From the NCBI GenBank assembly GCA_964448245.1, contig CAYUWF010000004.1, positions 1-47,898 on the forward strand: DNA of 47,898 nucleotides, read 5' to 3'. The number at the start of each line of letters is the position of its first letter. Within the stretch, counting starts at the first letter, position 1. Source of the stretch: an uncultured Anaerolineaceae bacterium. GTDB lineage: Bacteria > Chloroflexota > Anaerolineae > Anaerolineales > E44-bin32. Both the position numbers and the translations under genes were made by a program. The notes beneath the pieces were generated by a model. That model saw only the letters and a program-made list of their open reading frames with translations. It did not search any database and was not told the DNA's origin. Of this stretch, positions 1 through 47,898 are shown one piece after another.

Positions 1-384
1 GCGAACCGCGTCCTGGACGATTATCCTGATCGACATGCGATTGTCGTTACGCACGGCTAGCTCGGCGTGTTTGGCGAGCGGCACGTTCACCGCCCGGCTT
101 TCGGCTGCCACCACGAGGCCCCTGACACCCAATACCTGTTCGACGACCTGATCTATCTCCACCGGGGCGTCTTCCTGGTCATCGTGCGGCCGTGCTCCCC
201 GGCCGCAAGCAGTACGAGCAAGATGAGGACAGCGACTTCCACTTCGACTACCCAGCTGCCCTAAAGTGAGCCGACGGCGGCTGCGGACCCCGCGCTGAAG
301 GTCCTAGGCACCGGACACCACGCGGCCGGCCTTGGCGCCCATGAGCCTTCCGGCCCACTCTCCCGATTATGCAGCGTCAACCCC

Positions 385-413
385 TGGACATCCGGCGCCT
401 GCCCCGGTAAAAT
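385..413 (+). promoter_or_regulatory. Predicted sigma70-type promoter of rpsT
   Basis: -35 TGGACA (385-390), 17-nt spacer, -10 TAAAAT (408-413). The AT-rich hexamer stands out in a GC-rich background, about 40 nt upstream of the TTG start at 457. Confidence 0.55.
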
Positions 414-456
414 GGGTGGGTTGGCCTCGCCCAGCGCGGGAGCCCGGGAGGAACGG

Positions 457-732
457 TTGGCAAACACCAAGTCGGCGAAGAAGCGAATTCGCCAGAACAG
501 CCGGCGCCGTGTGCGCAACGCCAAGATTCGGACGCGGGCGCGCTCCAGCGTGCGTGACGCGCGGCAGGCCGTCGAAGGCCCCGACCCGGCCGCCGGCCGG
601 GCGGCCGTCAAGGCGGCCATTCAGGAGTTGGATCGGGCGGCGTCGAAGGGCGTCATCCATCGAAACAACGCCGCTCGGCGCAAGAGCCGCCTTCAGAAGC
701 GCCTGGCGCAGATGAAGGGCCCCAAGAAGTAA
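457..732 (+). CDS. rpsT: 30S ribosomal protein S20
   Basis: Translation ANTKSAKKRIRQNSRRRVRNAKIRTRARS... is the canonical S20 N-terminus. TTG 457 is preceded by GGGAGGAA (445-452). The ORF-track ATG at 412 lies inside the predicted -10 box, so the 106-aa model is probably too long. Confidence 0.9.
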   Translation: MANTKSAKKRIRQNSRRRVRNAKIRTRARSSVRDARQAVEGPDPAAGRAAVKAAIQELDRAASKGVIHRNNAARRKSRLQKRLAQMKGPKK

Positions 733-754
733 CCTGCCCTCGAGCACAATCATG

Positions 755-790
755 GACCACGGCCGCCCTACGGATGGCCGTGGTCTTTCT
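755..790 (+). terminator. Rho-independent terminator after rpsT
   Basis: Perfect 10-bp stem GACCACGGCC (755-764) / GGCCGTGGTC (776-785), 11-nt loop, followed by TTTCTGCTT. Confidence 0.7.
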
Positions 791-804
791 GCTTAATCGC
801 GGCG

Positions 805-813
805 TGCTATAAT
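805..813 (+). promoter_or_regulatory. Extended -10 promoter element upstream of argS
   Basis: TGCTATAAT (TG 805-806, TATAAT 808-813), 24 nt upstream of the GTG start at 837. There is no good -35. The same GTGCTAYAAT motif recurs at 24127-24136 (minus) and 37513-37522 (plus). Confidence 0.5.
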
Positions 814-836
814 CGCCCGCTTCTCCAGAGGGCCTC

Positions 837-2642
837 GTGTTCGAAGCCGAACTTCGCGCCATCGAAGCGCAGATCTTGCAGGCGCTGGAGTCCGCCGGGG
901 CCTCCGTTCCCGGCCCGATCGCCTTTTCTCCGATTCCTTACGCCGGTCGCTGGGGTCTGGGCAGCCCGGTCTGTTTCCAGGCGGCCGCCGCGGAAGCGCG
1001 CAGCGGCCGCCGCGGCCTCGTCCCCGCGCGTGCCGCCGAGCTGGCGGCCCAGATCGCGCCGGCGCTGCGGCCCCCGCCGGGAGTCAGCCGTATCGAAGCC
1101 GACGGCGGGTACCTCAATCTTTATTTCGAGACGGCTCTTTTCGCCGGCCGCGTGGTGGATGAGGTCGAACGGGCGGGCCCCGACTACGGGCGTGGCGCGA
1201 AAAAGGGCGAGCGGGTGATGGTCGAATACGCCCAGCCCAACACTCACCACTCGATCCACATCGGTCACGCCCGAACGGCGGTCCTCGGCGAGTCCCTGGC
1301 CCGCATCGTCGAGTTCGCCGGGTTCGACACGATTCGTGCCTCCTATCCCGGGGACATCGGCCTGGGCGTGATCACCTGCGTCTGGGCCTATCAGAAGCTC
1401 TATCAGGGGCAGGAGCCGGAAGGGGTTCACGCGCGCGGACGCTGGCTGGCCTCGATCTATGCCGAGGCCACGGCCCTTCTCGAGCCCAAGCCCGACGAAA
1501 CCCCGGAAGAGCGTGACCGCCGCCAAGGCTACGACCGGGAGCGGCGGGATATGCTGCGCCGATGGAGCGAGGGCGACCCAGAGGTCCGCGCCCTCTGGGA
1601 GAAGACCCGCCAGTGGAGCCTCGACGAGCTCAACGAAGTCCTGACGCTGCTCGATATCCACATGGACGTCTTTTTCTATGAGAGCCAGGTGGAAGAGACC
1701 GCCAAGGAGATGGTGGAGGAGTTGATCGCCCAGGGCATCGCCGAGGATGAGCGCCCGGCCGGCGGCCCGGTCATCGTCCGGATCGACGAGAAGCTCGGGT
1801 TGAAGGGGGAGAAGTACCGGACGGCCGTCCTGCTGCGCAGCGACGGCACATCGCTCTACCTGACGAAGGACCTGGCCCTGGCCAGGGTCAAGTTCAAGCA
1901 GTATGGGGTCGATCGCTCGATCTACGTCGTCGACGTCCGGCAGAGCCTCCACTTCCAGCAAGCTTTCAAGATCCTCGAGCTGTGGGGCTTCCCCCAGGCG
2001 GCCAAGTGCCATCACCTGGCCTACGGCTTCGTTACCCTGCCTGAGGGCGCGATGTCGTCCCGTCGCGGCAACGTCATCTTCTTCAAGGACGTGTACGACG
2101 AAGCGGTGCGCCGGGTCGAAGCCGTGATCGCCGAGAAGAATCCGGACATGCCGGCCGAGAGGCGGCCGGAGGTGGCGGCCCAGGTCGGCCTGGGGGCCCT
2201 GGCATACGCCCTGCTATCCGTCGACAATACCAAGGACATCGTCTTCGACTGGGACACCGCCCTGAGCTTCGACGGGCAGACCGGGCCCTACCTGCAGAAC
2301 GCCGCCGTCCGGGCCGGCAGCATCCTGCGCAAGGCGGGCGAGGTCCCGCCCCATCCGACCTTCGATCGCGCACTAAGTCCACAGGAAGTCGGCCTGATCG
2401 ACATGGTGGCGCGCTTCCCGGGCGTGGTGCGCCAGGCGGCCGAGGAATACAAGCCGCTACTCGTGGCCAATTACGTCTACGAGCTGGCGCGCCAGTTCCA
2501 TGCCTTCTACCATAGCGATCCCGTGCTGCAGGCGCCGCAGGAGGCGATACGCACCAGCCGTCTGCATCTGACCCGCGCCGTGCGCCAGACGCTGCACAAC
2601 GCCCTTCGCCTGCTGGCGATGGCGACGCCGGAGCAAATGTAG
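837..2642 (+). CDS. argS: Arginine--tRNA ligase
   Basis: Class I HIGH motif (..NTHHSIHIGHARTAVLG..), MSSRRG KMSKS-equivalent, and a C-terminal anticodon-binding region (..ANYVYELARQFHAFY..). 601 aa, GTG start. Confidence 0.95.
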   Translation: MFEAELRAIEAQILQALESAGASVPGPIAFSPIPYAGRWGLGSPVCFQAAAAEARSGRRGLVPARAAELAAQIAPALRPPPGVSRIEADGGYLNLYFETALFAGRVVDEVERAGPDYGRGAKKGERVMVEYAQPNTHHSIHIGHARTAVLGESLARIVEFAGFDTIRASYPGDIGLGVITCVWAYQKLYQGQEPEGVHARGRWLASIYAEATALLEPKPDETPEERDRRQGYDRERRDMLRRWSEGDPEVRALWEKTRQWSLDELNEVLTLLDIHMDVFFYESQVEETAKEMVEELIAQGIAEDERPAGGPVIVRIDEKLGLKGEKYRTAVLLRSDGTSLYLTKDLALARVKFKQYGVDRSIYVVDVRQSLHFQQAFKILELWGFPQAAKCHHLAYGFVTLPEGAMSSRRGNVIFFKDVYDEAVRRVEAVIAEKNPDMPAERRPEVAAQVGLGALAYALLSVDNTKDIVFDWDTALSFDGQTGPYLQNAAVRAGSILRKAGEVPPHPTFDRALSPQEVGLIDMVARFPGVVRQAAEEYKPLLVANYVYELARQFHAFYHSDPVLQAPQEAIRTSRLHLTRAVRQTLHNALRLLAMATPEQM

Positions 2643-2678
2643 GACCCATCCCAACTTCTGCCAGGAGAGCGAACGACC

Positions 2679-4001
2679 ATGCCGAAGAAGAACACTCTGA
2701 TCATGGGTGCCGCCGGCCGGGACTTCCACAATTTCAACGTCGCCTACCGGGAGAACCCCGAGGTCCAGGTGGTGGCCTTCACGGCAACGCAGATCCCGAA
2801 CATCGAGGGGCGGGTCTACCCTGCGGAACTCGCCGGCGCGCACTATCCTCAAGGGATCCCCATTCATTCGGAAACCGAGCTGCTGCGGCTGATCGCGGAG
2901 CTGAAGGTGCACCAGGTCGTCTTTGCCTACAGCGACGTCCCCCATACCTACGTCATGCACAAGGCTTCCCAGGTGCTGGCAGCGGGCGCCGACTTCTGCC
3001 TGCTGGGACCGCGCAGCACGGAGATCGTCTCCAGCAAGGCGGTCGTCTCGATCTGCGCCGCCCGCACCGGCAGCGGGAAGAGCCAGACCTGCCGCCGCGT
3101 GGCCGAGATCCTACGCGGCGCCGGGCATCGGGTCGCCGCCATTCGCCACCCGATGCCCTACGGGGACCTGTCGCGCCAGACAGCGCAGCGCTTCGCCACG
3201 TATGACGACCTGGAAGCGGCGCAATGCACCATCGAGGAACGCGAGGAGTACGAACCCCACCTGGCGCGGGGCGTGCTCGTCTTCGCCGGGGTCGACTATG
3301 GCCAGATCCTACGCATGGCCGAGAAAGAAGCCGACATCATCCTGTGGGACGGGGGCAACAACGATCTGCCCTTCTACCACAGCAACCTGCACATCGTCGT
3401 CGTCGACCCCCACCGGCCGGGGCATGAGATGGCCTACCACCCGGGCGAAGCCAACGTCCGCATGGCCGACGTCATCGTCATCAACAAGGTCGACACCGCC
3501 GCCGCCGAGGGCGTGCTCGCAGTCCGCGACAACCTGGCCCAGCTCAACCCGTCGGCGACGGTAATCGAAGCGGCTTCGCCCATTTTCGTCGACGACCCGG
3601 CGGCGATCCGCGGCAAGCGCGTGTTGGTGGTCGAGGACGGGCCGACGCTGACGCATGGGGAGATGGCTTACGGCGCCGGCTGGGTCGCCGCCCGGCGATT
3701 CGGTGCGGCCGAGATCGTCGATCCGCGGCCCTACGCCGTCGGCAGCATCGCCCAGACCTACGCCAAGTACCCCACCACCGGGGCCGTTCTCCCGGCGATG
3801 GGCTACGGCGACGGACAGGTGCGCGAGCTCGAGCAGACGATCAACAACGCTAAGGCGGATCTGGTGTTGATCGGGACGCCGATCGACCTCGGCCGCCTGA
3901 TGGACCTCAACAAGCCCGCCCAGCGGATCCGCTACGAGCTTCAGGAGATCGGCCAACCGACGCTCAGCGAGATCCTGACCGAGCGTTTCGGCCGCAAGTA
4001 G
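2679..4001 (+). CDS. P-loop GTPase, COG2403 family (often annotated cyclic 2,3-diphosphoglycerate synthetase-like)
   Basis: Walker A AARTGSGKS, WDGGNND, guanine-specificity NKVD (..VIVINKVD..). AGGAGAG RBS upstream of the ATG. Confidence 0.8.
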   Translation: MPKKNTLIMGAAGRDFHNFNVAYRENPEVQVVAFTATQIPNIEGRVYPAELAGAHYPQGIPIHSETELLRLIAELKVHQVVFAYSDVPHTYVMHKASQVLAAGADFCLLGPRSTEIVSSKAVVSICAARTGSGKSQTCRRVAEILRGAGHRVAAIRHPMPYGDLSRQTAQRFATYDDLEAAQCTIEEREEYEPHLARGVLVFAGVDYGQILRMAEKEADIILWDGGNNDLPFYHSNLHIVVVDPHRPGHEMAYHPGEANVRMADVIVINKVDTAAAEGVLAVRDNLAQLNPSATVIEAASPIFVDDPAAIRGKRVLVVEDGPTLTHGEMAYGAGWVAARRFGAAEIVDPRPYAVGSIAQTYAKYPTTGAVLPAMGYGDGQVRELEQTINNAKADLVLIGTPIDLGRLMDLNKPAQRIRYELQEIGQPTLSEILTERFGRK

Positions 4002-4013
4002 CTGCGAGCCGCC

Positions 4014-5309
4014 ATGGCGCGTCGGCGAGCCCGGCCCGTCCGGCTGGCCTGGGAAGCCGGACCACCGGCGGCTCCCCGTCCGGCCCAGCTGACCCGTCAG
4101 TCCCACGTCCCTTCTCCGGACGGAGCCGTGCCGCGCGGACGGCTCATCGAGGGCGACAACCTGGCCGTCATGGGCGCGCTGCTCCCCGAGCTTGAAGCGC
4201 GCATCGACCTGGTCTACATCGATCCGCCTTTCCATTCCGGGAAGACCTTCGCCGCGCGCGTCGGTGGGCGCGAGGACTCGCGCCGGCCGGCGACGTGGGA
4301 AACAATACCGGGGTTCGAAGACCGCTGGCCAGATCTGCCGGCCTACCTCGAGATGCTGCGGCCGCGCCTCGAGCTGATCTATCGTCTCCTCGCCCCGACC
4401 GGTTCGCTTTACGTCCACCTCGACTGGCACATCTCGAGCTACGTCCGCGTCTTGCTCGACGAAATCTTCGGAGCCGAGCGCCTGTTGAATGAGATCGTCT
4501 GGGTTTATCACGGCCCTTCCCCGATCCGTTCGGCCTTTTCGCGCAAGCACGACACCATCCTCGCCTATACGAAGTCAGCCAGGTACACGTTCAATGCCGA
4601 TGCTGTGCGCATCCCGTACGACCCCTCGACGGTGAAAGCCTTTGGCGGGTCCACCAGGGCCGGTTTCGGCAAGACGCCCAACTTGAAGCGAGGCAAAGTC
4701 CCGGAGGACTGGTGGTTCTTCCCCGTCGTCGCCCGGCTGCACCGGGAGCGAACGGGGTATCCAACGCAGAAGCCCTTGGCGCTGCTCGAGCGGATCGTGC
4801 GCGCTTCCAGCAGGCCGGGAGACCTCGTAGCGGACTTCTTCTGTGGATCGGGCACGACGTTGGAGGCGGCTGCCCGGCAGGGCCGGCGGTGGCTCGGGTG
4901 CGACTCGGCCCCCCTCGCCTGCGCCACGACCTATCACCGATTGCTGCTCGACTGTCCGCAGGAGGGCTTCGACTGGATCGCCGACGCCTCTACCGCGCCG
5001 GCTCCCCTCGGCGCCTACGTTCGCCTCATCGTCGAAGGATCGCAAGCGGCGGTCCGCGTAAGCTCGCGCAAGCGGTTCCAGTGGATCGAAGCCGACTGGG
5101 ACGACAAGGGCGAGGCCTTCCAGAGCCAGGCGCGCGCGGCGCGCCCTTGGCGATCCGCCGCCCCCCTTCCCGCACTGATCCACCGCTTCGCCCGCCCGGG
5201 GACCTACCGCGTCGCCGTGCGGGCGGTGGACGCCGCCGGAAAGATTCACATGGCGAGAGTCAACGTGCGGATTCCGCGCCGATCCCCACGCCGATCGCGC
5301 CGGGTCTGA
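4014..5309 (+). CDS. Site-specific DNA methyltransferase, beta-class N6/N4 family (DPPF, probably N6-adenine), with an extra C-terminal Ig/PKD-like region
   Basis: Motif IV LVYIDPPFHSG precedes motif I DFFCGSGTTLEAA (beta-class order). YPTQKPLALLERIV matches the N6_N4_Mtase family pattern. The last ~110 aa lie outside the methylase core. Confidence 0.85.
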   Translation: MARRRARPVRLAWEAGPPAAPRPAQLTRQSHVPSPDGAVPRGRLIEGDNLAVMGALLPELEARIDLVYIDPPFHSGKTFAARVGGREDSRRPATWETIPGFEDRWPDLPAYLEMLRPRLELIYRLLAPTGSLYVHLDWHISSYVRVLLDEIFGAERLLNEIVWVYHGPSPIRSAFSRKHDTILAYTKSARYTFNADAVRIPYDPSTVKAFGGSTRAGFGKTPNLKRGKVPEDWWFFPVVARLHRERTGYPTQKPLALLERIVRASSRPGDLVADFFCGSGTTLEAAARQGRRWLGCDSAPLACATTYHRLLLDCPQEGFDWIADASTAPAPLGAYVRLIVEGSQAAVRVSSRKRFQWIEADWDDKGEAFQSQARAARPWRSAAPLPALIHRFARPGTYRVAVRAVDAAGKIHMARVNVRIPRRSPRRSRRV

Positions 5310-5320
5310 CCCCCGGAGCA

Positions 5321-5523
5321 TTAGTAGGTTGCGGAGAAATGGCTACGGTCGTCAAACCCCCACCCCTGAACCTTGCGACACGGTGCAGGTGAGCATCCCG
5401 TAGGGGCTCCCCCTGCGCCCGCCGCGCCCCGCGTCCCTGGGATTCCTGCAGGGGGGAGGGGATCCCATTTCTGGGGGGGGTTGGGGGGTGAGGGGAGAAG
5501 AGGGTTTTTCAGCAACCTGTTAG
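5321..5523 (-). mobile_element. MITE-like structured repeat, copy A (inverted orientation)
   Basis: The left end TTAGTAGGTTGCGGAGAAATGGCTACGGTCGTCAAACCCCC is the reverse complement of the family 3' end. The right end is ..GGGTTTTTCAGCAACCTGTTAG. The core matches copies C and E in reverse complement (GAGCATCCCGTAGGGGCTCCCCCTGC). Flanked by TA on both sides. Confidence 0.7.
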
Positions 5524-5553
5524 AAAAAAAGGGCGCACCCACCCGGGTGCGCC
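5524..5553 (-). terminator. Rho-independent terminator of the response-regulator gene
   Basis: On the minus strand: stem GGCGCACCC / GGGTGCGCC (5532-5540 / 5545-5553), 4-nt loop, followed by a run of seven T (plus-strand A7 at 5524-5530). Confidence 0.8.
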
Positions 5554-5585
5554 TCGGGCTGACCGGCAAGGGTCTGGCCTGCCGC

Positions 5586-6251
5586 CTACCCCGGCAGGTC
5601 CAGGCGATAACCCATCCCGCGGATTGTCTTCAAAAAGCGTGGTTCGTTCGGGTCCGGCTCGATGGCACGTCGAAGCCAGCTCATGTGGACGTCGAGCGTA
5701 CGCGTGTCGCCGGTGTAGTCCGTGTGCCAGACCTGGCGGATGAGCGAGGCGCGCGTCAGGAGCTTGCCCGGGTTCTGCAGGAAGACCTCCAGCAGGCGGG
5801 CCTCCTTGGGCGTCATGCGCGACACGCGACCGAGGCAGCGCACGGTCCGCTGGGCGAGGTTCAACCGGATCGGCCCGACCTCCAAGACGTAGCGGGTATC
5901 CCCGGGAAGCAGGCGTGCCACGCGATTGATGAGCTTGCGGGGCGTGAACGGGAGAACGAGGACGACACTAGCGCCCTGGATGCTCTCCGGGTCGGTCCCC
6001 TTCGGGGACACGAGCAGGATCGGCACGCCGTTGAGGCCCGCGCGGAGGGCGCGGCACATGCGTGCCCCGCTGGCCTGCATCGAAGCCGCGTCCAGGACGA
6101 CCAGATCGGGCTCGTCCTTCTGCGCATAGGTTAGGGCACCTTCGACGCGGTGATGGACGTTGACCCGGTAGCCTTTCTTCTCAAGAACGGACGCCAGCGA
6201 CGGAGCGCTGGCGCGTCCACTCTCGATCAGAAGGATTGTCGACGAGGTCAT
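5586..6251 (-). CDS. OmpR-family response regulator with an atypical receiver domain
   Basis: Receiver plus winged-helix output (..LTPKEARLLEVFLQNPGKLLTRASLIRQVW..IRGMGYRL..). Start taken at ATG 6251 (MTSSTILLIE..), because the longer ORF-track start at 6338 overlaps the predicted promoter. Confidence 0.85.
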   Translation of the reverse strand: MTSSTILLIESGRASAPSLASVLEKKGYRVNVHHRVEGALTYAQKDEPDLVVLDAASMQASGARMCRALRAGLNGVPILLVSPKGTDPESIQGASVVLVLPFTPRKLINRVARLLPGDTRYVLEVGPIRLNLAQRTVRCLGRVSRMTPKEARLLEVFLQNPGKLLTRASLIRQVWHTDYTGDTRTLDVHMSWLRRAIEPDPNEPRFLKTIRGMGYRLDLPG

Positions 6252-6309
6252 CCGGCCGGGTCCAGGGACGAGACGGCAGCCTGGTCGAGCACCGGCTACC
6301 CTACAGAGG

Positions 6310-6338
6310 ATTATACATGCTTTCTTAAGGTGTGCCAA
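6310..6338 (-). promoter_or_regulatory. Predicted sigma70-type promoter of the response-regulator gene
   Basis: Minus strand: -35 TTGGCA (6333-6338), 17-nt spacer, extended -10 TGTATAAT (6310-6317). Confidence 0.6.
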
Positions 6339-6458
6339 TGAACCGCTGGTTGGAGTGCCGTCGTCGGCGCGGTCCGGCCGACATCGCCTCCGCCCACGCC
6401 TCCACTTGCGCAGAGGGCATCCTGCCTCGTGGCCGCCTGGCGTGGGTATGCCGAAGGT

Positions 6459-7253
6459 CTAGGGTATGGGGGAAGGCGTGAGCGTGCGGGTTGGCGGTGC
6501 GCCGCGGATCTGAAACCGCGCCGAGACTTGCCATTGTGTGCCGATAAACACTTGGATCTCGTACTCGCCCTCCGACCATCCATCCTCGGGGAAGCACTCA
6601 GTGTATCCATAGCCACCGGTCCCGCCATCCCACGGCTTCGTCCCATCATAGCAAACCGGCTGGCCGTCGTGATACCACAGGGCCGACCAGCGGATTCCAT
6701 CCGTCATATGGTCGTAGCTGAACGCTCCATACAGGCGCCCGACGGGATTGTCGAACGCCTCGGCCGGCTGGATCGGGATGTTGAAGTTCGTCAGACTCGT
6801 CGCCACCAGGATCGGGCTCAGGACAGCCTCCGGGCGCGGCGTCACAGCGTCCTGAAACAGCAGGAGGAGCGACTCCGGCAGCATCGGCGTGACCGTCGCC
6901 GTCGGCGTGGGCGTGACGGAGGGCGTCAGGGAAATGCTCGGCGTGACGGTGATGGTGGGCGTCAGCGTGATGGTCGCCGTCGAGGTCGTCGTGCGCGTGG
7001 GGGTGATGGACGGCGTCGGGGGGAAGACGACATAAGCCGCCGGGCGGCCCAGGGCGAAGACCACGACCGACGCCAGGGTCACCGCCGCCGCGACCAGCAG
7101 CAGCCGCCAGGCTTCGGCTGCCTGCTCGCGCCGGAGCAGGTAGTAGCGCAGACGCCCGGTCTGGATGACGCGCCGGACCGCGATCGCACCCAGCACCAGG
7201 CCGGTGAGCACCAGCGTCCAGGCTAACCAGGAGACCGTCTGATCGATCGTCAT
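6459..7253 (-). CDS. Hypothetical membrane-anchored protein with a Thr/Pro-rich linker
   Basis: Two N-terminal hydrophobic helices, a PTPSITPTRTTTSTATITLTPTITVTPS.. linker, and a globular Trp/Gly/Tyr-rich C-terminal domain. The composition is protein-like, unlike the overlapping frames. Confidence 0.6.
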   Translation of the reverse strand: MTIDQTVSWLAWTLVLTGLVLGAIAVRRVIQTGRLRYYLLRREQAAEAWRLLLVAAAVTLASVVVFALGRPAAYVVFPPTPSITPTRTTTSTATITLTPTITVTPSISLTPSVTPTPTATVTPMLPESLLLLFQDAVTPRPEAVLSPILVATSLTNFNIPIQPAEAFDNPVGRLYGAFSYDHMTDGIRWSALWYHDGQPVCYDGTKPWDGGTGGYGYTECFPEDGWSEGEYEIQVFIGTQWQVSARFQIRGAPPTRTLTPSPIP

Positions 7254-7343
7254 CGCGAGCAGGGCACGGCTGACTTGAGTCTACCGCGAGGCGCGGCGCT
7301 TCGAAGCGCGGGTCACCCAACCGCCCGGCCCCGCCGCCCCTGC

Positions 7344-8447
7344 TCAGCTCAGGCTGAAGGAGGTGTAGTGGTAGAGGATACGGCCGCCGTCCAGGCCGAG
7401 CGTGTCGCTGCCGTCGACGACGCTGCCCCGATCGCTGCGGGCGGTCCAGGTGAACTGGCGGGTGTTCCCGCTGCCGCTCTTGCCGGTGACCTGGTATTGG
7501 GCGTTGGGGAGGACTTGCTGGAACAAGGTCTCGTACCACTGGCGCACCGCCTCGCGCCCGACGATCGTGCGCTCGCCGGTGACATGCGCCGCGTTCTCCT
7601 GATAGAGTCCGGCGATGAGCGAGGCGTCCTTCTGGTTGAGCCGGCCGATGAGGCGTTCCGGCATGTCGGCCACCTGCCCCTCGACGGGCCAGTCGAAGCC
7701 CGCCACCGCCTCCCACAGGTCGATCATCGTCGACCGGGTGGCGAAGTCGTAGGCCCAGAAGTTGGCCGCCGCCAATCCCATCTGGCGCGCTCGGCCCAGG
7801 AAGCGCACGACCTCGTCGGGGCTGGGCCGCCACGCATTGTGGTTATAGGTCGGGCCGGTGACCACGATCGGCCGGGCGGGTTGCAGCGCCTGGTACTGGG
7901 CGACGCTGCGCTCGAGCTGCTCTTCGGGATCGTGGGCGAATTCGAAGTAGACCTGGGGCATGGCGAAGTCGCAGCGCTCGAGGAACTGCGTGTACGGCAC
8001 CTGGTAGTGAATCTGCGGATAGCGGTAGGAACTAAAGCCGATGGGCATGTTGGGCAGGCCGGCCCGCAGCTCCTGCATGAAGCGCTGCGCCGCCACTTTC
8101 TTGCCCGGCGTCTTGTACTCCTTCTCGGCGTCGATGATGTAACCGTCGAGGCCGAGCGCCCGCATGCGTTGGATCGCCAGCCTCGCCTCGCCGACCGGAT
8201 CGTCGCCGCGCACGTAGTGCCAGCCCCAGACCTGGATCCCGACGCTGCGCAGCGCCGCCGCCACCGGCGGAATGTAGTCGATCTTGCGCGCCGCATCAAC
8301 GTTGTAGGCCCAATTCGAGCCGTCGGCGATCTTGATCATCACGTGAGTCAGCCCGGCGGCGTGCGAACGCGCCGCGATGCGGGAGGCGTCCCCCCCATCG
8401 CACTTGGGGACCTGCCACATGAAGTAGCCCTTGCCTTTGAGCGGCAT
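7344..8447 (-). CDS. Glycoside-hydrolase-like TIM-barrel protein (GH25 / Rv2525c-like) fused to an NTF2/SnoaL-like domain
   Basis: The N-terminal ~250 aa resemble muramidase-like TIM barrels (..GLTHVMIKIADG.., ..GIQVWGWHYV.., ..LDGYIIDAEKEY..). The C-terminal ~115 aa follow an NTF2-like pattern (..GREAVRQWYETLFQ..). The family assignment is from memory of motifs only. Confidence 0.6.
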   Translation of the reverse strand: MPLKGKGYFMWQVPKCDGGDASRIAARSHAAGLTHVMIKIADGSNWAYNVDAARKIDYIPPVAAALRSVGIQVWGWHYVRGDDPVGEARLAIQRMRALGLDGYIIDAEKEYKTPGKKVAAQRFMQELRAGLPNMPIGFSSYRYPQIHYQVPYTQFLERCDFAMPQVYFEFAHDPEEQLERSVAQYQALQPARPIVVTGPTYNHNAWRPSPDEVVRFLGRARQMGLAAANFWAYDFATRSTMIDLWEAVAGFDWPVEGQVADMPERLIGRLNQKDASLIAGLYQENAAHVTGERTIVGREAVRQWYETLFQQVLPNAQYQVTGKSGSGNTRQFTWTARSDRGSVVDGSDTLGLDGGRILYHYTSFSLS

Positions 8448-8459
8448 GATCCCTCTCCT

Positions 8460-9623
8460 CTAATCCCCTCGGTGCCGACCCGATCGCCCCTTGCGCAGGG
8501 CGTCGGTGCCGTAGCGGCCGCGAATCGAGTCGATCGCCGCCAGGAGCTTTTCGTCGGCCTGCCACGTGCGGTCGAACAGGGACAGTTGGCGCAGCTTCGG
8601 TCCCAGCTGGGCGACGGCCACACCGATCAGACGCACCGGCTTGCCGGCCTTCCAGGACCGCTCCAGCAGGCCGACGGCCGCCCGGTAGATCTCGCCGTCC
8701 TGGTCGGTGGGCTGATCCAGGGCGGTCTGCCGGGTGATCGTGGTGAAGTTGGGCCAGCGCAGCTTCAACCGCACGGTGGTCCCGGCCAGGCCGGCCTCCC
8801 GCAGCCGCGCCCCCACCGAGTCGCTCAGCTCCTGCAGCGTCCGACGCAGCGCGGCGCCATCGGCGATGTCCTGGGTGAAAGTCGTCTCGCTCGACATCGA
8901 ACGCGCCTCGCGGCTCTCCTCGACCGGCCGGTCGTCCTCACCGCGCGCCCTTGCTGCAAGTTCGATGCCAGACGAGCCGAATTGGGCCTCCAGCCAAGCG
9001 GCATCCTTGCCGGCCAGATCCCCGACCGTCCGGATGTCGAAGCCCTCCAACCGCTCACGCGCCTTGGGCCCGATCCCCCACAACATTTGAACCGGCAACG
9101 GGGCCAGGAAGCGCGGCTCGTCGCCGGATGGGACAACGATCAGGCCTCCCGGCTTGCCGACCTCGGTGGCGACCTTGGCCACGAGCTTGTTGGCCGCTAC
9201 CCCCCACGACGTCGGCAGGGAGAAACGATCGCGGATCGCCTGGCGCAGGCTCTCGGCGACCTCTTCGCCGCCCCGTGGATCGTCGCTGACATCGAGGAAG
9301 GCCTCGTCGATCGAGATCGGCTCGACCACGGGCGCCGAATCCCGCAGCAGCGCCATGACCCGCTCCGACGTGCGCCCGTACAGCGCGTGGCGCGGCCGGA
9401 CGACGCGCAGTTCCGGGCACAGCCGCAAAGCGCGGCTGGTCGGCATGGCTGACCGGACCCCAAACGACCTGGCAGCATAAGAGGCGGAAGCCACGACACC
9501 GCGCCCACGGGGGTCCCCAGCGACGACGAACGGCTTGCCGCGCAGGTCCGAATCGGAGAGCTCCTCGACGGAGCAGAAGAAGGCGTCCAGGTCGACATGC
9601 AGGATGGTGCGGGGTTTCTTCAT
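8460..9623 (-). CDS. dinB: DNA polymerase IV (Y-family translesion polymerase)
   Basis: MKKPRTILHVDLDAFFCSVEE.. N-terminus, ..ISIDEAFLDV.., and Y-family palm, fingers and little-finger organisation. Confidence 0.95.
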   Translation of the reverse strand: MKKPRTILHVDLDAFFCSVEELSDSDLRGKPFVVAGDPRGRGVVASASYAARSFGVRSAMPTSRALRLCPELRVVRPRHALYGRTSERVMALLRDSAPVVEPISIDEAFLDVSDDPRGGEEVAESLRQAIRDRFSLPTSWGVAANKLVAKVATEVGKPGGLIVVPSGDEPRFLAPLPVQMLWGIGPKARERLEGFDIRTVGDLAGKDAAWLEAQFGSSGIELAARARGEDDRPVEESREARSMSSETTFTQDIADGAALRRTLQELSDSVGARLREAGLAGTTVRLKLRWPNFTTITRQTALDQPTDQDGEIYRAAVGLLERSWKAGKPVRLIGVAVAQLGPKLRQLSLFDRTWQADEKLLAAIDSIRGRYGTDALRKGRSGRHRGD

Positions 9624-9711
9624 GGGAGCGCCCGAGAATGATACCTAGAATCAGGATGAAGGAGCCGCTGGCTGAGTCGATCGGTGGCGGCGGTTCGACC
9701 GCCGCGCACGG

Positions 9712-9739
9712 TTGACATGCCTCGGGGCGACGTTACAAT
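9712..9739 (+). promoter_or_regulatory. Near-consensus sigma70 promoter
   Basis: -35 TTGACA (9712-9717), 16-nt spacer, -10 TACAAT (9734-9739). Followed by AGGAGGAGG (9751-9759) and GTG 9766. Confidence 0.7.
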
Positions 9740-9765
9740 CGGTCCGCCGTCAGGAGGAGGTCGAA

Positions 9766-10062
9766 GTGCGCAACTGTACTGTTTGCCGGGCTCAATCCCC
9801 GGATACGGCGGATACTTGCGTCAACTGCGGGGCCGACCTGGCCGTTCACTCAGCCACCGCTGTCGCCTTGCGGCAGATGCAGGGCAGCGAGCGTGTCAGC
9901 CGGGTCCGCTTGATCGTCGCCGACGACGCCTGCCCGGCTTGCCGGGCGGCCGAGGGCGAGTTCACCAAGGATCGAGTTCCCGAGCTCCCGGTGCGCGGCT
10001 GCTCGCACGCGCGCGGCTGCCGCTGCTTCTATCAGCCGGCGCTGGTCGAGATCTATCCGTAG
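9766..10062 (+). CDS. Small cysteine-rich zinc-ribbon protein (hypothetical)
   Basis: N-terminal CxxC..CxxC (CTVCRAQ..CVNCGA) and C-terminal CPAC..GCSH..GCRC clusters. The GTG 9766 start is preferred because the ORF-track ATG at 9712 lies inside the -35 box. Confidence 0.6.
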   Translation: MRNCTVCRAQSPDTADTCVNCGADLAVHSATAVALRQMQGSERVSRVRLIVADDACPACRAAEGEFTKDRVPELPVRGCSHARGCRCFYQPALVEIYP

Positions 10063-10110
10063 CCGCAGGCTGCAGCCTGGCAAGCCCGGGCTAGGGTCGT
10101 CTCTCATCGA

Positions 10111-10139
10111 GGCTCCGGAAGTAGGGGCGTGTCTGAGAC
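10111..10139. terminator. Palindromic GTAGGGGCG...CGCCCCTAC hairpin between convergent genes (likely bidirectional terminator or REP-like unit)
   Basis: 9-bp stem GTAGGGGCG (10111-10119) / CGCCCCTAC (10131-10139). Closely related to the hairpin at 27416-27444. Confidence 0.55.
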
Positions 10140-10145
10140 CCGCCC

Positions 10146-11630
10146 CTACCGATTCTCGGTGCTGCGAACAAACTTCTGGGCCTCGTCCTTCGTCATCACT
10201 TCCCCGGCAGCCTGTGCCTCTTGGAGCGCCTCGACGACCCTCCCGACCTCCGGTCCCGGCCGTAGGCTGAGGGACTGCATGATCTCGTCGCCGGTGAGAA
10301 GAGGCCTCGGCGAGACGCGTTCCTGGCGTTCCTCAAACCAGGCCCGCAGCAGCGTTTGCGCCAAGTCGAGGCGGCGGTCCCAGGCCTGCGGCGGCGCCGG
10401 CAGCACGTACCTGCCCAGCAAGTCCGCCAGCGAGAGCAGGACGACGGAGGGGCCCGTGGATTCGACGGCGCGGAAGAAGCGATAGACGGCCCGTCGGCTG
10501 ATCTCCCGTTCGCTTTCGAGCCACTCCGGCCGCATATGATGGAGAACGGTCATCTCGACTTCGGCCTGCTCCACCGTGCTCAGGCGCAGCCGCCGGCTTG
10601 CCTCGACGGCGATCCGGCTGCCGACCGTCTCATGTCCGAAGAACCGGATGTGCCCCTCCGTGTCGACGGCCCGGCTTCGCGCTTTCCCGCTGTCGTGGAG
10701 CAGCGCCGTCCACAGCAGCAGCGCCCGGCGCGCCCGGCCGTAGCTGGGAGAGAAGTCCAAATACTCGGCCAGGACCGGCTGAAATACGCCGAGCTTCACC
10801 AGCGCCGAGGCTTCGGTCAGGTCCCCGGCCTCGAGTTTGCCCGAACGTCCCGCAAGCAGGGCCGCAAGAGTCGCCAGATGCTCGACGGTCGCCAGAGCGT
10901 GGTCGAAGGCGTCGAAGGCGTGCGGCGCGGGCTGCGCCAGGCCGCGCAGCGGCGCGACCTCCGGCACGACCGCGTCGATCAGCCCGAGGTGGTCGAGCAG
11001 GCGGAGCCCGGTCGCCGGAGTCTTCCCATCGAGCAAGCGAAACAGCTCGTCGCGCAGCCTCTCCGGTGAGACCCGCTCCAGCATGGGGCTGGCCTGGCGA
11101 ATCTGCGCGACCGCCTCGGCCTCCAGCTGGAAACCCAGGCCGACCGCCAATCGGGCGGCGCGCACGGCCCGGATCGGGTCGTCGGCGATCGACCCGATCG
11201 AACACGTCCGCAGGCGGCGGTCGCGCACGTCCTGCGCTCCGCCCAGCGGATCGACGAGGACGCCCGCGCCCGCCGGGCCGAGCGGGATGGCCATGGCATT
11301 GACGGTGAAATCCCGCAGGGCGAGGTCTTGCCGGATATCGCCTGCGCGCAGACCGGCGAAGTCGAAGGTCGCTCGCCGGCCTTCGGCGATCGTGAGCAGC
11401 AGCCGGCCGGTGTTGCGCGACGAGTCGAGGTCGTAGTAATCCGCCCCGAGCGCATTGGCCAGCCGCCGTCCCAGGGCCAGGCCGTCGCCTTGCACGGCGA
11501 AATCGAAATCGGTCGTGGGCCGCCCGAGCAGCAGGTCGCGCACGCCCCCGCCCACGAGCCACACGGGTTCGGGGCCGAGAGCCGGCAGCAGCCGTTGCAC
11601 GGCGGGAGGGAGGCCGGGGACCGGGGTCAT
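10146..11630 (-). CDS. cca: CCA-adding tRNA nucleotidyltransferase with HD domain
   Basis: ..VWLVGGGVRDLLLGRPTTDFDFAV.. polymerase-beta nucleotidyltransferase motif, ..RAVRAARL.., HD region ..LLHDSGK... Start taken at ATG 11630, because the upstream 94 codons of the ORF-track model overlap hpt. Confidence 0.9.
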   Translation of the reverse strand: MTPVPGLPPAVQRLLPALGPEPVWLVGGGVRDLLLGRPTTDFDFAVQGDGLALGRRLANALGADYYDLDSSRNTGRLLLTIAEGRRATFDFAGLRAGDIRQDLALRDFTVNAMAIPLGPAGAGVLVDPLGGAQDVRDRRLRTCSIGSIADDPIRAVRAARLAVGLGFQLEAEAVAQIRQASPMLERVSPERLRDELFRLLDGKTPATGLRLLDHLGLIDAVVPEVAPLRGLAQPAPHAFDAFDHALATVEHLATLAALLAGRSGKLEAGDLTEASALVKLGVFQPVLAEYLDFSPSYGRARRALLLWTALLHDSGKARSRAVDTEGHIRFFGHETVGSRIAVEASRRLRLSTVEQAEVEMTVLHHMRPEWLESEREISRRAVYRFFRAVESTGPSVVLLSLADLLGRYVLPAPPQAWDRRLDLAQTLLRAWFEERQERVSPRPLLTGDEIMQSLSLRPGPEVGRVVEALQEAQAAGEVMTKDEAQKFVRSTENR

Positions 11631-11643
11631 AACGCGCGGGGGA

Positions 11644-12201
11644 TCAGCCGTGCTGCAGGATTCTGTCGGGGAGGGCCACGCCCACGAAGGGCAGGTTGCG
11701 GTAGTACTCATCCAGATCGAGGCCGTAGCCGAAGACGAAGCGGTCGGGGATGGTGAAACCGCGATAGTGGATCGGCACGACGGCCTCCCGGCGCTCGGCC
11801 TTGTCGAGCAGCGCACACACCCGGAGAGTCTTCGGCTTGCGCGTGGAGAGGAGCTCGAGGACGGAGGCGATCGTCCGGCCGCTGTCGATGATGTCCTCCA
11901 CCAACAACACATCCCGTCCCTCGATGGCCGTCGTCAGGTCGAGCGTGATGCGCACCTGTCCGGTTGTATCACGCGCCCCGGCGCCGTAGGAGGCGACCGC
12001 CATGAAATCCACCGTGTGGGGCACGGTCAGGGCGCGCATCAGGTCGACCAGGAACATGACCCCGCCGCGCAGGATGCAGATCAGATGGGGGTCTTGGCCC
12101 TGGTAGTCCCGGCTGATTTCCTCGCCCAGCTCGGCGACGCGCCGGCGCAGTTCGTCTTCACGGATGAGGATCTCGGCCAGAAAATCATGGTAGTCCTGCA
12201 T
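11644..12201 (-). CDS. hpt: Hypoxanthine phosphoribosyltransferase
   Basis: PRPP-binding motif VLLVEDIIDSGRT, ..ILRGG.., ..FVFGYGLDLDEYYRNLP... Confidence 0.95.
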   Translation of the reverse strand: MQDYHDFLAEILIREDELRRRVAELGEEISRDYQGQDPHLICILRGGVMFLVDLMRALTVPHTVDFMAVASYGAGARDTTGQVRITLDLTTAIEGRDVLLVEDIIDSGRTIASVLELLSTRKPKTLRVCALLDKAERREAVVPIHYRGFTIPDRFVFGYGLDLDEYYRNLPFVGVALPDRILQHG

Positions 12202-12204
12202 GGC

Positions 12205-12777
12205 TCAATCCTTGGGGACCCTGTGGTGCCGCCGGCAGCGCGCCTCGTACAGCTCGCTAGCGCCCACGACGACCACCGGGTCGTCGTAGTTCGCCGGGCG
12301 GCCGTTGATCAGGCGCTGGGTGCGGGAGGCTGGCTCGCCGCAGACCATGCAGATGGCGTGCAGCTTGTCGACCTGTTCCGCCTGGGCCATCAGGCGCGGC
12401 ATCGGCCCGAACGGCTCGCCGCGGAAATCGGTGTCCAACCCGGCGACGAGGACGCGCCGGCCGCTGTGGGCGAGATCCTGGACGACAGCGATCAGATCGT
12501 CGTCGAAGAACTGGGCCTCGTCGATTGCCACCACGGTCACCGGAGGCCGCACCAGGGCCCCGATCATCGCCGCCCGCTCCACCGGCGTAGCCTCGAATTC
12601 CGACCCGGCGTGCGACGTGACCTTTCCGGCGGCGTAGCGGATGTCCAGGCCCGGCTTGAAGACCTGGACCTCCTGGCGGGCGATGCGCGCCCGCCGCAGG
12701 CGGCGAATCAACTCATCGGTTTTGCCGCTGAACATCGAGCCGGTGATGATCTCGACGCCGGGCGCGGAGTGACTCAT
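12205..12777 (-). CDS. tdk: Thymidine kinase
   Basis: P-loop [14 protein letters not shown], ..[10 protein letters not shown].., C-terminal zinc ribbon ..CMVCG..CRRHH... Confidence 0.95.
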
Positions 12778-12801
12778 ACGCGCTCCTCACACCTGGATTC
12801 G

Positions 12802-12836
12802 AAACAAAACGGGGCAGGTGCCGTCGCACCTGCCCC
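12802..12836 (-). terminator. Rho-independent terminator after rpmE
   Basis: Minus strand: 11-bp stem GGGGCAGGTGC / GCACCTGCCCC (12811-12821 / 12826-12836), 4-nt loop, then GTTTTGTTT. Confidence 0.8.
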
Positions 12837-12924
12837 AGTGTACACCAAGCGCCCTTACCTTCGGGTTCCCTTCTCCCGACCTCAAGGGTCGGGGTAGGGT
12901 TAGGGGGGTGAGGCGGAGGCGAGC

Positions 12925-13407
12925 TCAGCCCGCGGCCTCGATGGCCGGCTCCGCCGGCCCGGGAAGCTCGAATCCCCGCTGTCGCAGACGCCGCTTGAGA
13001 TCGATAAGGCTCTTCTGACCGAACCCCTCGACTGAGAGGAGAGCGCTGTCGCCCACCGCCAGCCGCTCGAGGGCCTGCCCGACTTGGGTGATCCCGGCCC
13101 GGGCCAGCGCGTCTTCGGCGCGCTTGCCCAGCTCCAGCTCGGCGATCGCCAACTCGGGCAAGGTCCGGGAGGTCTCGCGCGCCTCCTGGTCCGTCAGGTA
13201 CTCCTGGCGCGCCTGGAGCTTCTTGTAGAAGCGGTCGACCTGCCCTTCCGTGTCGACGATGCGCTGCTCGCCGGTGTAGAAGGGATGGCAGTTCGAACAG
13301 ACGTCGGTGTGGATCACCTCGACCGTCGATCCGGTGTGCCACGTGTTGCCGCACGCACAGGTGACGGTGGCATTCGGAAAGTACTTGGGATGGATCCCGA
13401 CTTTCAT
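12925..13407 (-). CDS. rpmE: 50S ribosomal protein L31 with a ~90-aa C-terminal extension resembling the RpoA C-terminal (HhH) domain
   Basis: [43 protein letters not shown] is canonical L31. The ORF runs on without a stop to 160 aa. Confidence 0.85.
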
Positions 13408-13541
13408 CGAACCGACCTCCCCGAGGGGTTCGCCACGGACCGCAGACCGCTGATCCCCTCCGGGATGCGCCCTTGGCGGCCTGTAGAGGCCGGGGCGCGA
13501 TCCCGGGGACCGGACTCAGTCGGCGCGCCGGCCGCGGCGCC

Positions 13542-13799
13542 CTACGCCTTCGGCAGAACGCTGACGCGGCGGCGTCCGCCGCGGCCGAAATCATAGACGA
13601 CCACACCGTCGGCCGTGGCGAAAAGCGTATCGTCGCTTCCGCGATCGACGTTGCGCCCCGGATGGATGCGCGTGCCGCGCTGACGCACCAGGATGCTGCC
13701 GGAGCGCACCTGCTCGCCGCCGAAGCGCTTGACACCCAGCCGCTGGGAGTGGCTATCCCGTCCATTGCGGCTCGAGCCGCCGCCTTTCTTATGGGCCAT
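13542..13799 (-). CDS. rpmA: 50S ribosomal protein L27
   Basis: [39 protein letters not shown]... Confidence 0.95.
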
Positions 13800-13805
13800 G
13801 GCCGA

Positions 13806-14312
13806 TCAGCCTTTCTTCTTGCTCGGCGTGCGCGCAGCGGGCTTGCCTGGCGCCGGTTTGGCGGGGGCCGGTTTGGCGGGGGCCGGTTTGGCGGCCGCCG
13901 GCCGAAGGGGAGCCGGCTTCGACTTGCGGGGCGTGCCGGCCGTCTTCTTGCCCGCCGGTTGCTTGGCCGGCTCTTCGATCTTCACCCGCCCGAGGCCGGG
14001 GGCCTCGATCTGATCGATCCGCACCCGCGTGTACGTCTGCCGGTGACCGAGCTTGCGCCGCCGCCGTTTCTTCGGCTGGTAGCGGAAGACGACGATCTTT
14101 TCCCCGCGCACTTCGCCTTGAATCGTTCCCAGGACGCGGGCGCCCGCGACCGACGGCGCTCCCACCAGCACCTGCCCGCCGTCCGCGGCCAATAACACTT
14201 CGGAGAATTCGAAGGTCTGACCTTTGTCCCCGTCCAGACGATCGACTTCGAGGTGTTCCCCTTCCCGGGCGATGTATTGCTTGCCGCCCGAGGTGACAAT
14301 GGCGTAGCGCAT
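13806..14312 (-). CDS. rplU: 50S ribosomal protein L21 with a Lys/Ala/Pro-rich C-terminal tail
   Basis: MRYAIVTSGGKQYIAREGE..FRYQPKKRRRRKLGHRQ.. is canonical L21. Start at ATG 14312, because the upstream 137 codons of the ORF-track model are repeat and promoter sequence. Confidence 0.9.
   Translation of the reverse strand: MRYAIVTSGGKQYIAREGEHLEVDRLDGDKGQTFEFSEVLLAADGGQVLVGAPSVAGARVLGTIQGEVRGEKIVVFRYQPKKRRRRKLGHRQTYTRVRIDQIEAPGLGRVKIEEPAKQPAGKKTAGTPRKSKPAPLRPAAAKPAPAKPAPAKPAPGKPAARTPSKKKG
13853..13897. repeat. 15-bp tandem repeat x3 inside rplU (encodes PAKPA repeats)
   Basis: CCGGTTTGGCGGGGG CCGGTTTGGCGGGGG CCGGTTTGGCGGCCG, with a degenerate fourth unit just upstream. Confidence 0.9.
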
Positions 14313-14427
14313 GACTATCGTTCCTCCCGCTTCGCTTCGCCTGCAATCCCGCGCGATTCCGCCGGAAGCAGGGGAAGGGGGTCGACATCGATCTGTCCCC
14401 CAGGATCTGGGGGACGGGCGAAAGGTA

Positions 14428-14456
14428 ATTGTAACGGCCGGCTTCCCGGTTGTCAA
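14428..14456 (-). promoter_or_regulatory. Consensus-like sigma70 promoter of the rplU-rpmA-rpmE operon
   Basis: Minus strand: -35 TTGACA (14451-14456), 17-nt spacer, -10 TACAAT (14428-14433). About 110-nt leader to ATG 14312. Confidence 0.7.
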
Positions 14457-14489
14457 TCCGCCGGCTCCAGCCGTGCACGAACTTGTCTT

Positions 14490-14728
14490 CCTACCCCTCC
14501 CTTCCCTTCGCCGAGCACCCCGTGGCCCTTTCGGCAAGCTCAGACCGTCCCGGTGTCCTACCGGGAGGGCAGGCTCCGCCGGGTGCCCCCAGCTTAGGCT
14601 GGGCTTGGGAAGACTGGTGGAAGCGCCCGGGGAGGGGAGGCTCTCATCATCTTCCCCCTCCCCGCCTAAGGCACCCAGCGCAACCGCCTCATCTCGCGGG
14701 GGTGGCGGGGAGAGGGGCCACAACCAGA
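14490..14728. repeat. Decayed relative of the structured repeat family
   Basis: Shares the ACCGTCCCGGTGTCCTACCGGGA hairpin module (14548-14566) and GGGGTGGCGGGGAGAGGGG-type G-tracts with copies at 19269 and 29241. The termini are not preserved. Confidence 0.35.
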
Positions 14729-14770
14729 CCTCGGCCTCGGGGCCGATCGATCGGGCTGGCCTACGGAAAA

Positions 14771-17700
14771 CTACTCGGCGACGACGGCCGTCGACTCCTC
14801 GACCACTACACCGGGGGCCGGCCTCACCACCAAACGCTCATCGTGCAGCATCACCTGCTCGCCGGGAAAGGCGGTTCCGGCCGGGATCAGCTTGCCGATG
14901 ATCACGTTCTCCTTGAGGCCGCGCAGATAGTCGACCTTGCCCTCGATCGCCGCGCCGGCCAGCACCTTGATCGTGTGCTGGAAGGACGAGGCCGAGAGAA
15001 ACGACTCGGTGCTGAGCGAGGCCTTGGTCACCCCGAGCAGGACCGGCACGGCCCGCGCCGGCTGCTTTCCCTCGCCCAACAGGCGCTCGTTAATCGCCTT
15101 GAGGAACAGCCGCTCGACCAGGTCGCCCGGCAGCATGTCGGTGTCGCCGGGGTGGGTGATCTGCACCTTGGAGAGCATCTTGCGGATGATGACCTCGAAG
15201 TGCTTGTCGTTGATGTTCTGCCCCTGTGAGCGGTAGACTTTCTGGACTTCGGTCAGCAGGTAGAGCTCGCAGGCTTCGCCGCCGCTGATGCGCAGGATGC
15301 GATGCGGGTTGAGCGAGCCCTCGGTGATCTGCTGGCCGGCAACGACCTTCTCGCCGTCCTTGACCAGGATGCGACTGCTCGGCGCCACATCATAGACGGC
15401 CTCGTCGATCTGATCGTAGGCGACGGTGACCTTGCGGTCCTCGAGGCGCACGCGCCCGGCGTGGGTGGCGGAGATCTGGGCTTCGCCGCGCGTGGCGATG
15501 ACATCGCCGGCTTTGACCTCGCCGCCGTCCTCGACCCGCAGCGACCAGTTGCCCGGAACGTTGTACTCGTCCTGGATCAGCTCGCTGTTCATCACCTGTA
15601 CCACGCGCTGACCTTCGGCGTGAACCCCGTGAATGATCTTAATCGTCCCGGCGATCTCGGCCGTGATGGCTTCGCCCTTGGGCTTCTTGCGCGCCTCGAA
15701 CAGCTCCTCGACCCGCGGCAGGCCGGTGGTGATATCCCCGCCGGCGGCGACGCCGCCGGTGTGGAAGGTACGCAGGGTGAGCTGGGTCCCCGGCTCGCCG
15801 ATCGACTGAGCGGCGACGATGCCGACGGTCGCCCCCTGCTCGACCATCTCGCCGCGGCCCAGGTCCATCCCGTAGCACGCGACGCACATGCCGAAGGACA
15901 GTTCACACGTCAACGGCGAGCGCACTAAGATCGCTTCCAGGCCCGCCGCCGCCAACCCTCCGGCGACCTCGACGGTGATGTTCTCGCCGCGATCGAGCAT
16001 GATTTCGCCCGTTTGGGGATGGACGACGCGCTCCGCCAAGATGCGCCCCACCATCCGGGCACTGAATTCCTGACCGGCGACGTCGTCCGAACGGCGGATC
16101 CAGATCCCCTGATCGGTCCCGCAGTCGGGCGAACTGATGATCAGGTCCTGGGCCACATCGACCAGGCGCCGCGTCAGGTAGCCGGCGTCGGCCGTGCGCA
16201 GCGCCGTGTCAGTCAGACCCTTGCGGGCGCCGTGGGTCGAGATGAAATACTCCAGCGTGCTCAGCCCGTCACGGAAGTTGGAGCGGATCGGCAGCGGGAT
16301 GATGCGCCCGGACGGGTCCGCCATCAGGCCGCGCATCCCGGCCAACTGCGAGATCGGGCCGAAACCGCCCTTGGTCGCCCCGGAGAGGGCCATCGTGCTC
16401 AGGCTGCCGGCCGGATCCATCCCGCGCCGGACGGCCAAAGCGACCTCGGCCGTCGTCTTCTGCCACAGGTCGATGACGCGCTCGGTCTGCTCTTGTTCGG
16501 TGAGCAAGCCGCGCTGGTAATCCCGTCGCACGATCTCGGCTTCTGCCAGCGTGCGGGCGATGATGGCTTCCTTCTCGGGCGGCACGGCGATGTCGGAGAC
16601 GGCGATCGTCGTCCCGGAGCGCGTGGCGTAGGCGAAACCGATGTCCTTGATGGCGTCGACGACCGCCGGGGTGCCCTCTTCCCGCAGCTGGTTATAGACC
16701 TCGCCCACCAGGTCCTGCATCCCCGCCTTGTCCAGCACCCGGTTGACGAAATGCATCTCCGGCGGCAGGACGCGGTTGAACAGCGCCCGCCCGACGGTGG
16801 TCTCGACGACCTGGATTTCCGGTTGCGACATGCGCCGCCCCTCAGCGTCGTACCAAGTTTCAATCTGCAGCTTGATCGGGGTGTGAACCTCGACCTGGCT
16901 CAGCGCATAGGCCATCTCGACGTCGTCCAAATCAGAGAAAGCGCGTCCCTGCCCGCGGTGCGGACGCCCCGCGCCGGCCATTGTCAGATAGTAGACCCCC
17001 AGGACCATGTCCTTCGACGGGCCGACCACCGGCTCGCCGTCGGCCGGCTTCAGCAGGTTCTTGGCCGAAAGCATCAACCGGCGCGCTTCCTCCACCGCCT
17101 TATCCGACAGCGGCAGGTGGACCGACATCTGGTCGCCGTCGAAGTCGGCGTTGAAAGCAAAACACACCAGCGGGTGAAGGTGGATCGCCTTGCCTTCCAC
17201 CAGGACCGGCTCGAAAGCCTGGATCCCCAGGCGGTGCAGAGTCGGGGCCCGGTTCAGCAGCACCGGCCGGTCGCGGATGACTTCCTCCAGGACCTCCCAC
17301 ACCTCCGGCCGCTCGCGCTCGATGATGCGCTTGGCGCCCTTGACGTTGGCGGCGTAGTTGTAGGAGACGAGCTTGGAGATGACGAATGGCCGATAGAGCT
17401 CGAGCGCCATGGTCTTCGGCAGGCCGCACTGGTAGAGCTTAAGGTGCGGTCCGATGACGATCACCGAACGGCCGGAATAGTCGACACGCTTGCCGAGCAG
17501 GTTGCGCCGGAAGCGGCCTTTCTTCCCCTTGAGCATGTCGCTCAGCGACTTGAGCTCGCGCCGCCCGCGCCGCGAGAGGGCCTTGCCGCGCTGGGCGTTG
17601 TCGATCAGCGAATCGACGGCCTCCTGCAGCATGCGCTTCTCATTGCGCACGATGACGTCCGGCGCGCCGAGCTCCACCAGCCGCTTGAGCCGGTTGTTAC

Positions 17701-19024
17701 GATTGATCACGCGGCGGTAGAGATCGTTGAGGTCCGAAGTGGCGAATCGTCCGCCGTCGAGCTGGACCATCGGCCGCAGGTCGGGGGGGATGACCGGCAG
17801 CACCGTCAGGACCATCCACTCCGGGCGGTTGCCCGAGCGGCGGAAGGCCTCGACGACCTTCAAGCGCTTGGTCGCCTTCTTGCGCCGCTGCTTGCTGCGC
17901 GTTAGGCGGATCTCCTCCCACATCTCCTTGGCCAGGGCTTCCAGGTCCAGCCCGCGCAGGATCTCGTGAAAGGCCTCGGCCCCCATGTCGGCCCGGAAGA
18001 CCTGCCCCCAGCGCACCTTCAGCTCGCGGTAGTTCGACTCGCCCAGGAACATCATCGGGCGAATCCCCGCCAATTCCTCGCGCTCCGCCAGCAGCTTCTG
18101 AACCTCTTCCGAGCTGCCTTCGTCGGCGGTGCTGCGCAGATCGACCAACGCCAGGTCGGTTTCGGCCTTGACGCGTTCGATCCCCAGGCGGATCGCCTCC
18201 AGCTCGTGCTCGCGGCGGTCCTTGAGGGCGGCCTCGATCTGATCGAGGCGCTGCTTGACCGACTTCTGCACCCGCGTCAGGTGCTCGCGGGTGATCTCCT
18301 CGCCCTTCTCGGCGATGACGGTCTCGGTCGCCTTGAAGGCGATCGGCGCCCGGGCCGGTTTGCCCAGCTTCTCGGTGAGCGATGCCTCCAGGCGCTGTCC
18401 TTCCTGGATCACCGGATCGATCTCGGCCGCCACCGTTTCGTCGAAGTTTTCGCGGATCTGGCGGGCCTTGGCTTCCAGGTCGTCGATGTGCTTCTTGCGC
18501 CCGGCCTTGAGAACGGCGATGCGCTGGTTCAGGCCGTCGGCGTGGTCCTTCTCCAACCGGGCGACTTCCTCCTCGATGCGCTTGATCGCCTTGCGCCGCG
18601 CCTCTTCGTCGACGTGGGTAACGACGTACTGCGCGAAGTACAGCACCCGGTCGAGGTTGCGGCGGGAAATGTCGAGCAGCAGGCCGAGGTAGGACGGCAC
18701 GCGCCGCGTGTACCAGACGTGCGCCACCGGTGCCGCCAGGGTGATGTGCGCCATGCGCTCCCGGCGGACGGCGGAGCGCGTCACTTCCACGCCGCACTTC
18801 TCGCAAGTGATGCCCTTGAAGCGGATGTTCTTGTACTTCCCGCAGTAGCACTGCCAGTCTTTCGTCGGGCCGAAGATCGCCTCGCAGAACAGGCCATCCT
18901 TCTCCGGCCGCAGCCGACGATAGTTGATCGTCTCGGGCTTGGTCACCTCGCCGTACGACCAACTCATGATCGTGTCCGGCGAGGCCAGGCTTATCCGTAG
19001 TGCCCGAAATCCCTTGGATTCCAC
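14771..19024 (-). CDS. rpoC: DNA-directed RNA polymerase subunit beta-prime
   Basis: N-terminal zinc motif CYCGKYK..CEKCGVE, catalytic NADFDGDQM, and conserved regions throughout. 1417 aa, with a charged insertion near the N-terminus. Confidence 0.97.
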
Positions 19025-19182
19025 GCTAACCGCCTCCGACCGAGAAGATCCCCTGGGCTCCCCCGTGTCAAGGGTGGAACAAACGTGCTAGGCCTCGAGC
19101 AACGTAAAACCAGCGCCCGAGGGGTCTTCCTCAAGCGCTGATGTGCCGTCAGGCGTCAATATGGAACTGCACGTGCAGAGTA

Positions 19183-19210
19183 TTTTACGTCAACTGGGAC
19201 CGTTGTCAAG
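19183..19210 (-). promoter_or_regulatory. Predicted sigma70-type promoter of rpoC
   Basis: Minus strand: -35 TTGACA (19205-19210), 16-nt spacer, -10 TAAAAT (19183-19188). About 150-nt leader to the rpoC start. Confidence 0.6.
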
Positions 19211-19268
19211 GGTCCGGCGACGATCTCCCCTCCCCTGACCCCTTCGACAACCGGGCCCGCTCCCCGCC

Positions 19269-19499
19269 CCAGGAGGCTGCTGAAAAAGCCCGTTCCCGCC
19301 TCAGCCCCCGACACCTCGCGGACACCGTCCCGGCGCCCTTCCGGGCGCAGTCTGTAAGGCCTCTCCGCCGACACCGCCCGAGCACGAGCGGTTTCGTGGC
19401 GGAGGGGGAGCAGAAGCACTGGGGGAGCCCCTTCGGGATGTCACGGGGGTCAGGGGTGGGGGGTTTGAGGACGGTCGCCATTTTTCAGCAACCTGCTAG
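19269..19499 (+). mobile_element. MITE-like structured repeat, copy B
   Basis: 5' ..AGGAGGCTGCTGAAAAAGCCCGTTCCCGCCTCAGCCCCC.. and 3' ..GGGGTGGGGGGTTTGAGGACGGTCGCCATTTTTCAGCAACCTGCTAG. The terminal CTAG overlaps the argF stop codon. Confidence 0.7.
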
Positions 19500-20497
19500 T
19501 CCCCCAGAGTTGCCACCATCAAGGCTTTGATCGTATGCATCCGGTTCTCAGCCTGGTCGAAGACGATCGAGTGCTCGGACTCGAAAACCTCTTCCGTCAC
19601 CTCCAGCCCGTCCAGCCCACTTTTCTGAAAGATGTCTTCGCCCACCCGGGTTTCGCGATTGTGGAAGGCCGGCAGGCAGTGCATGAATTTGACCTTGGGA
19701 TTGCCGGTCTTGCGGACCACGTCCATGCTCACCTGATACCCCTTGAGCAGCTTGAGGCGCTCGTCCCAGACCTCCTTGGGCTCGCCCATCGAGACCCATA
19801 CATCGGTATACAGGTAATCGACCCCGCCCACCCCATCAGCGACGTTCTCGGTCAGGGTCAGGCGGGCGCCGGTTTCCGCCGCGATCTGCCGGCAGGTCCG
19901 GACCAGCTCGTCCTCGGGCCACAGAGCCTTGGGCGCGCACAACCGCACATCCATCCCCAGCTTGCAGCCCATCACCATCAGGGAGTTGCCCATGTTGTTG
20001 TGCGCATCTCCCAGGTAGCAATAGGCGATCTCGCGCAGGGGTTTCTCGCTGTGCTCCGTCATCGTCAGGACATCGGCCAGCAACTGAGTTGGATGGAACT
20101 TGTCGGTCAGGCCGTTCCACACGGGGACCCCGGCGTAGCGGGCGAGCGTCTCGACCGTCTCCTGCGCGAATCCTCGGTATTCGATCCCGTCGTACAGACG
20201 GCCCAGCACGCGGGCGGTGTCCTTCATCGACTCCTTGTGGCCGATCTGCGATCCTTCCGGCCCGAGATAGGTGACGCGGGCCCCCTGATCGTATGCCGCT
20301 ACTTCGAAGGAACAGCGCGTCCGCGTCGAGGCCTTCTCGAAGATCAAGGCGATGTTCTTCCCCTTCAGACGGGGCTCTTCATAACCTCGGTACTTGGCCA
20401 CCTTCAGCTCGGCCGACAACTTGAGCAGGAACCCGAGTTCCTCAGGCGTGAAGTCGAGCTCCTTGACGAAGCTGCGGTTGCGAAGGTTGAAGGCCAT
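19496..20497 (-). CDS. argF: Ornithine carbamoyltransferase
   Basis: [12 protein letters not shown] carbamoyl-phosphate motif, ..HPTQLLAD.., ..FMHCLPAFH... 333 aa. An anabolic versus catabolic role cannot be decided from sequence. Confidence 0.93.
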
Positions 20498-20546
20498 CTA
20501 TGCGGCTCCTTTCGAAGAAACATTTATTCCGCCGATTCTGCGCCGC

Positions 20547-20757
20547 TCCCCGGGCTGAAGCCCGGTTCAGGTCTAGGGTAGTCCCGTCCCCTAGGCCGGG
20601 TCCGAGAACGCAGCCCGCCCGGGCTAAAGCCGGGCCCACCGTCGGTCTGGCGATCGCAGCCATCGATCGGGCCCCCGTCCGGCTCCTCGTCGGCCCGGCC
20701 ATTAGGTCGGGTCCGAGGACTGCAGCCGCCCGGGCTAATGCCCGGGACTACCGTTGG
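20547..20757. repeat. Cluster of CCCGGGCT(G/A)A(A/T)GCCCGG hairpin repeats, including two ~48-bp direct repeats
   Basis: Hairpin at 20549-20564. Unit 1 at 20598-20645 (GGGTCCGAGAACGCAGCCCGCCCGGGCTAAAGCCGGGCCCACCGTCGG) and unit 2 at 20709-20757 (GGGTCCGAGGACTGCAGCCGCCCGGGCTAATGCCCGGGACTACCGTTGG). Confidence 0.6.
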
Positions 20758-20788
20758 ACACAGCAGGCCCAGCAATACCGCAGGGGGA

Positions 20789-23700
20789 TCACGTGCCTTC
20801 CGGGGCCGATGCCGGAAACGGCCGAGCCTCTCCGTCAATCTGGCGAATCGGGACCTCCAAAGTGAAGACACTGCCGGACCCTAGGCGACTCTCGACCGTC
20901 ACGCGCCCGCCGTGCTGCTCGGCGATCGACTTGACGATCGCCAGACCCAGCCCCGAGCCGCGCTCGCGGGTCGCTTCCGCGGCGCGCGCCCGATAGAACT
21001 TCTCGAACAGCCGCGGCTGATCGGCCGGTGCGATGCCGACGCCCGAGTCCTCCACGCGGAACTGTTGCACCCCGTCGGTTTGTCCGGCGCTGATGCGCAC
21101 TCGCCCCTGGGGCGGTGTGTACTTGATGGCGTTGTCGACCAGATTGGCGACGGCCTGGCGCAGCAGCGTCGGGTCGGCCTCGATCGGCATCAGCGTATCC
21201 GCCACATCGAGTGTCAGCGCCACCTGCTTGTTGGCGGCCTGCGGCCGGTAGGTTTGGACGACCTCCTGCAGGATAGCCGCCGGCTGGATCGTCTCCAGAC
21301 TCAGGCCCACCCCGGCTTCGATCCGTCCCAGGTCGAGCAGGCCGTCGACCAGGCGGCCCATCTGGTCGACGCTGTCAAGGATCTTGCGGGCGAAATCCTT
21401 CTGCTGATCGTTGAGCGAGCCGACCATCGAGAGCATCGTGCCGTAGCCGCGCATCAGGGTGAGCGGAGTCCGCAGATCATGGCTCACCGTTGCCACGAAC
21501 TCCGACTTGAGCATATCGAGCTTCTTGTAGTGAGTGATGTCGCGCAGGACGCACACCCGGCCGCCGCGGTGCGGCCCGACGCTCTCGACCTCGAGCACCG
21601 AGGCGTAGAGCACACGCCCTCCGGGCAGGCCGATCTCGCCGCTGGCGGCGCCCGTGCCGCGCAGCATTTCCACCAGTCGCGCCACGGAGACCACCTCCTC
21701 GACCGGCTTGCGCCGCGCCTGCTCCGGGCTGACGCGCAGCACCATTTCCGCCGCCGGGTTGGCCAGGGCGATTGCCCCGCGCGGATCGATCAGCAGCACC
21801 CCGTCCGGCGTGGCCTCGAGCGTCGCCGCCAGGCGCAGCCGCTCCTGCTCCGCCCGTTGATACAATCGGGCGTTGGCCACCGACACGCCCAGCTGACCGG
21901 CCAAGATCGTCAGCAGGCTCGTCTCGTCGTTGGTGAACAAGTGCGGCCGGCGGTATCCGATCCACAGCGCGCCGACGAACTCCTCCTCGTTCCGCATCGG
22001 CAGCGCCAGTAGGCCTTCGAGAGGCTCGGTCAGCAGGCGCAGGTCGAGCACCGCCCGCGCCCGCCCTGGGTTCTCCAGGACGAAGCGGCCGCGCTCGCGG
22101 CTCAACGCCAGGAGCTGAGCATCAAGAGCTGTCCAGCCTCCCGGATCGATCCCGGCCTGGAAAGTTTCCAGGTCCGGCGACTCACCCTCGCGGGGCGTCA
22201 GCGCCACACGCACCAGGTCGCTCTCGGTCAGATCCTGCACGCCGATCAGGATCGGCGGCATCACTTCCGGCAGGTTGAAGGTGGCCGCCATGCGCTGCGT
22301 CGCCTGGAGCAGCAGATCCATTTCGTTCAGCCGGGTCTTTAGGCCGCGCCGCATCCGCTCCAACGCCGCCGCCAGCCGGCCGACTTCGTCCTCACCGATG
22401 CCGGGCACGGGCCGGTCGAGATTGCCGCGGGCGATGGACTCGGCGGCCAGGGTCATCTGGCGCAGCGGCCGGGTAAGGCCGCGGCTGACGGCGTACGTCA
22501 ACAGGACGACCACCACGCCGGCTACGGCGATCACGGCGAACAGCCGCGCGGCGATGGGAATAGCGAGCCGGTCGACACCGGATTGGGGAACGGTCAGGAC
22601 GATGGTCCACGCATGCCCCGGCACGGGGTAGACGTAGGCCAGCTGCGCCGTCCCGTCGAGCGCCGTCACGGCAAACGCCTCGCCGCCGATCGACTCGGCT
22701 AGCACCGTCATGTCGCCGACCTGGGAGGGATCAGTGTGAAGCAGGATCGTCCCGTCCTCAGCCACGAGCATCGCCGCGCCATCCGGGAACTTCCGGATGA
22801 CCGCCGCCACCGGCTGCAGCATCGGATTCGTCGCCAGATCGGTCCACCCGGCGAGCACGCCGACGACGGCCGTGCCATCCGCGGATCGCACCGGCGAAAA
22901 GAAGATGGTCTGTGAGCCCGGCGGGTGAGAACCGACGGATACGCTCACTTCTTGCGGCACCCCGGCCAGCGCCGCGGCCAGCGCCACCTCCACTTCAAGG
23001 CCGAACTTCGGCGGACCTTCGTCCGTCAGCGAGGCGGCGGCCGCCATCGCCCCGGATCCGTCGAAGAACGCCGCCTGTTGGAAGAACGGAAAGGTATCCA
23101 GCACTCGCCGCAGGCCCTCCGGCGAGGCCGGCACCGGCCCTCCCGAGGGCTCGAGCTGATCCGCCGCCTGCTGCAAGAAGGAGCGTCCGCTCTGTCCGAA
23201 GAACGGCACACCACCGCCGGCCTGCACCGCGGTTTGCGCCATCTGGTTCTCGACGAGCTCACGGGCCGAGCTGCGCACCAGAACCCAATTCCCGATGAGC
23301 AGCACCACCGCCGCCACCATCCCCACCAGGAGAAAAAAGGCCACCATGCGCGCGCCGAGAGACCGCAGGTAGGGAGCCGACGACAGAGGCGTCGGTCGCT
23401 TCCAGCGCGCCGGAGCCATGAACAGCGCCACCTCTGCTGCGAGGCCGGCCAGGATGGCTTCGAGCAGCGCCGCCTGGAGGACGACGCCTCCCTGCGCGAC
23501 AACGTACTCGGCTCCGTCGAGGGGGGACCCGCCGCTGTAGACAAAGAGCTCGAGGCAGCGGGCCAGCCCGTAGACCAATCCACCGACGAGCGCCGCCACT
23601 ACCGGTCGACGCGCCGCCGACCCCATCGCGTCGCGATAGGGTCGCTGAAGTACCCACGCCATCAGGGCCGCCGACAGCGCCAAGTCGAGCGGGGTAAGCA

Positions 23701-24094
23701 GACTGTGGGTGTACCAACCTCCGACGACGAGTCCCGCCGCCAAGCCGACGGCGGCTGCCGGCGCGACCCCCAACCACCCCGCGGCAATGACCAGCGGGAT
23801 CATGCCGATCAGCTGCGCCGCCTGTGCCGTTGGTTGCAGAGGGAGTCCGGGGGTCGTCAGGCTGCCCGGCGCCGGGAAATACACCACCACTACCGCTTGC
23901 GCCGCCAGCCCGGCCAGCAGCAGAGCCCCGGGCAGCGGCCAGCCCAGGGCGATCGGCGCCTCATGACGCCTTCGATGGTCGATGACGATCCAGATGAAAA
24001 CGAGCAGGGAGAGGCCGACAAGCAGGAAGCCAGACGAGCGCTGCGGCAACCCGAAACCGAACGCGTCTGTGAGTCCCCAGGTTTCGAAAGTCAT
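20789..24094 (-). CDS. Multi-domain membrane sensor histidine kinase
   Basis: Long polytopic N-terminal membrane region, an extracytoplasmic segment, a HAMP-like linker, and GAF- and PAS-like regions. H-box SHDLRTPLTLMRGY, N-box DNAIKYTPPQG, G-boxes DSGVGI and GSGLGLAI. Confidence 0.9.
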   Translation of the reverse strand: MTFETWGLTDAFGFGLPQRSSGFLLVGLSLLVFIWIVIDHRRRHEAPIALGWPLPGALLLAGLAAQAVVVVYFPAPGSLTTPGLPLQPTAQAAQLIGMIPLVIAAGWLGVAPAAAVGLAAGLVVGGWYTHSLLTPLDLALSAALMAWVLQRPYRDAMGSAARRPVVAALVGGLVYGLARCLELFVYSGGSPLDGAEYVVAQGGVVLQAALLEAILAGLAAEVALFMAPARWKRPTPLSSAPYLRSLGARMVAFFLLVGMVAAVVLLIGNWVLVRSSARELVENQMAQTAVQAGGGVPFFGQSGRSFLQQAADQLEPSGGPVPASPEGLRRVLDTFPFFQQAAFFDGSGAMAAAASLTDEGPPKFGLEVEVALAAALAGVPQEVSVSVGSHPPGSQTIFFSPVRSADGTAVVGVLAGWTDLATNPMLQPVAAVIRKFPDGAAMLVAEDGTILLHTDPSQVGDMTVLAESIGGEAFAVTALDGTAQLAYVYPVPGHAWTIVLTVPQSGVDRLAIPIAARLFAVIAVAGVVVVLLTYAVSRGLTRPLRQMTLAAESIARGNLDRPVPGIGEDEVGRLAAALERMRRGLKTRLNEMDLLLQATQRMAATFNLPEVMPPILIGVQDLTESDLVRVALTPREGESPDLETFQAGIDPGGWTALDAQLLALSRERGRFVLENPGRARAVLDLRLLTEPLEGLLALPMRNEEEFVGALWIGYRRPHLFTNDETSLLTILAGQLGVSVANARLYQRAEQERLRLAATLEATPDGVLLIDPRGAIALANPAAEMVLRVSPEQARRKPVEEVVSVARLVEMLRGTGAASGEIGLPGGRVLYASVLEVESVGPHRGGRVCVLRDITHYKKLDMLKSEFVATVSHDLRTPLTLMRGYGTMLSMVGSLNDQQKDFARKILDSVDQMGRLVDGLLDLGRIEAGVGLSLETIQPAAILQEVVQTYRPQAANKQVALTLDVADTLMPIEADPTLLRQAVANLVDNAIKYTPPQGRVRISAGQTDGVQQFRVEDSGVGIAPADQPRLFEKFYRARAAEATRERGSGLGLAIVKSIAEQHGGRVTVESRLGSGSVFTLEVPIRQIDGEARPFPASAPEGT

Positions 24095-24126
24095 CCCAGT
24101 CGGCTTTGGGGTGCCACGCCAAGCGG

Positions 24127-24136
24127 ATTATAGCAC
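24127..24136 (-). promoter_or_regulatory. Extended -10 element for the large sensor kinase gene
   Basis: The minus strand reads GTGCTATAAT, about 30 nt upstream of the ATG at 24094. No clear -35. Confidence 0.45.
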
Positions 24137-24151
24137 CGCGTTGGCCGCGGC

Positions 24152-24180
24152 TTGCCGCGCCTAGGCCTTTGTGCTAAACT
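24152..24180 (+). promoter_or_regulatory. Predicted promoter of the receiver/ATPase - cobB - kinase operon
   Basis: -35 TTGCCG (24152-24157), 17-nt spacer ending in TG, -10 TAAACT (24175-24180). Confidence 0.5.
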
Positions 24181-24210
24181 GCCTCGGCGCGACGGCGAGG
24201 CGTCTCGGCG

Positions 24211-25359
24211 ATGGCCGAAAAGATCCTCATCATCGATGACGATGTCGATACCCTCAAGCTCGTCGGCCTGATGCTGGAGCGCCAGGGATACGAGATCGCC
24301 GTCGCCAACAACGGCGCTCTTGGCCTGAGCAAGGCCGCCGCCGAACATCCCCAGTTGATCCTGCTGGATGTGATGATGCCCGACCTCGACGGCTACGAGG
24401 TCACGCGCCGTCTGCGCCGCGATCCGGGCGTCGCCCACATCCCTGTCATCATGTTCACCGCCAAGACTATGGTCGACGACAAGGTCGCCGGATTCGAGGC
24501 CGGGGTCGACGACTACCTGACGAAGCCGACCCACCCCGCCGAACTGACGGCGCATGTCAAGGCGGTCCTGGCCCGCGCCGCCCAGGTCCGGTTGGCCCCC
24601 GTCGACCGGGCGAAGATGGTCGCCTTCCTGGGCGCCAAGGGCGGCGTCGGCACGACCACGCTCGCCCTCAACGTCAGCGTCTCCCTGCAGGGGCGAGGCC
24701 AGGACGTGATCCTGGCCGAGTTCAATCCCGGGCGGGCCTCGATCGGTCTGATCCTTGGCGTCCCCGATCCGTCCGCCCTGTCCAACTTGCTCCACCGTTC
24801 GATGAAGGACATCCACCTGCGCTCGGTCGAGTCGGAACTGGTCAGCGACCGAACCGGGGTCCGTTTGCTGCTCGCCTCGCCCAAGCCGAGCGAGGGCGAC
24901 CTCGATCAGGCCGTTTCGCAGATGGAGGCCGTCCTCAACAACCTGGCCTCGATGTGCACCGTCGTCACCATCGACATGGGCGACGGCCTGCGCCCCTACA
25001 GCAAGGCCGTGCTGCGCATGGTCGATCGCGTGATCCTGGTCACAGAACCGATCTACCCTTCCAACGTTCTGGCGCGCGCCCTGGTCGAAGAGCTCGAACG
25101 CGACGGCCCCGGCAGGCAGAAGATCCACCTGGCGCTCGTCAACCGCGAACGCACGAGCCTGCAAATCCCCTGGCGACAGGTGGCGTCGGACCTGGGTCTC
25201 GAGCTGGCCGGCATCGTCTCGCCCGCGCCGGAACAGGCTCATCAATCGGCGCAGGGTGGTCGGCCGCTGGTCGTCAGCCATCCCGACAGCCTGGTGGCCG
25301 ATCAGCTGCACAAGCTGACGGAGCAGATCGCCGAGCACCTGCAACTCCCCTCAGGATGA
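24211..25359 (+). CDS. Response-regulator receiver domain fused to a ParA/MinD-like (CpaE/TadZ-type) ATPase domain
   Basis: Canonical receiver (..ILIIDDDVD.., ..LILLDVMMPDLDG.., ..MFTAKT.., ..DDYLTKP..) followed by FLGAKGGVGTTTLALNVS (deviant Walker A). Confidence 0.85.
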   Translation: MAEKILIIDDDVDTLKLVGLMLERQGYEIAVANNGALGLSKAAAEHPQLILLDVMMPDLDGYEVTRRLRRDPGVAHIPVIMFTAKTMVDDKVAGFEAGVDDYLTKPTHPAELTAHVKAVLARAAQVRLAPVDRAKMVAFLGAKGGVGTTTLALNVSVSLQGRGQDVILAEFNPGRASIGLILGVPDPSALSNLLHRSMKDIHLRSVESELVSDRTGVRLLLASPKPSEGDLDQAVSQMEAVLNNLASMCTVVTIDMGDGLRPYSKAVLRMVDRVILVTEPIYPSNVLARALVEELERDGPGRQKIHLALVNRERTSLQIPWRQVASDLGLELAGIVSPAPEQAHQSAQGGRPLVVSHPDSLVADQLHKLTEQIAEHLQLPSG

Positions 25360-26138
25360 ATTCCGCCTCCGCCGAGCCGCAGGTCCGCCGAGCCGTGGGT
25401 CGGGCCGCCGACCTGCTGCGAACCGCGCAGCACGCGGTGGCGCTGACCGGTGCCGGCCTGTCGACTCCCTCGGGCATTCCCGATTTCCGCTCGGCCGGCA
25501 CCGGGCTGTGGGAGCACGTCGACCCGATGGCCGTGGCTTCGCTGACCAGCTTCCGCTACGACCCGGAGGCTTTTTTCGGGTTCCTGCGGCCCCTGGCGTC
25601 GCAGATTCTGCTGGCCGAGCCCAACGCCGCGCATCGCGCTCTGGCCCGCCTGGAACAAGCCGGCCGGCTGATCGGCGTGATCACGCAGAACATCGACCAG
25701 CTCCACCAGAAGGCGGGTTCCCGGCGGGTCTTGGAGGTTCACGGCAATGTCTGCCGCGCCACCTGCGTCGCCTGCTACCGCGAGGTCGAGGCCGGCCTCT
25801 CCCTGGATCAATTCATCCAGGACGGCGCCGTGCCGCGCTGCCCGGCCTGCGGCGGCGTGCTCAAGCCGAACGTCATCCTGTTCGGGGAGCAGCTGCCGCG
25901 CGCCCCCTTCGAGACGGCGCGCAGCTGGTGCGCCGCCGCCGATGTGATGCTCGTCGCCGGCTCATCGCTCGAGGTCATGCCGGTCTCGCGCCTGCCGCAG
26001 ATCGCCCTCGACGCCGGCGCCCGGCTGATCATCGTTAACCGTGAACCGACTTATCTCGACCCGCGGGCTGAGGCGATCTTCCACGAAGACCTGGTCGAGA
26101 TCCTGCCGGAGCTGGCAACGGAGGTCCTCGGTGAGTGA
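25356..26138 (+). CDS. cobB: NAD-dependent protein deacylase (Sir2/CobB family)
   Basis: GAGLSTPSGIPDFRS, QNIDQLHQKAG, catalytic LEVHGN, and a zinc ribbon CVACY..CPACGG. The ATG 25356 overlaps the upstream stop (ATGA). Confidence 0.9.
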   Translation: MNSASAEPQVRRAVGRAADLLRTAQHAVALTGAGLSTPSGIPDFRSAGTGLWEHVDPMAVASLTSFRYDPEAFFGFLRPLASQILLAEPNAAHRALARLEQAGRLIGVITQNIDQLHQKAGSRRVLEVHGNVCRATCVACYREVEAGLSLDQFIQDGAVPRCPACGGVLKPNVILFGEQLPRAPFETARSWCAAADVMLVAGSSLEVMPVSRLPQIALDAGARLIIVNREPTYLDPRAEAIFHEDLVEILPELATEVLGE

Positions 26139-27387
26139 CGGCCCCGGCCAAACCGAAAGGGAGCGCTCGGCGATCCGCAACTACCCTCAGCTGCTGCACC
26201 GCTATGCGCGCCTGCTCGAGGTTTCGGTCGATTTGGCTTCCACCCTCAATCTCGATACGCTGTTGCAGCACATCGTCGAGGCCGCCAAGGAACTAACCGA
26301 ATGCGAGGCGACCTCCCTCCTGCTCTACGACCCGACCACCCTCCACCTCCATTTCGAGGCAGCCACCGGGGCGCTCTTCGGGGGCGGCGACCGCATCGTC
26401 GTCCCGATGGAGAACAGCATCGCCGGTTGGGTCTTCGCCCACGGGGAGGCCCTGCACGTCGAGGACGCCCTGGCCGACCCGCGCTTCTACCGCGAGGTCG
26501 ACGTCCTGACGCGATTCGAGACGCGCTCGGTCCTGGGCGTCCCCCTGCGAACGGTGGATAAGACTCTGGGCGTGATCGAAGCCATCAACAAGATCCACGG
26601 CGTCTTCCTGGAGGAGGACAAACGCTTGCTGATCTCGCTCGCCTCGCAGGCGGCGATCGCCATCGAGAACGCGCGCCTGTTCCAGCAAAGCGACCTCGTG
26701 GCGGAAATGGTCCACGAGCTGCGGACGCCGCTGACATCGCTGACCGCCGCCGCCCACCTCCTGAAGCGCCAGGAGCTTCCCGAGGGGCAGCGCGGCCGGT
26801 TGGCCGATACCGTCTATCGCGAGGTCTTCCGCCTGAACGAGATGGCGACGGATTTTCTCGAGCTGGCCCGGCTGGAGTCCGGCCGCGGGCGCATGGTGCG
26901 CGAGCCCGTCCATCTCGGCGGGCTCATCCAGGAGTGCATCGAGATCGTCCGCCCGCAGGCCGAGGCCGAGGGTGTCAGCCTGGAGAGCGAGGCGGAGACG
27001 ACGCAGTCGCCGGTCCAGGGCGACCGCAACCGCCTGAAGCAGGTCTTCCTCAACCTATTGACGAATGCCATCAAGTACAACCGGCCGGGCGGTCAGGTGC
27101 GGGTCCAGGTGTTCCTGGAGGGAAACGAAGCCGTCACCTGCGTCAGCGACAGCGGCCGCGGCATTCCGCCCGACAGCCTGCCTCACATCTTTGAACGCTT
27201 CTATCGCGTGCCGGATCCCGGGCGCAGCGTCAGCGGCACCGGCCTGGGGCTGGCCATCGCCCGGCGGATCGTCGAATCGCTGCATGGCACGATCACCGTC
27301 CAGAGCGACGTCGACAAGGGAAGCACCTTTTGCGTGCGGCTTCCGACGGGCTCCTCGCTTTCGCCGATCACTCGGCCGTTGCGCTAG
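26131..27387 (+). CDS. Cytoplasmic GAF-domain sensor histidine kinase
   Basis: GAF-like N-terminal region, H-box VHELRTPLTSL, N-box NAIKYNRPGG, DSGRGIP, GTGLGLAI. No TM segment. The GTG 26131 start overlaps the cobB stop by 8 nt. Confidence 0.85.
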   Translation: MSDGPGQTERERSAIRNYPQLLHRYARLLEVSVDLASTLNLDTLLQHIVEAAKELTECEATSLLLYDPTTLHLHFEAATGALFGGGDRIVVPMENSIAGWVFAHGEALHVEDALADPRFYREVDVLTRFETRSVLGVPLRTVDKTLGVIEAINKIHGVFLEEDKRLLISLASQAAIAIENARLFQQSDLVAEMVHELRTPLTSLTAAAHLLKRQELPEGQRGRLADTVYREVFRLNEMATDFLELARLESGRGRMVREPVHLGGLIQECIEIVRPQAEAEGVSLESEAETTQSPVQGDRNRLKQVFLNLLTNAIKYNRPGGQVRVQVFLEGNEAVTCVSDSGRGIPPDSLPHIFERFYRVPDPGRSVSGTGLGLAIARRIVESLHGTITVQSDVDKGSTFCVRLPTGSSLSPITRPLR

Positions 27388-27415
27388 CTCAACTCACCCG
27401 GGGACACAGAAACAC

Positions 27416-27444
27416 GTAGGGTCGGATTTAGAACCCGCCCCTAC
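27416..27444. terminator. Palindromic GTAGGGTCGG...CCGCCCCTAC hairpin between convergent genes
   Basis: 10-bp stem with one mismatch. Sequence-related to the hairpin at 10111-10139 (shared ..AGA(C/A)CCCGCCCCTAC). Confidence 0.5.
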
Positions 27445-27476
27445 GCTCCCGCGCGGACGAGAGCTTCGTATGCTAC

Positions 27477-29186
27477 TCACCCCCGCCGGCCGAACTGCCT
27501 TTCCAGCGCTTGCACCGAAATGTGGATCATCGTCGGACGTCCGTGGGGGCACGTGCGGGGGGAGCGGCAAGCCTCCAGTTGACGGAGCAGTCCCTCCTGC
27601 TCGGCCAGCGAGAGGATCTGGCCGGCGCGGATCGCCGCCCGCTTGCACACGCGCGCCGTCAGGCGTGCTTCGACCTCTCCCTCGAGCGGCGCTTCATCCT
27701 CTTCGAAGTCTCCCAGCGCCGTGTGGACGGCCTGCGCCGGATCGAGATCCGCTAGCAACGCCGGCATCGCCCGGACCCGGACCGAATCGCCCCCGAACGG
27801 TTCGACCTCGAGCCCAATCCGCGCCATCGCCGCAGCCAGGGTGGTGAGCTGCGCCGCCTCGGCCCGGCTCAGCTGGACCGGTTCGAGATCGAGCAGCGCC
27901 TGGGTCTGCAGTGTGGCCGAAGCCCGCGCGTCGGAAAGCTTCTCGAAGAGGATCCGCTCGTGCGCGGCGTGCTGGTCGATCAAATACAAACCATCCGGCC
28001 CCTCGGCGACCAGGTAGGTTGTGCCCACCTGCCCCACCGCCCGCAGCAGCGGGACCTCCCCGGAAGGTCGGGGCAATCGGTCGGCATCCAGGGGCAGGCT
28101 CGGCGACCGCTCCCAGGATGGGGCGGCATGCAGGGTCGGCACGCGCTCAAGCGAAGCCCAGGCCCATACGCCCGGGAGATCCGCCTCCGGCGCCGGAGCC
28201 TGCGCCAACAGCGTGCCCCGCACCGCCCGCTGGGCCGTCGCCACGACGACGTCCGGCCGCCGAAAGCGCACCTCCGCCTTGGAGGGATGGACATTGACGT
28301 CGATCTCGGCCGGGTCGAGGTCGACGCGCAGGAATCCCAAGGGAAAGCGGCCCACCATGAGCAGGCCGTGGTAGGCCCGCAGCACGGCCGCGCTGAGCGC
28401 GGCGTCGAGCACCCAGCGGCCGTTGACGAAGAACGTCAGGTCACGCCGCGAGGCCCGATGGATGTCCGGAGGGCTGACGAAACCCGAAACGGAGACGGGC
28501 GATTCGGCCGACGCCACCACTTCGATCAGCGATCGCGCCGTCGCCAGGTCGAAGACGGCCGCCAGGGCTTCGCGCCCGTCTCCCCGCCCCGTCGTCTCGA
28601 GGGCCGTGCGACCATCCGACAGCACGACGAAGCCCACGGCGGGGTAGGCGATGGCATACCTCCCGACCAGCTCGAGAATCCGCCGCCGCTCGGTCGTCTC
28701 GGCCTTGAGGAAGTTGCGCCGGGCCGGGGTGTTGAAGAAAAGGTCGCGCACACTGACGACGGTGCCGACCGGCGCCCCGCGCCGCGTCCTCCGTCCTGCC
28801 TCGCTCCCTTCCACGCGCAGGCTGGCCCCGGAGGATTCCTCCGCCCGGCGGCTGACGATCTCCATGCGCGAGACGGCCCCGATGGAGGCCAGGGCCTCGC
28901 CGCGGAAGCCGAGCGTCCGCACCGCGAACAGATCCTGGGTGCTCTCCAGCTTCGAGGTGGCATAGCGTGCCACGGCCAGCGGCAGCTCGGCCGAGGCGAT
29001 CCCCGCGCCGTCGTCGGCGACTTCGATCAGCGTCTGACCGGCCCCTACCAGGCGGACCTCGATCCGGCGCGCCCGGGCGTCGAGCGCGTTCTCGATCAGC
29101 TCGCGCACGACTGAGGACGGGCGCTCGATGACCTCGCCGGCGGCGATGGCCGAGGCGACCTCCCGGGAAAGAACATGGATCGGCAC
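27477..29186 (-). CDS. mutL: DNA mismatch repair protein MutL
   Basis: MPIHVLSREVASAIAAGEVIERPSSVVRELIENALDA.. GHKL ATPase N-terminus, DDGAGI, and a C-terminal dimerisation region. Confidence 0.95.
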   Translation of the reverse strand: MPIHVLSREVASAIAAGEVIERPSSVVRELIENALDARARRIEVRLVGAGQTLIEVADDGAGIASAELPLAVARYATSKLESTQDLFAVRTLGFRGEALASIGAVSRMEIVSRRAEESSGASLRVEGSEAGRRTRRGAPVGTVVSVRDLFFNTPARRNFLKAETTERRRILELVGRYAIAYPAVGFVVLSDGRTALETTGRGDGREALAAVFDLATARSLIEVVASAESPVSVSGFVSPPDIHRASRRDLTFFVNGRWVLDAALSAAVLRAYHGLLMVGRFPLGFLRVDLDPAEIDVNVHPSKAEVRFRRPDVVVATAQRAVRGTLLAQAPAPEADLPGVWAWASLERVPTLHAAPSWERSPSLPLDADRLPRPSGEVPLLRAVGQVGTTYLVAEGPDGLYLIDQHAAHERILFEKLSDARASATLQTQALLDLEPVQLSRAEAAQLTTLAAAMARIGLEVEPFGGDSVRVRAMPALLADLDPAQAVHTALGDFEEDEAPLEGEVEARLTARVCKRAAIRAGQILSLAEQEGLLRQLEACRSPRTCPHGRPTMIHISVQALERQFGRRG

Positions 29187-29240
29187 AGACCCTCCGCGGC
29201 CCGGCGATTATAGCGCCGGCTCACGGGCCGTCGTCTTCGT

Positions 29241-29492
29241 GAGCAGGTTGAGATAGGTAGGGGACCATGGGGCGGCGACCCATCGTTTCTGTGGGCGGCC
29301 TCTCCTCGATCCGTCGGCCCCCACCCCCGTCCCTCGCGCACACCGTCCCGGTGTCCTTCCGGGAGCACCCCGGAGGGGCTCGCTCTCTCCATACACGCCG
29401 CGCCGGGGAGGCCTCTCCGCTCGGCGGAGAGGCCCACAGGGCTGCTACGCGAGGGGCAAGGGGGTGAGGCCGGAAGCTCGTCCGTCCTGTTG
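29241..29492 (-). repeat. Decayed copy of the MITE-like structured repeat (inverted orientation)
   Basis: The left end GAGCAGGTTGAGATAGG resembles the family TIR. The internal GGGGGTGGGGGCCGACGG / GAGCCCCTCCGGGGTGCTC modules (in reverse complement) and the GGCCTCTCCGC..GCGGAGAGGCC hairpin match family modules. The right end ..GGGGGTGAGGCCGGAAG..CCTGTTG is degenerate. Confidence 0.45.
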
Positions 29493-29517
29493 CCCGCTGG
29501 TAAGCTCGCTTCTCGCC

Positions 29518-29895
29518 ATGACGGGTTGCGATCGCGCCGCGTCTCATGGGTCATGGACCCACAACGCTTCGTTGACGCGCCGCAACCCGCGACCTATACT
29601 GCTCACTGTGGACCTTTGGGCCGTCGCGACTCTGACAGCGATTTTCAGCGGCCTGACTCTGGCGCTGATCCGCAGCGTCAAGAAGCGCCGGCGCAGGCTT
29701 CTGTACTTGATCCCGGTCGGAGTCGCCATTCTTGTCCTGCGTTGGGCCGCCTACCGTCAGGCCTGGGCCGACCTCGGCCTGGCCGTGTTGCTAGCGGGCG
29801 TCGTTTGCGCGGTCTGGTGGCTCGCCTACGGTCGCCGCCTCCCGCCCCCCACCGACGACAACATCCGCGTCTGGACCAAGGACGATCCCTTCTAG
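29518..29895 (+). CDS. Small hypothetical membrane protein (about three TM helices)
   Basis: Hydrophobic segments WAVATLTAIFSGLTLALI, LLYLIPVGVAILVLRWAA and LGLAVLLAGVVCAVWWLA. The start is uncertain: ATG 29518, GTG 29608 or GTG 29464. Confidence 0.4.
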   Translation: MTGCDRAASHGSWTHNASLTRRNPRPILLTVDLWAVATLTAIFSGLTLALIRSVKKRRRRLLYLIPVGVAILVLRWAAYRQAWADLGLAVLLAGVVCAVWWLAYGRRLPPPTDDNIRVWTKDDPF

Positions 29896-29897
29896 TG

Positions 29898-30080
29898 TCC
29901 CGTCTCAGAGACCTGTGTGCAAACTCCGTCTGGCAGGCCGGAAGACTTCAAGTCAACGGGCACCGCCTTTCCGTGCCTTGCCCGGCGGTCTCTCCCCAGA
30001 TGGCGCCTGCCAGGGGTTCCACCGATGGCGCGATTCCCGGCAAGGCCGAACGGGTTCGTCATCGGACTTCTGAGACGGGA
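29898..30080 (+). promoter_or_regulatory. Structured 5' leader of the HAD nucleotidase gene (SD-sequestering long-range helix)
   Basis: 12-bp perfect pairing of TCCCGTCTCAGA (29898-29909) with TCTGAGACGGGA (30069-30080). Inner helices CTGGCAGGC (29930-29938) / GCCTGCCAG (30005-30013) and CCGATG / CATCGG. The 3' arm overlaps the GGGAGG SD (30077-30082) of GTG 30090. Confidence 0.35.
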
Positions 30081-30089
30081 GGCTAGCCT

Positions 30090-30782
30090 GTGGCGCGCTT
30101 CCGGACCCTGCTCCTCGATCTCGACGACACGCTCTATCCCGCCAACAGCGGCCTGTGGGAGGCGATCGGCGAGCGCATCAACCGCTTCATGATCGAAGTC
30201 GTCGGGATCGATCCGGCTGAGGCCTCCGCCTTGCGACAGGTCTACTTCGAGCGCTACGGCACCAGCCTCAACGGCCTGCGCCTACACCACGGGATCGACC
30301 CGTTCGCCTACCTGGGCTTCGTCCACAATCTACCGCTCGAACACTACCTATCCCCTGATCCGAGTCTGCGCCGGATCCTGCAGGGTCTGTCGATTCCGCC
30401 CACGATTTTCACCAACGCCGACGCCGCCCATGCCCGCCGAGTCCTGACCGTTCTCGGTGTGGACGACCTGGTCTCCCAGATCGTCGACATCGTGGCACTG
30501 GAATGGGTCAACAAGCCGCTGCCCGAGGCCTACCATCGCGCCCTGGAATTGTGCCGGCAGGCCGACCCCGGCGCGTGCCTGATCGTCGACGATCAGCTCC
30601 GCAATCTTCTTCCGGCGGCGGCGATCGGAATGGGAACGGTGCTGGTGGGCCCTTCGCAGCGGGTCGACGGGATCGATCACGCGATCGGACGGGCCTCCGA
30701 CTTGCTCCTGGTCGTGCCCGAGTTGGCGAGAGACCGCCCTGCCCGACACAGCCCTTCGAATCCCGCGCCCGCGCCATCCTGA
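30090..30782 (+). CDS. HAD-superfamily hydrolase, pyrimidine 5'-nucleotidase-like
   Basis: Motif I LLLDLDDTLY, ..IFTNA.., ..KP.., motif IV-like ..LIVDDQ... GTG start. Confidence 0.85.
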   Translation: MARFRTLLLDLDDTLYPANSGLWEAIGERINRFMIEVVGIDPAEASALRQVYFERYGTSLNGLRLHHGIDPFAYLGFVHNLPLEHYLSPDPSLRRILQGLSIPPTIFTNADAAHARRVLTVLGVDDLVSQIVDIVALEWVNKPLPEAYHRALELCRQADPGACLIVDDQLRNLLPAAAIGMGTVLVGPSQRVDGIDHAIGRASDLLLVVPELARDRPARHSPSNPAPAPS

Positions 30783-30811
30783 GCCTCGGATCCGAACAAG
30801 CACATCCCCCT

Positions 30812-31180
30812 CAGCAGGCGGTGGCGCTCGTCCCGGACGAGGGAGCCGTCCTGGCGCTGGGGGGACGCAGGTTCGTCATCGGACTCCTGAGACGGGATCC
30901 TGGATCGGCACCGACATGTTCCGCCTCCGGCCCGACGGCAGCGCCGTCGAGGACCCGCATAGCGGCGAGCTGTTGACGGCCTTCCCGGCTATCGGCTGTG
31001 ACGTGGCGGTGATCCACGCCTTGGAGGCGGACCCGGAAGGGGAGCCGGCCATCGGGCACCCCTGGGAGCTCGACCGCGAGCTGTCGCTCCTCGCCGCGAA
31101 AGACATCATCACCGCCGAACGGATCGTGCCTCGCCTGGAGCAAGCGGATGTCATCGCGCCGTCGGTTCACGCCGTCGGTT
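30812..31180 (+). pseudogene. Remnant of a family-I CoA-transferase (subunit A-like) gene with internal deletion and frame change
   Basis: One frame reads ..QQAVALVPDEGAVLALGG (N-terminal signature). The next frame reads ..DPHSGELLTAFPAIGCDVAVIHALEADPEGE..LLAAKDIITAERIVP..VHAV (C-terminal signature). About 130 central codons are missing, there is no start codon, and there is no stop before ctpA. Confidence 0.55.
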
Positions 31181-31419
31181 CGCGCCGTCGTCGAAGCCCC
31201 TGGCAGCGCATGGCCGACCTCTTGCTCTCCGCTCTATCCCCTCGCCGGGGCGGCACTTCTGCGCTACACAGACGCCGCCGAGACACCGGCCTAGGAAACG
31301 CTGTTCTCCGAGTGGAGCGCGCACCGTCAAAACCGGCAGCCGGCGCTGAAACTCTCACCCCTTCCTTAAGGTGGTATGTTAGTTTTGGTGCATCGCAGTT
31401 CTTTGGTAGGAGAGGTCGA

Positions 31420-32751
31420 ATGGCTTCGCGAGTCTTTAAGATCCTGGTCGGCATCGAAGCGGTACTGGTTCTCGTCATGCTTTTCTTCGTTGGGGGCGCC
31501 GCCCTAGGTCTGGCGCTGCCGCGCCTCAATCCCTCGGCTGGGACGGCTCTGGGTGACTGGGTGGCGTCCGCCCTGCCGTCGTCATGGGCCCCCTCTGGCC
31601 CGAGCCGCGCGGCGATCGACTCGTCGGAACCTAACGCGACGCTCTTCCGCCCCTTCTGGCAGGCCTGGGACATTCTTCACGACGAGTTCGTCGATCAGCC
31701 GGTCGATGACACGCAGATGATGCAGGGCGCCATCCGGGGGATGATCGAGGCCCTGGGCGACGATCACTCGGGCTACATGGACCCGAGCGAGTACGAACAG
31801 GCCAACATCCCGCTCGAAGGCGCCTACGAAGGGATCGGCGCTTGGGTCGATACCGAGGCCGAGTATTTGACGATCATCGCCCCGATGGCAGGCTCACCGG
31901 CCGAGAAGGCCGGCCTGGAATCCGGCGACCAGGTGCTGGCCGTCGATGGGGAGGACATGACCGGTGTCCCGGCCCAGCTCGTGATCCGGCGGGTGATGGG
32001 CCCGGAGGGGACGTCCGTCGTGTTGACCATTCGTCGCGAGGGTCTGGAAGAGCCCTTCGACGTCGAGGTCACCCGCGGCAAGATCACCGTCCCCAGCGTC
32101 GAGAGCGAGATCCTCGACGAAGGTATCGCCTACATCCGCCTGTCGAGCTTCGGCGACGACACCGTCGGCGACCTGCGCCAGGCGCTCCGCTCCCGTCTGG
32201 CCGAAGATCCCTCCGGGCTGATCCTTGATCTGCGCGGCAACGGCGGCGGATACCTGACGTCCGCCGTCGACGTGGCGTCGGAGTTCATCGCCGACGGCGT
32301 CATCCTCACCGAGCGGTTCGGGGACAACCATGAGGAGTTGTACTCGGCCGACGGCGATGGGTTGGCCCTGGACATTCCGCTGGCGGTCTTGATCGATGGC
32401 GGCAGCGCCTCGGCCTCGGAGATCGTCGCCGGTGCCGTCCAGGACCACGGGCGCGGCTGGCTCGTCGGCGAGCCGTCGTTCGGCAAAGGCTCCGTCCAGA
32501 ACTGGCACGCGCTCGAAGATCAAGCCGGGGCCGTCCGCGTGACGATCGCCCGCTGGTTCACGCCCGACGGGCGGTCGATCGAGGAGGACGGCTTGCTGCC
32601 CGACGTACGAGTGAGCCTCACCGACGAGGACGTCTCCGCCGGCCTCGACCCGCAATTGCGGCGTGCCATCGATCTTCTGCTCGGTCAAACGTCGGCGCCA
32701 ACCCCGGCCGCGTTCTCCCTCGCCGCCCCGCGCCTGGCCGTCGGTCACTGA
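31420..32751 (+). CDS. ctpA: Carboxy-terminal processing protease (peptidase S41)
   Basis: N-terminal TM anchor, PDZ (..GSPAEKAGLESGDQVLAVDG..), LDLRGNGGGYL, GGSASASEIVAG, ..FGKGSVQ... ATG 31420 is preceded by AGGAGAGG. Confidence 0.9.
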   Translation: MASRVFKILVGIEAVLVLVMLFFVGGAALGLALPRLNPSAGTALGDWVASALPSSWAPSGPSRAAIDSSEPNATLFRPFWQAWDILHDEFVDQPVDDTQMMQGAIRGMIEALGDDHSGYMDPSEYEQANIPLEGAYEGIGAWVDTEAEYLTIIAPMAGSPAEKAGLESGDQVLAVDGEDMTGVPAQLVIRRVMGPEGTSVVLTIRREGLEEPFDVEVTRGKITVPSVESEILDEGIAYIRLSSFGDDTVGDLRQALRSRLAEDPSGLILDLRGNGGGYLTSAVDVASEFIADGVILTERFGDNHEELYSADGDGLALDIPLAVLIDGGSASASEIVAGAVQDHGRGWLVGEPSFGKGSVQNWHALEDQAGAVRVTIARWFTPDGRSIEEDGLLPDVRVSLTDEDVSAGLDPQLRRAIDLLLGQTSAPTPAAFSLAAPRLAVGH

Positions 32752-32867
32752 CCGCCAGGCTTGCCCTAGGCACTTAGGGTCCTCTCACCCCGGTCTTACT
32801 CCCGCCTAACTTGCCGGGACCATGATTAACCTCGCTCGGGCAGCAGGGCGCCCGAGGGAGGCGAGAC

Positions 32868-33992
32868 ATGAATCAGAGACGTTCACTCAGCCTGGGGCTG
32901 CTCGCCGCCGTCGGTTGCCTGGCGGCGGCGGCGGCGATGTTCGGCGCGCTGTTTGGCGTCGGCGGCGCGTATCTGGCCTTGCGGCCGCGCGCCGCGGCCG
33001 AGCCTGCCGCCGTTGTCGTCGCGCCGACCGCGGTTCCTCTTCCAGCGCTTCCACCCGCGGCCGTAGGCGCCTCCGTTGCCGTCGCCGTCGACCGCGCCGG
33101 TCCGGCCGTCGTGACCGTGATTAACCACCTGAGCGGAGGCTCCGCCACCGCCTCCGGCTCCGGCGTGATCATTTCCGGCGAGGGCTACGTCGTAACCAAC
33201 AACCACGTCATCGACGGCGCCGCCAGCCTGGAGATCCTCTTCGCCGATGGATCGCAGGCCGAGGCCGCGCTCGTCGGCACCGATCCCTTCGCCGACATCG
33301 CCGTCGTGAAAGTGGTCGGCCCCGTGCCGAGCGTCGCCGCCTGGGGCGACTCGGCGGCGCTGTCGCCGGGAGACACGGTGATCGCCATCGGCTCGCCCCT
33401 GGGCGACTTCGCCAACACCGTCACCGCCGGCGTCGTCAGCGCCACCGGCCGCTCGATCGAGGCCGAGCCGGGATTCCGCATGGAAGACTTGATTCAGACC
33501 GACGCCGCCATCAATCACGGTAATTCCGGCGGCCCGCTTATCAATCTGGAGGGTGAGATCGTCGGCATCAACACGCTCGTCGTGCGCAACAGCGGCGCGG
33601 GCCAGGGTTCGGCAGAGGGTCTGGGCTTCGCCATCGAGAGCGCCCGCGCCCGGACCGTGGCGGAGGCGATCATCGCCAACGGCCTCTACCCTCGGCCCTA
33701 CCTGGGCGTGCGGTGGGAATGGGTTACGCCGAAAATCGCCGCGCAGAACGGGCTGCCCTCCGTGTATGGGGCCTACCTAACCGAGGTTTCGGCGGGCGGC
33801 CCGGCGGCGCAGGCCGGTCTGCAGGCCGGCGATATCCTGACCGGGATGGACGGCGCCGCCTTCGACGAGGACCACCCGTTCCTCAACCGGGTCCTCGAGC
33901 ATCAGCCCGGCGACCGCGTGCGGCTGGACCTGCTGCGCGACGGAGAGCAGGACCAGATCTCGATCGTCCTGGGCAATCGTCCGTCGGCCTGA
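32868..33992 (+). CDS. htrA: HtrA/DegP-family serine protease with PDZ domain
   Basis: ..VVTNNHVIDGA.. (His), ..TDAAINHGNSGGPLIN.. (Ser), C-terminal PDZ ..GGPAAQAGLQAGDILTGMDG... N-terminal TM or signal anchor. Confidence 0.92.
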   Translation: MNQRRSLSLGLLAAVGCLAAAAAMFGALFGVGGAYLALRPRAAAEPAAVVVAPTAVPLPALPPAAVGASVAVAVDRAGPAVVTVINHLSGGSATASGSGVIISGEGYVVTNNHVIDGAASLEILFADGSQAEAALVGTDPFADIAVVKVVGPVPSVAAWGDSAALSPGDTVIAIGSPLGDFANTVTAGVVSATGRSIEAEPGFRMEDLIQTDAAINHGNSGGPLINLEGEIVGINTLVVRNSGAGQGSAEGLGFAIESARARTVAEAIIANGLYPRPYLGVRWEWVTPKIAAQNGLPSVYGAYLTEVSAGGPAAQAGLQAGDILTGMDGAAFDEDHPFLNRVLEHQPGDRVRLDLLRDGEQDQISIVLGNRPSA

Positions 33993-34015
33993 CCGTCCCT
34001 TTCGGCCTCCCTTCT

Positions 34016-34059
34016 TTGACGCGCAACCGCCCGGATGCTAGAATGCATCCGGGCGGTTG
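34016..34059 (+). promoter_or_regulatory. Consensus-like promoter embedded in a 36-bp perfect palindrome (possible operator and/or htrA terminator)
   Basis: -35 TTGACG (34016-34021), 17-nt spacer, extended -10 TGCTAGAAT (-10 at 34039-34044). CAACCGCCCGGATGC (34024-34038) is the exact reverse complement of GCATCCGGGCGGTTG (34045-34059). Confidence 0.65.
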
Positions 34060-34152
34060 TGGACCCGGCGGCCCACCATGGATTCTTCCTCGATGGCCGC
34101 GGGCGGATCTCACGGCCGTTGGGTTCAGGCCCGGCGACTCTGGAGGGGACGG

Positions 34153-34377
34153 ATGCCCACCCGCACCTTACGCCTGAACTACCCGGCCGCTCTTCTTCGC
34201 CAGCCGATCCTCCATCAGTTGATCCGGACGTTCGACCTTTCGGTCAACATCCTGCGCGCCCAGATCTCGCTCGAGGAGGGTTGGCTCGAGGTTCAGGCCG
34301 ACGGGCCCGATAGCGAGCTCGACCAGGCGCAGGCCTGGCTGAAGGAGCAAGGAATCGAAGTCATCCTGATGACCTGA
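34153..34377 (+). CDS. Stand-alone NIL-domain protein
   Basis: ..LLRQPILHQLIRTFDLSVNILRAQISLEEGWLEVQADG.. matches the NIL (MetN C-terminal, ferredoxin-like) domain pattern. ATG 34153 is preceded by GGAGGGGA. Confidence 0.75.
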   Translation: MPTRTLRLNYPAALLRQPILHQLIRTFDLSVNILRAQISLEEGWLEVQADGPDSELDQAQAWLKEQGIEVILMT

Positions 34378-34386
34378 GAGGCACTC

Positions 34387-35748
34387 GTGGAGCCTACCGA
34401 CATCGACGCCACCCTGGACAAGATCCGGCAAGCCCTCGAGACCAACCGCGTCGAGGAGGCGATCGCGGCGTTGATCCGCCTTCGCCCCGCCGATCGCGCC
34501 GAGGCCTTCGCCGACCTTCCCGAGGACGATCAGGCCGCCCTGCTGCCTCGCCTCGACATCCCGACGACGGCCGACATGCTCGAAGAGCTGGATGACACCG
34601 ATGCGGCCGACGCCGCCCGGATCCTCGCGCCGGATCGCCTGGCCGAAGTCCTCGACGAGATGGAGCCGGATCAGGCGGCCGACATCCTCGGCGATCTCTC
34701 ACCCGCCCGCGCCGCCCGCGCCCTGGCCGACATGGAGGACGCCGACGACGTCCTCCCGCTGCTCGGGCATCCTGACGAGTCGGCCGGCGGGCTGATGACG
34801 ACCGACTACATCGCCCTGCGGCGCTTCACCACCGCCGCGCAGGCCCTGGAGTTCCTGCGGGATGTGGCGCTGGACCAGAGCACGCCCTACTACCTGTACG
34901 TCGTCGACCGCGATCGGAGACTGCTGGGGGTCGTCGGGCTGCGTGAGTTGATCACCGCCAATCCGGACATGGTGGCGGAAGACCTGATGAAACCGGACGT
35001 CATGCATGTCACGACCCGCACCGACCAGGAAGACGTCGCCCGGATCATCGCCCGTTACAACCTGGCGGCGATCCCCGTTGTGGATGAGCACGGGGTGCTG
35101 CAGGGCGTCGTCACCCACGACGACGTCCTCGACGTCATGCAGGCCGAGACCACGGAGGACGCGTTGCACTTCGGCGCCATCGAGTCCGGCCCGATCAGCG
35201 ACCGCCCGTACTGGTCCCAGAAGATCTCCCAGGTCTTCCGTTCCCGGTTCGGCTGGCTGCTGGTGCTGTTCGTCGCCGAGACGCTCACCGGGACGGTCCT
35301 GCGGCACTTCTCGGGCGAGCTCGAGGCCGTCCTGTCGCTGGCGTTCTTCGTGCCGCTCATCATCGGAACGGGCGGGAATGCCGGCAGCCAGACCGTGACG
35401 ACCGTCGTGCGGGCGCTTGCCCTCAAGGAGGTGACCCGCGGGGACGCCCTGCGAGTCCTCGGTCGTGAGGTCATCACCGCCATCTTGCTCGGCCTGGCGC
35501 TGGGCGTCGTGGCCTTCGCCCGTGTCCAGCTCTGGGGGGTCGGCGTCGAGATGGCGGTCGTCGTCGGGCTGACGATCATCGTTGTCGTCTTGTGGGCTAA
35601 CATCGTCGGCTCGCTCATCCCAATCTTGGCCGACTCGGTCGGCATCGACCCGACGGTCATGTCGGCCCCGCTCCTGGCGACGCTGGTCGACGCCACCGGC
35701 CTCATGATCTACTTCACGATCGCCGCCCTGATCCTGACCCAGGTTTGA
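34387..35748 (+). CDS. mgtE: Magnesium transporter MgtE
   Basis: MgtE N-domain, tandem CBS (..VVDRDRRLLGVVGLREL.., ..VVDEHGVLQGVVTHDDV..), and a TM domain with GTGGNAGSQ. Confidence 0.95.
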   Translation: MEPTDIDATLDKIRQALETNRVEEAIAALIRLRPADRAEAFADLPEDDQAALLPRLDIPTTADMLEELDDTDAADAARILAPDRLAEVLDEMEPDQAADILGDLSPARAARALADMEDADDVLPLLGHPDESAGGLMTTDYIALRRFTTAAQALEFLRDVALDQSTPYYLYVVDRDRRLLGVVGLRELITANPDMVAEDLMKPDVMHVTTRTDQEDVARIIARYNLAAIPVVDEHGVLQGVVTHDDVLDVMQAETTEDALHFGAIESGPISDRPYWSQKISQVFRSRFGWLLVLFVAETLTGTVLRHFSGELEAVLSLAFFVPLIIGTGGNAGSQTVTTVVRALALKEVTRGDALRVLGREVITAILLGLALGVVAFARVQLWGVGVEMAVVVGLTIIVVVLWANIVGSLIPILADSVGIDPTVMSAPLLATLVDATGLMIYFTIAALILTQV

Positions 35749-36769
35749 TGCCGCCTTCGCTTTTGATCGTCATTAGGGCGGGCGGGGTTCCGCCCGCCGC
35801 CGGCAGTCCGAGCTCGACCGGGCCCTGCGCCGCGCCGGCCTGGAATGCGAGCGGGTCGAGACGACCGGCCCGCGGCATGCCGAGCATCTGGCGCAGGAGG
35901 CCTGTCGCAGCGGCCGGACGATCCTCGTCACCGGCGGCAATGGACCCATCGGCGAAGTGCTAAATGGAATGGCCCTTGCCGGTCCGCAAGATGTCCTCGG
36001 CCCGGTCGGCCTCCTCCCGCTAGGAACGGCCAACGACCTCGTGCACAACCTCGGACTTCCAACGGACCTCGAGGCTTCGGCGGCCGCCATCGTTTCCGGT
36101 CGGACGCGGCGGATCGATCTGGGCCAGGCCAACGAATGGGTCTTAGCCAACCACTCGGCCGTCGGGCTCGAACCTGTCGTCACCCGGTACAACATCCGCA
36201 TGGTGCGCTGGCGCGGCCTGCTGCGTTGCCTGGTGGCGGCGCTGCGCGCCATCAACGACAAGCCGGCCTGGCAGATGCGCCTAGGTTGGGACGACGGTTC
36301 CTACGACGGGCCGATCAGCCTGGTGTCGGCGGGCAACGGGGTCGTGACCGGCGGCCTCTTCCGCATGGCGCCGGCGGCCGTGCCGGACGACCGCCGGCTG
36401 ACCTTCGTTTTCGGTTTGGCGCCGACCCGGCGCAAGAGGCTCAGCCTGCTCCCGCGCACGATCTCGGGCAGCTTCGTCAACGACCCCGGCATCCAGCAGC
36501 ACCACACCACGCGCTTGACGCTCGACTCGACCACTCCCACGCCGATCCAAGTCGACGGCGAGGTCCGCGCCGAGGCCATTCGCCAGGTGACCTACCGTCG
36601 TCCCGCCGCTACCCCCCGACCCCCTCTCCGCGGACAAGGCTCGGGTGCGCAAGCGCCATGGCCGAGAGGCCCTCCGCTTCGCTACGGGCGGCTCCGCGCG
36701 GGGCGGAGGTCTGGGGATTGGGGGCTTGACGCCATAGCCATTTTTCCGCATGGGGAGTTGCCGGTGTGA
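35748..36769 (+). pseudogene. Diacylglycerol/lipid kinase family gene (YegS/DagK-like) with an apparent 1-nt frameshift near the 5' end
   Basis: Frame 1 gives MPPSLLIVIRAGG. Frame 3 continues GSARRRQSELDRALRRAGLECERVETTG..ILVTGGNGPIGEVLNGMA..LLPLGTANDL... Frame 3 has no canonical start before GTG 35957. The ATG 35748 overlaps the mgtE stop. Confidence 0.6.
36612..36752 (+). repeat. Decayed short-variant copy of the structured repeat, inside the 3' end of the lipid-kinase ORF
   Basis: CCCCCCGACCCCCTCTCCGC.. and ..GAGAGGCCCTCCGCTTCGCTACGGGCGGCTCCGCGCGGGGCGGAGGTCTGGGG.. are nearly identical to copy D (46430-46505). The 3' end is degenerate (..GCCATTTTTCCGCA). Confidence 0.55.
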
Positions 36770-37419
36770 ACTCTGGGGCGGTACCTTACGGCGTCTGGCG
36801 CTTCTTGCGCTGGTTCTTCCTCCACCTCTACACCGACCTGGCTTGGTCCTATGATGCGGTTGCCTGGCTCAGCTCCTTCGGAGGCTGGTCTTCCTGGCGT
36901 CGCACGGCGCTGGATCGGGTTTCACCGAGCTCGACGGTGCTGGAGGTCGGGTTCGGCACAGGCCATCTGCTGGCCGAGGCGTCCCAATATGACGTCCGCC
37001 TCTTCGGGGTCGATGCTTCGCCCCAGATGGTTCGCATCACCGCGCGGCGGCTGCGCCGCGCCGGACTTCCCCTCGCCATCGCCCGGGCCGAAGCTCAGGC
37101 GTTGCCGTTCCCGCGCCACGCGTTTCCTGCGGCGCTCTCGACCTTTCCCAGCGAATACATCTTCGACGAGGCTTCGCTGGCAGATATTCGCCGCGTGCTT
37201 ACCCCGGGGGCGTCCCTCGTCGTAGTGGTTTCCGCCCGGATTCTCCCCCGGTCTCTATGGGAGTACGTCATCCGATGGCTCTACGACAAGACAGGCCAGT
37301 CGCCCGGGCCAGACCCCCGATACCTCGAGCCGTTCCATCGGGCCGGCTTCGCCGCGCACTACGAAACCGTCGAAGTGCCGGGAGCGTCGGTCCTGCAAAT
37401 CATCGCGCGCGCGCCATAG
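36766..37419 (+). CDS. Class I SAM-dependent methyltransferase (Methyltransf_11-like)
   Basis: Motif I VLEVGFGTGH, ..GVDASPQMV.., ..LTPGASLVVVV... The GTG 36766 overlaps the upstream stop (GTGA). Confidence 0.8.
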   Translation: MNSGAVPYGVWRFLRWFFLHLYTDLAWSYDAVAWLSSFGGWSSWRRTALDRVSPSSTVLEVGFGTGHLLAEASQYDVRLFGVDASPQMVRITARRLRRAGLPLAIARAEAQALPFPRHAFPAALSTFPSEYIFDEASLADIRRVLTPGASLVVVVSARILPRSLWEYVIRWLYDKTGQSPGPDPRYLEPFHRAGFAAHYETVEVPGASVLQIIARAP

Positions 37420-37450
37420 CTCCCCGCGAGCTTGAAGCTCGCGGGGAGCT
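37418..37450 (+). terminator. Perfect 15-bp hairpin after the methyltransferase gene
   Basis: AGCTCCCCGCGAGCT (37418-37432), TGA loop, AGCTCGCGGGGAGCT (37436-37450). There is no T-tract, so intrinsic-terminator function is uncertain. Confidence 0.5.
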
Positions 37451-37512
37451 CGGAAACCCGCACACCTGCCCTCCTGGCAGGACACCGGGACGGTGTGGCG
37501 GGCGGTGCCGGA

Positions 37513-37522
37513 GTGCTACAAT
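37513..37522 (+). promoter_or_regulatory. Extended -10 element immediately upstream of trmI
   Basis: GTGCTACAAT, with TACAAT at 37517-37522. The ATG at 37529 lies 7 nt downstream of the -10, which implies a leaderless or near-leaderless mRNA. Confidence 0.5.
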
Positions 37523-37528
37523 CGCCTC

Positions 37529-38356
37529 ATGAACGGCGCTCGACTGACGCATGACGGCGACCTCGTCCAGCTGATCGACACCAAGAACAAGCCGTTCATC
37601 TTCCGCTTGCAGGCCGGCCAGGAATTGCAGACGCACCGCGGCGTGGTCCGTCACGCCGATCTAACCGGCATTCCCTGGGGCACCCGTGTCGCCAGCCATC
37701 TCGGCCAGCCGTTCTTCATCCTCAGCCCCACCCTCCACGATCTGCTGCTCCACCTGCCGCGCCAGTCGCAGATCGTTTTCCCCAAGGAGGTCGGCTACAT
37801 CCTCCTGCGCCTGTCCGTCGGCTCCGGCGCGCGTCTCATCGAGGCCGGCACCGGTTCGGGCGCGCTGACCCTGGCGCTCGCCTGGGCGGTCGGGCCGGAA
37901 GGTCATGTCTACTCCTACGATCGGCGCGGCGACATGCAGGCCCTTGCCCTTCGCAACCTGGCCCGAGTCGGTTTGGAGAGGAGGGTGACCTTCCGCGAAC
38001 GGCCCGTCGAGGAGGGCTTCGCCGAGGCGGATGTTGATGCGCTCTTCCTCGACCTGCCCGATCCGCACCTGGTCTTGCCCCAGGTGCGTCAGGCGCTCCG
38101 TCCCGGGTCTCCCTTCGGGGCGATTCTTCCGACGGTAAATCAAATCGCCTCGCTGCTGGCGGCGATGGAGGTCAACGAGTTCGCCTTCGCCGAGGTCTGC
38201 GAGATCCTGCTCCGCTTCTACAAGACGGTCCCTCAGCGCCTGCGCCCCCTCGACCGGATGGTGGCCCACACTGGCTACCTGGTCTTCGCCCGGCCGCTGG
38301 CGCCCGGTGCCAGCCCCCCGCCGGCCGACGGTTGGGCGACGGCCGAGGCCGTCTAG
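37529..38356 (+). CDS. trmI: tRNA (adenine58-N1)-methyltransferase TrmI/GCD14 family
   Basis: ..IVFPKEVGYILLRL.., SAM motif ..LIEAGTGSGALTLALA.., ..ALFLDLPDP.., ..HTGYLVFARP... Confidence 0.9.
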   Translation: MNGARLTHDGDLVQLIDTKNKPFIFRLQAGQELQTHRGVVRHADLTGIPWGTRVASHLGQPFFILSPTLHDLLLHLPRQSQIVFPKEVGYILLRLSVGSGARLIEAGTGSGALTLALAWAVGPEGHVYSYDRRGDMQALALRNLARVGLERRVTFRERPVEEGFAEADVDALFLDLPDPHLVLPQVRQALRPGSPFGAILPTVNQIASLLAAMEVNEFAFAEVCEILLRFYKTVPQRLRPLDRMVAHTGYLVFARPLAPGASPPPADGWATAEAV

Positions 38357-38383
38357 TTTCAGGCCGGCGCCGGTCGTCGTCGG

Positions 38384-38968
38384 ATGGCACTCGATCTCCC
38401 GCAACGCCTCGAGGTCACCCTCCACGGCCGGACACCCGGCGTCGCCGCGGAGTGGGCCGCGCGCCCGGCAGCCGTCCTGGTGTCGCTCGTACGGCACGAC
38501 GCCCGATGGCACCTGCTTTTCACCCGGCGCACCGAAAACGTCGAGACTCACCGGGGCCAGGTTTCCTTCCCCGGCGGGAGGGTGGAAGCCGAGGACGCCG
38601 ACGCCGTGGCCGCTGCGCTGCGCGAGGCCGAAGAAGAGATCGGCATCCGGCCTTCAGACGTGCGCGTCCTGGGGCAAATGGACTCGCTGCTGACCGTCAC
38701 GCAATACCTCATCACGCCGATCGTCGGAGTCCTCCCCTGGCCCTACCCCCTTCGACCGGATCCGGTCGAGGTTGCCGGCGTCTTCCTCATCCCGCTCGAG
38801 TGGCTCGCCGACCCGGCCCACCTCGAGACCCGAACGCGCCAGCCCCTCGCCGGCGGCCCGGACGTCCCGGTCTACAGCTACGCGCCGTACGAAGGCAACG
38901 TTCTGTGGGGAGCCTCGGCGCGGATCACCCTCGACCTGCTGAACCTGCTTGGCCTGCGCCAGCCGTGA
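38384..38968 (+). CDS. Nudix hydrolase, CoA pyrophosphatase type
   Basis: Nudix box GGRVEAEDADAVAAALREAEEEIGI, preceded by LLFTRRTENVETHRGQVSFPGG (CoA-pyrophosphatase signature). Confidence 0.88.
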   Translation: MALDLPQRLEVTLHGRTPGVAAEWAARPAAVLVSLVRHDARWHLLFTRRTENVETHRGQVSFPGGRVEAEDADAVAAALREAEEEIGIRPSDVRVLGQMDSLLTVTQYLITPIVGVLPWPYPLRPDPVEVAGVFLIPLEWLADPAHLETRTRQPLAGGPDVPVYSYAPYEGNVLWGASARITLDLLNLLGLRQP

Positions 38969-38974
38969 AAGAGA

Positions 38975-38998
38975 AGGGAGCGGCGCGAGCCGCTCCCT
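38975..38998. terminator. Hairpin between convergent Nudix and rplY genes
   Basis: 10-bp stem AGGGAGCGGC / GCCGCTCCCT with a GCGA loop. Confidence 0.6.
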
Positions 38999-39021
38999 CG
39001 ATTCGCACAACAGGCTCCGTC

Positions 39022-39747
39022 CTACTTCGACGGAGACTCTCTCTTTCCCGGCTGCTTCTTGGCCGGAGACTCCTTCTTCGCCGAAGGCGTCTCGTCCCCG
39101 ATCTCTTCGTCTTCCTTCTTGCCGCGCCCGATGATCTCGGGCTCGGGCGCCACGGCCACCGTCGGCGCCACTACTTCCTCGAGTTTCTCTTCGACCTGGT
39201 AGATCACCCGGGCGACGACGGCTTGAGGGTCGGTCAGGAGGCGCACGCCCTTGCCCAGGAACAGGTCGCCGACCATGATGCGTGCTTCCATCGTCGCCAG
39301 CGACTCGAGGTCGACGGCGATGTACGACGGCAGGTCCTGCGGCAGCGCCTCGACTTCGATCTCGGAGACGCCGGTGACCATCACACCACCGAAGATCTTG
39401 ACCGCCAGCGCTTCGCCAGTGAGCTCGAGCGGGACCGTGGTACGAATGGCGACGTCCAACGCCACCTTCATCAGATCGACGTGCTCCACGATCCGCCTCA
39501 GCGGATGCCGCTGAAGCTCGCGGACCAAGACCTTGTGCGTCTGGCCGCTGAGCTCGAGTTCCAACAGCGTCGAAGCGCTGGCCTGCTCCAGGACGCGCGT
39601 CGCCGCCAGCGACTCCATTTCGATGGCGACCGGCTCGGTGCCGCGCCCGTAGAGGATCCCCGGCATCTGGCCGGCACGGCGCAGGGCGCCAACTTGCTTG
39701 CCTATCACCGTCCGGGGTCTCGCCTGCAGAACTCGGTTCTCCGCCAT
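39022..39747 (-). CDS. rplY: 50S ribosomal protein L25 / general stress protein Ctc
   Basis: ..RPRTVIGKQVGALRRAGQMPGILYG.. L25 N-domain, a Ctc-type C-domain, and an acidic/lysine-rich tail. Confidence 0.92.
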   Translation of the reverse strand: MAENRVLQARPRTVIGKQVGALRRAGQMPGILYGRGTEPVAIEMESLAATRVLEQASASTLLELELSGQTHKVLVRELQRHPLRRIVEHVDLMKVALDVAIRTTVPLELTGEALAVKIFGGVMVTGVSEIEVEALPQDLPSYIAVDLESLATMEARIMVGDLFLGKGVRLLTDPQAVVARVIYQVEEKLEEVVAPTVAVAPEPEIIGRGKKEDEEIGDETPSAKKESPAKKQPGKRESPSK

Positions 39748-39825
39748 TCGTTTCTCCCTTGGGCGCCTCTCACCCGCGTGCCGGGTTACCCTCGCCCGAT
39801 CGATTCCAGCCCCCGGATCTCTGCT

Positions 39826-40311
39826 TCACTTCCGGCGCAGCAAGAGACTCCCGCCGATCAACATCAGTCCGAGAACGGCCCCAGCCATGATCCCGGCCAC
39901 GGCCGCGCCACGCGTGTCCAGTACCGTCTCGACATCGCCGTAGACCTCGCGCGCCAGCAAGATCAACGTGCTGCTTTGATCCAGATGAGCGGTCTCGGCG
40001 ACGGTCAGGCCGATGCGCGAGGCGTGCAGCCGAGCGTCCTGCGCCACGGCTCCCCCGACGAAGCTCTGGTCAATGCCGATTTCATCAGCGCGGGCGGCGA
40101 TGATGGCCGACTGGTGGGCCACCAAGCTCTCGGCGTCGATACGGCCGGCCGCCGCCTGCCGCAATTCGACCTCGGTCGCCAAGATGCGGTTGGCGCCGCC
40201 TTGCTGGATAAGGACCGTGACCGCCTCGACCGTCTCGACGGTGCCGCCGTCGAGGTGGATGACATTCCCCTCGATCGCCTCGAGCCCCTCGACGTCCGCT
40301 GTCTCACTCAA
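39826..40311 (-). CDS. Hypothetical tail-anchored protein with repetitive (possibly beta-helical) N-terminal region
   Basis: Balanced composition, a C-terminal TM helix AAVAGIMAGAVLGLMLIGGSLLL followed by RRK, a TTG start with GAGGTG upstream, and a strong promoter 60-85 nt upstream. Confidence 0.55.
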   Translation of the reverse strand: MSETADVEGLEAIEGNVIHLDGGTVETVEAVTVLIQQGGANRILATEVELRQAAAGRIDAESLVAHQSAIIAARADEIGIDQSFVGGAVAQDARLHASRIGLTVAETAHLDQSSTLILLAREVYGDVETVLDTRGAAVAGIMAGAVLGLMLIGGSLLLRRK

Positions 40312-40368
40312 TCGGCACCTCGCCCGGAAGGCATCGTCCGCATCGCCGGCCCGTTCGCCAGCCGACGC

Positions 40369-40397
40369 ATTCTAATCGGCCCAGACGCGCCCGTCAA
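40369..40397 (-). promoter_or_regulatory. Consensus-like sigma70 promoter
   Basis: Minus strand: -35 TTGACG (40392-40397), 17-nt spacer, -10 TAGAAT (40369-40374). Confidence 0.65.
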
Positions 40398-40415
40398 TAC
40401 AACCGATTCCGTGGA

Positions 40416-40649
40416 TAGAAGGCTACTGAAAAAGCCTGTTTCCATCTCACCCCCCGACCCCCTCTCCGCCGGCAGCGCCCGAGCAAGAGCGGAATCGTGG
40501 CGGAGAGGGGCAGAAGCTCTGGGGCCTCCCCCTGCAGGAATCTCCAGGGCCATGAGCCCAAGCGGGTGCAGGGGGAGCCCCTTCGGGATGCTTCGCGAGG
40601 GTCAGGGGTGGGGGTTTGACGGCGGTCGCTATTTTCCAGCAACCTGATA
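40416..40649 (+). mobile_element. MITE-like structured repeat, copy C (long variant)
   Basis: TA-GAAGGCTACTGAAAAAGCCTGTTTCCATCTCACCCCCCGACCCCCTCTCCGCC ... GGGGTGGGGGTTTGACGGCGGTCGCTATTTTCCAGCAACCTGA-TA. Lies in a divergent intergenic region. Confidence 0.75.
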
Positions 40650-40719
40650 CTGGTCGGTGGTCCGTGGAGCCCGTTTTTTGACCGCGCTCTCCACCGGCTG
40701 CTGGCCATTGCCGAGTCGA

Positions 40720-40728
40720 TGTTAGAAT
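40720..40728 (+). promoter_or_regulatory. Extended -10 element (TGTTAGAAT)
   Basis: TG 40720-40721, TAGAAT 40723-40728. The -35 is weak. About 45 nt upstream of ATG 40774. Confidence 0.4.
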
Positions 40729-40773
40729 GACCGATTGCCCTGGCTTCGAGAGGAAGGCCTGAGGAAGCGGGTG

Positions 40774-41433
40774 ATGCGCGTGCTGGTTATCGTGCTGTTC
40801 GCGGCCTTTATTCCGCCGACGGCGCGCGCCGTGGCCCAGGCGCCGGGTTATGCCGAGATCACCTCCCCGACGGCCGGCCAGGCGCTGCTGGGGCTGATCT
40901 CGATCGACGGAAGCGCCGATCACCCATCGTTCGTGCGCTACGATCTCGCGTTCGCCTACGATCCGAACCCGACCGAGACGTGGTACCCCCTGGGAGGCCC
41001 GATCCGGACCAGGGCGAGGCAAAGCACCCTCGGCCTGTGGGACACATCAGAGCTCAGCCCGGGCATTTACCAATTGCGCCTGCAGGTTTTCCTGGACCGC
41101 GGGGCCGTCCTGGAGGACGTCGCCGGCGGTCTGCGCGTCGGCCTCCCGGCCTTAGTCCCCCTCTCCACCGCAACCCCAGCGGCGACAACGCCCACCGCCC
41201 TGGCGGCGCCGACCACCAGGCCGCTTCCGGCGCAGTCCGGCCGCGCACCGGCTGCCGATCCCGTGGCGTTGGCCGTCGGCATCGGCGGATTAATGGCCGC
41301 CGCCTTCCTGATCATCCTGGCCGCTTACCTTCCCTTGCGGCGAGGCCTGGCGCTTTGGGCCGGGAACCTGCGCATGCGACGCGTCCTCCGTCAGGATTCT
41401 CGGCGCCGAAGGCGCGAGCGAGGCGGTCCTTGA
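40774..41433 (+). CDS. Hypothetical secreted/membrane-anchored protein (signal peptide, Ig-like domain, Thr/Pro/Ala linker, C-terminal TM)
   Basis: MRVLVIVLFAAFIPPTARAVAQA signal-like N-terminus, a C-terminal helix LAVGIGGLMAAAFLIILAAYL, and an Arg-rich tail. GAGGAAG RBS before GTG 40771 / ATG 40774. Confidence 0.6.
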   Translation: MRVLVIVLFAAFIPPTARAVAQAPGYAEITSPTAGQALLGLISIDGSADHPSFVRYDLAFAYDPNPTETWYPLGGPIRTRARQSTLGLWDTSELSPGIYQLRLQVFLDRGAVLEDVAGGLRVGLPALVPLSTATPAATTPTALAAPTTRPLPAQSGRAPAADPVALAVGIGGLMAAAFLIILAAYLPLRRGLALWAGNLRMRRVLRQDSRRRRRERGGP

Positions 41434-42020
41434 CCGAGGCCAGGTCCGCCGTCTACCTCTTCGCCGGGCTCGGGAACCCAGGTCGTCGCTACCGCCTCAA
41501 CCGGCACAACATCGGCTTCATGGTTCTCGACGCGCTGGCCCGGCAGATCGAGGCGCGCTTCACGCGGCACCAGTCCCAGGCCCTGCTCACCGACGGTCAT
41601 CTCGAAGGCGCGCGCGTCTACCTGGTCAAGCCCCAGGCCTTCATGAACCTCGCCGGCTCTTCCGTCGGTCCGTTGGCGCGCTACTACCGGGTGCCGATCC
41701 CCGCAGTCGTCGTTGTGTACGACGATCTGGACCTGCCGCTGGGCTCGCTGCGCTTGCGCGGTGGCGGCGGTTCCGGAGGCCATCGGGGCATGGAGTCGAT
41801 CATCGCTGCCCTCGGCGAGGATTCGTTCCCGAGGCTGCGCCTGGGCATCGGCCGCCCGCCGGGGCGGATGGACCCTGCCGACTTCGTCCTGGAGGACTTT
41901 CACGATGAGGAGGCGGAGGCGGTTCAGGTCGCCATCACCCGCGCCACCGATTGCCTGCGCGAATTGATCGGCAGCGGCCTGGAGCGCGCCATGACAAAGT
42001 TCAACACGGGGGCGGAGTAG
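41430..42020 (+). CDS. pth: Peptidyl-tRNA hydrolase
   Basis: ..YLFAGLGNPGRRYRLNRHNIGFMV.., ..VVYDDLDLPLG.., ..GGSGGHRGMESI... The TTG 41430 start overlaps the upstream stop. Confidence 0.9.
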   Translation: MTEARSAVYLFAGLGNPGRRYRLNRHNIGFMVLDALARQIEARFTRHQSQALLTDGHLEGARVYLVKPQAFMNLAGSSVGPLARYYRVPIPAVVVVYDDLDLPLGSLRLRGGGGSGGHRGMESIIAALGEDSFPRLRLGIGRPPGRMDPADFVLEDFHDEEAEAVQVAITRATDCLRELIGSGLERAMTKFNTGAE

Positions 42021-42025
42021 AAGCG

Positions 42026-45000
42026 GTGGACCTGTCGTCCCTGGTCGACACGTTGCGCGGCGCCGCGGCTTATCGCAACCTGGTGCGCCAGTTGCGCCTC
42101 CACGGGTCGATCGGCGAGCCGCTGCGCCTGCCGCGTTCCGCCCGCGGCCTGCTGGCGGCGGCGCTGGTCTCCGACCTTCGGCGCCCGATCCTGCTCGTCG
42201 CTTCCCGCCCCGATCGACTCCTGACGCTCCAGGAGGAGATCGCCTTGTGGTCGCCGGCGCTCCACAGCCTGACGTACGCCAGCCCGACCCCGTTGTTCTA
42301 CGAAACAGAACCCTGGGGCCCGCGGACGATCCATCAGCGGATCGAGGTCCTGGCCGACCTGGCCCTGGGCGGCGATGCCGGGCCGGCGGGCCGCGTCGTT
42401 CTGGCCGCGGCCAAGGGACTCATCACACACACCCTCTCGCCCGATCAATTCCGCGCCCACACCAGGGTCATTCGGCGCGGCGAATCGGTTCGCTATGACG
42501 GCCTGTTGGCGTCGCTCGTGGGTGTGGGGTATCGTCCGGCATCCCTCGTCCTGGAGCCGGGACAATTCAGCCGCCGCGGCGGAATCCTCGACCTGTGGCC
42601 TCCCTCGGAAGCCCTTCCCTCCCGTCTCGAGTTCTTCGGCGACGAAATCGAATCCATCCGCCGCTTCGACCCCGAACAGCAGCGCTCGCTGGATTCCCTC
42701 GACCATCTGACGATCCCTCCGGCGCGCGAGGGCCTGCCGGCCCTTCTGCGACCGGCGTGGAAGCGCTATCTGCCGGAGCAGCCGGGCGAGGCGGAAGCCC
42801 GTTTGGAGTTCTTCTTGCCGGGGATGGCGGACGAACCATCAACCTTGCTGGACTACCTCCCGGCCGAGGCCATCCTCCTGTTGGATGATGGAGCCGCCAT
42901 CGACGAGGCGGTTACCGAGCAGGAAGAACAGGCTTTGGAGCAGGCGCGCTTGCTGCGTCAGTCGAGTCACTTCCCGCCCGGGCTGGATCGGCCGTATCTT
43001 CCGCTGGACGAGTTGCGCGAGGCCTTGCGGACTCGAGGGGCGATCGACCTCGGTTTCCTGACCGCCCCCGACCGCGCCGGCTGGCCGCTCGAGTCGGCCT
43101 TCCAGCCCGGGCCGCGCTTCGCCGGCCAGCTCAAGCGCCTCACCGAGCACCTCCTCGCCTGCCGGGTAGACCACGAGGCGGCCGTCGTGGTCAGCCGCCA
43201 GGCCGATCGCCTGGCGGAAGTCTGGTCCGCAGAGGGCGGAGAAACGCCCGTCGTTGATTCGCTCCCGCCGGCGATCGAGGCCGGGGCCGTAATCTTCCTG
43301 CGCGGGTCGCTGACGGACGGGTGGACTCTCGCCGCCGGCGCAGGTCGGCTGCATCTGCTGAGCGATGCCGAGATCTTCGGCTGGGGGCGCCCCCAGCCCC
43401 GCGTCCGCAGTGCCCCTCCCGCCGCCGCGCCCGAGTCGGCCTTTGCCGACCTCAATCCCGGCGACTGGGTCGTCCACACCGACTTCGGCATCGGCCGCTA
43501 CAGCGACCTGGTGGAAAGGACGCTGGAAGGCGTGCCACGCGAGTACCTGATGATCGAGTACGCCCAAGGCGGGCAGGTGTACGTGCCGATCCATCAGGCC
43601 GACCGGGTGACGCGCTACGTCGGCGCGGAGGGCGCCGCCGTCGTCCCCTCACGGCTGGGGACGGCCGAATGGGAACGCGCCAAGGGCGAGGCGCGCAAGG
43701 CGGTCGAAAGCGTCGCCCAGGATCTGCTCGACCTGTATGCCCGGCGCATGACGGCCGTCGGCTTCGCCTTCCCCGGAGACTCAATCTGGCAGCGCGAACT
43801 GGAGGCGTCGTTTCCGTACACCGAGACCGGGGATCAACGGAAGGCGGTCGAGGCCGTTACGAGCGACATGGAACAACCCCGGCCGATGGACCGATTGATC
43901 TGCGGCGATGCCGGGTACGGGAAGACCGAGGTCGCCCTGCGGGCGGCTTTCAAAGCCGTGCTCGGCGGGAAGCAGGTGGGGCTCCTCGTCCCGACGACGA
44001 TCCTGGCGCAGCAGCATTACCGGACTTTCCGTCAGCGCCTGGCCGCCTTTCCGGTGAAGGTCGAAATGCTCTCGCGCTTCCGCACGCGGTCGGAGATCGC
44101 CGCCGTCCTGGCCGGCCTGGCCGACGGCTCGGTGGACATCGCCATTGGGACGCATCGCTTGCTGCAGCGGGATGTGCTCTTCAAGGATCTGGGGCTGCTG
44201 ATTATCGACGAGGAACAGCGCTTCGGCGTGACCCACAAGGAGTCGCTCAAGCAGGTGCGCACGGAAGTCGACGTCCTGACCCTGACGGCGACGCCCATCC
44301 CGCGCACCCTGTACCTGGCGCTGACCGGCGCCCGCGACATCTCGACGATCAACACGCCGCCGGAGGAACGCCTGCCAGTGGCGACGCATATCGGGCCCTA
44401 CGATCCGCGGGTGATCCGCCAGGCCGTCCTGCGCGAGCTCGATCGCGGCGGGCAGGTGTTCTTCGTCCACAACCGCGTGCAGACGATCCACGCCATGGAG
44501 CAGCGTCTGGAACGCCTGCTGCCGGAAGCGCGCCTGGCCGTCGCCCACGGCCAGATGCCCGAGGCCGATCTGGCCGAAGTGATGGAACGTTTCGCCGCCG
44601 GCGAGGTCGATATCCTGGTCAGCACGTCGATCATCGAGTCCGGTCTGGATATCCCCAACGCCAACACCTTGATCGTCGACCGCGCCGACCATTTCGGGCT
44701 GACCCAGCTCTATCAGCTGCGCGGTCGAGTCGGACGGGGGGCGGCGCGCGGGCACGCCTTTCTCTTCCGCCCCAGCCGTGGGCGAGCCGGCGATGAGGCG
44801 CTTCGCCGCCTGGAGATCCTGGCCGAGCAGACTCAGCTCGGCGCCGGCTTCAACATCGCTATGCAGGACCTCGAGCTGCGCGGCGCCGGCGAGGTCCTCG
44901 GTACGCGCCAACACGGACACATCGCCGCCATCGGCTTCCATCTGTATACCCGGCTGCTGGCGGCGGCCGTCCGGCGCCGGCGGCAGTCCGTCGAAGGTCC

Positions 45001-45463
45001 CGTGCCGCACCTGGAGGCCCTGACCGGCACCGAGGATCCGCTGGGAGTCGAGATCGATCTGCCGCTGGCCGCCATGCTCCCGGCGGACTACATCTCGGAT
45101 CGGTCCCTTCGGCTGCGTCTCTACCGCCGCCTGGCGACATTGCGGCGCGAGGCCGAGCTCCCGGAGCTCCGCCGTGAGCTCCAGGATCGCTTCGGCCCTC
45201 CGCCGCCGGAAGTCGACAACCTGCTCTATCTGCTGCGGACGAAGATGCTGGCGGCCGAGGCCGCCGTCGAAGGGGTGAGCGTCGAGAACGGACAGATCCT
45301 CGTCCACGACCCCGGAGCCGATCAGCGCTACCGCCCAACCGACTTCCCGGGCGAGGTGCGCCGCAGCAAGCGTGGTTTGTGGATCGCCCGTTCGCAGGAT
45401 TGGCCGGAGCGACTGGAGGAACTGCTACGAGCGCTCGGCCGGGTTTCGGCCGCCCGCCGTTGA
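42026..45463 (+). CDS. mfd: Transcription-repair coupling factor
   Basis: CarD-like RNAP-interaction region (..GDWVVHTDFGIGRY..), helicase motifs ..GDAGYGKTEVA.., ..IIDEEQRFGV.., and the TRG region. GTG 42026 lies 6 nt after the pth stop. Confidence 0.95.
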   Translation: MDLSSLVDTLRGAAAYRNLVRQLRLHGSIGEPLRLPRSARGLLAAALVSDLRRPILLVASRPDRLLTLQEEIALWSPALHSLTYASPTPLFYETEPWGPRTIHQRIEVLADLALGGDAGPAGRVVLAAAKGLITHTLSPDQFRAHTRVIRRGESVRYDGLLASLVGVGYRPASLVLEPGQFSRRGGILDLWPPSEALPSRLEFFGDEIESIRRFDPEQQRSLDSLDHLTIPPAREGLPALLRPAWKRYLPEQPGEAEARLEFFLPGMADEPSTLLDYLPAEAILLLDDGAAIDEAVTEQEEQALEQARLLRQSSHFPPGLDRPYLPLDELREALRTRGAIDLGFLTAPDRAGWPLESAFQPGPRFAGQLKRLTEHLLACRVDHEAAVVVSRQADRLAEVWSAEGGETPVVDSLPPAIEAGAVIFLRGSLTDGWTLAAGAGRLHLLSDAEIFGWGRPQPRVRSAPPAAAPESAFADLNPGDWVVHTDFGIGRYSDLVERTLEGVPREYLMIEYAQGGQVYVPIHQADRVTRYVGAEGAAVVPSRLGTAEWERAKGEARKAVESVAQDLLDLYARRMTAVGFAFPGDSIWQRELEASFPYTETGDQRKAVEAVTSDMEQPRPMDRLICGDAGYGKTEVALRAAFKAVLGGKQVGLLVPTTILAQQHYRTFRQRLAAFPVKVEMLSRFRTRSEIAAVLAGLADGSVDIAIGTHRLLQRDVLFKDLGLLIIDEEQRFGVTHKESLKQVRTEVDVLTLTATPIPRTLYLALTGARDISTINTPPEERLPVATHIGPYDPRVIRQAVLRELDRGGQVFFVHNRVQTIHAMEQRLERLLPEARLAVAHGQMPEADLAEVMERFAAGEVDILVSTSIIESGLDIPNANTLIVDRADHFGLTQLYQLRGRVGRGAARGHAFLFRPSRGRAGDEALRRLEILAEQTQLGAGFNIAMQDLELRGAGEVLGTRQHGHIAAIGFHLYTRLLAAAVRRRRQSVEGPVPHLEALTGTEDPLGVEIDLPLAAMLPADYISDRSLRLRLYRRLATLRREAELPELRRELQDRFGPPPPEVDNLLYLLRTKMLAAEAAVEGVSVENGQILVHDPGADQRYRPTDFPGEVRRSKRGLWIARSQDWPERLEELLRALGRVSAARR

Positions 45464-46291
45464 CTCCCGGCGGGCCAGCTCGTCCGCCCGCTCGGGGCGC
45501 ACAAAGGTGCGCTCGGCGATCCAGTCCACGGCGCCGGGCAGGGCGCGGGCCAGCCATTGCAACGGCCTCATCCAGGTCGGCATCACCCGGACACGCCTCG
45601 GCCGCTCGGCCAGATCGGCCACCGCCTCCCCGACCTGCGCCGCGCGCAAGACCCACCGGCGTGGGGTGCGGAAGCCGGTTCGCCGGCGCGCCACCGAATC
45701 CGCGCCGAGCGCCGTGTCGACGGCCCCCGGCAGCAGCAGCGCCACCCTGATCCCCCACACGCTCACTTCGCGGCGCAGCGCCTCGGCGAATCCGATCAGC
45801 CCGAACTTGGTGGCGGCGTAGACGCTGTAGGTCGGGGTGGCGACCCGGCCGGCGAGCGAGCCGACCAGGACGATCGTCCCCACCCGTTGGGCCATCATCA
45901 TCGGCAGCGCCGCGCGCACGAGCAGAATCGTCCCGGTCAGGTTGGTGTCAATCTGCGCGCTGATCCCCTCGCCCGGATCCAGGTGATCGAGGAAATCCAT
46001 CCTGCCCACGCCGGCGCTGGTCACGAGCAGATCGAGCCTGGGATAAGAACGGCGCAATTCTTCAACGGCTTGCTCGATTTCCGCGTACTGTCGGACGTCG
46101 AAGGGGTGGGCGATGAAGCACTGCTCCGGGTGGGCGCGAGCCAGCTCCGCCTGCAGCGCGCCCAGCCTCTCGACGCTGCGCCCTCCGAGGAACAGGTCGA
46201 ATCCCCGACGGGCCAGGGCCCGCGCCGCCGCCTGGCCGATCCCGGCGGAGCTTCCACTGATGAGGGCGACCTTGCGCTGAGATGACTTCAC
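45425..46291 (-). CDS. Short-chain dehydrogenase/reductase (SDR)
   Basis: ..ALISGSSAGIGQAAA.. (TGxxxGIG-type), ..TSAGV.., catalytic YSVYAATK. The GTG 46291 start was chosen because the upstream ORF sequence belongs to repeat copy D. The 3' end overlaps mfd by 39 nt. Confidence 0.85.
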   Translation of the reverse strand: MKSSQRKVALISGSSAGIGQAAARALARRGFDLFLGGRSVERLGALQAELARAHPEQCFIAHPFDVRQYAEIEQAVEELRRSYPRLDLLVTSAGVGRMDFLDHLDPGEGISAQIDTNLTGTILLVRAALPMMMAQRVGTIVLVGSLAGRVATPTYSVYAATKFGLIGFAEALRREVSVWGIRVALLLPGAVDTALGADSVARRRTGFRTPRRWVLRAAQVGEAVADLAERPRRVRVMPTWMRPLQWLARALPGAVDWIAERTFVRPERADELARRESTAGGRNPAERS

Positions 46292-46368
46292 GGAGGAGTC
46301 TCCCGAAGGACTTACGCGCTTGTCTCGTCGAGCACGGTTCAAAGGCCGCCGCCCGACCCGCCGTCCGC

Positions 46369-46542
46369 TGGCTCCTGAACAAGCCTGTTCCCGCCTCACC
46401 CCCTGACCCCCTCTCCGCCGACAGGGCCCGAGCATGAGCGGAATTGTGGCGGAGAGGCCCTCCGCTTCGCTACGGGCGGCTCCGCACGGGGCGGAGGGTC
46501 TGGGGGTTTGACGGCGGTCGCTATTTTTCAGCAACCTGCTAG
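46369..46542 (+). mobile_element. MITE-like structured repeat, copy D (short variant)
   Basis: ..GGCTCCTGAACAAGCCTGTTCCCGCCTCACCCCCTGACCCCCTCTCCGCC .. GGGGGTTTGACGGCGGTCGCTATTTTTCAGCAACCTGCTAG. The terminal CTAG overlaps the stop codon of the gene at 46539. Confidence 0.7.
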
Positions 46543-47477
46543 ATCCCGGCGCGCAGTTGGACCAGATGGGAGACGTAAGGTTGGTTGTCGACGTACTCGA
46601 CCCCCACCAGCCACGTGGTCCACGCGTACTCGCTGCCCGTTGCCTCGGCCGGCCGATGCAGAGCGTAGTAGTTCAGGTTGGTGTATTCCGACGGCCAGCG
46701 CGCTTCGCGCAGGGTCGGTCCGATGAGCGTCTCGCTGCAGCCCCGGCTGATCTCGCCGATGGCTACTTCGTCCAGGCGCGGAAGCACGACCTCTTTGAAG
46801 CTGCCGGTGATCGGCCCGCCGCTCAACTGTGTACCCCAATCCACGGGGGAATCACTCCCCATCACGTTGGCGACGTCGCTCGCCCGGTAGCTCACCTCCG
46901 GGTTCCACCAGTCGAAGCGCACAGTCAGCCCACGGCGCGGGCTGACGAGCGCCTGCAGGCTCTGCCCATCGCGGTTGGCGATGCTGGCGCGCAACGCTTC
47001 GAGCAACGTCGGCACCCGCCCGTCACCGCAGAAGGCCTCGGCCGGCACGTCCTGTGTGAGGTCCAGGGCACTTACCCAGCCTCTCCCGCCGGCGAGTCGG
47101 TTGATTTCGACCCAGGTTGAGCTCCCCAAGTTCGTGGCGTTTCCGGTGAGGGCCAGGCCACGTCGGTCGAATTCCAGCTCCCCGACGTCTCCTCCCGAGA
47201 CCCCTGCGACCTGCCGGACGGTCAGGGTCTCCCCCTTGGGAACGCCGAAAACGGCGTGCGAGAACTGGAAGCCCGGCCCCGGTGTGAAGAGATACAGCGG
47301 GGTGCGGGTGACGACGGCGGCCGCCGTCAGGGTGGAAGGGAGTACAGCGGCCCCGGGGAGAATCGGGATGGCGCCCCGCGTGCAGCCGAGGGCGGCCGCG
47401 CCGGCGACGAGAAGCACAAGGAGGATTCGCCAGCCGCGCCGGACGGACATGGTGCGATCGCGTCGGAAGGGGATCAT
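46539..47477 (-). CDS. Hypothetical lipoprotein
   Basis: Signal peptide with lipobox (..RRGWRILLVLLVAGAAALGC..). The mature part has an SH3-like segment (..GETLTVRQVAG..WVEINRL..GWVSALDL..). Alternative start at ATG 47450. Confidence 0.65.
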   Translation of the reverse strand: MIPFRRDRTMSVRRGWRILLVLLVAGAAALGCTRGAIPILPGAAVLPSTLTAAAVVTRTPLYLFTPGPGFQFSHAVFGVPKGETLTVRQVAGVSGGDVGELEFDRRGLALTGNATNLGSSTWVEINRLAGGRGWVSALDLTQDVPAEAFCGDGRVPTLLEALRASIANRDGQSLQALVSPRRGLTVRFDWWNPEVSYRASDVANVMGSDSPVDWGTQLSGGPITGSFKEVVLPRLDEVAIGEISRGCSETLIGPTLREARWPSEYTNLNYYALHRPAEATGSEYAWTTWLVGVEYVDNQPYVSHLVQLRAGI

Positions 47478-47499
47478 CCGCCGGGTCCGCCCCGCGGCC

Positions 47500-47763
47500 T
47501 TAGCAGGCTGCTGAGCAAGCCTGTCCCCACCTCACCCCCCGACCCCCTCTCCACCAACAGGGCCCGAGCACGAGCGGATCCGTGGCGGAGAGGGGGCAGA
47601 AGTTCTGGGGGGTGGGGGGAGCGAAGCTCCCCCACCCCCCAGGAAACCCTCCCCTCCCCCTACAAGAATCTCCGGGCGATGAGCCCAAGCAGGTGCAGGG
47701 GGAGGGGGAGGGGTTAGGGGTAGGGGTTTGACGGCGGTCGCCATTTTTCAGCACCCTGTTAGG
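47500..47763 (+). mobile_element. MITE-like structured repeat, copy E (long variant)
   Basis: T-TA-GCAGGCTGCTGAGCAAGCCTGTCCCCACCTCACCCCCCGACCCCCTCTCCACC ... GGGGTAGGGGTTTGACGGCGGTCGCCATTTTTCAGCACCCTGT-TA-G. Both TIRs are present and flanked by TA. Confidence 0.75.
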
Positions 47764-47898
47764 GCGCTCCGCCAGGCGAGGCCGCGCCGTTGGGGGGGGC
47801 AGATCCACCGGGACGTGGCGCGGCGCCCGCCTTACGTGGCCGCGCCGGAGCCAGCGCCAGTTCGAGGACCGCGTCCATGTGCCGGACGAGGCGCACCT
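47760..47898 (-). CDS. 3' end of an unidentified CDS running off the window edge
   Basis: Open frame from the window edge (..VRLVRHMDAVLELALAPARPRK..) ending at a TAA formed by the terminal TTAG of repeat copy E. Too short to assign a function. Confidence 0.25.

Follow-up and report, generated by a model that had tools for sequence, protein, structure and literature searches.

Does a protein that bridges the two ribosomal subunits carry, in a whole group of bacteria, a domain taken from RNA polymerase, and if so, what might such a domain do there? This question is raised by a 47,898-nucleotide stretch of DNA from an uncultured Anaerolineaceae bacterium (contig CAYUWF010000004.1; hereafter the window, 68% G+C), in which the rpmE gene at 12925..13407 of the minus strand (160 codons plus stop) encodes ribosomal protein bL31 and then, in the same reading frame, a domain resembling the C-terminal domain of the RNA polymerase alpha subunit (alpha-CTD). 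To our knowledge, no bridge between the subunits other than that made by bL31 consists of protein alone, and bL31 moves with the 30S head as the head swivels. A polymerase-derived domain fixed at this protein across a bacterial class is a natural experiment in ribosome specialisation.

The reading frame opens with an ATG preceded by a GGAGG 8 nt upstream, and its first 64 residues (13216..13407, minus strand) are an ordinary bL31 core. The Pfam model Ribosomal_L31 (PF01197) matches residues 1-64 over positions 1-64 of its 65 with an E-value of 4.5e-28 and 97.7 bits (cutoff 27), and two NCBIfam L31 equivalogs score above their cutoffs (NF000612, 96.6 bits against 70; TIGR00105, 87.4 against 38.35), whereas the type B model NF002462 stays below its own (53.5 against 86). 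The four cysteines, C17, C19, C37 and C40, form the CxC...CxxC zinc ribbon of type A bL31 and vary little or not at all among family members. In E. coli the protein ends with the DRFYKKL segment, which binds the 30S head; in the fusion this segment is kept as VDRFYKKL and the sequence then runs on past it. A predicted helical linker follows (residues 65-86; 13150..13215, minus strand), with a conserved TSPE motif at its end, and leads into the alpha-CTD-like domain (residues 87-148; 12964..13149, minus strand). The protein closes with an acidic, proline-rich tail (residues 149-160; 12928..12963, minus strand) that is poorly conserved apart from P149, has a mean net charge of -2.3 and is modelled by AlphaFold with a pLDDT below 50.

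The identity of the second domain was first examined with sequence profiles. The earlier note on this DNA had proposed that L31 is joined to an alpha-CTD-like domain in one reading frame and had suggested a profile search as a check; Pfam RNA_pol_A_CTD (PF03118) does match residues 80-142, with an E-value of 1.1e-7 and 31.9 bits against a gathering score of 23.8, and the C-terminal fragment submitted alone reaches 33.7 bits against the same gathering score. The string on which the proposal had been based, IAELELGK...GFEL, was quoted with the correct letters and the wrong position, as it spans residues 88-148 rather than 95-155, and the note left the strand, which is minus, unstated. Eight NCBIfam rpoA equivalogs match within the C-terminal third of the fusion, at 20-38 bits against cutoffs of 228-523, and the N-terminal dimerisation and assembly domains of RpoA (PF01193 and PF01000) are absent from the protein; judged by these profiles, the fusion protein is not an RNA polymerase subunit. 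When residues 64-160 were compared with PDB sequences by phmmer, the matches were almost exclusively RpoA, the best being the CTD of mycobacterial (Mtb) RpoA at an E-value of 5e-5. Conserved positions of the L31 CTD include L91, R96 (equivalent to E. coli R265), G119, F129, G130 (G296), K132 (K298), S133 (S299), K138, K/R139, R/K142 and G145.

Structure prediction gives the same picture. In the whole-protein AlphaFold model (pLDDT 73, pTM 0.42) the L31 beta-ribbon is followed by a long helix over residues 56-81 and then by a helical bundle, the whole being arranged as two independent parts. Foldseek searches with this model were dominated by bL31, the best 33 matches being bL31 chains of 70S or 50S structures and RpoA appearing from rank 34 down, and for this reason a second model was made of residues 79-160 only. 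This CTD-only model (82 residues) has a pLDDT of 79, rising to 84-91 over residues 89-148 (model positions 11-70), and all of its top 50 PDB matches in Foldseek are RNA polymerase alpha-CTDs, the outcome that would be expected if the earlier note's proposal was right. The closest is that of S. coelicolor (7vpd_S), with a TM-score of 0.91, an rmsd of 0.9 A over 58 residues and 38% identity, and E. coli 1lb2_E follows the model with a TM-score of 0.82. Residues 87-148 are therefore predicted to have the compact double helix-hairpin-helix fold of the alpha-CTD.

A single reading frame might be fused by accident, and the distribution of the architecture speaks to this directly. In a collection of 5.8 billion proteins, all 120 of the best homologues carry both PF01197 and PF03118, at lengths of 155-185 aa and identities of 70-95%. 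When one genome was scanned for each GTDB species, at least 471 relatives were found, and the best 80 of these are full-length fusions at 63-93% identity, each matching the query from residue 1 as far as residue 146 or beyond. The concern that a stop codon or frameshift had been missed is thus answered by an uninterrupted frame in each of these 80 species genomes and in 120 of 120 best protein matches. Among the same best 80, almost all labels, which are the record titles of metagenome-assembled genomes (MAGs), read Anaerolineales, Anaerolineaceae, Anaerolineae or Bellilinea, and the rest are mostly the generic "Chloroflexia" or "Chloroflexota". Two labels stand apart. One full-length fusion, with 79% identity (L034, 3481..3930), is carried by a 4.5-kb contig whose MAG bears the label Candidatus Aquidulcis (class Limnocylindria), so that either the fusion extends beyond the Anaerolineae or this contig was mis-binned; another locus (L038) is labelled "beta proteobacterium" and looks like a mislabelled MAG.

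At the nucleotide level, a simple pattern parse recovered an intact frame of 155-171 aa in 72 loci, namely the window and 71 of 81 related loci (L001 plus L002-L081). Third-position G+C content is 0.82-1.00 in all four parts of the frame, and since the frame is intact in 72 orthologous loci and this composition is even throughout, chance and artefact can be excluded as the source of the extra domain. Estimates of pN/pS by the Nei-Gojobori method, rough values because synonymous sites are saturated, are 0.14-0.17 for the L31 core, 0.40-0.57 for the linker, 0.37-0.43 for the CTD and 0.52-0.59 for the tail. The extra domain is thus under purifying selection, at a pN/pS of about 0.4 compared with about 0.15 in the L31 core. 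The length of the linker is constant, without gaps even against the distant members P0131 (59% identity) and P0173 (53%), and these distant members too bear Anaerolineae names, a cluster mate of P0173 being an "Anaerolineae bacterium". Since neither the junction nor the length of the linker varies, the fusion would have arisen in a single event. In this clade of Anaerolineae (Chloroflexota), bL31 is a fixed two-domain protein.

The genomic setting is equally constant. On the minus strand of the window the order is rpoC, rplU, rpmA, the rpmE fusion, tdk and hpt, followed by a gene resembling the CCA-adding enzyme. The order L21, L27, L31 fusion is found in 82 of 82 loci (window included), usually followed by genes for TK and HPRT (tdk and hpt), so that the earlier note was right to place rpmE third in the rplU-rpmA operon. 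In the window, rplU (bL21, 168 aa; 13806..14312, minus strand) is the first gene of the unit and rpmA (bL27; 13542..13799, minus strand) lies directly upstream of rpmE; the orthologue of the latter neighbour at locus L001 matches PF01016. The spacer between rpmA and rpmE varies from 3 to 256 nt among orthologues. A candidate sigma-70-like promoter (TTGACA-17-TACAAT, 14428..14456, minus strand), which is a consensus match of 11 of 12 positions and nothing further, lies upstream of rplU, and a hairpin resembling an intrinsic terminator, with 12 pairs (9 GC) and a T-run, lies 3' of rpmE at 12810..12837 of the minus strand, where it would end the rplU-rpmA-rpmE transcription unit. An Rfam scan of the whole window matched no family, including any known ribosomal-protein leader next to rpmE. 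E. coli, by contrast, has a monocistronic rpmE apart from its rplU-rpmA operon (PMC7297116), and the position of rpmE as third cistron of rplU-rpmA is therefore a feature of the clade.

Several other features of the window deserve mention in their own right. Its bL21 has a normal core of about 105 aa and then a tail of some 60 aa that is rich in Lys, Ala and Pro, repeats the motif AKPAP and has a histone H1-like look; the orthologue at L001 is 167 aa long. A short perfect hairpin, CCCGACC-CTTGA-GGTCGGG, precedes the terminator in the C-rich 3' untranslated region of rpmE (12838..12924, minus strand). A two-domain bL25 of the TL5/CTC type is encoded at 39022..39825 (minus strand), and the transcription-repair coupling factor Mfd at 41909..45463 (plus strand). 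The rpoC gene (1417 aa; the region 14771..24127 of the minus strand) is without rpoB upstream, and is preceded instead by an Asp/Orn carbamoyltransferase gene (19496..20497) and a gene for a HAMP/GAF/PAS histidine kinase (20789..24127). The corresponding stretch of L001 is 1..6973, and on a related 2.09-Mb contig a histidine kinase gene is directly upstream of rpoC, again with no rpoB there. The two polymerase genes appear to be unlinked in this lineage, an arrangement that is unusual for bacteria.

Where did the second domain come from? A HMMER search of 1.84 billion representative proteins with residues 64-160 gave 557 matches, and the best 150 of these include many L31 fusions, in full length or as fragments, together with small stand-alone CTD proteins and seven true RpoA (those with an RNA_pol_L match). 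Among the same best matches, P0126-P0270 also contain about 11 proteins with TPR repeats and two CTDs, arrays of three to seven CTDs, and CTDs linked to GH18 or GNVR domains, while Sigma70_r4 accompanies PF03118 in 14 of the 149 closest relatives. One hit of the representative search, the insect GYR-repeat protein P0125, was set aside as a low-complexity false positive. A further search with the RpoA protein P0134 as query returned 119 RpoA proteins, some named Chloroflexota, Chloroflexi or Anaerolineae, and the RpoA contigs that were looked up (P0322, P0363 and P0389) have the normal S13-S11-S4-rpoA-L17 context.

All 119 of these lineage RpoAs retain at least one CTD, which rules out the idea that the domain was relocated from RpoA to L31; because RpoA keeps its own CTD, the L31 domain is an extra copy. 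No assembly is common to the RpoA records (JAFNGV01, BAAHIN01, a JGI contig and Logan contigs) and the L31 loci, and neither rpoA nor a second L31 gene is present within the window and the loci, which cover about 4 kb on each side. The mean identity of the L31 CTD is 0.42-0.44 to the RpoA CTDs of the lineage, compared with 0.30-0.31 to that of E. coli and 0.34-0.36 to that of M. tuberculosis, and the L31 and lineage RpoA CTDs have in common a three-residue insertion and a nearly invariant glycine (G119 in the window) that are absent from E. coli and from the Pfam consensus. A bootstrapped neighbour-joining tree of the 62-column CTD alignment recovered monophyly of the L31 CTDs in 6 of 100 replicates. 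As the tree lacks support, it is the mean identity and the shared insertion that speak for descent, and they make the 3' end of the rpoA gene of the same lineage the probable source of the extra domain.

RpoA itself is not uniform in this group. Two tandem alpha-CTDs are found in 17 of the 119 Chloroflexota/Anaerolineae-type RpoAs, at 382-424 aa (P0281-P0298 and P0307; also P0134 and P0146). In the second CTD of these proteins the K298 position has degenerated (Q47/K35), and positions 293/294 read P/G instead of R/N. One partial RpoA, P0257, has three CTD copies.

If the domain is a copy, the next question is how far it has drifted from its presumed parent. To address this, 72 L31 copies were compared with the first CTD (CTD1) of the lineage RpoAs in E. 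coli numbering, with E. coli RpoA, L31 and YkgM as reference sequences. The residues R265, N268, C269, N294, G296, K298 and S299 make up the "265 determinant" for binding of UP-element DNA in E. coli, and are known from alanine scans and the CAP-alphaCTD-DNA structure. All seven are 100% conserved in CTD1 of the lineage RpoAs. The L31 copy retains R265, G296 and K298 in 100% and S299 in 99% of cases, but the determinant is incomplete: N268 is replaced by E (40%), D (19%) or S (12%), C269 by A (78%) and N294 by G (97%). Outside the determinant, R293, invariant in RpoA CTD1, is D or E in 97% of the L31 copies, and K271 (99% in RpoA) is A in 61%. The last helix has changed in the other direction, with fixed basic residues at K138 (100%; L, M or V in RpoA), K/R139 (100%; E, T or A in RpoA) and R/K142 (100%), and with R131 in 94% of the L31 copies; residues 131-144 have a net charge of +4 to +7 within a domain that is near neutral as a whole (mean +0.7). 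From the alignment, the putative phosphate-binding hairpin is kept, part of the predicted minor-groove face is lost and made acidic, and what looks like a basic ridge has been added. Such changes are those of a paralogue that would have taken on a new function, and the pair formed by the RpoA CTD and the L31 CTD separates the alpha-CTD residues that the polymerase requires from those that were free to change.

What that function might be depends in the first instance on where the domain sits. E. coli bL31 makes bridges B1b/B1c by holding on to both subunits, its N-terminal domain to uL5 at the central protuberance and its C-terminal part to uS13, uS14, uS19 and h42 of the 30S head (PMC7297116). 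We infer from sequence identity and the ribosomal-protein operon context that the fusion is incorporated at the same bridges, and because the C-terminal segment of bL31 binds the 30S head and is kept here, the extra domain should sit on the ribosome. It would ride there on a short rigid spacer, projecting from the top of the 30S head and held some 20-25 residues away from it. In such a position it would most likely serve as a tethered helix-hairpin-helix module that binds RNA, whether head rRNA, mRNA or tRNA, or else a protein associated with the ribosome, and would modulate the B1b/B1c bridge region. We consider a tethered role of this kind, in binding RNA or protein near the head and the bridges, the most likely of the readings, at about even odds. 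Two observations weigh against it: the near-zero net charge of the domain is atypical for an rRNA-binding extension, and the residues that form the core of the nucleic-acid-binding hairpin (R265, G296, K298 and S299) are fully conserved, or within a single percent of it, making DNA binding possible.

An alternative use of the same position would be as a coupling device, in which a ribosome-borne alpha-CTD mimic docks the N-terminal domain (NTD) of NusA, region 4 of sigma or activators and so links the lead ribosome to the transcription complex. We know of no study of transcription-translation coupling in Chloroflexota. The 30S head also carries uS3 and uS10 near the mRNA entry, and the predicted fold of the L31 domain is that of a true alpha-CTD, the alpha-CTD chains of NusA-containing E. 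coli TTC-B coupling complexes (8y5l and 8y5t) being among the Foldseek matches of the CTD-only model. The equivalent of E261, the sigma-contact determinant of the alpha-CTD, is E in 68% of the fusions, and the joint occurrence of Sigma70_r4 and PF03118 among the closest relatives described above is in keeping with a sigma partner. Partner surfaces may nevertheless have been lost, because many surface positions that are invariant in RpoA are changed in the L31 copy (E89, Y98, N99, C100, K102, R127 and N128 in window numbering). In E. coli the alpha-CTDs do bind the NusA NTD and AR2 (PMC5842316) and the C-terminus of bL31 is located on the 30S head (PMC7297116). Its place at the top of the head, however, is away from the RNA polymerase docking sites seen in that organism. 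On this evidence a coupling device is unlikely. The broader form of the proposal, that the Anaerolineae 30S head bears an alpha-CTD mimic docking NusA, sigma, RNA polymerase-associated factors or DNA as a hard-wired link between translation and transcription, we regard as distinctly unlikely.

The conserved hairpin core invites yet another reading, in which the domain binds DNA, either tethering ribosomes to the nucleoid or allowing free L31 to compete with the alpha-CTD of RpoA. In the latter, feedback form, L31 in excess over rRNA would act at UP elements or activators to tune the transcription of rRNA and ribosomal-protein genes, and there is a precedent of sorts in the extraribosomal autoregulatory role of E. 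coli bL31 (PMC7297116). The 99-100% conservation of the R265, G296, K298 and S299 equivalents fits such a role, but the N268, C269 and N294 equivalents, which the lineage RpoAs keep at 100%, are lost, and acidic residues occupy positions 268 and 293, beside the DNA-contact face. Because three DNA-binding residues that are invariant in RpoA have been lost, the earlier note's suggestion of contacts between the ribosome and RNA polymerase, nucleic acids or factors is narrowed: by its residues, the L31 CTD is probably unable to bind promoter UP-element DNA in the way of a true alpha-CTD, and a DNA-binding or feedback role in general is very doubtful.

Finally, the fusion might be an artefact, whether two separate genes, an error of frameshift or read-through, or a pseudo-fusion so recent that its passenger domain is still decaying, as a 79-aa RefSeq record comprising the CTD alone (WP_236839300.1) could be taken to imply; but this is scarcely credible, as two Bellilinea loci (L070 and L080, both 4001..4477) have an uninterrupted 158-codon reading frame whose last 79 codons encode that record with 100% identity, which rules out a split gene, while the window protein has no Met at the internal start position of the record, the 72 parsed orthologues are intact and the CTD has a pN/pS below 0.45.

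The RefSeq record does illustrate how inconsistently the gene has been annotated. It is named "RNA polymerase alpha CTD domain-containing protein", occurs on a 3.7-Mb contig as well and is an under-call that conceals the fusion, whereas JGI and some NCBI records name the full reading frame "L31". Such inconsistency makes the architecture easy to miss; it is already visible in precomputed Pfam annotations. A full-text literature search found no publication describing an L31-alpha-CTD fusion, and papers identified as naming both "bL31" and "Chloroflexi" are silent on it. Taken together, a clade-wide bL31 with an accessory domain derived from RNA polymerase is genuine and conserved, a variant of the ribosome that has yet to be described, and the fusion is a testable candidate for contact between the ribosome and nucleic acids or transcription factors in Chloroflexota.

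How does this variant compare with what is known? The canonical type A bL31 of E. coli and T. thermophilus matches the same full L31 models and has the same four-cysteine ribbon, the same DRF-basic segment for the 30S head and the same fold; the fusion differs in adding about 95 C-terminal residues, made up of spacer, globular domain and tail, and, relative to E. coli, in being encoded by the third cistron of rplU-rpmA rather than by a monocistronic gene. With the RpoA CTD of Chloroflexota and Anaerolineae it shares the predicted fold, the LELxxR...GFGxKSL pattern with R265, G296, K298 and S299, and the three-residue insertion with its glycine. In contrast to RpoA, the L31 copy comes without the RpoA N-terminal domain, has the equivalents of N268, C269, K271, R293 and N294 replaced and bears a new invariant basic stripe on its last helix. 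Other non-RpoA proteins with PF03118, which are among its closest sequence relatives, likewise show the alpha-CTD as a mobile module outside RNA polymerase, but none of them is a ribosomal protein. The link proposed for Anaerolineae, a protein built into the ribosome, would differ from the NusG/NusA bridges of E. coli. Perhaps the nearest parallel within the ribosome is bL25 with its TL5/CTC domain, which is likewise a conserved extra domain on a small protein of the central protuberance and head region; there the addition is an rRNA-binding beta-barrel, whereas on L31 it comes from the transcription machinery.

What the first reader, a model, noticed from the sequence alone, without database searches (positions are those of the whole stretch)
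40416..40649. Dense MITE-like structured repeat family with TA-flanked terminal inverted repeats (at least 5 intact and 3-4 decayed copies in 48 kb)
Intact copies lie at 5321-5523 (inverted), 19269-19499, 40416-40649, 46369-46542 and 47500-47763. Decayed relatives lie at 36612-36752, 29241-29492, 14490-14728 and possibly 12838-12925. The shared 5' end is (TA)GCAGGCTGCTGAAAAAGCCTGTTCCCGCCTCACCCCCCGACCCCCTCTCCGCC. The shared 3' end is GGGGTGGGGGTTTGACGGCGGTCGCCATTTTTCAGCAACCTGC(TA). The two ends are reverse complements over GCAGGYTGCTGAAAAA. The 5' C-tracts can pair with the 3' G-tracts, so the whole unit can fold into one long imperfect hairpin with nested sub-hairpins (CCCCTCTCCGCC..GGCGGAGAGGGG; CCCCCTGCA..TGCAGGGGG). 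The core is modular. There is a long variant (copies at 5321, 40416, 47500) and a short variant carrying CCCTCCGCTTCGCTACGGGCGGCTCCGCRCGGGGCGGAGG (46369, 36612). An extra ACCGTCCCGGYGYCCTWCCGGG hairpin module is present at 19328-19345, 29346-29364 and 14548-14566. TA dinucleotides flank the three best-preserved copies, as expected for a Tc1/mariner-IS630-type target duplication. No transposase is in the window, so these would be non-autonomous. About one copy per 6 kb in a housekeeping region is unusually dense. The copies also generate many spurious ORFs (..PLSAGSARARAESWRRG.. peptides).
Basis: partly seen in the sequence, partly recalled or inferred. Interest (0 to 1): 0.62.

Follow-up and report, generated by a model that had tools for sequence, protein, structure and literature searches.

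The report
IS5-type miniature transposon family (MITE)
The repeats are a real family of small gene-less jumping elements, but they use the ends and the four-base CTAG target of an IS5-type insertion sequence, not the IS630/mariner type first proposed, so this is an ordinary kind of element in an apparently unnamed family.

Summary
The repeat family is real. The 2.43-Mb MAG holds about 157 family loci, about 1% of the assembly, including 38-46 complete elements of 136-448 bp.

Both ends read CTAG-CAGGYTGCTGAAAAA. Where the flanking 4-mers depart from CTAG they match as direct repeats (10 of 43 positions against 2.1 expected, p<1e-4). That points to a 4-bp duplication rather than TA.

The same 19-nt end bounds 1.2-1.8-kb insertion sequences in many phyla. 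These encode IS5-family transposases (NF033581). Two genomes of the same family carry such an IS, but the window's own MAG has none.

Relatives show uninterrupted sites:
- an hsp20 gene split in this genome is intact in three congeners;
- one congener carries a copy at the same stop-codon CTAG in the opposite orientation.

The core is a collinear chain of up to eight hairpin modules, with 23 architectures among 38 copies. It shows no RNA covariation and no Rfam match. Copies are at most 93% alike, so the family looks old and probably inactive.

Verdict: a new member of a known kind, an IS5-derived MITE. The IS630/TA reading is not supported.

The parts
5321..5523 (-). Complete copy, subfamily B (203 bp including flanking 4-mers). 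It is flanked by a perfect TTAG/TTAG direct repeat and fills the gap between two convergent genes.
19269..19499 (+). Complete copy, subfamily A, architecture L-M1-M2-M6-R (231 bp). The right-hand CTAG (19496-19499) carries the TAG stop codon of the ornithine/aspartate carbamoyltransferase gene 19496-20497(-).
40415..40650 (+). The reported copy, architecture L-M2-M5-M6-R (236 bp including 4-mers ATAG/ATAC). It lies between two divergent genes, 19 nt from a TTGACG-17-TAGAAT promoter-like site. It is absent at the orthologous site of congener G003.
46365..46542 (+). Short variant L-M2-M3-R with a degenerate left end. The right-hand CTAG (46539-46542) carries the TAG stop of gene 46539-47477(-). 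Congener G002 has a copy at the same CTAG in the opposite orientation.
47500..47762 (+). Complete copy L-M2-M4-M5-R (263 bp), flanked by a perfect TTAG/TTAG direct repeat. The orthologous intergenic spacers of G001, G003 and G004 are about 290 bp shorter.
36594..36750 (+). Relic copy lacking both end tips. It replaces the last ~10 codons of gene 35957-36769(+), whose reading frame now runs through the relic. It is absent in G002 and G003.
29317..29475 (+). Stretch sharing internal modules (M1-like and M2-like hairpins) with the family. It has different arms that are single-copy in this genome, so it is not a member by its ends.
14541..14573 (+). Stand-alone 33-nt hairpin unit (CAGACCGTCCCGGTGTCCTACCGGGAGGGCAGG), related to modules M1/M8. 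It is not a decayed MITE.
37458..37509 (+). Stand-alone copy of module M8 (52 nt), 98% identical to the M8 inside copies C97:6656-6977 and C79:9055-9502. The same unit is multicopy in congener G004.

Best explanation

Proposed mechanism:
- The element carries only the transposase's binding and cleavage sites, the 15-19-nt ends CAGGYTGCTGAAAAA, at the tips of long C-rich and G-rich arms.
- The DDE transposase of a resident or visiting IS inserts it into the rare tetranucleotide CTAG (less often TTAG or CTAA) by a 4-bp staggered cut, so the 4-mer is duplicated.
- CTAG contains TAG, and insertions inside genes are purged. Surviving copies therefore sit in intergenic DNA and often exactly on a TAG stop codon, which the duplication preserves.
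- The core is a collinear chain of up to eight hairpin modules. It probably lost modules repeatedly by deletion between G-runs and C-runs.
- In this genome no partner transposase is assembled and the copies are 7-30% diverged, so the family is probably a fossil of amplification that followed the split from its congeners.

Shown here: the ends, the copy number, the 4-bp direct-repeat signal, the IS5 partner in other genomes, the uninterrupted orthologous sites, and the lack of covariation.

Inferred: trans-mobilisation, the deletion origin of the variants, and present inactivity.
For: Family and ends:
- 131 termini with the consensus CTAGCAGGYTGCTGAAAAA, against 6 in a shuffled genome.
- 46 left/right-paired elements of 136-446 bp.
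- 157 loci covering 1.07% of the assembly.

Four-base duplication:
- At non-consensus positions, 10 of 43 match left to right, against 2.1 +/- 1.3 in 10,000 permutations.
- The palindromic relation is not enriched.
- G002 copies add ACAG/ATAG and CTGG/CCGG, each matching left to right at one non-consensus position.

Partner IS:
- The exact end occurs in more than 120 stretches from many phyla.
- Thirteen of 14 IS-sized end pairs encode homologous transposases at 46-65% identity.
- These carry PF05598 + PF01609 and score 261 bits on NF033581, above the 140-bit cut-off.
- G014 and G015, in the same taxonomic family, carry this IS. Its ends are TTTTTCAGCAACCTGCTAG and TTTTTCCGCAGCCTGCTAG. The first equals the subfamily A right end and the second differs from the subfamily B right end by one base.

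Mobility:
- hsp20 at C3:7005-7572 is split by a copy. Removing the copy plus one 4-mer restores TYY|LRER, as in the intact orthologues of G001, G003 and G004.
- G003 and G001 lack the copies at 40416, 46369 and 47500.
- G003 and G002 lack the relic at 36612.
- G002 has a copy in opposite orientation at the same stop-codon CTAG as 46369.
- Each G000 copy's nearest relative among the G000 and sampled G002 copies compared lies in G000.

Target logic:
- 18 of 145 termini supply the stop codon of the flanking gene.
- CTAG occurs at 0.21 of expectation, and 192 of about 916 non-genic CTAGs are stop codons.

Comparator: MITEPsy1/ISPsy2 has the end GGAAGGTCTGAAAAAGCC and an experimentally shown 4-nt CTAG/YTAA duplication (PMC3189936).
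Against: - No IS5-type transposase, or any PF01609 match, is present in the window's own MAG or in its three MITE-bearing or MITE-free congeners as assembled. Trans-mobilisation in this lineage is therefore inferred. The MAG is about 90% complete, and IS copies are often lost from short-read bins.
- Only the 19-nt ends are shared with the IS, not subterminal sequence. The MITE is not a simple internal-deletion derivative of any IS seen.
- Because CTAG is palindromic, a 2-bp TA duplication with element ends G...C predicts the same occupied and empty sequences at consensus sites. The choice of 4 bp rests on statistics over diverged copies.
- Four of 14 IS-sized elements in other phyla have flanking 4-mers that differ at an outer base.
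- Cross-species intergenic DNA is too diverged for base-exact empty sites, except at hsp20.
Confidence: 0.85

Rival explanations
1. IS630/Tc1-mariner-type MITE. The element ends are G...C, the target is CTAG, and only the central TA is duplicated, as for IS630. A DDE_3 transposase would mobilise it.
For: TA lies at the centre of nearly all flanks. From my own knowledge, IS630 inserts at CTAG and duplicates TA. At consensus sites this model cannot be told apart from the 4-bp model. Some IS-sized elements elsewhere have flanks such as TTAG...CTAG that fit a TA duplication in a YTAR target without any mutation.
Against: The first base of the left 4-mer co-varies with the second-last base before the right flank (T/T five times, G/G twice, A/A once). 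That is expected only if all four bases are duplicated. Positions -5 and -2 are equally and less conserved than the inner repeat. All 13 transposases found between these ends are IS5-family, none IS630. I did not run a dedicated DDE_3 (PF13358) search of the genome.
Confidence: 0.06
2. A selected structured element (ncRNA, terminator or protein-binding hairpin array) that spreads or is kept because of its fold. The inverted ends would be incidental.
For: The unit folds well (z = -2.6). Many copies lie directly after stop codons, where a hairpin could act as a terminator or mRNA stabiliser. Some modules recur outside the elements.
Against: The RNAalifold covariation term is positive (+3.3), and only 2 of 45 pairs show a double change, each in one sequence, while many pairs are broken. 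There is no Rfam match at gathering thresholds. Copies occur in all intergenic configurations. The stop-codon association is what CTAG targeting alone predicts. Module content is highly variable. Transcription could not be tested.
Confidence: 0.05
3. A REP/BIME-like mosaic of small palindromic units spread by a RAYT-type (IS200/IS605-like) enzyme or by recombination. The IS5-like ends would then be just one more module.
For: The core is a mosaic of hairpin units. Units M1/M8 occur alone at 14541-14573 and 37458-37509 and are multicopy in G004.
Against: The arms and ends are the most constant parts and occur as matched left/right pairs with a 4-bp direct repeat. Module order is collinear, as expected from deletion derivatives rather than free assortment. 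I did not search for a RAYT gene.
Confidence: 0.03

Closest known systems
MITEPsy1 and its presumed parent ISPsy2 (IS5 family) of Pseudomonas syringae pv. phaseolicola (PMC3189936)
   Same: Both are gene-less short elements. The ends are of the same pattern (GGAAGGTCTGAAAAAGCC there, CAGGCTGCTGAAAAAGCC here). Both insert at CTAG or YTAA with a 4-nt duplication. Both have an IS5-family partner that shares only the ends.
   Different: MITEPsy1 is 100 nt, low in copy number and shown experimentally to transpose. This family is 136-448 bp with long C/G-rich arms and a modular hairpin core, has about 100-160 loci, has no resident partner, and its transposition is untested.
IS5-family insertion sequences of the NCBIfam NF033581 (transpos_IS5_4) type, e.g. 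L019:1176-2543 (Terriglobia MAG), L064:6066-7608 (Rhodospirillales MAG), G014:C24 and G015:C221
   Same: Identical 19-nt ends including the flanking CTAG, and the same target.
   Different: These are 1.2-1.8 kb and encode a ~380-aa DUF772 + DDE_Tnp_1 transposase. Their subterminal sequence is unrelated to the MITE arms.
Correia elements (CREE/NEMIS) of Neisseria and RUP of Streptococcus pneumoniae (from my own knowledge)
   Same: Abundant intergenic hairpin-forming MITEs of 100-150 bp with inverted ends. They are often next to gene ends and exist as length variants.
   Different: Those duplicate TA. RUP is linked to IS630-type elements, and Correia has no known transposase. The ends are unrelated to the ones here.
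BIMEs / REP mosaics of enterobacteria (from my own knowledge)
   Same: A mosaic, combinatorial arrangement of small palindromic units in intergenic DNA.
   Different: BIMEs have no terminal inverted repeats and no target duplication, and they are linked to RAYT enzymes. Here the mosaic is enclosed by IS5-type ends and keeps one collinear order.

Membership tests
Bacterial MITE (non-autonomous DDE-transposon derivative) | Short (under ~600 bp), multicopy, no coding capacity of its own | tested here: met
   Complete copies are 136-448 bp. There are 157 loci. ORFs crossing copies have no Pfam match and lie antisense to real genes.
Bacterial MITE (non-autonomous DDE-transposon derivative) | Terminal inverted repeats shared with an autonomous IS | tested here: met
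   The ends CTAGCAGGYTGCTGAAAAA bound IS5-family IS in other phyla and in confamilial G014 and G015.
Bacterial MITE (non-autonomous DDE-transposon derivative) | Target-site duplication | tested here: met
   A 4-bp direct-repeat signal at non-consensus bases, p<1e-4. Perfect TTAG/TTAG at two window copies.
Bacterial MITE (non-autonomous DDE-transposon derivative) | Unoccupied orthologous sites / insertion polymorphism | tested here: met
   hsp20 is intact in G001, G003 and G004. Copies are absent at four window sites in congeners (three in G001/G003, the 36612 relic in G002/G003), and one copy lies in opposite orientation at the same CTAG in G002. Within-species polymorphism was not testable.
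IS5 family, IS5 group (as source of the ends) | Partner encodes a DDE_Tnp_1-type IS5 transposase | tested here: met
   PF05598 + PF01609. NF033581 scores 261-262 bits, above the 140-bit cut-off. Thirteen homologues lie between the same ends.
IS5 family, IS5 group (as source of the ends) | 4-bp duplication of a YTAR target | tested here: met
   The flanking 4-mers are CTAG 32, TTAG 9, CTAA 5, with direct-repeat statistics. Literature comparator in PMC3189936.
IS5 family, IS5 group (as source of the ends) | Partner transposase present in the same genome | tested here: not met
   No match in G000 by protein, NF033581, PF01609 or tblastn. The MAG is 90% complete.
IS630 / Tc1-mariner-derived MITE | TA-only duplication | tested here: not met
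   Outer bases of the 4-mer co-vary as direct repeats. The test is statistical, because consensus sites cannot discriminate.
IS630 / Tc1-mariner-derived MITE | Ends shared with an IS630-type (DDE_3) element | tested here: not met
   All transposases found between these ends are IS5-family.
Structured ncRNA family | Covariation that preserves base pairs | tested here: not met
   Covariation term +3.31. Only 2 of 45 pairs have a double change, and many pairs are broken. Power is low, with 7 sequences.
Structured ncRNA family | Match to a curated RNA family | tested here: not met
   The Rfam 15 gathering-threshold scan of the whole window gave 0 matches.
Structured ncRNA family | Independent transcription | not testable with these tools
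REP/BIME (RAYT-associated) | Associated Y1 (RAYT) transposase; no inverted ends and no duplication | not tested
   No RAYT search was run. The presence of inverted ends and a duplication argues against membership.

The most novel reading that the evidence does not exclude
One IS5 clade keeps an almost invariant 19-nt end (CTAG-CAGGCTGCTGAAAAA) across at least ten phyla and has repeatedly nucleated unrelated MITE families. In 120 sampled loci there were 53 short end pairs of 68-262 bp against 14 IS-sized ones. In this lineage, reported as Anaerolineae, the cargo between the ends is not a deletion remnant of the IS. It is a collinear chain of small hairpin units, and some of these (M1/M8) also disperse on their own and sit inside an element with different arms. 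On this reading, small palindromic repeats hitch-hike on, or are assembled into, MITEs.
Probability: 0.3. Interest if true: 0.45.

Novelty: new member of a known kind. Interest (0 to 1): 0.27.

Why it matters
For annotation:
- The family explains about 1% of this MAG, many spurious ORFs and some contig breaks (30 of 396 contig ends).
- It also explains one pseudogene (hsp20) and one gene whose C-terminus is now encoded by a relic.

For transposon biology:
- It is one more clear case of an IS5-type MITE that lands on the rare word CTAG and therefore on TAG stop codons, in an uncultured lineage reported as Chloroflexota.
- The same 19-nt end is shared across many phyla with unrelated cores.

Neither point changes current understanding of how MITEs work.

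Tried and rejected
- Autonomous copy in the MAG: I looked for long elements bounded by these ends. All candidates were chance end-like matches.
- Base-exact empty sites in congeners G001, G003 and G004: intergenic DNA at about 70% coding identity is too diverged. Only the length differences and the coding hsp20 site were usable.
- Near-identical strains through exact-protein look-ups of two flanking genes: only short Logan contigs came back, and they end inside the repeats.
- Literature search for the end sequence: nothing relevant.
Removing the element alone does keep the frame. But removing the element plus one 4-mer is what reproduces the orthologous YYLRER, and the gene carries two further frameshifts.
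- Second family at 29241-29492: its arms are single-copy in this genome.
- Special role at stop codons: rejected, because the frequency matches the share of non-genic CTAGs that are stop codons.

Full report
**Observation**

The window (contig C4 of a 2.43-Mb, 198-contig, 67% G+C MAG) holds a real repeat family.
- The repeat finder recovered the shared left arm, right arm and inner blocks at the reported coordinates.
- BLAST of the window copies against the whole assembly gave 161 merged loci on 93 contigs.
- A repeat of that search with all complete copies gave 157 loci. Of these, 107 are 120 bp or longer, and together they cover 1.07% of the assembly.
- Thirty of 396 contig ends lie within 150 bp of a family match. 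The family therefore also fragments the assembly, and the true copy number is probably higher.
- nhmmer profiles of the two ends found 63 left and 70 right ends. These pair into 46 elements of 136-446 bp.

**Ends**

I anchored on AGGYTGCTGAAAAA and tallied the flanking bases. The conserved sequence reads CTAG-CAGGYTGCTGAAAAA at both ends.
- There are 131 such termini (2 mismatches or fewer), against 6 in a shuffled genome.
- Conservation stops abruptly outside the C of CTAG.
- The four outer bases are conserved at 71-82%. The inner repeat positions are mostly at 90% or more.

There are two subfamilies with matched ends:
- Subfamily A has left ...AGGCTGCTGAAAAAGCCCGTTCCC and right ACGGTCGCCATTTTTCAGCAACCTGCTAG.
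- Subfamily B has left ...AGGTTGCTGAAAAACCCTCTTCCC and right ACCGTAGCCATTTTTCCGCAACCTGCTAG.

**Target duplication**

CTAG is palindromic. A TA duplication with element ends G...C and a 4-bp CTAG duplication therefore look the same at consensus sites.

They differ where the flank departs from CTAG. I tested this on 38 cleanly paired elements.
- At positions where either 4-mer is non-consensus, 10 of 43 are identical between left and right as direct repeats.
- The expectation from 10,000 permutations is 2.1 +/- 1.3 (p<1e-4).
- The palindromic relation is not enriched (3 of 50 against 1.9).
- At the first base, the left/right combinations are T/T five times, G/G twice and A/A once. That is not expected if this base were flank on one side and element on the other.

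Two window copies have perfect TTAG/TTAG repeats (5321/5520 and 47500/47759), and the reported copy has ATAG/ATAC. Copies fetched from congener G002 add ACAG/ATAG and CTGG/CCGG, each matching left to right at one non-consensus position.

I conclude that the duplication is 4 bp, with the target CTAG preferred over TTAG and CTAA. This is a statistical inference on diverged copies. I put about 0.75-0.8 on 4 bp against 2 bp.

**Partner element**

They come from Acidobacteriota, Alpha-, Beta-, Gamma- and Deltaproteobacteria, Dehalococcoidia, NC10, Nitrospira, Planctomycetota, Gemmatimonadota, Myxococcota, Binatia, Verrucomicrobiota and others.

Pairing the ends in those loci gave 53 short pairs (68-262 bp) and 14 IS-sized pairs (0.97-1.78 kb).
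- Thirteen of the 14 long ones encode homologous proteins at 46-65% identity to the one in L019.
- The two I examined are 380-385 aa, with PF05598 (DUF772) + PF01609 (DDE_Tnp_1).
- They score 261-262 bits on NCBIfam NF033581 'IS5 family transposase', whose cut-off is 140 bits.
- The short pairs in other phyla share only the ends with the window's family. Their interiors are unrelated.

Within the window's own taxonomic family, G014 and G015 each carry one such IS of about 1.36 kb.
- Their right ends are TTTTTCAGCAACCTGCTAG and TTTTTCCGCAGCCTGCTAG. The first equals the subfamily A right end and the second differs from the subfamily B right end by one base.
- Both genomes also hold matches to the MITE.

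The window's own MAG has no trace of this transposase or of any PF01609 domain. The tests were a protein search, an NF033581 search, a PF01609 search and tblastn at E<=10. No long element bounded by the ends exists there either.

The closest documented analogue I found is MITEPsy1/ISPsy2 of Pseudomonas syringae. Its end is GGAAGGTCTGAAAAAGCC, and a 4-nt duplication of CTAG or YTAA was shown by trapping (PMC3189936).

**Mobility**

The family is present in congeners G002 and G004 and in four other genera of the family. BLAST does not detect it in congeners G001 and G003. The 12-kb right part of the window is syntenic in all four congeners.

- At the sites of the copies at 40416, 46369 and 47500, the spacers of G001 and G003 are 210-325 bp shorter.
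- At the site of the relic at 36612, G002 and G003 have no insert.
- Intergenic sequence is too diverged for exact junctions at these sites.

A base-exact case lies elsewhere in the genome. The hsp20 gene at C3:7005-7572(-) is split by copy C3:7166-7341.
- Removing the element plus one of its flanking 4-mers (CTAC/CTCC) gives ...T-Y-Y-L-R-E-R.
- That is the sequence of the uninterrupted orthologues in G001 (SYYLRER), G003 (TYFVRER) and G004 (TYHVRER).
- The gene also has two further single-base frameshifts, so it is a pseudogene.

At the 46369 site, G002 carries a copy abutting the same stop-codon CTAG but in the opposite orientation: the left arm is next to the gene, not the right arm. This is best explained by an independent insertion into the same target.

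Each G000 copy's closest relative among the G000 and sampled G002 copies compared is another G000 copy, and seven of eight G002 copies pair within G002. That fits lineage-specific amplification. The best within-genome identity is about 93%, and 75-90% is typical. With no partner assembled, the family is probably no longer active here.

**Position relative to genes**

I used a crude GC3-based gene call (1,664 genes, 74% coding).
- No complete copy lies inside a called gene (hsp20, a frameshifted pseudogene, was not called).
- Copies occur in convergent, divergent and tandem spacers.
- Eighteen of 145 termini supply the TAG stop codon of the gene that reads towards them. In the window these are the carbamoyltransferase gene at 19496 and the gene at 46539.

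This needs no special function.
- CTAG is strongly avoided in this genome, with 1,501 sites against 7,269 expected from base composition.
- 192 of the roughly 916 CTAGs outside gene bodies are stop codons, about 21%.
- About a quarter of insertions sit on stop codons, which is a similar share.

**Core and structure**

The interior is a collinear chain of up to eight hairpin modules (M1-M8) between constant arms. There are 23 architectures among 38 complete copies, from L-R with almost nothing between them to L-M1-M2-M3-M7-M8-M5-M6-R (448 bp). The order is kept in all but one copy. Module borders lie in G-runs and C-runs. Repeated internal deletion from longer forms is therefore the simplest origin, but this is an inference.

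The 40416 copy folds at -114.9 kcal/mol, with z = -2.6 against shuffles. An RNAalifold analysis of seven short-variant copies gives a positive covariation term (+3.3). Only 2 of 45 pairs show a double change, and many pairs are broken. Rfam has no match in the window. I see no evidence for a selected RNA structure, though the power of this test is limited.

**The 'decayed' copies**

- 36594-36750 is a true relic. Both end tips are gone, and the relic has replaced the last ~10 codons of the upstream gene, whose frame now runs through it.
- 29241-29492 shares the M1-like and M2-like modules, but its arms are single-copy in this genome. A similar unit sits in G002 at the site orthologous to 40416.
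- 14490-14728 shares only a 33-nt hairpin unit.
- 37458-37509 is a stand-alone M8, 98% identical to the M8 inside two full copies and multicopy in G004.
- 12838-12925 has no detectable relation to the family.

**Comparison and novelty**

By its ends, target, duplication and partner, this is an IS5-derived MITE. It works like MITEPsy1 and differs in size, arms, modular core and abundance. I found no description of these ends in the searchable literature.

Earlier notes of this scan report many similar CTAG-targeting IS5-type MITEs in other genomes. They also report two notes on this same family elsewhere in this genome. Those are unchecked AI notes, and I used them as leads only. The statement that the genome belongs to the Anaerolineae comes from such notes and was not tested here.

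The family is best filed as a new member of a known kind. Interest is modest.

Noticed in passing
G000 contig C3:7005-7572 (minus strand), outside the window: An hsp20 (alpha-crystallin) gene is a pseudogene with three lesions: a MITE insertion at TYY|LRER, a +1 frameshift in a CCCGGG run upstream, and a -1 frameshift 12 nt downstream of the insertion. Orthologues in G001, G003 and G004 are intact.
   Followed up: yes
window 35957-36769: The reading frame of this gene runs through the MITE relic, which replaces the last ~10 codons seen in G002 and G003. About 50 C-terminal residues are now repeat-encoded.
   Followed up: partly
window 40312-40775 and loci L012-L014: The spacer between two divergent genes keeps conserved TAGAAT-type promoter boxes on both sides in all congeners. 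Its middle differs in each species: nothing in G003, this MITE in G000, a GATTGGAGATTTGAG-like tandem array in G004, and a different hairpin element in G002. It looks like an insertion hot spot.
   Followed up: partly
window 37418-37452: A perfect hairpin, GCTCCCCGCGAGCTTGAAGCTCGCGGGGAGC, is multicopy in congener G004 (30-40-nt hits, many at 90-100% identity). It is a separate small palindromic repeat family.
   Followed up: no
window 20578-20634 and 20689-20745: Two 57-nt direct repeats (75% identical, 111 nt apart) lie in the spacer between the carbamoyltransferase gene and the next gene. They are unrelated to the MITE.
   Followed up: no
window 13837-13896: A 15-nt tandem repeat (GCCGGTTTGGCGGGG-like, three overlapping 30-nt copies).
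   Followed up: no
whole genome G000: CTAG occurs 1,501 times against 7,269 expected from base composition (0.21). By crude gene calls, TAG is used as the stop codon in about a third of genes (534 of 1,583), which is high for a 67% G+C genome.
   Followed up: partly
loci L015-L134 (many phyla): The exact 19-nt end bounds 53 short pairs (68-262 bp, with length clusters near 125, 131 and 140 bp) and 14 IS-sized pairs. The interiors of the short ones are unrelated to the window's family.
   Followed up: partly
   Followed up: no
window 38332-40647 (+), 771-aa ORF: This long ORF has no Pfam match and runs antisense to real genes and through the MITE.
   Followed up: partly
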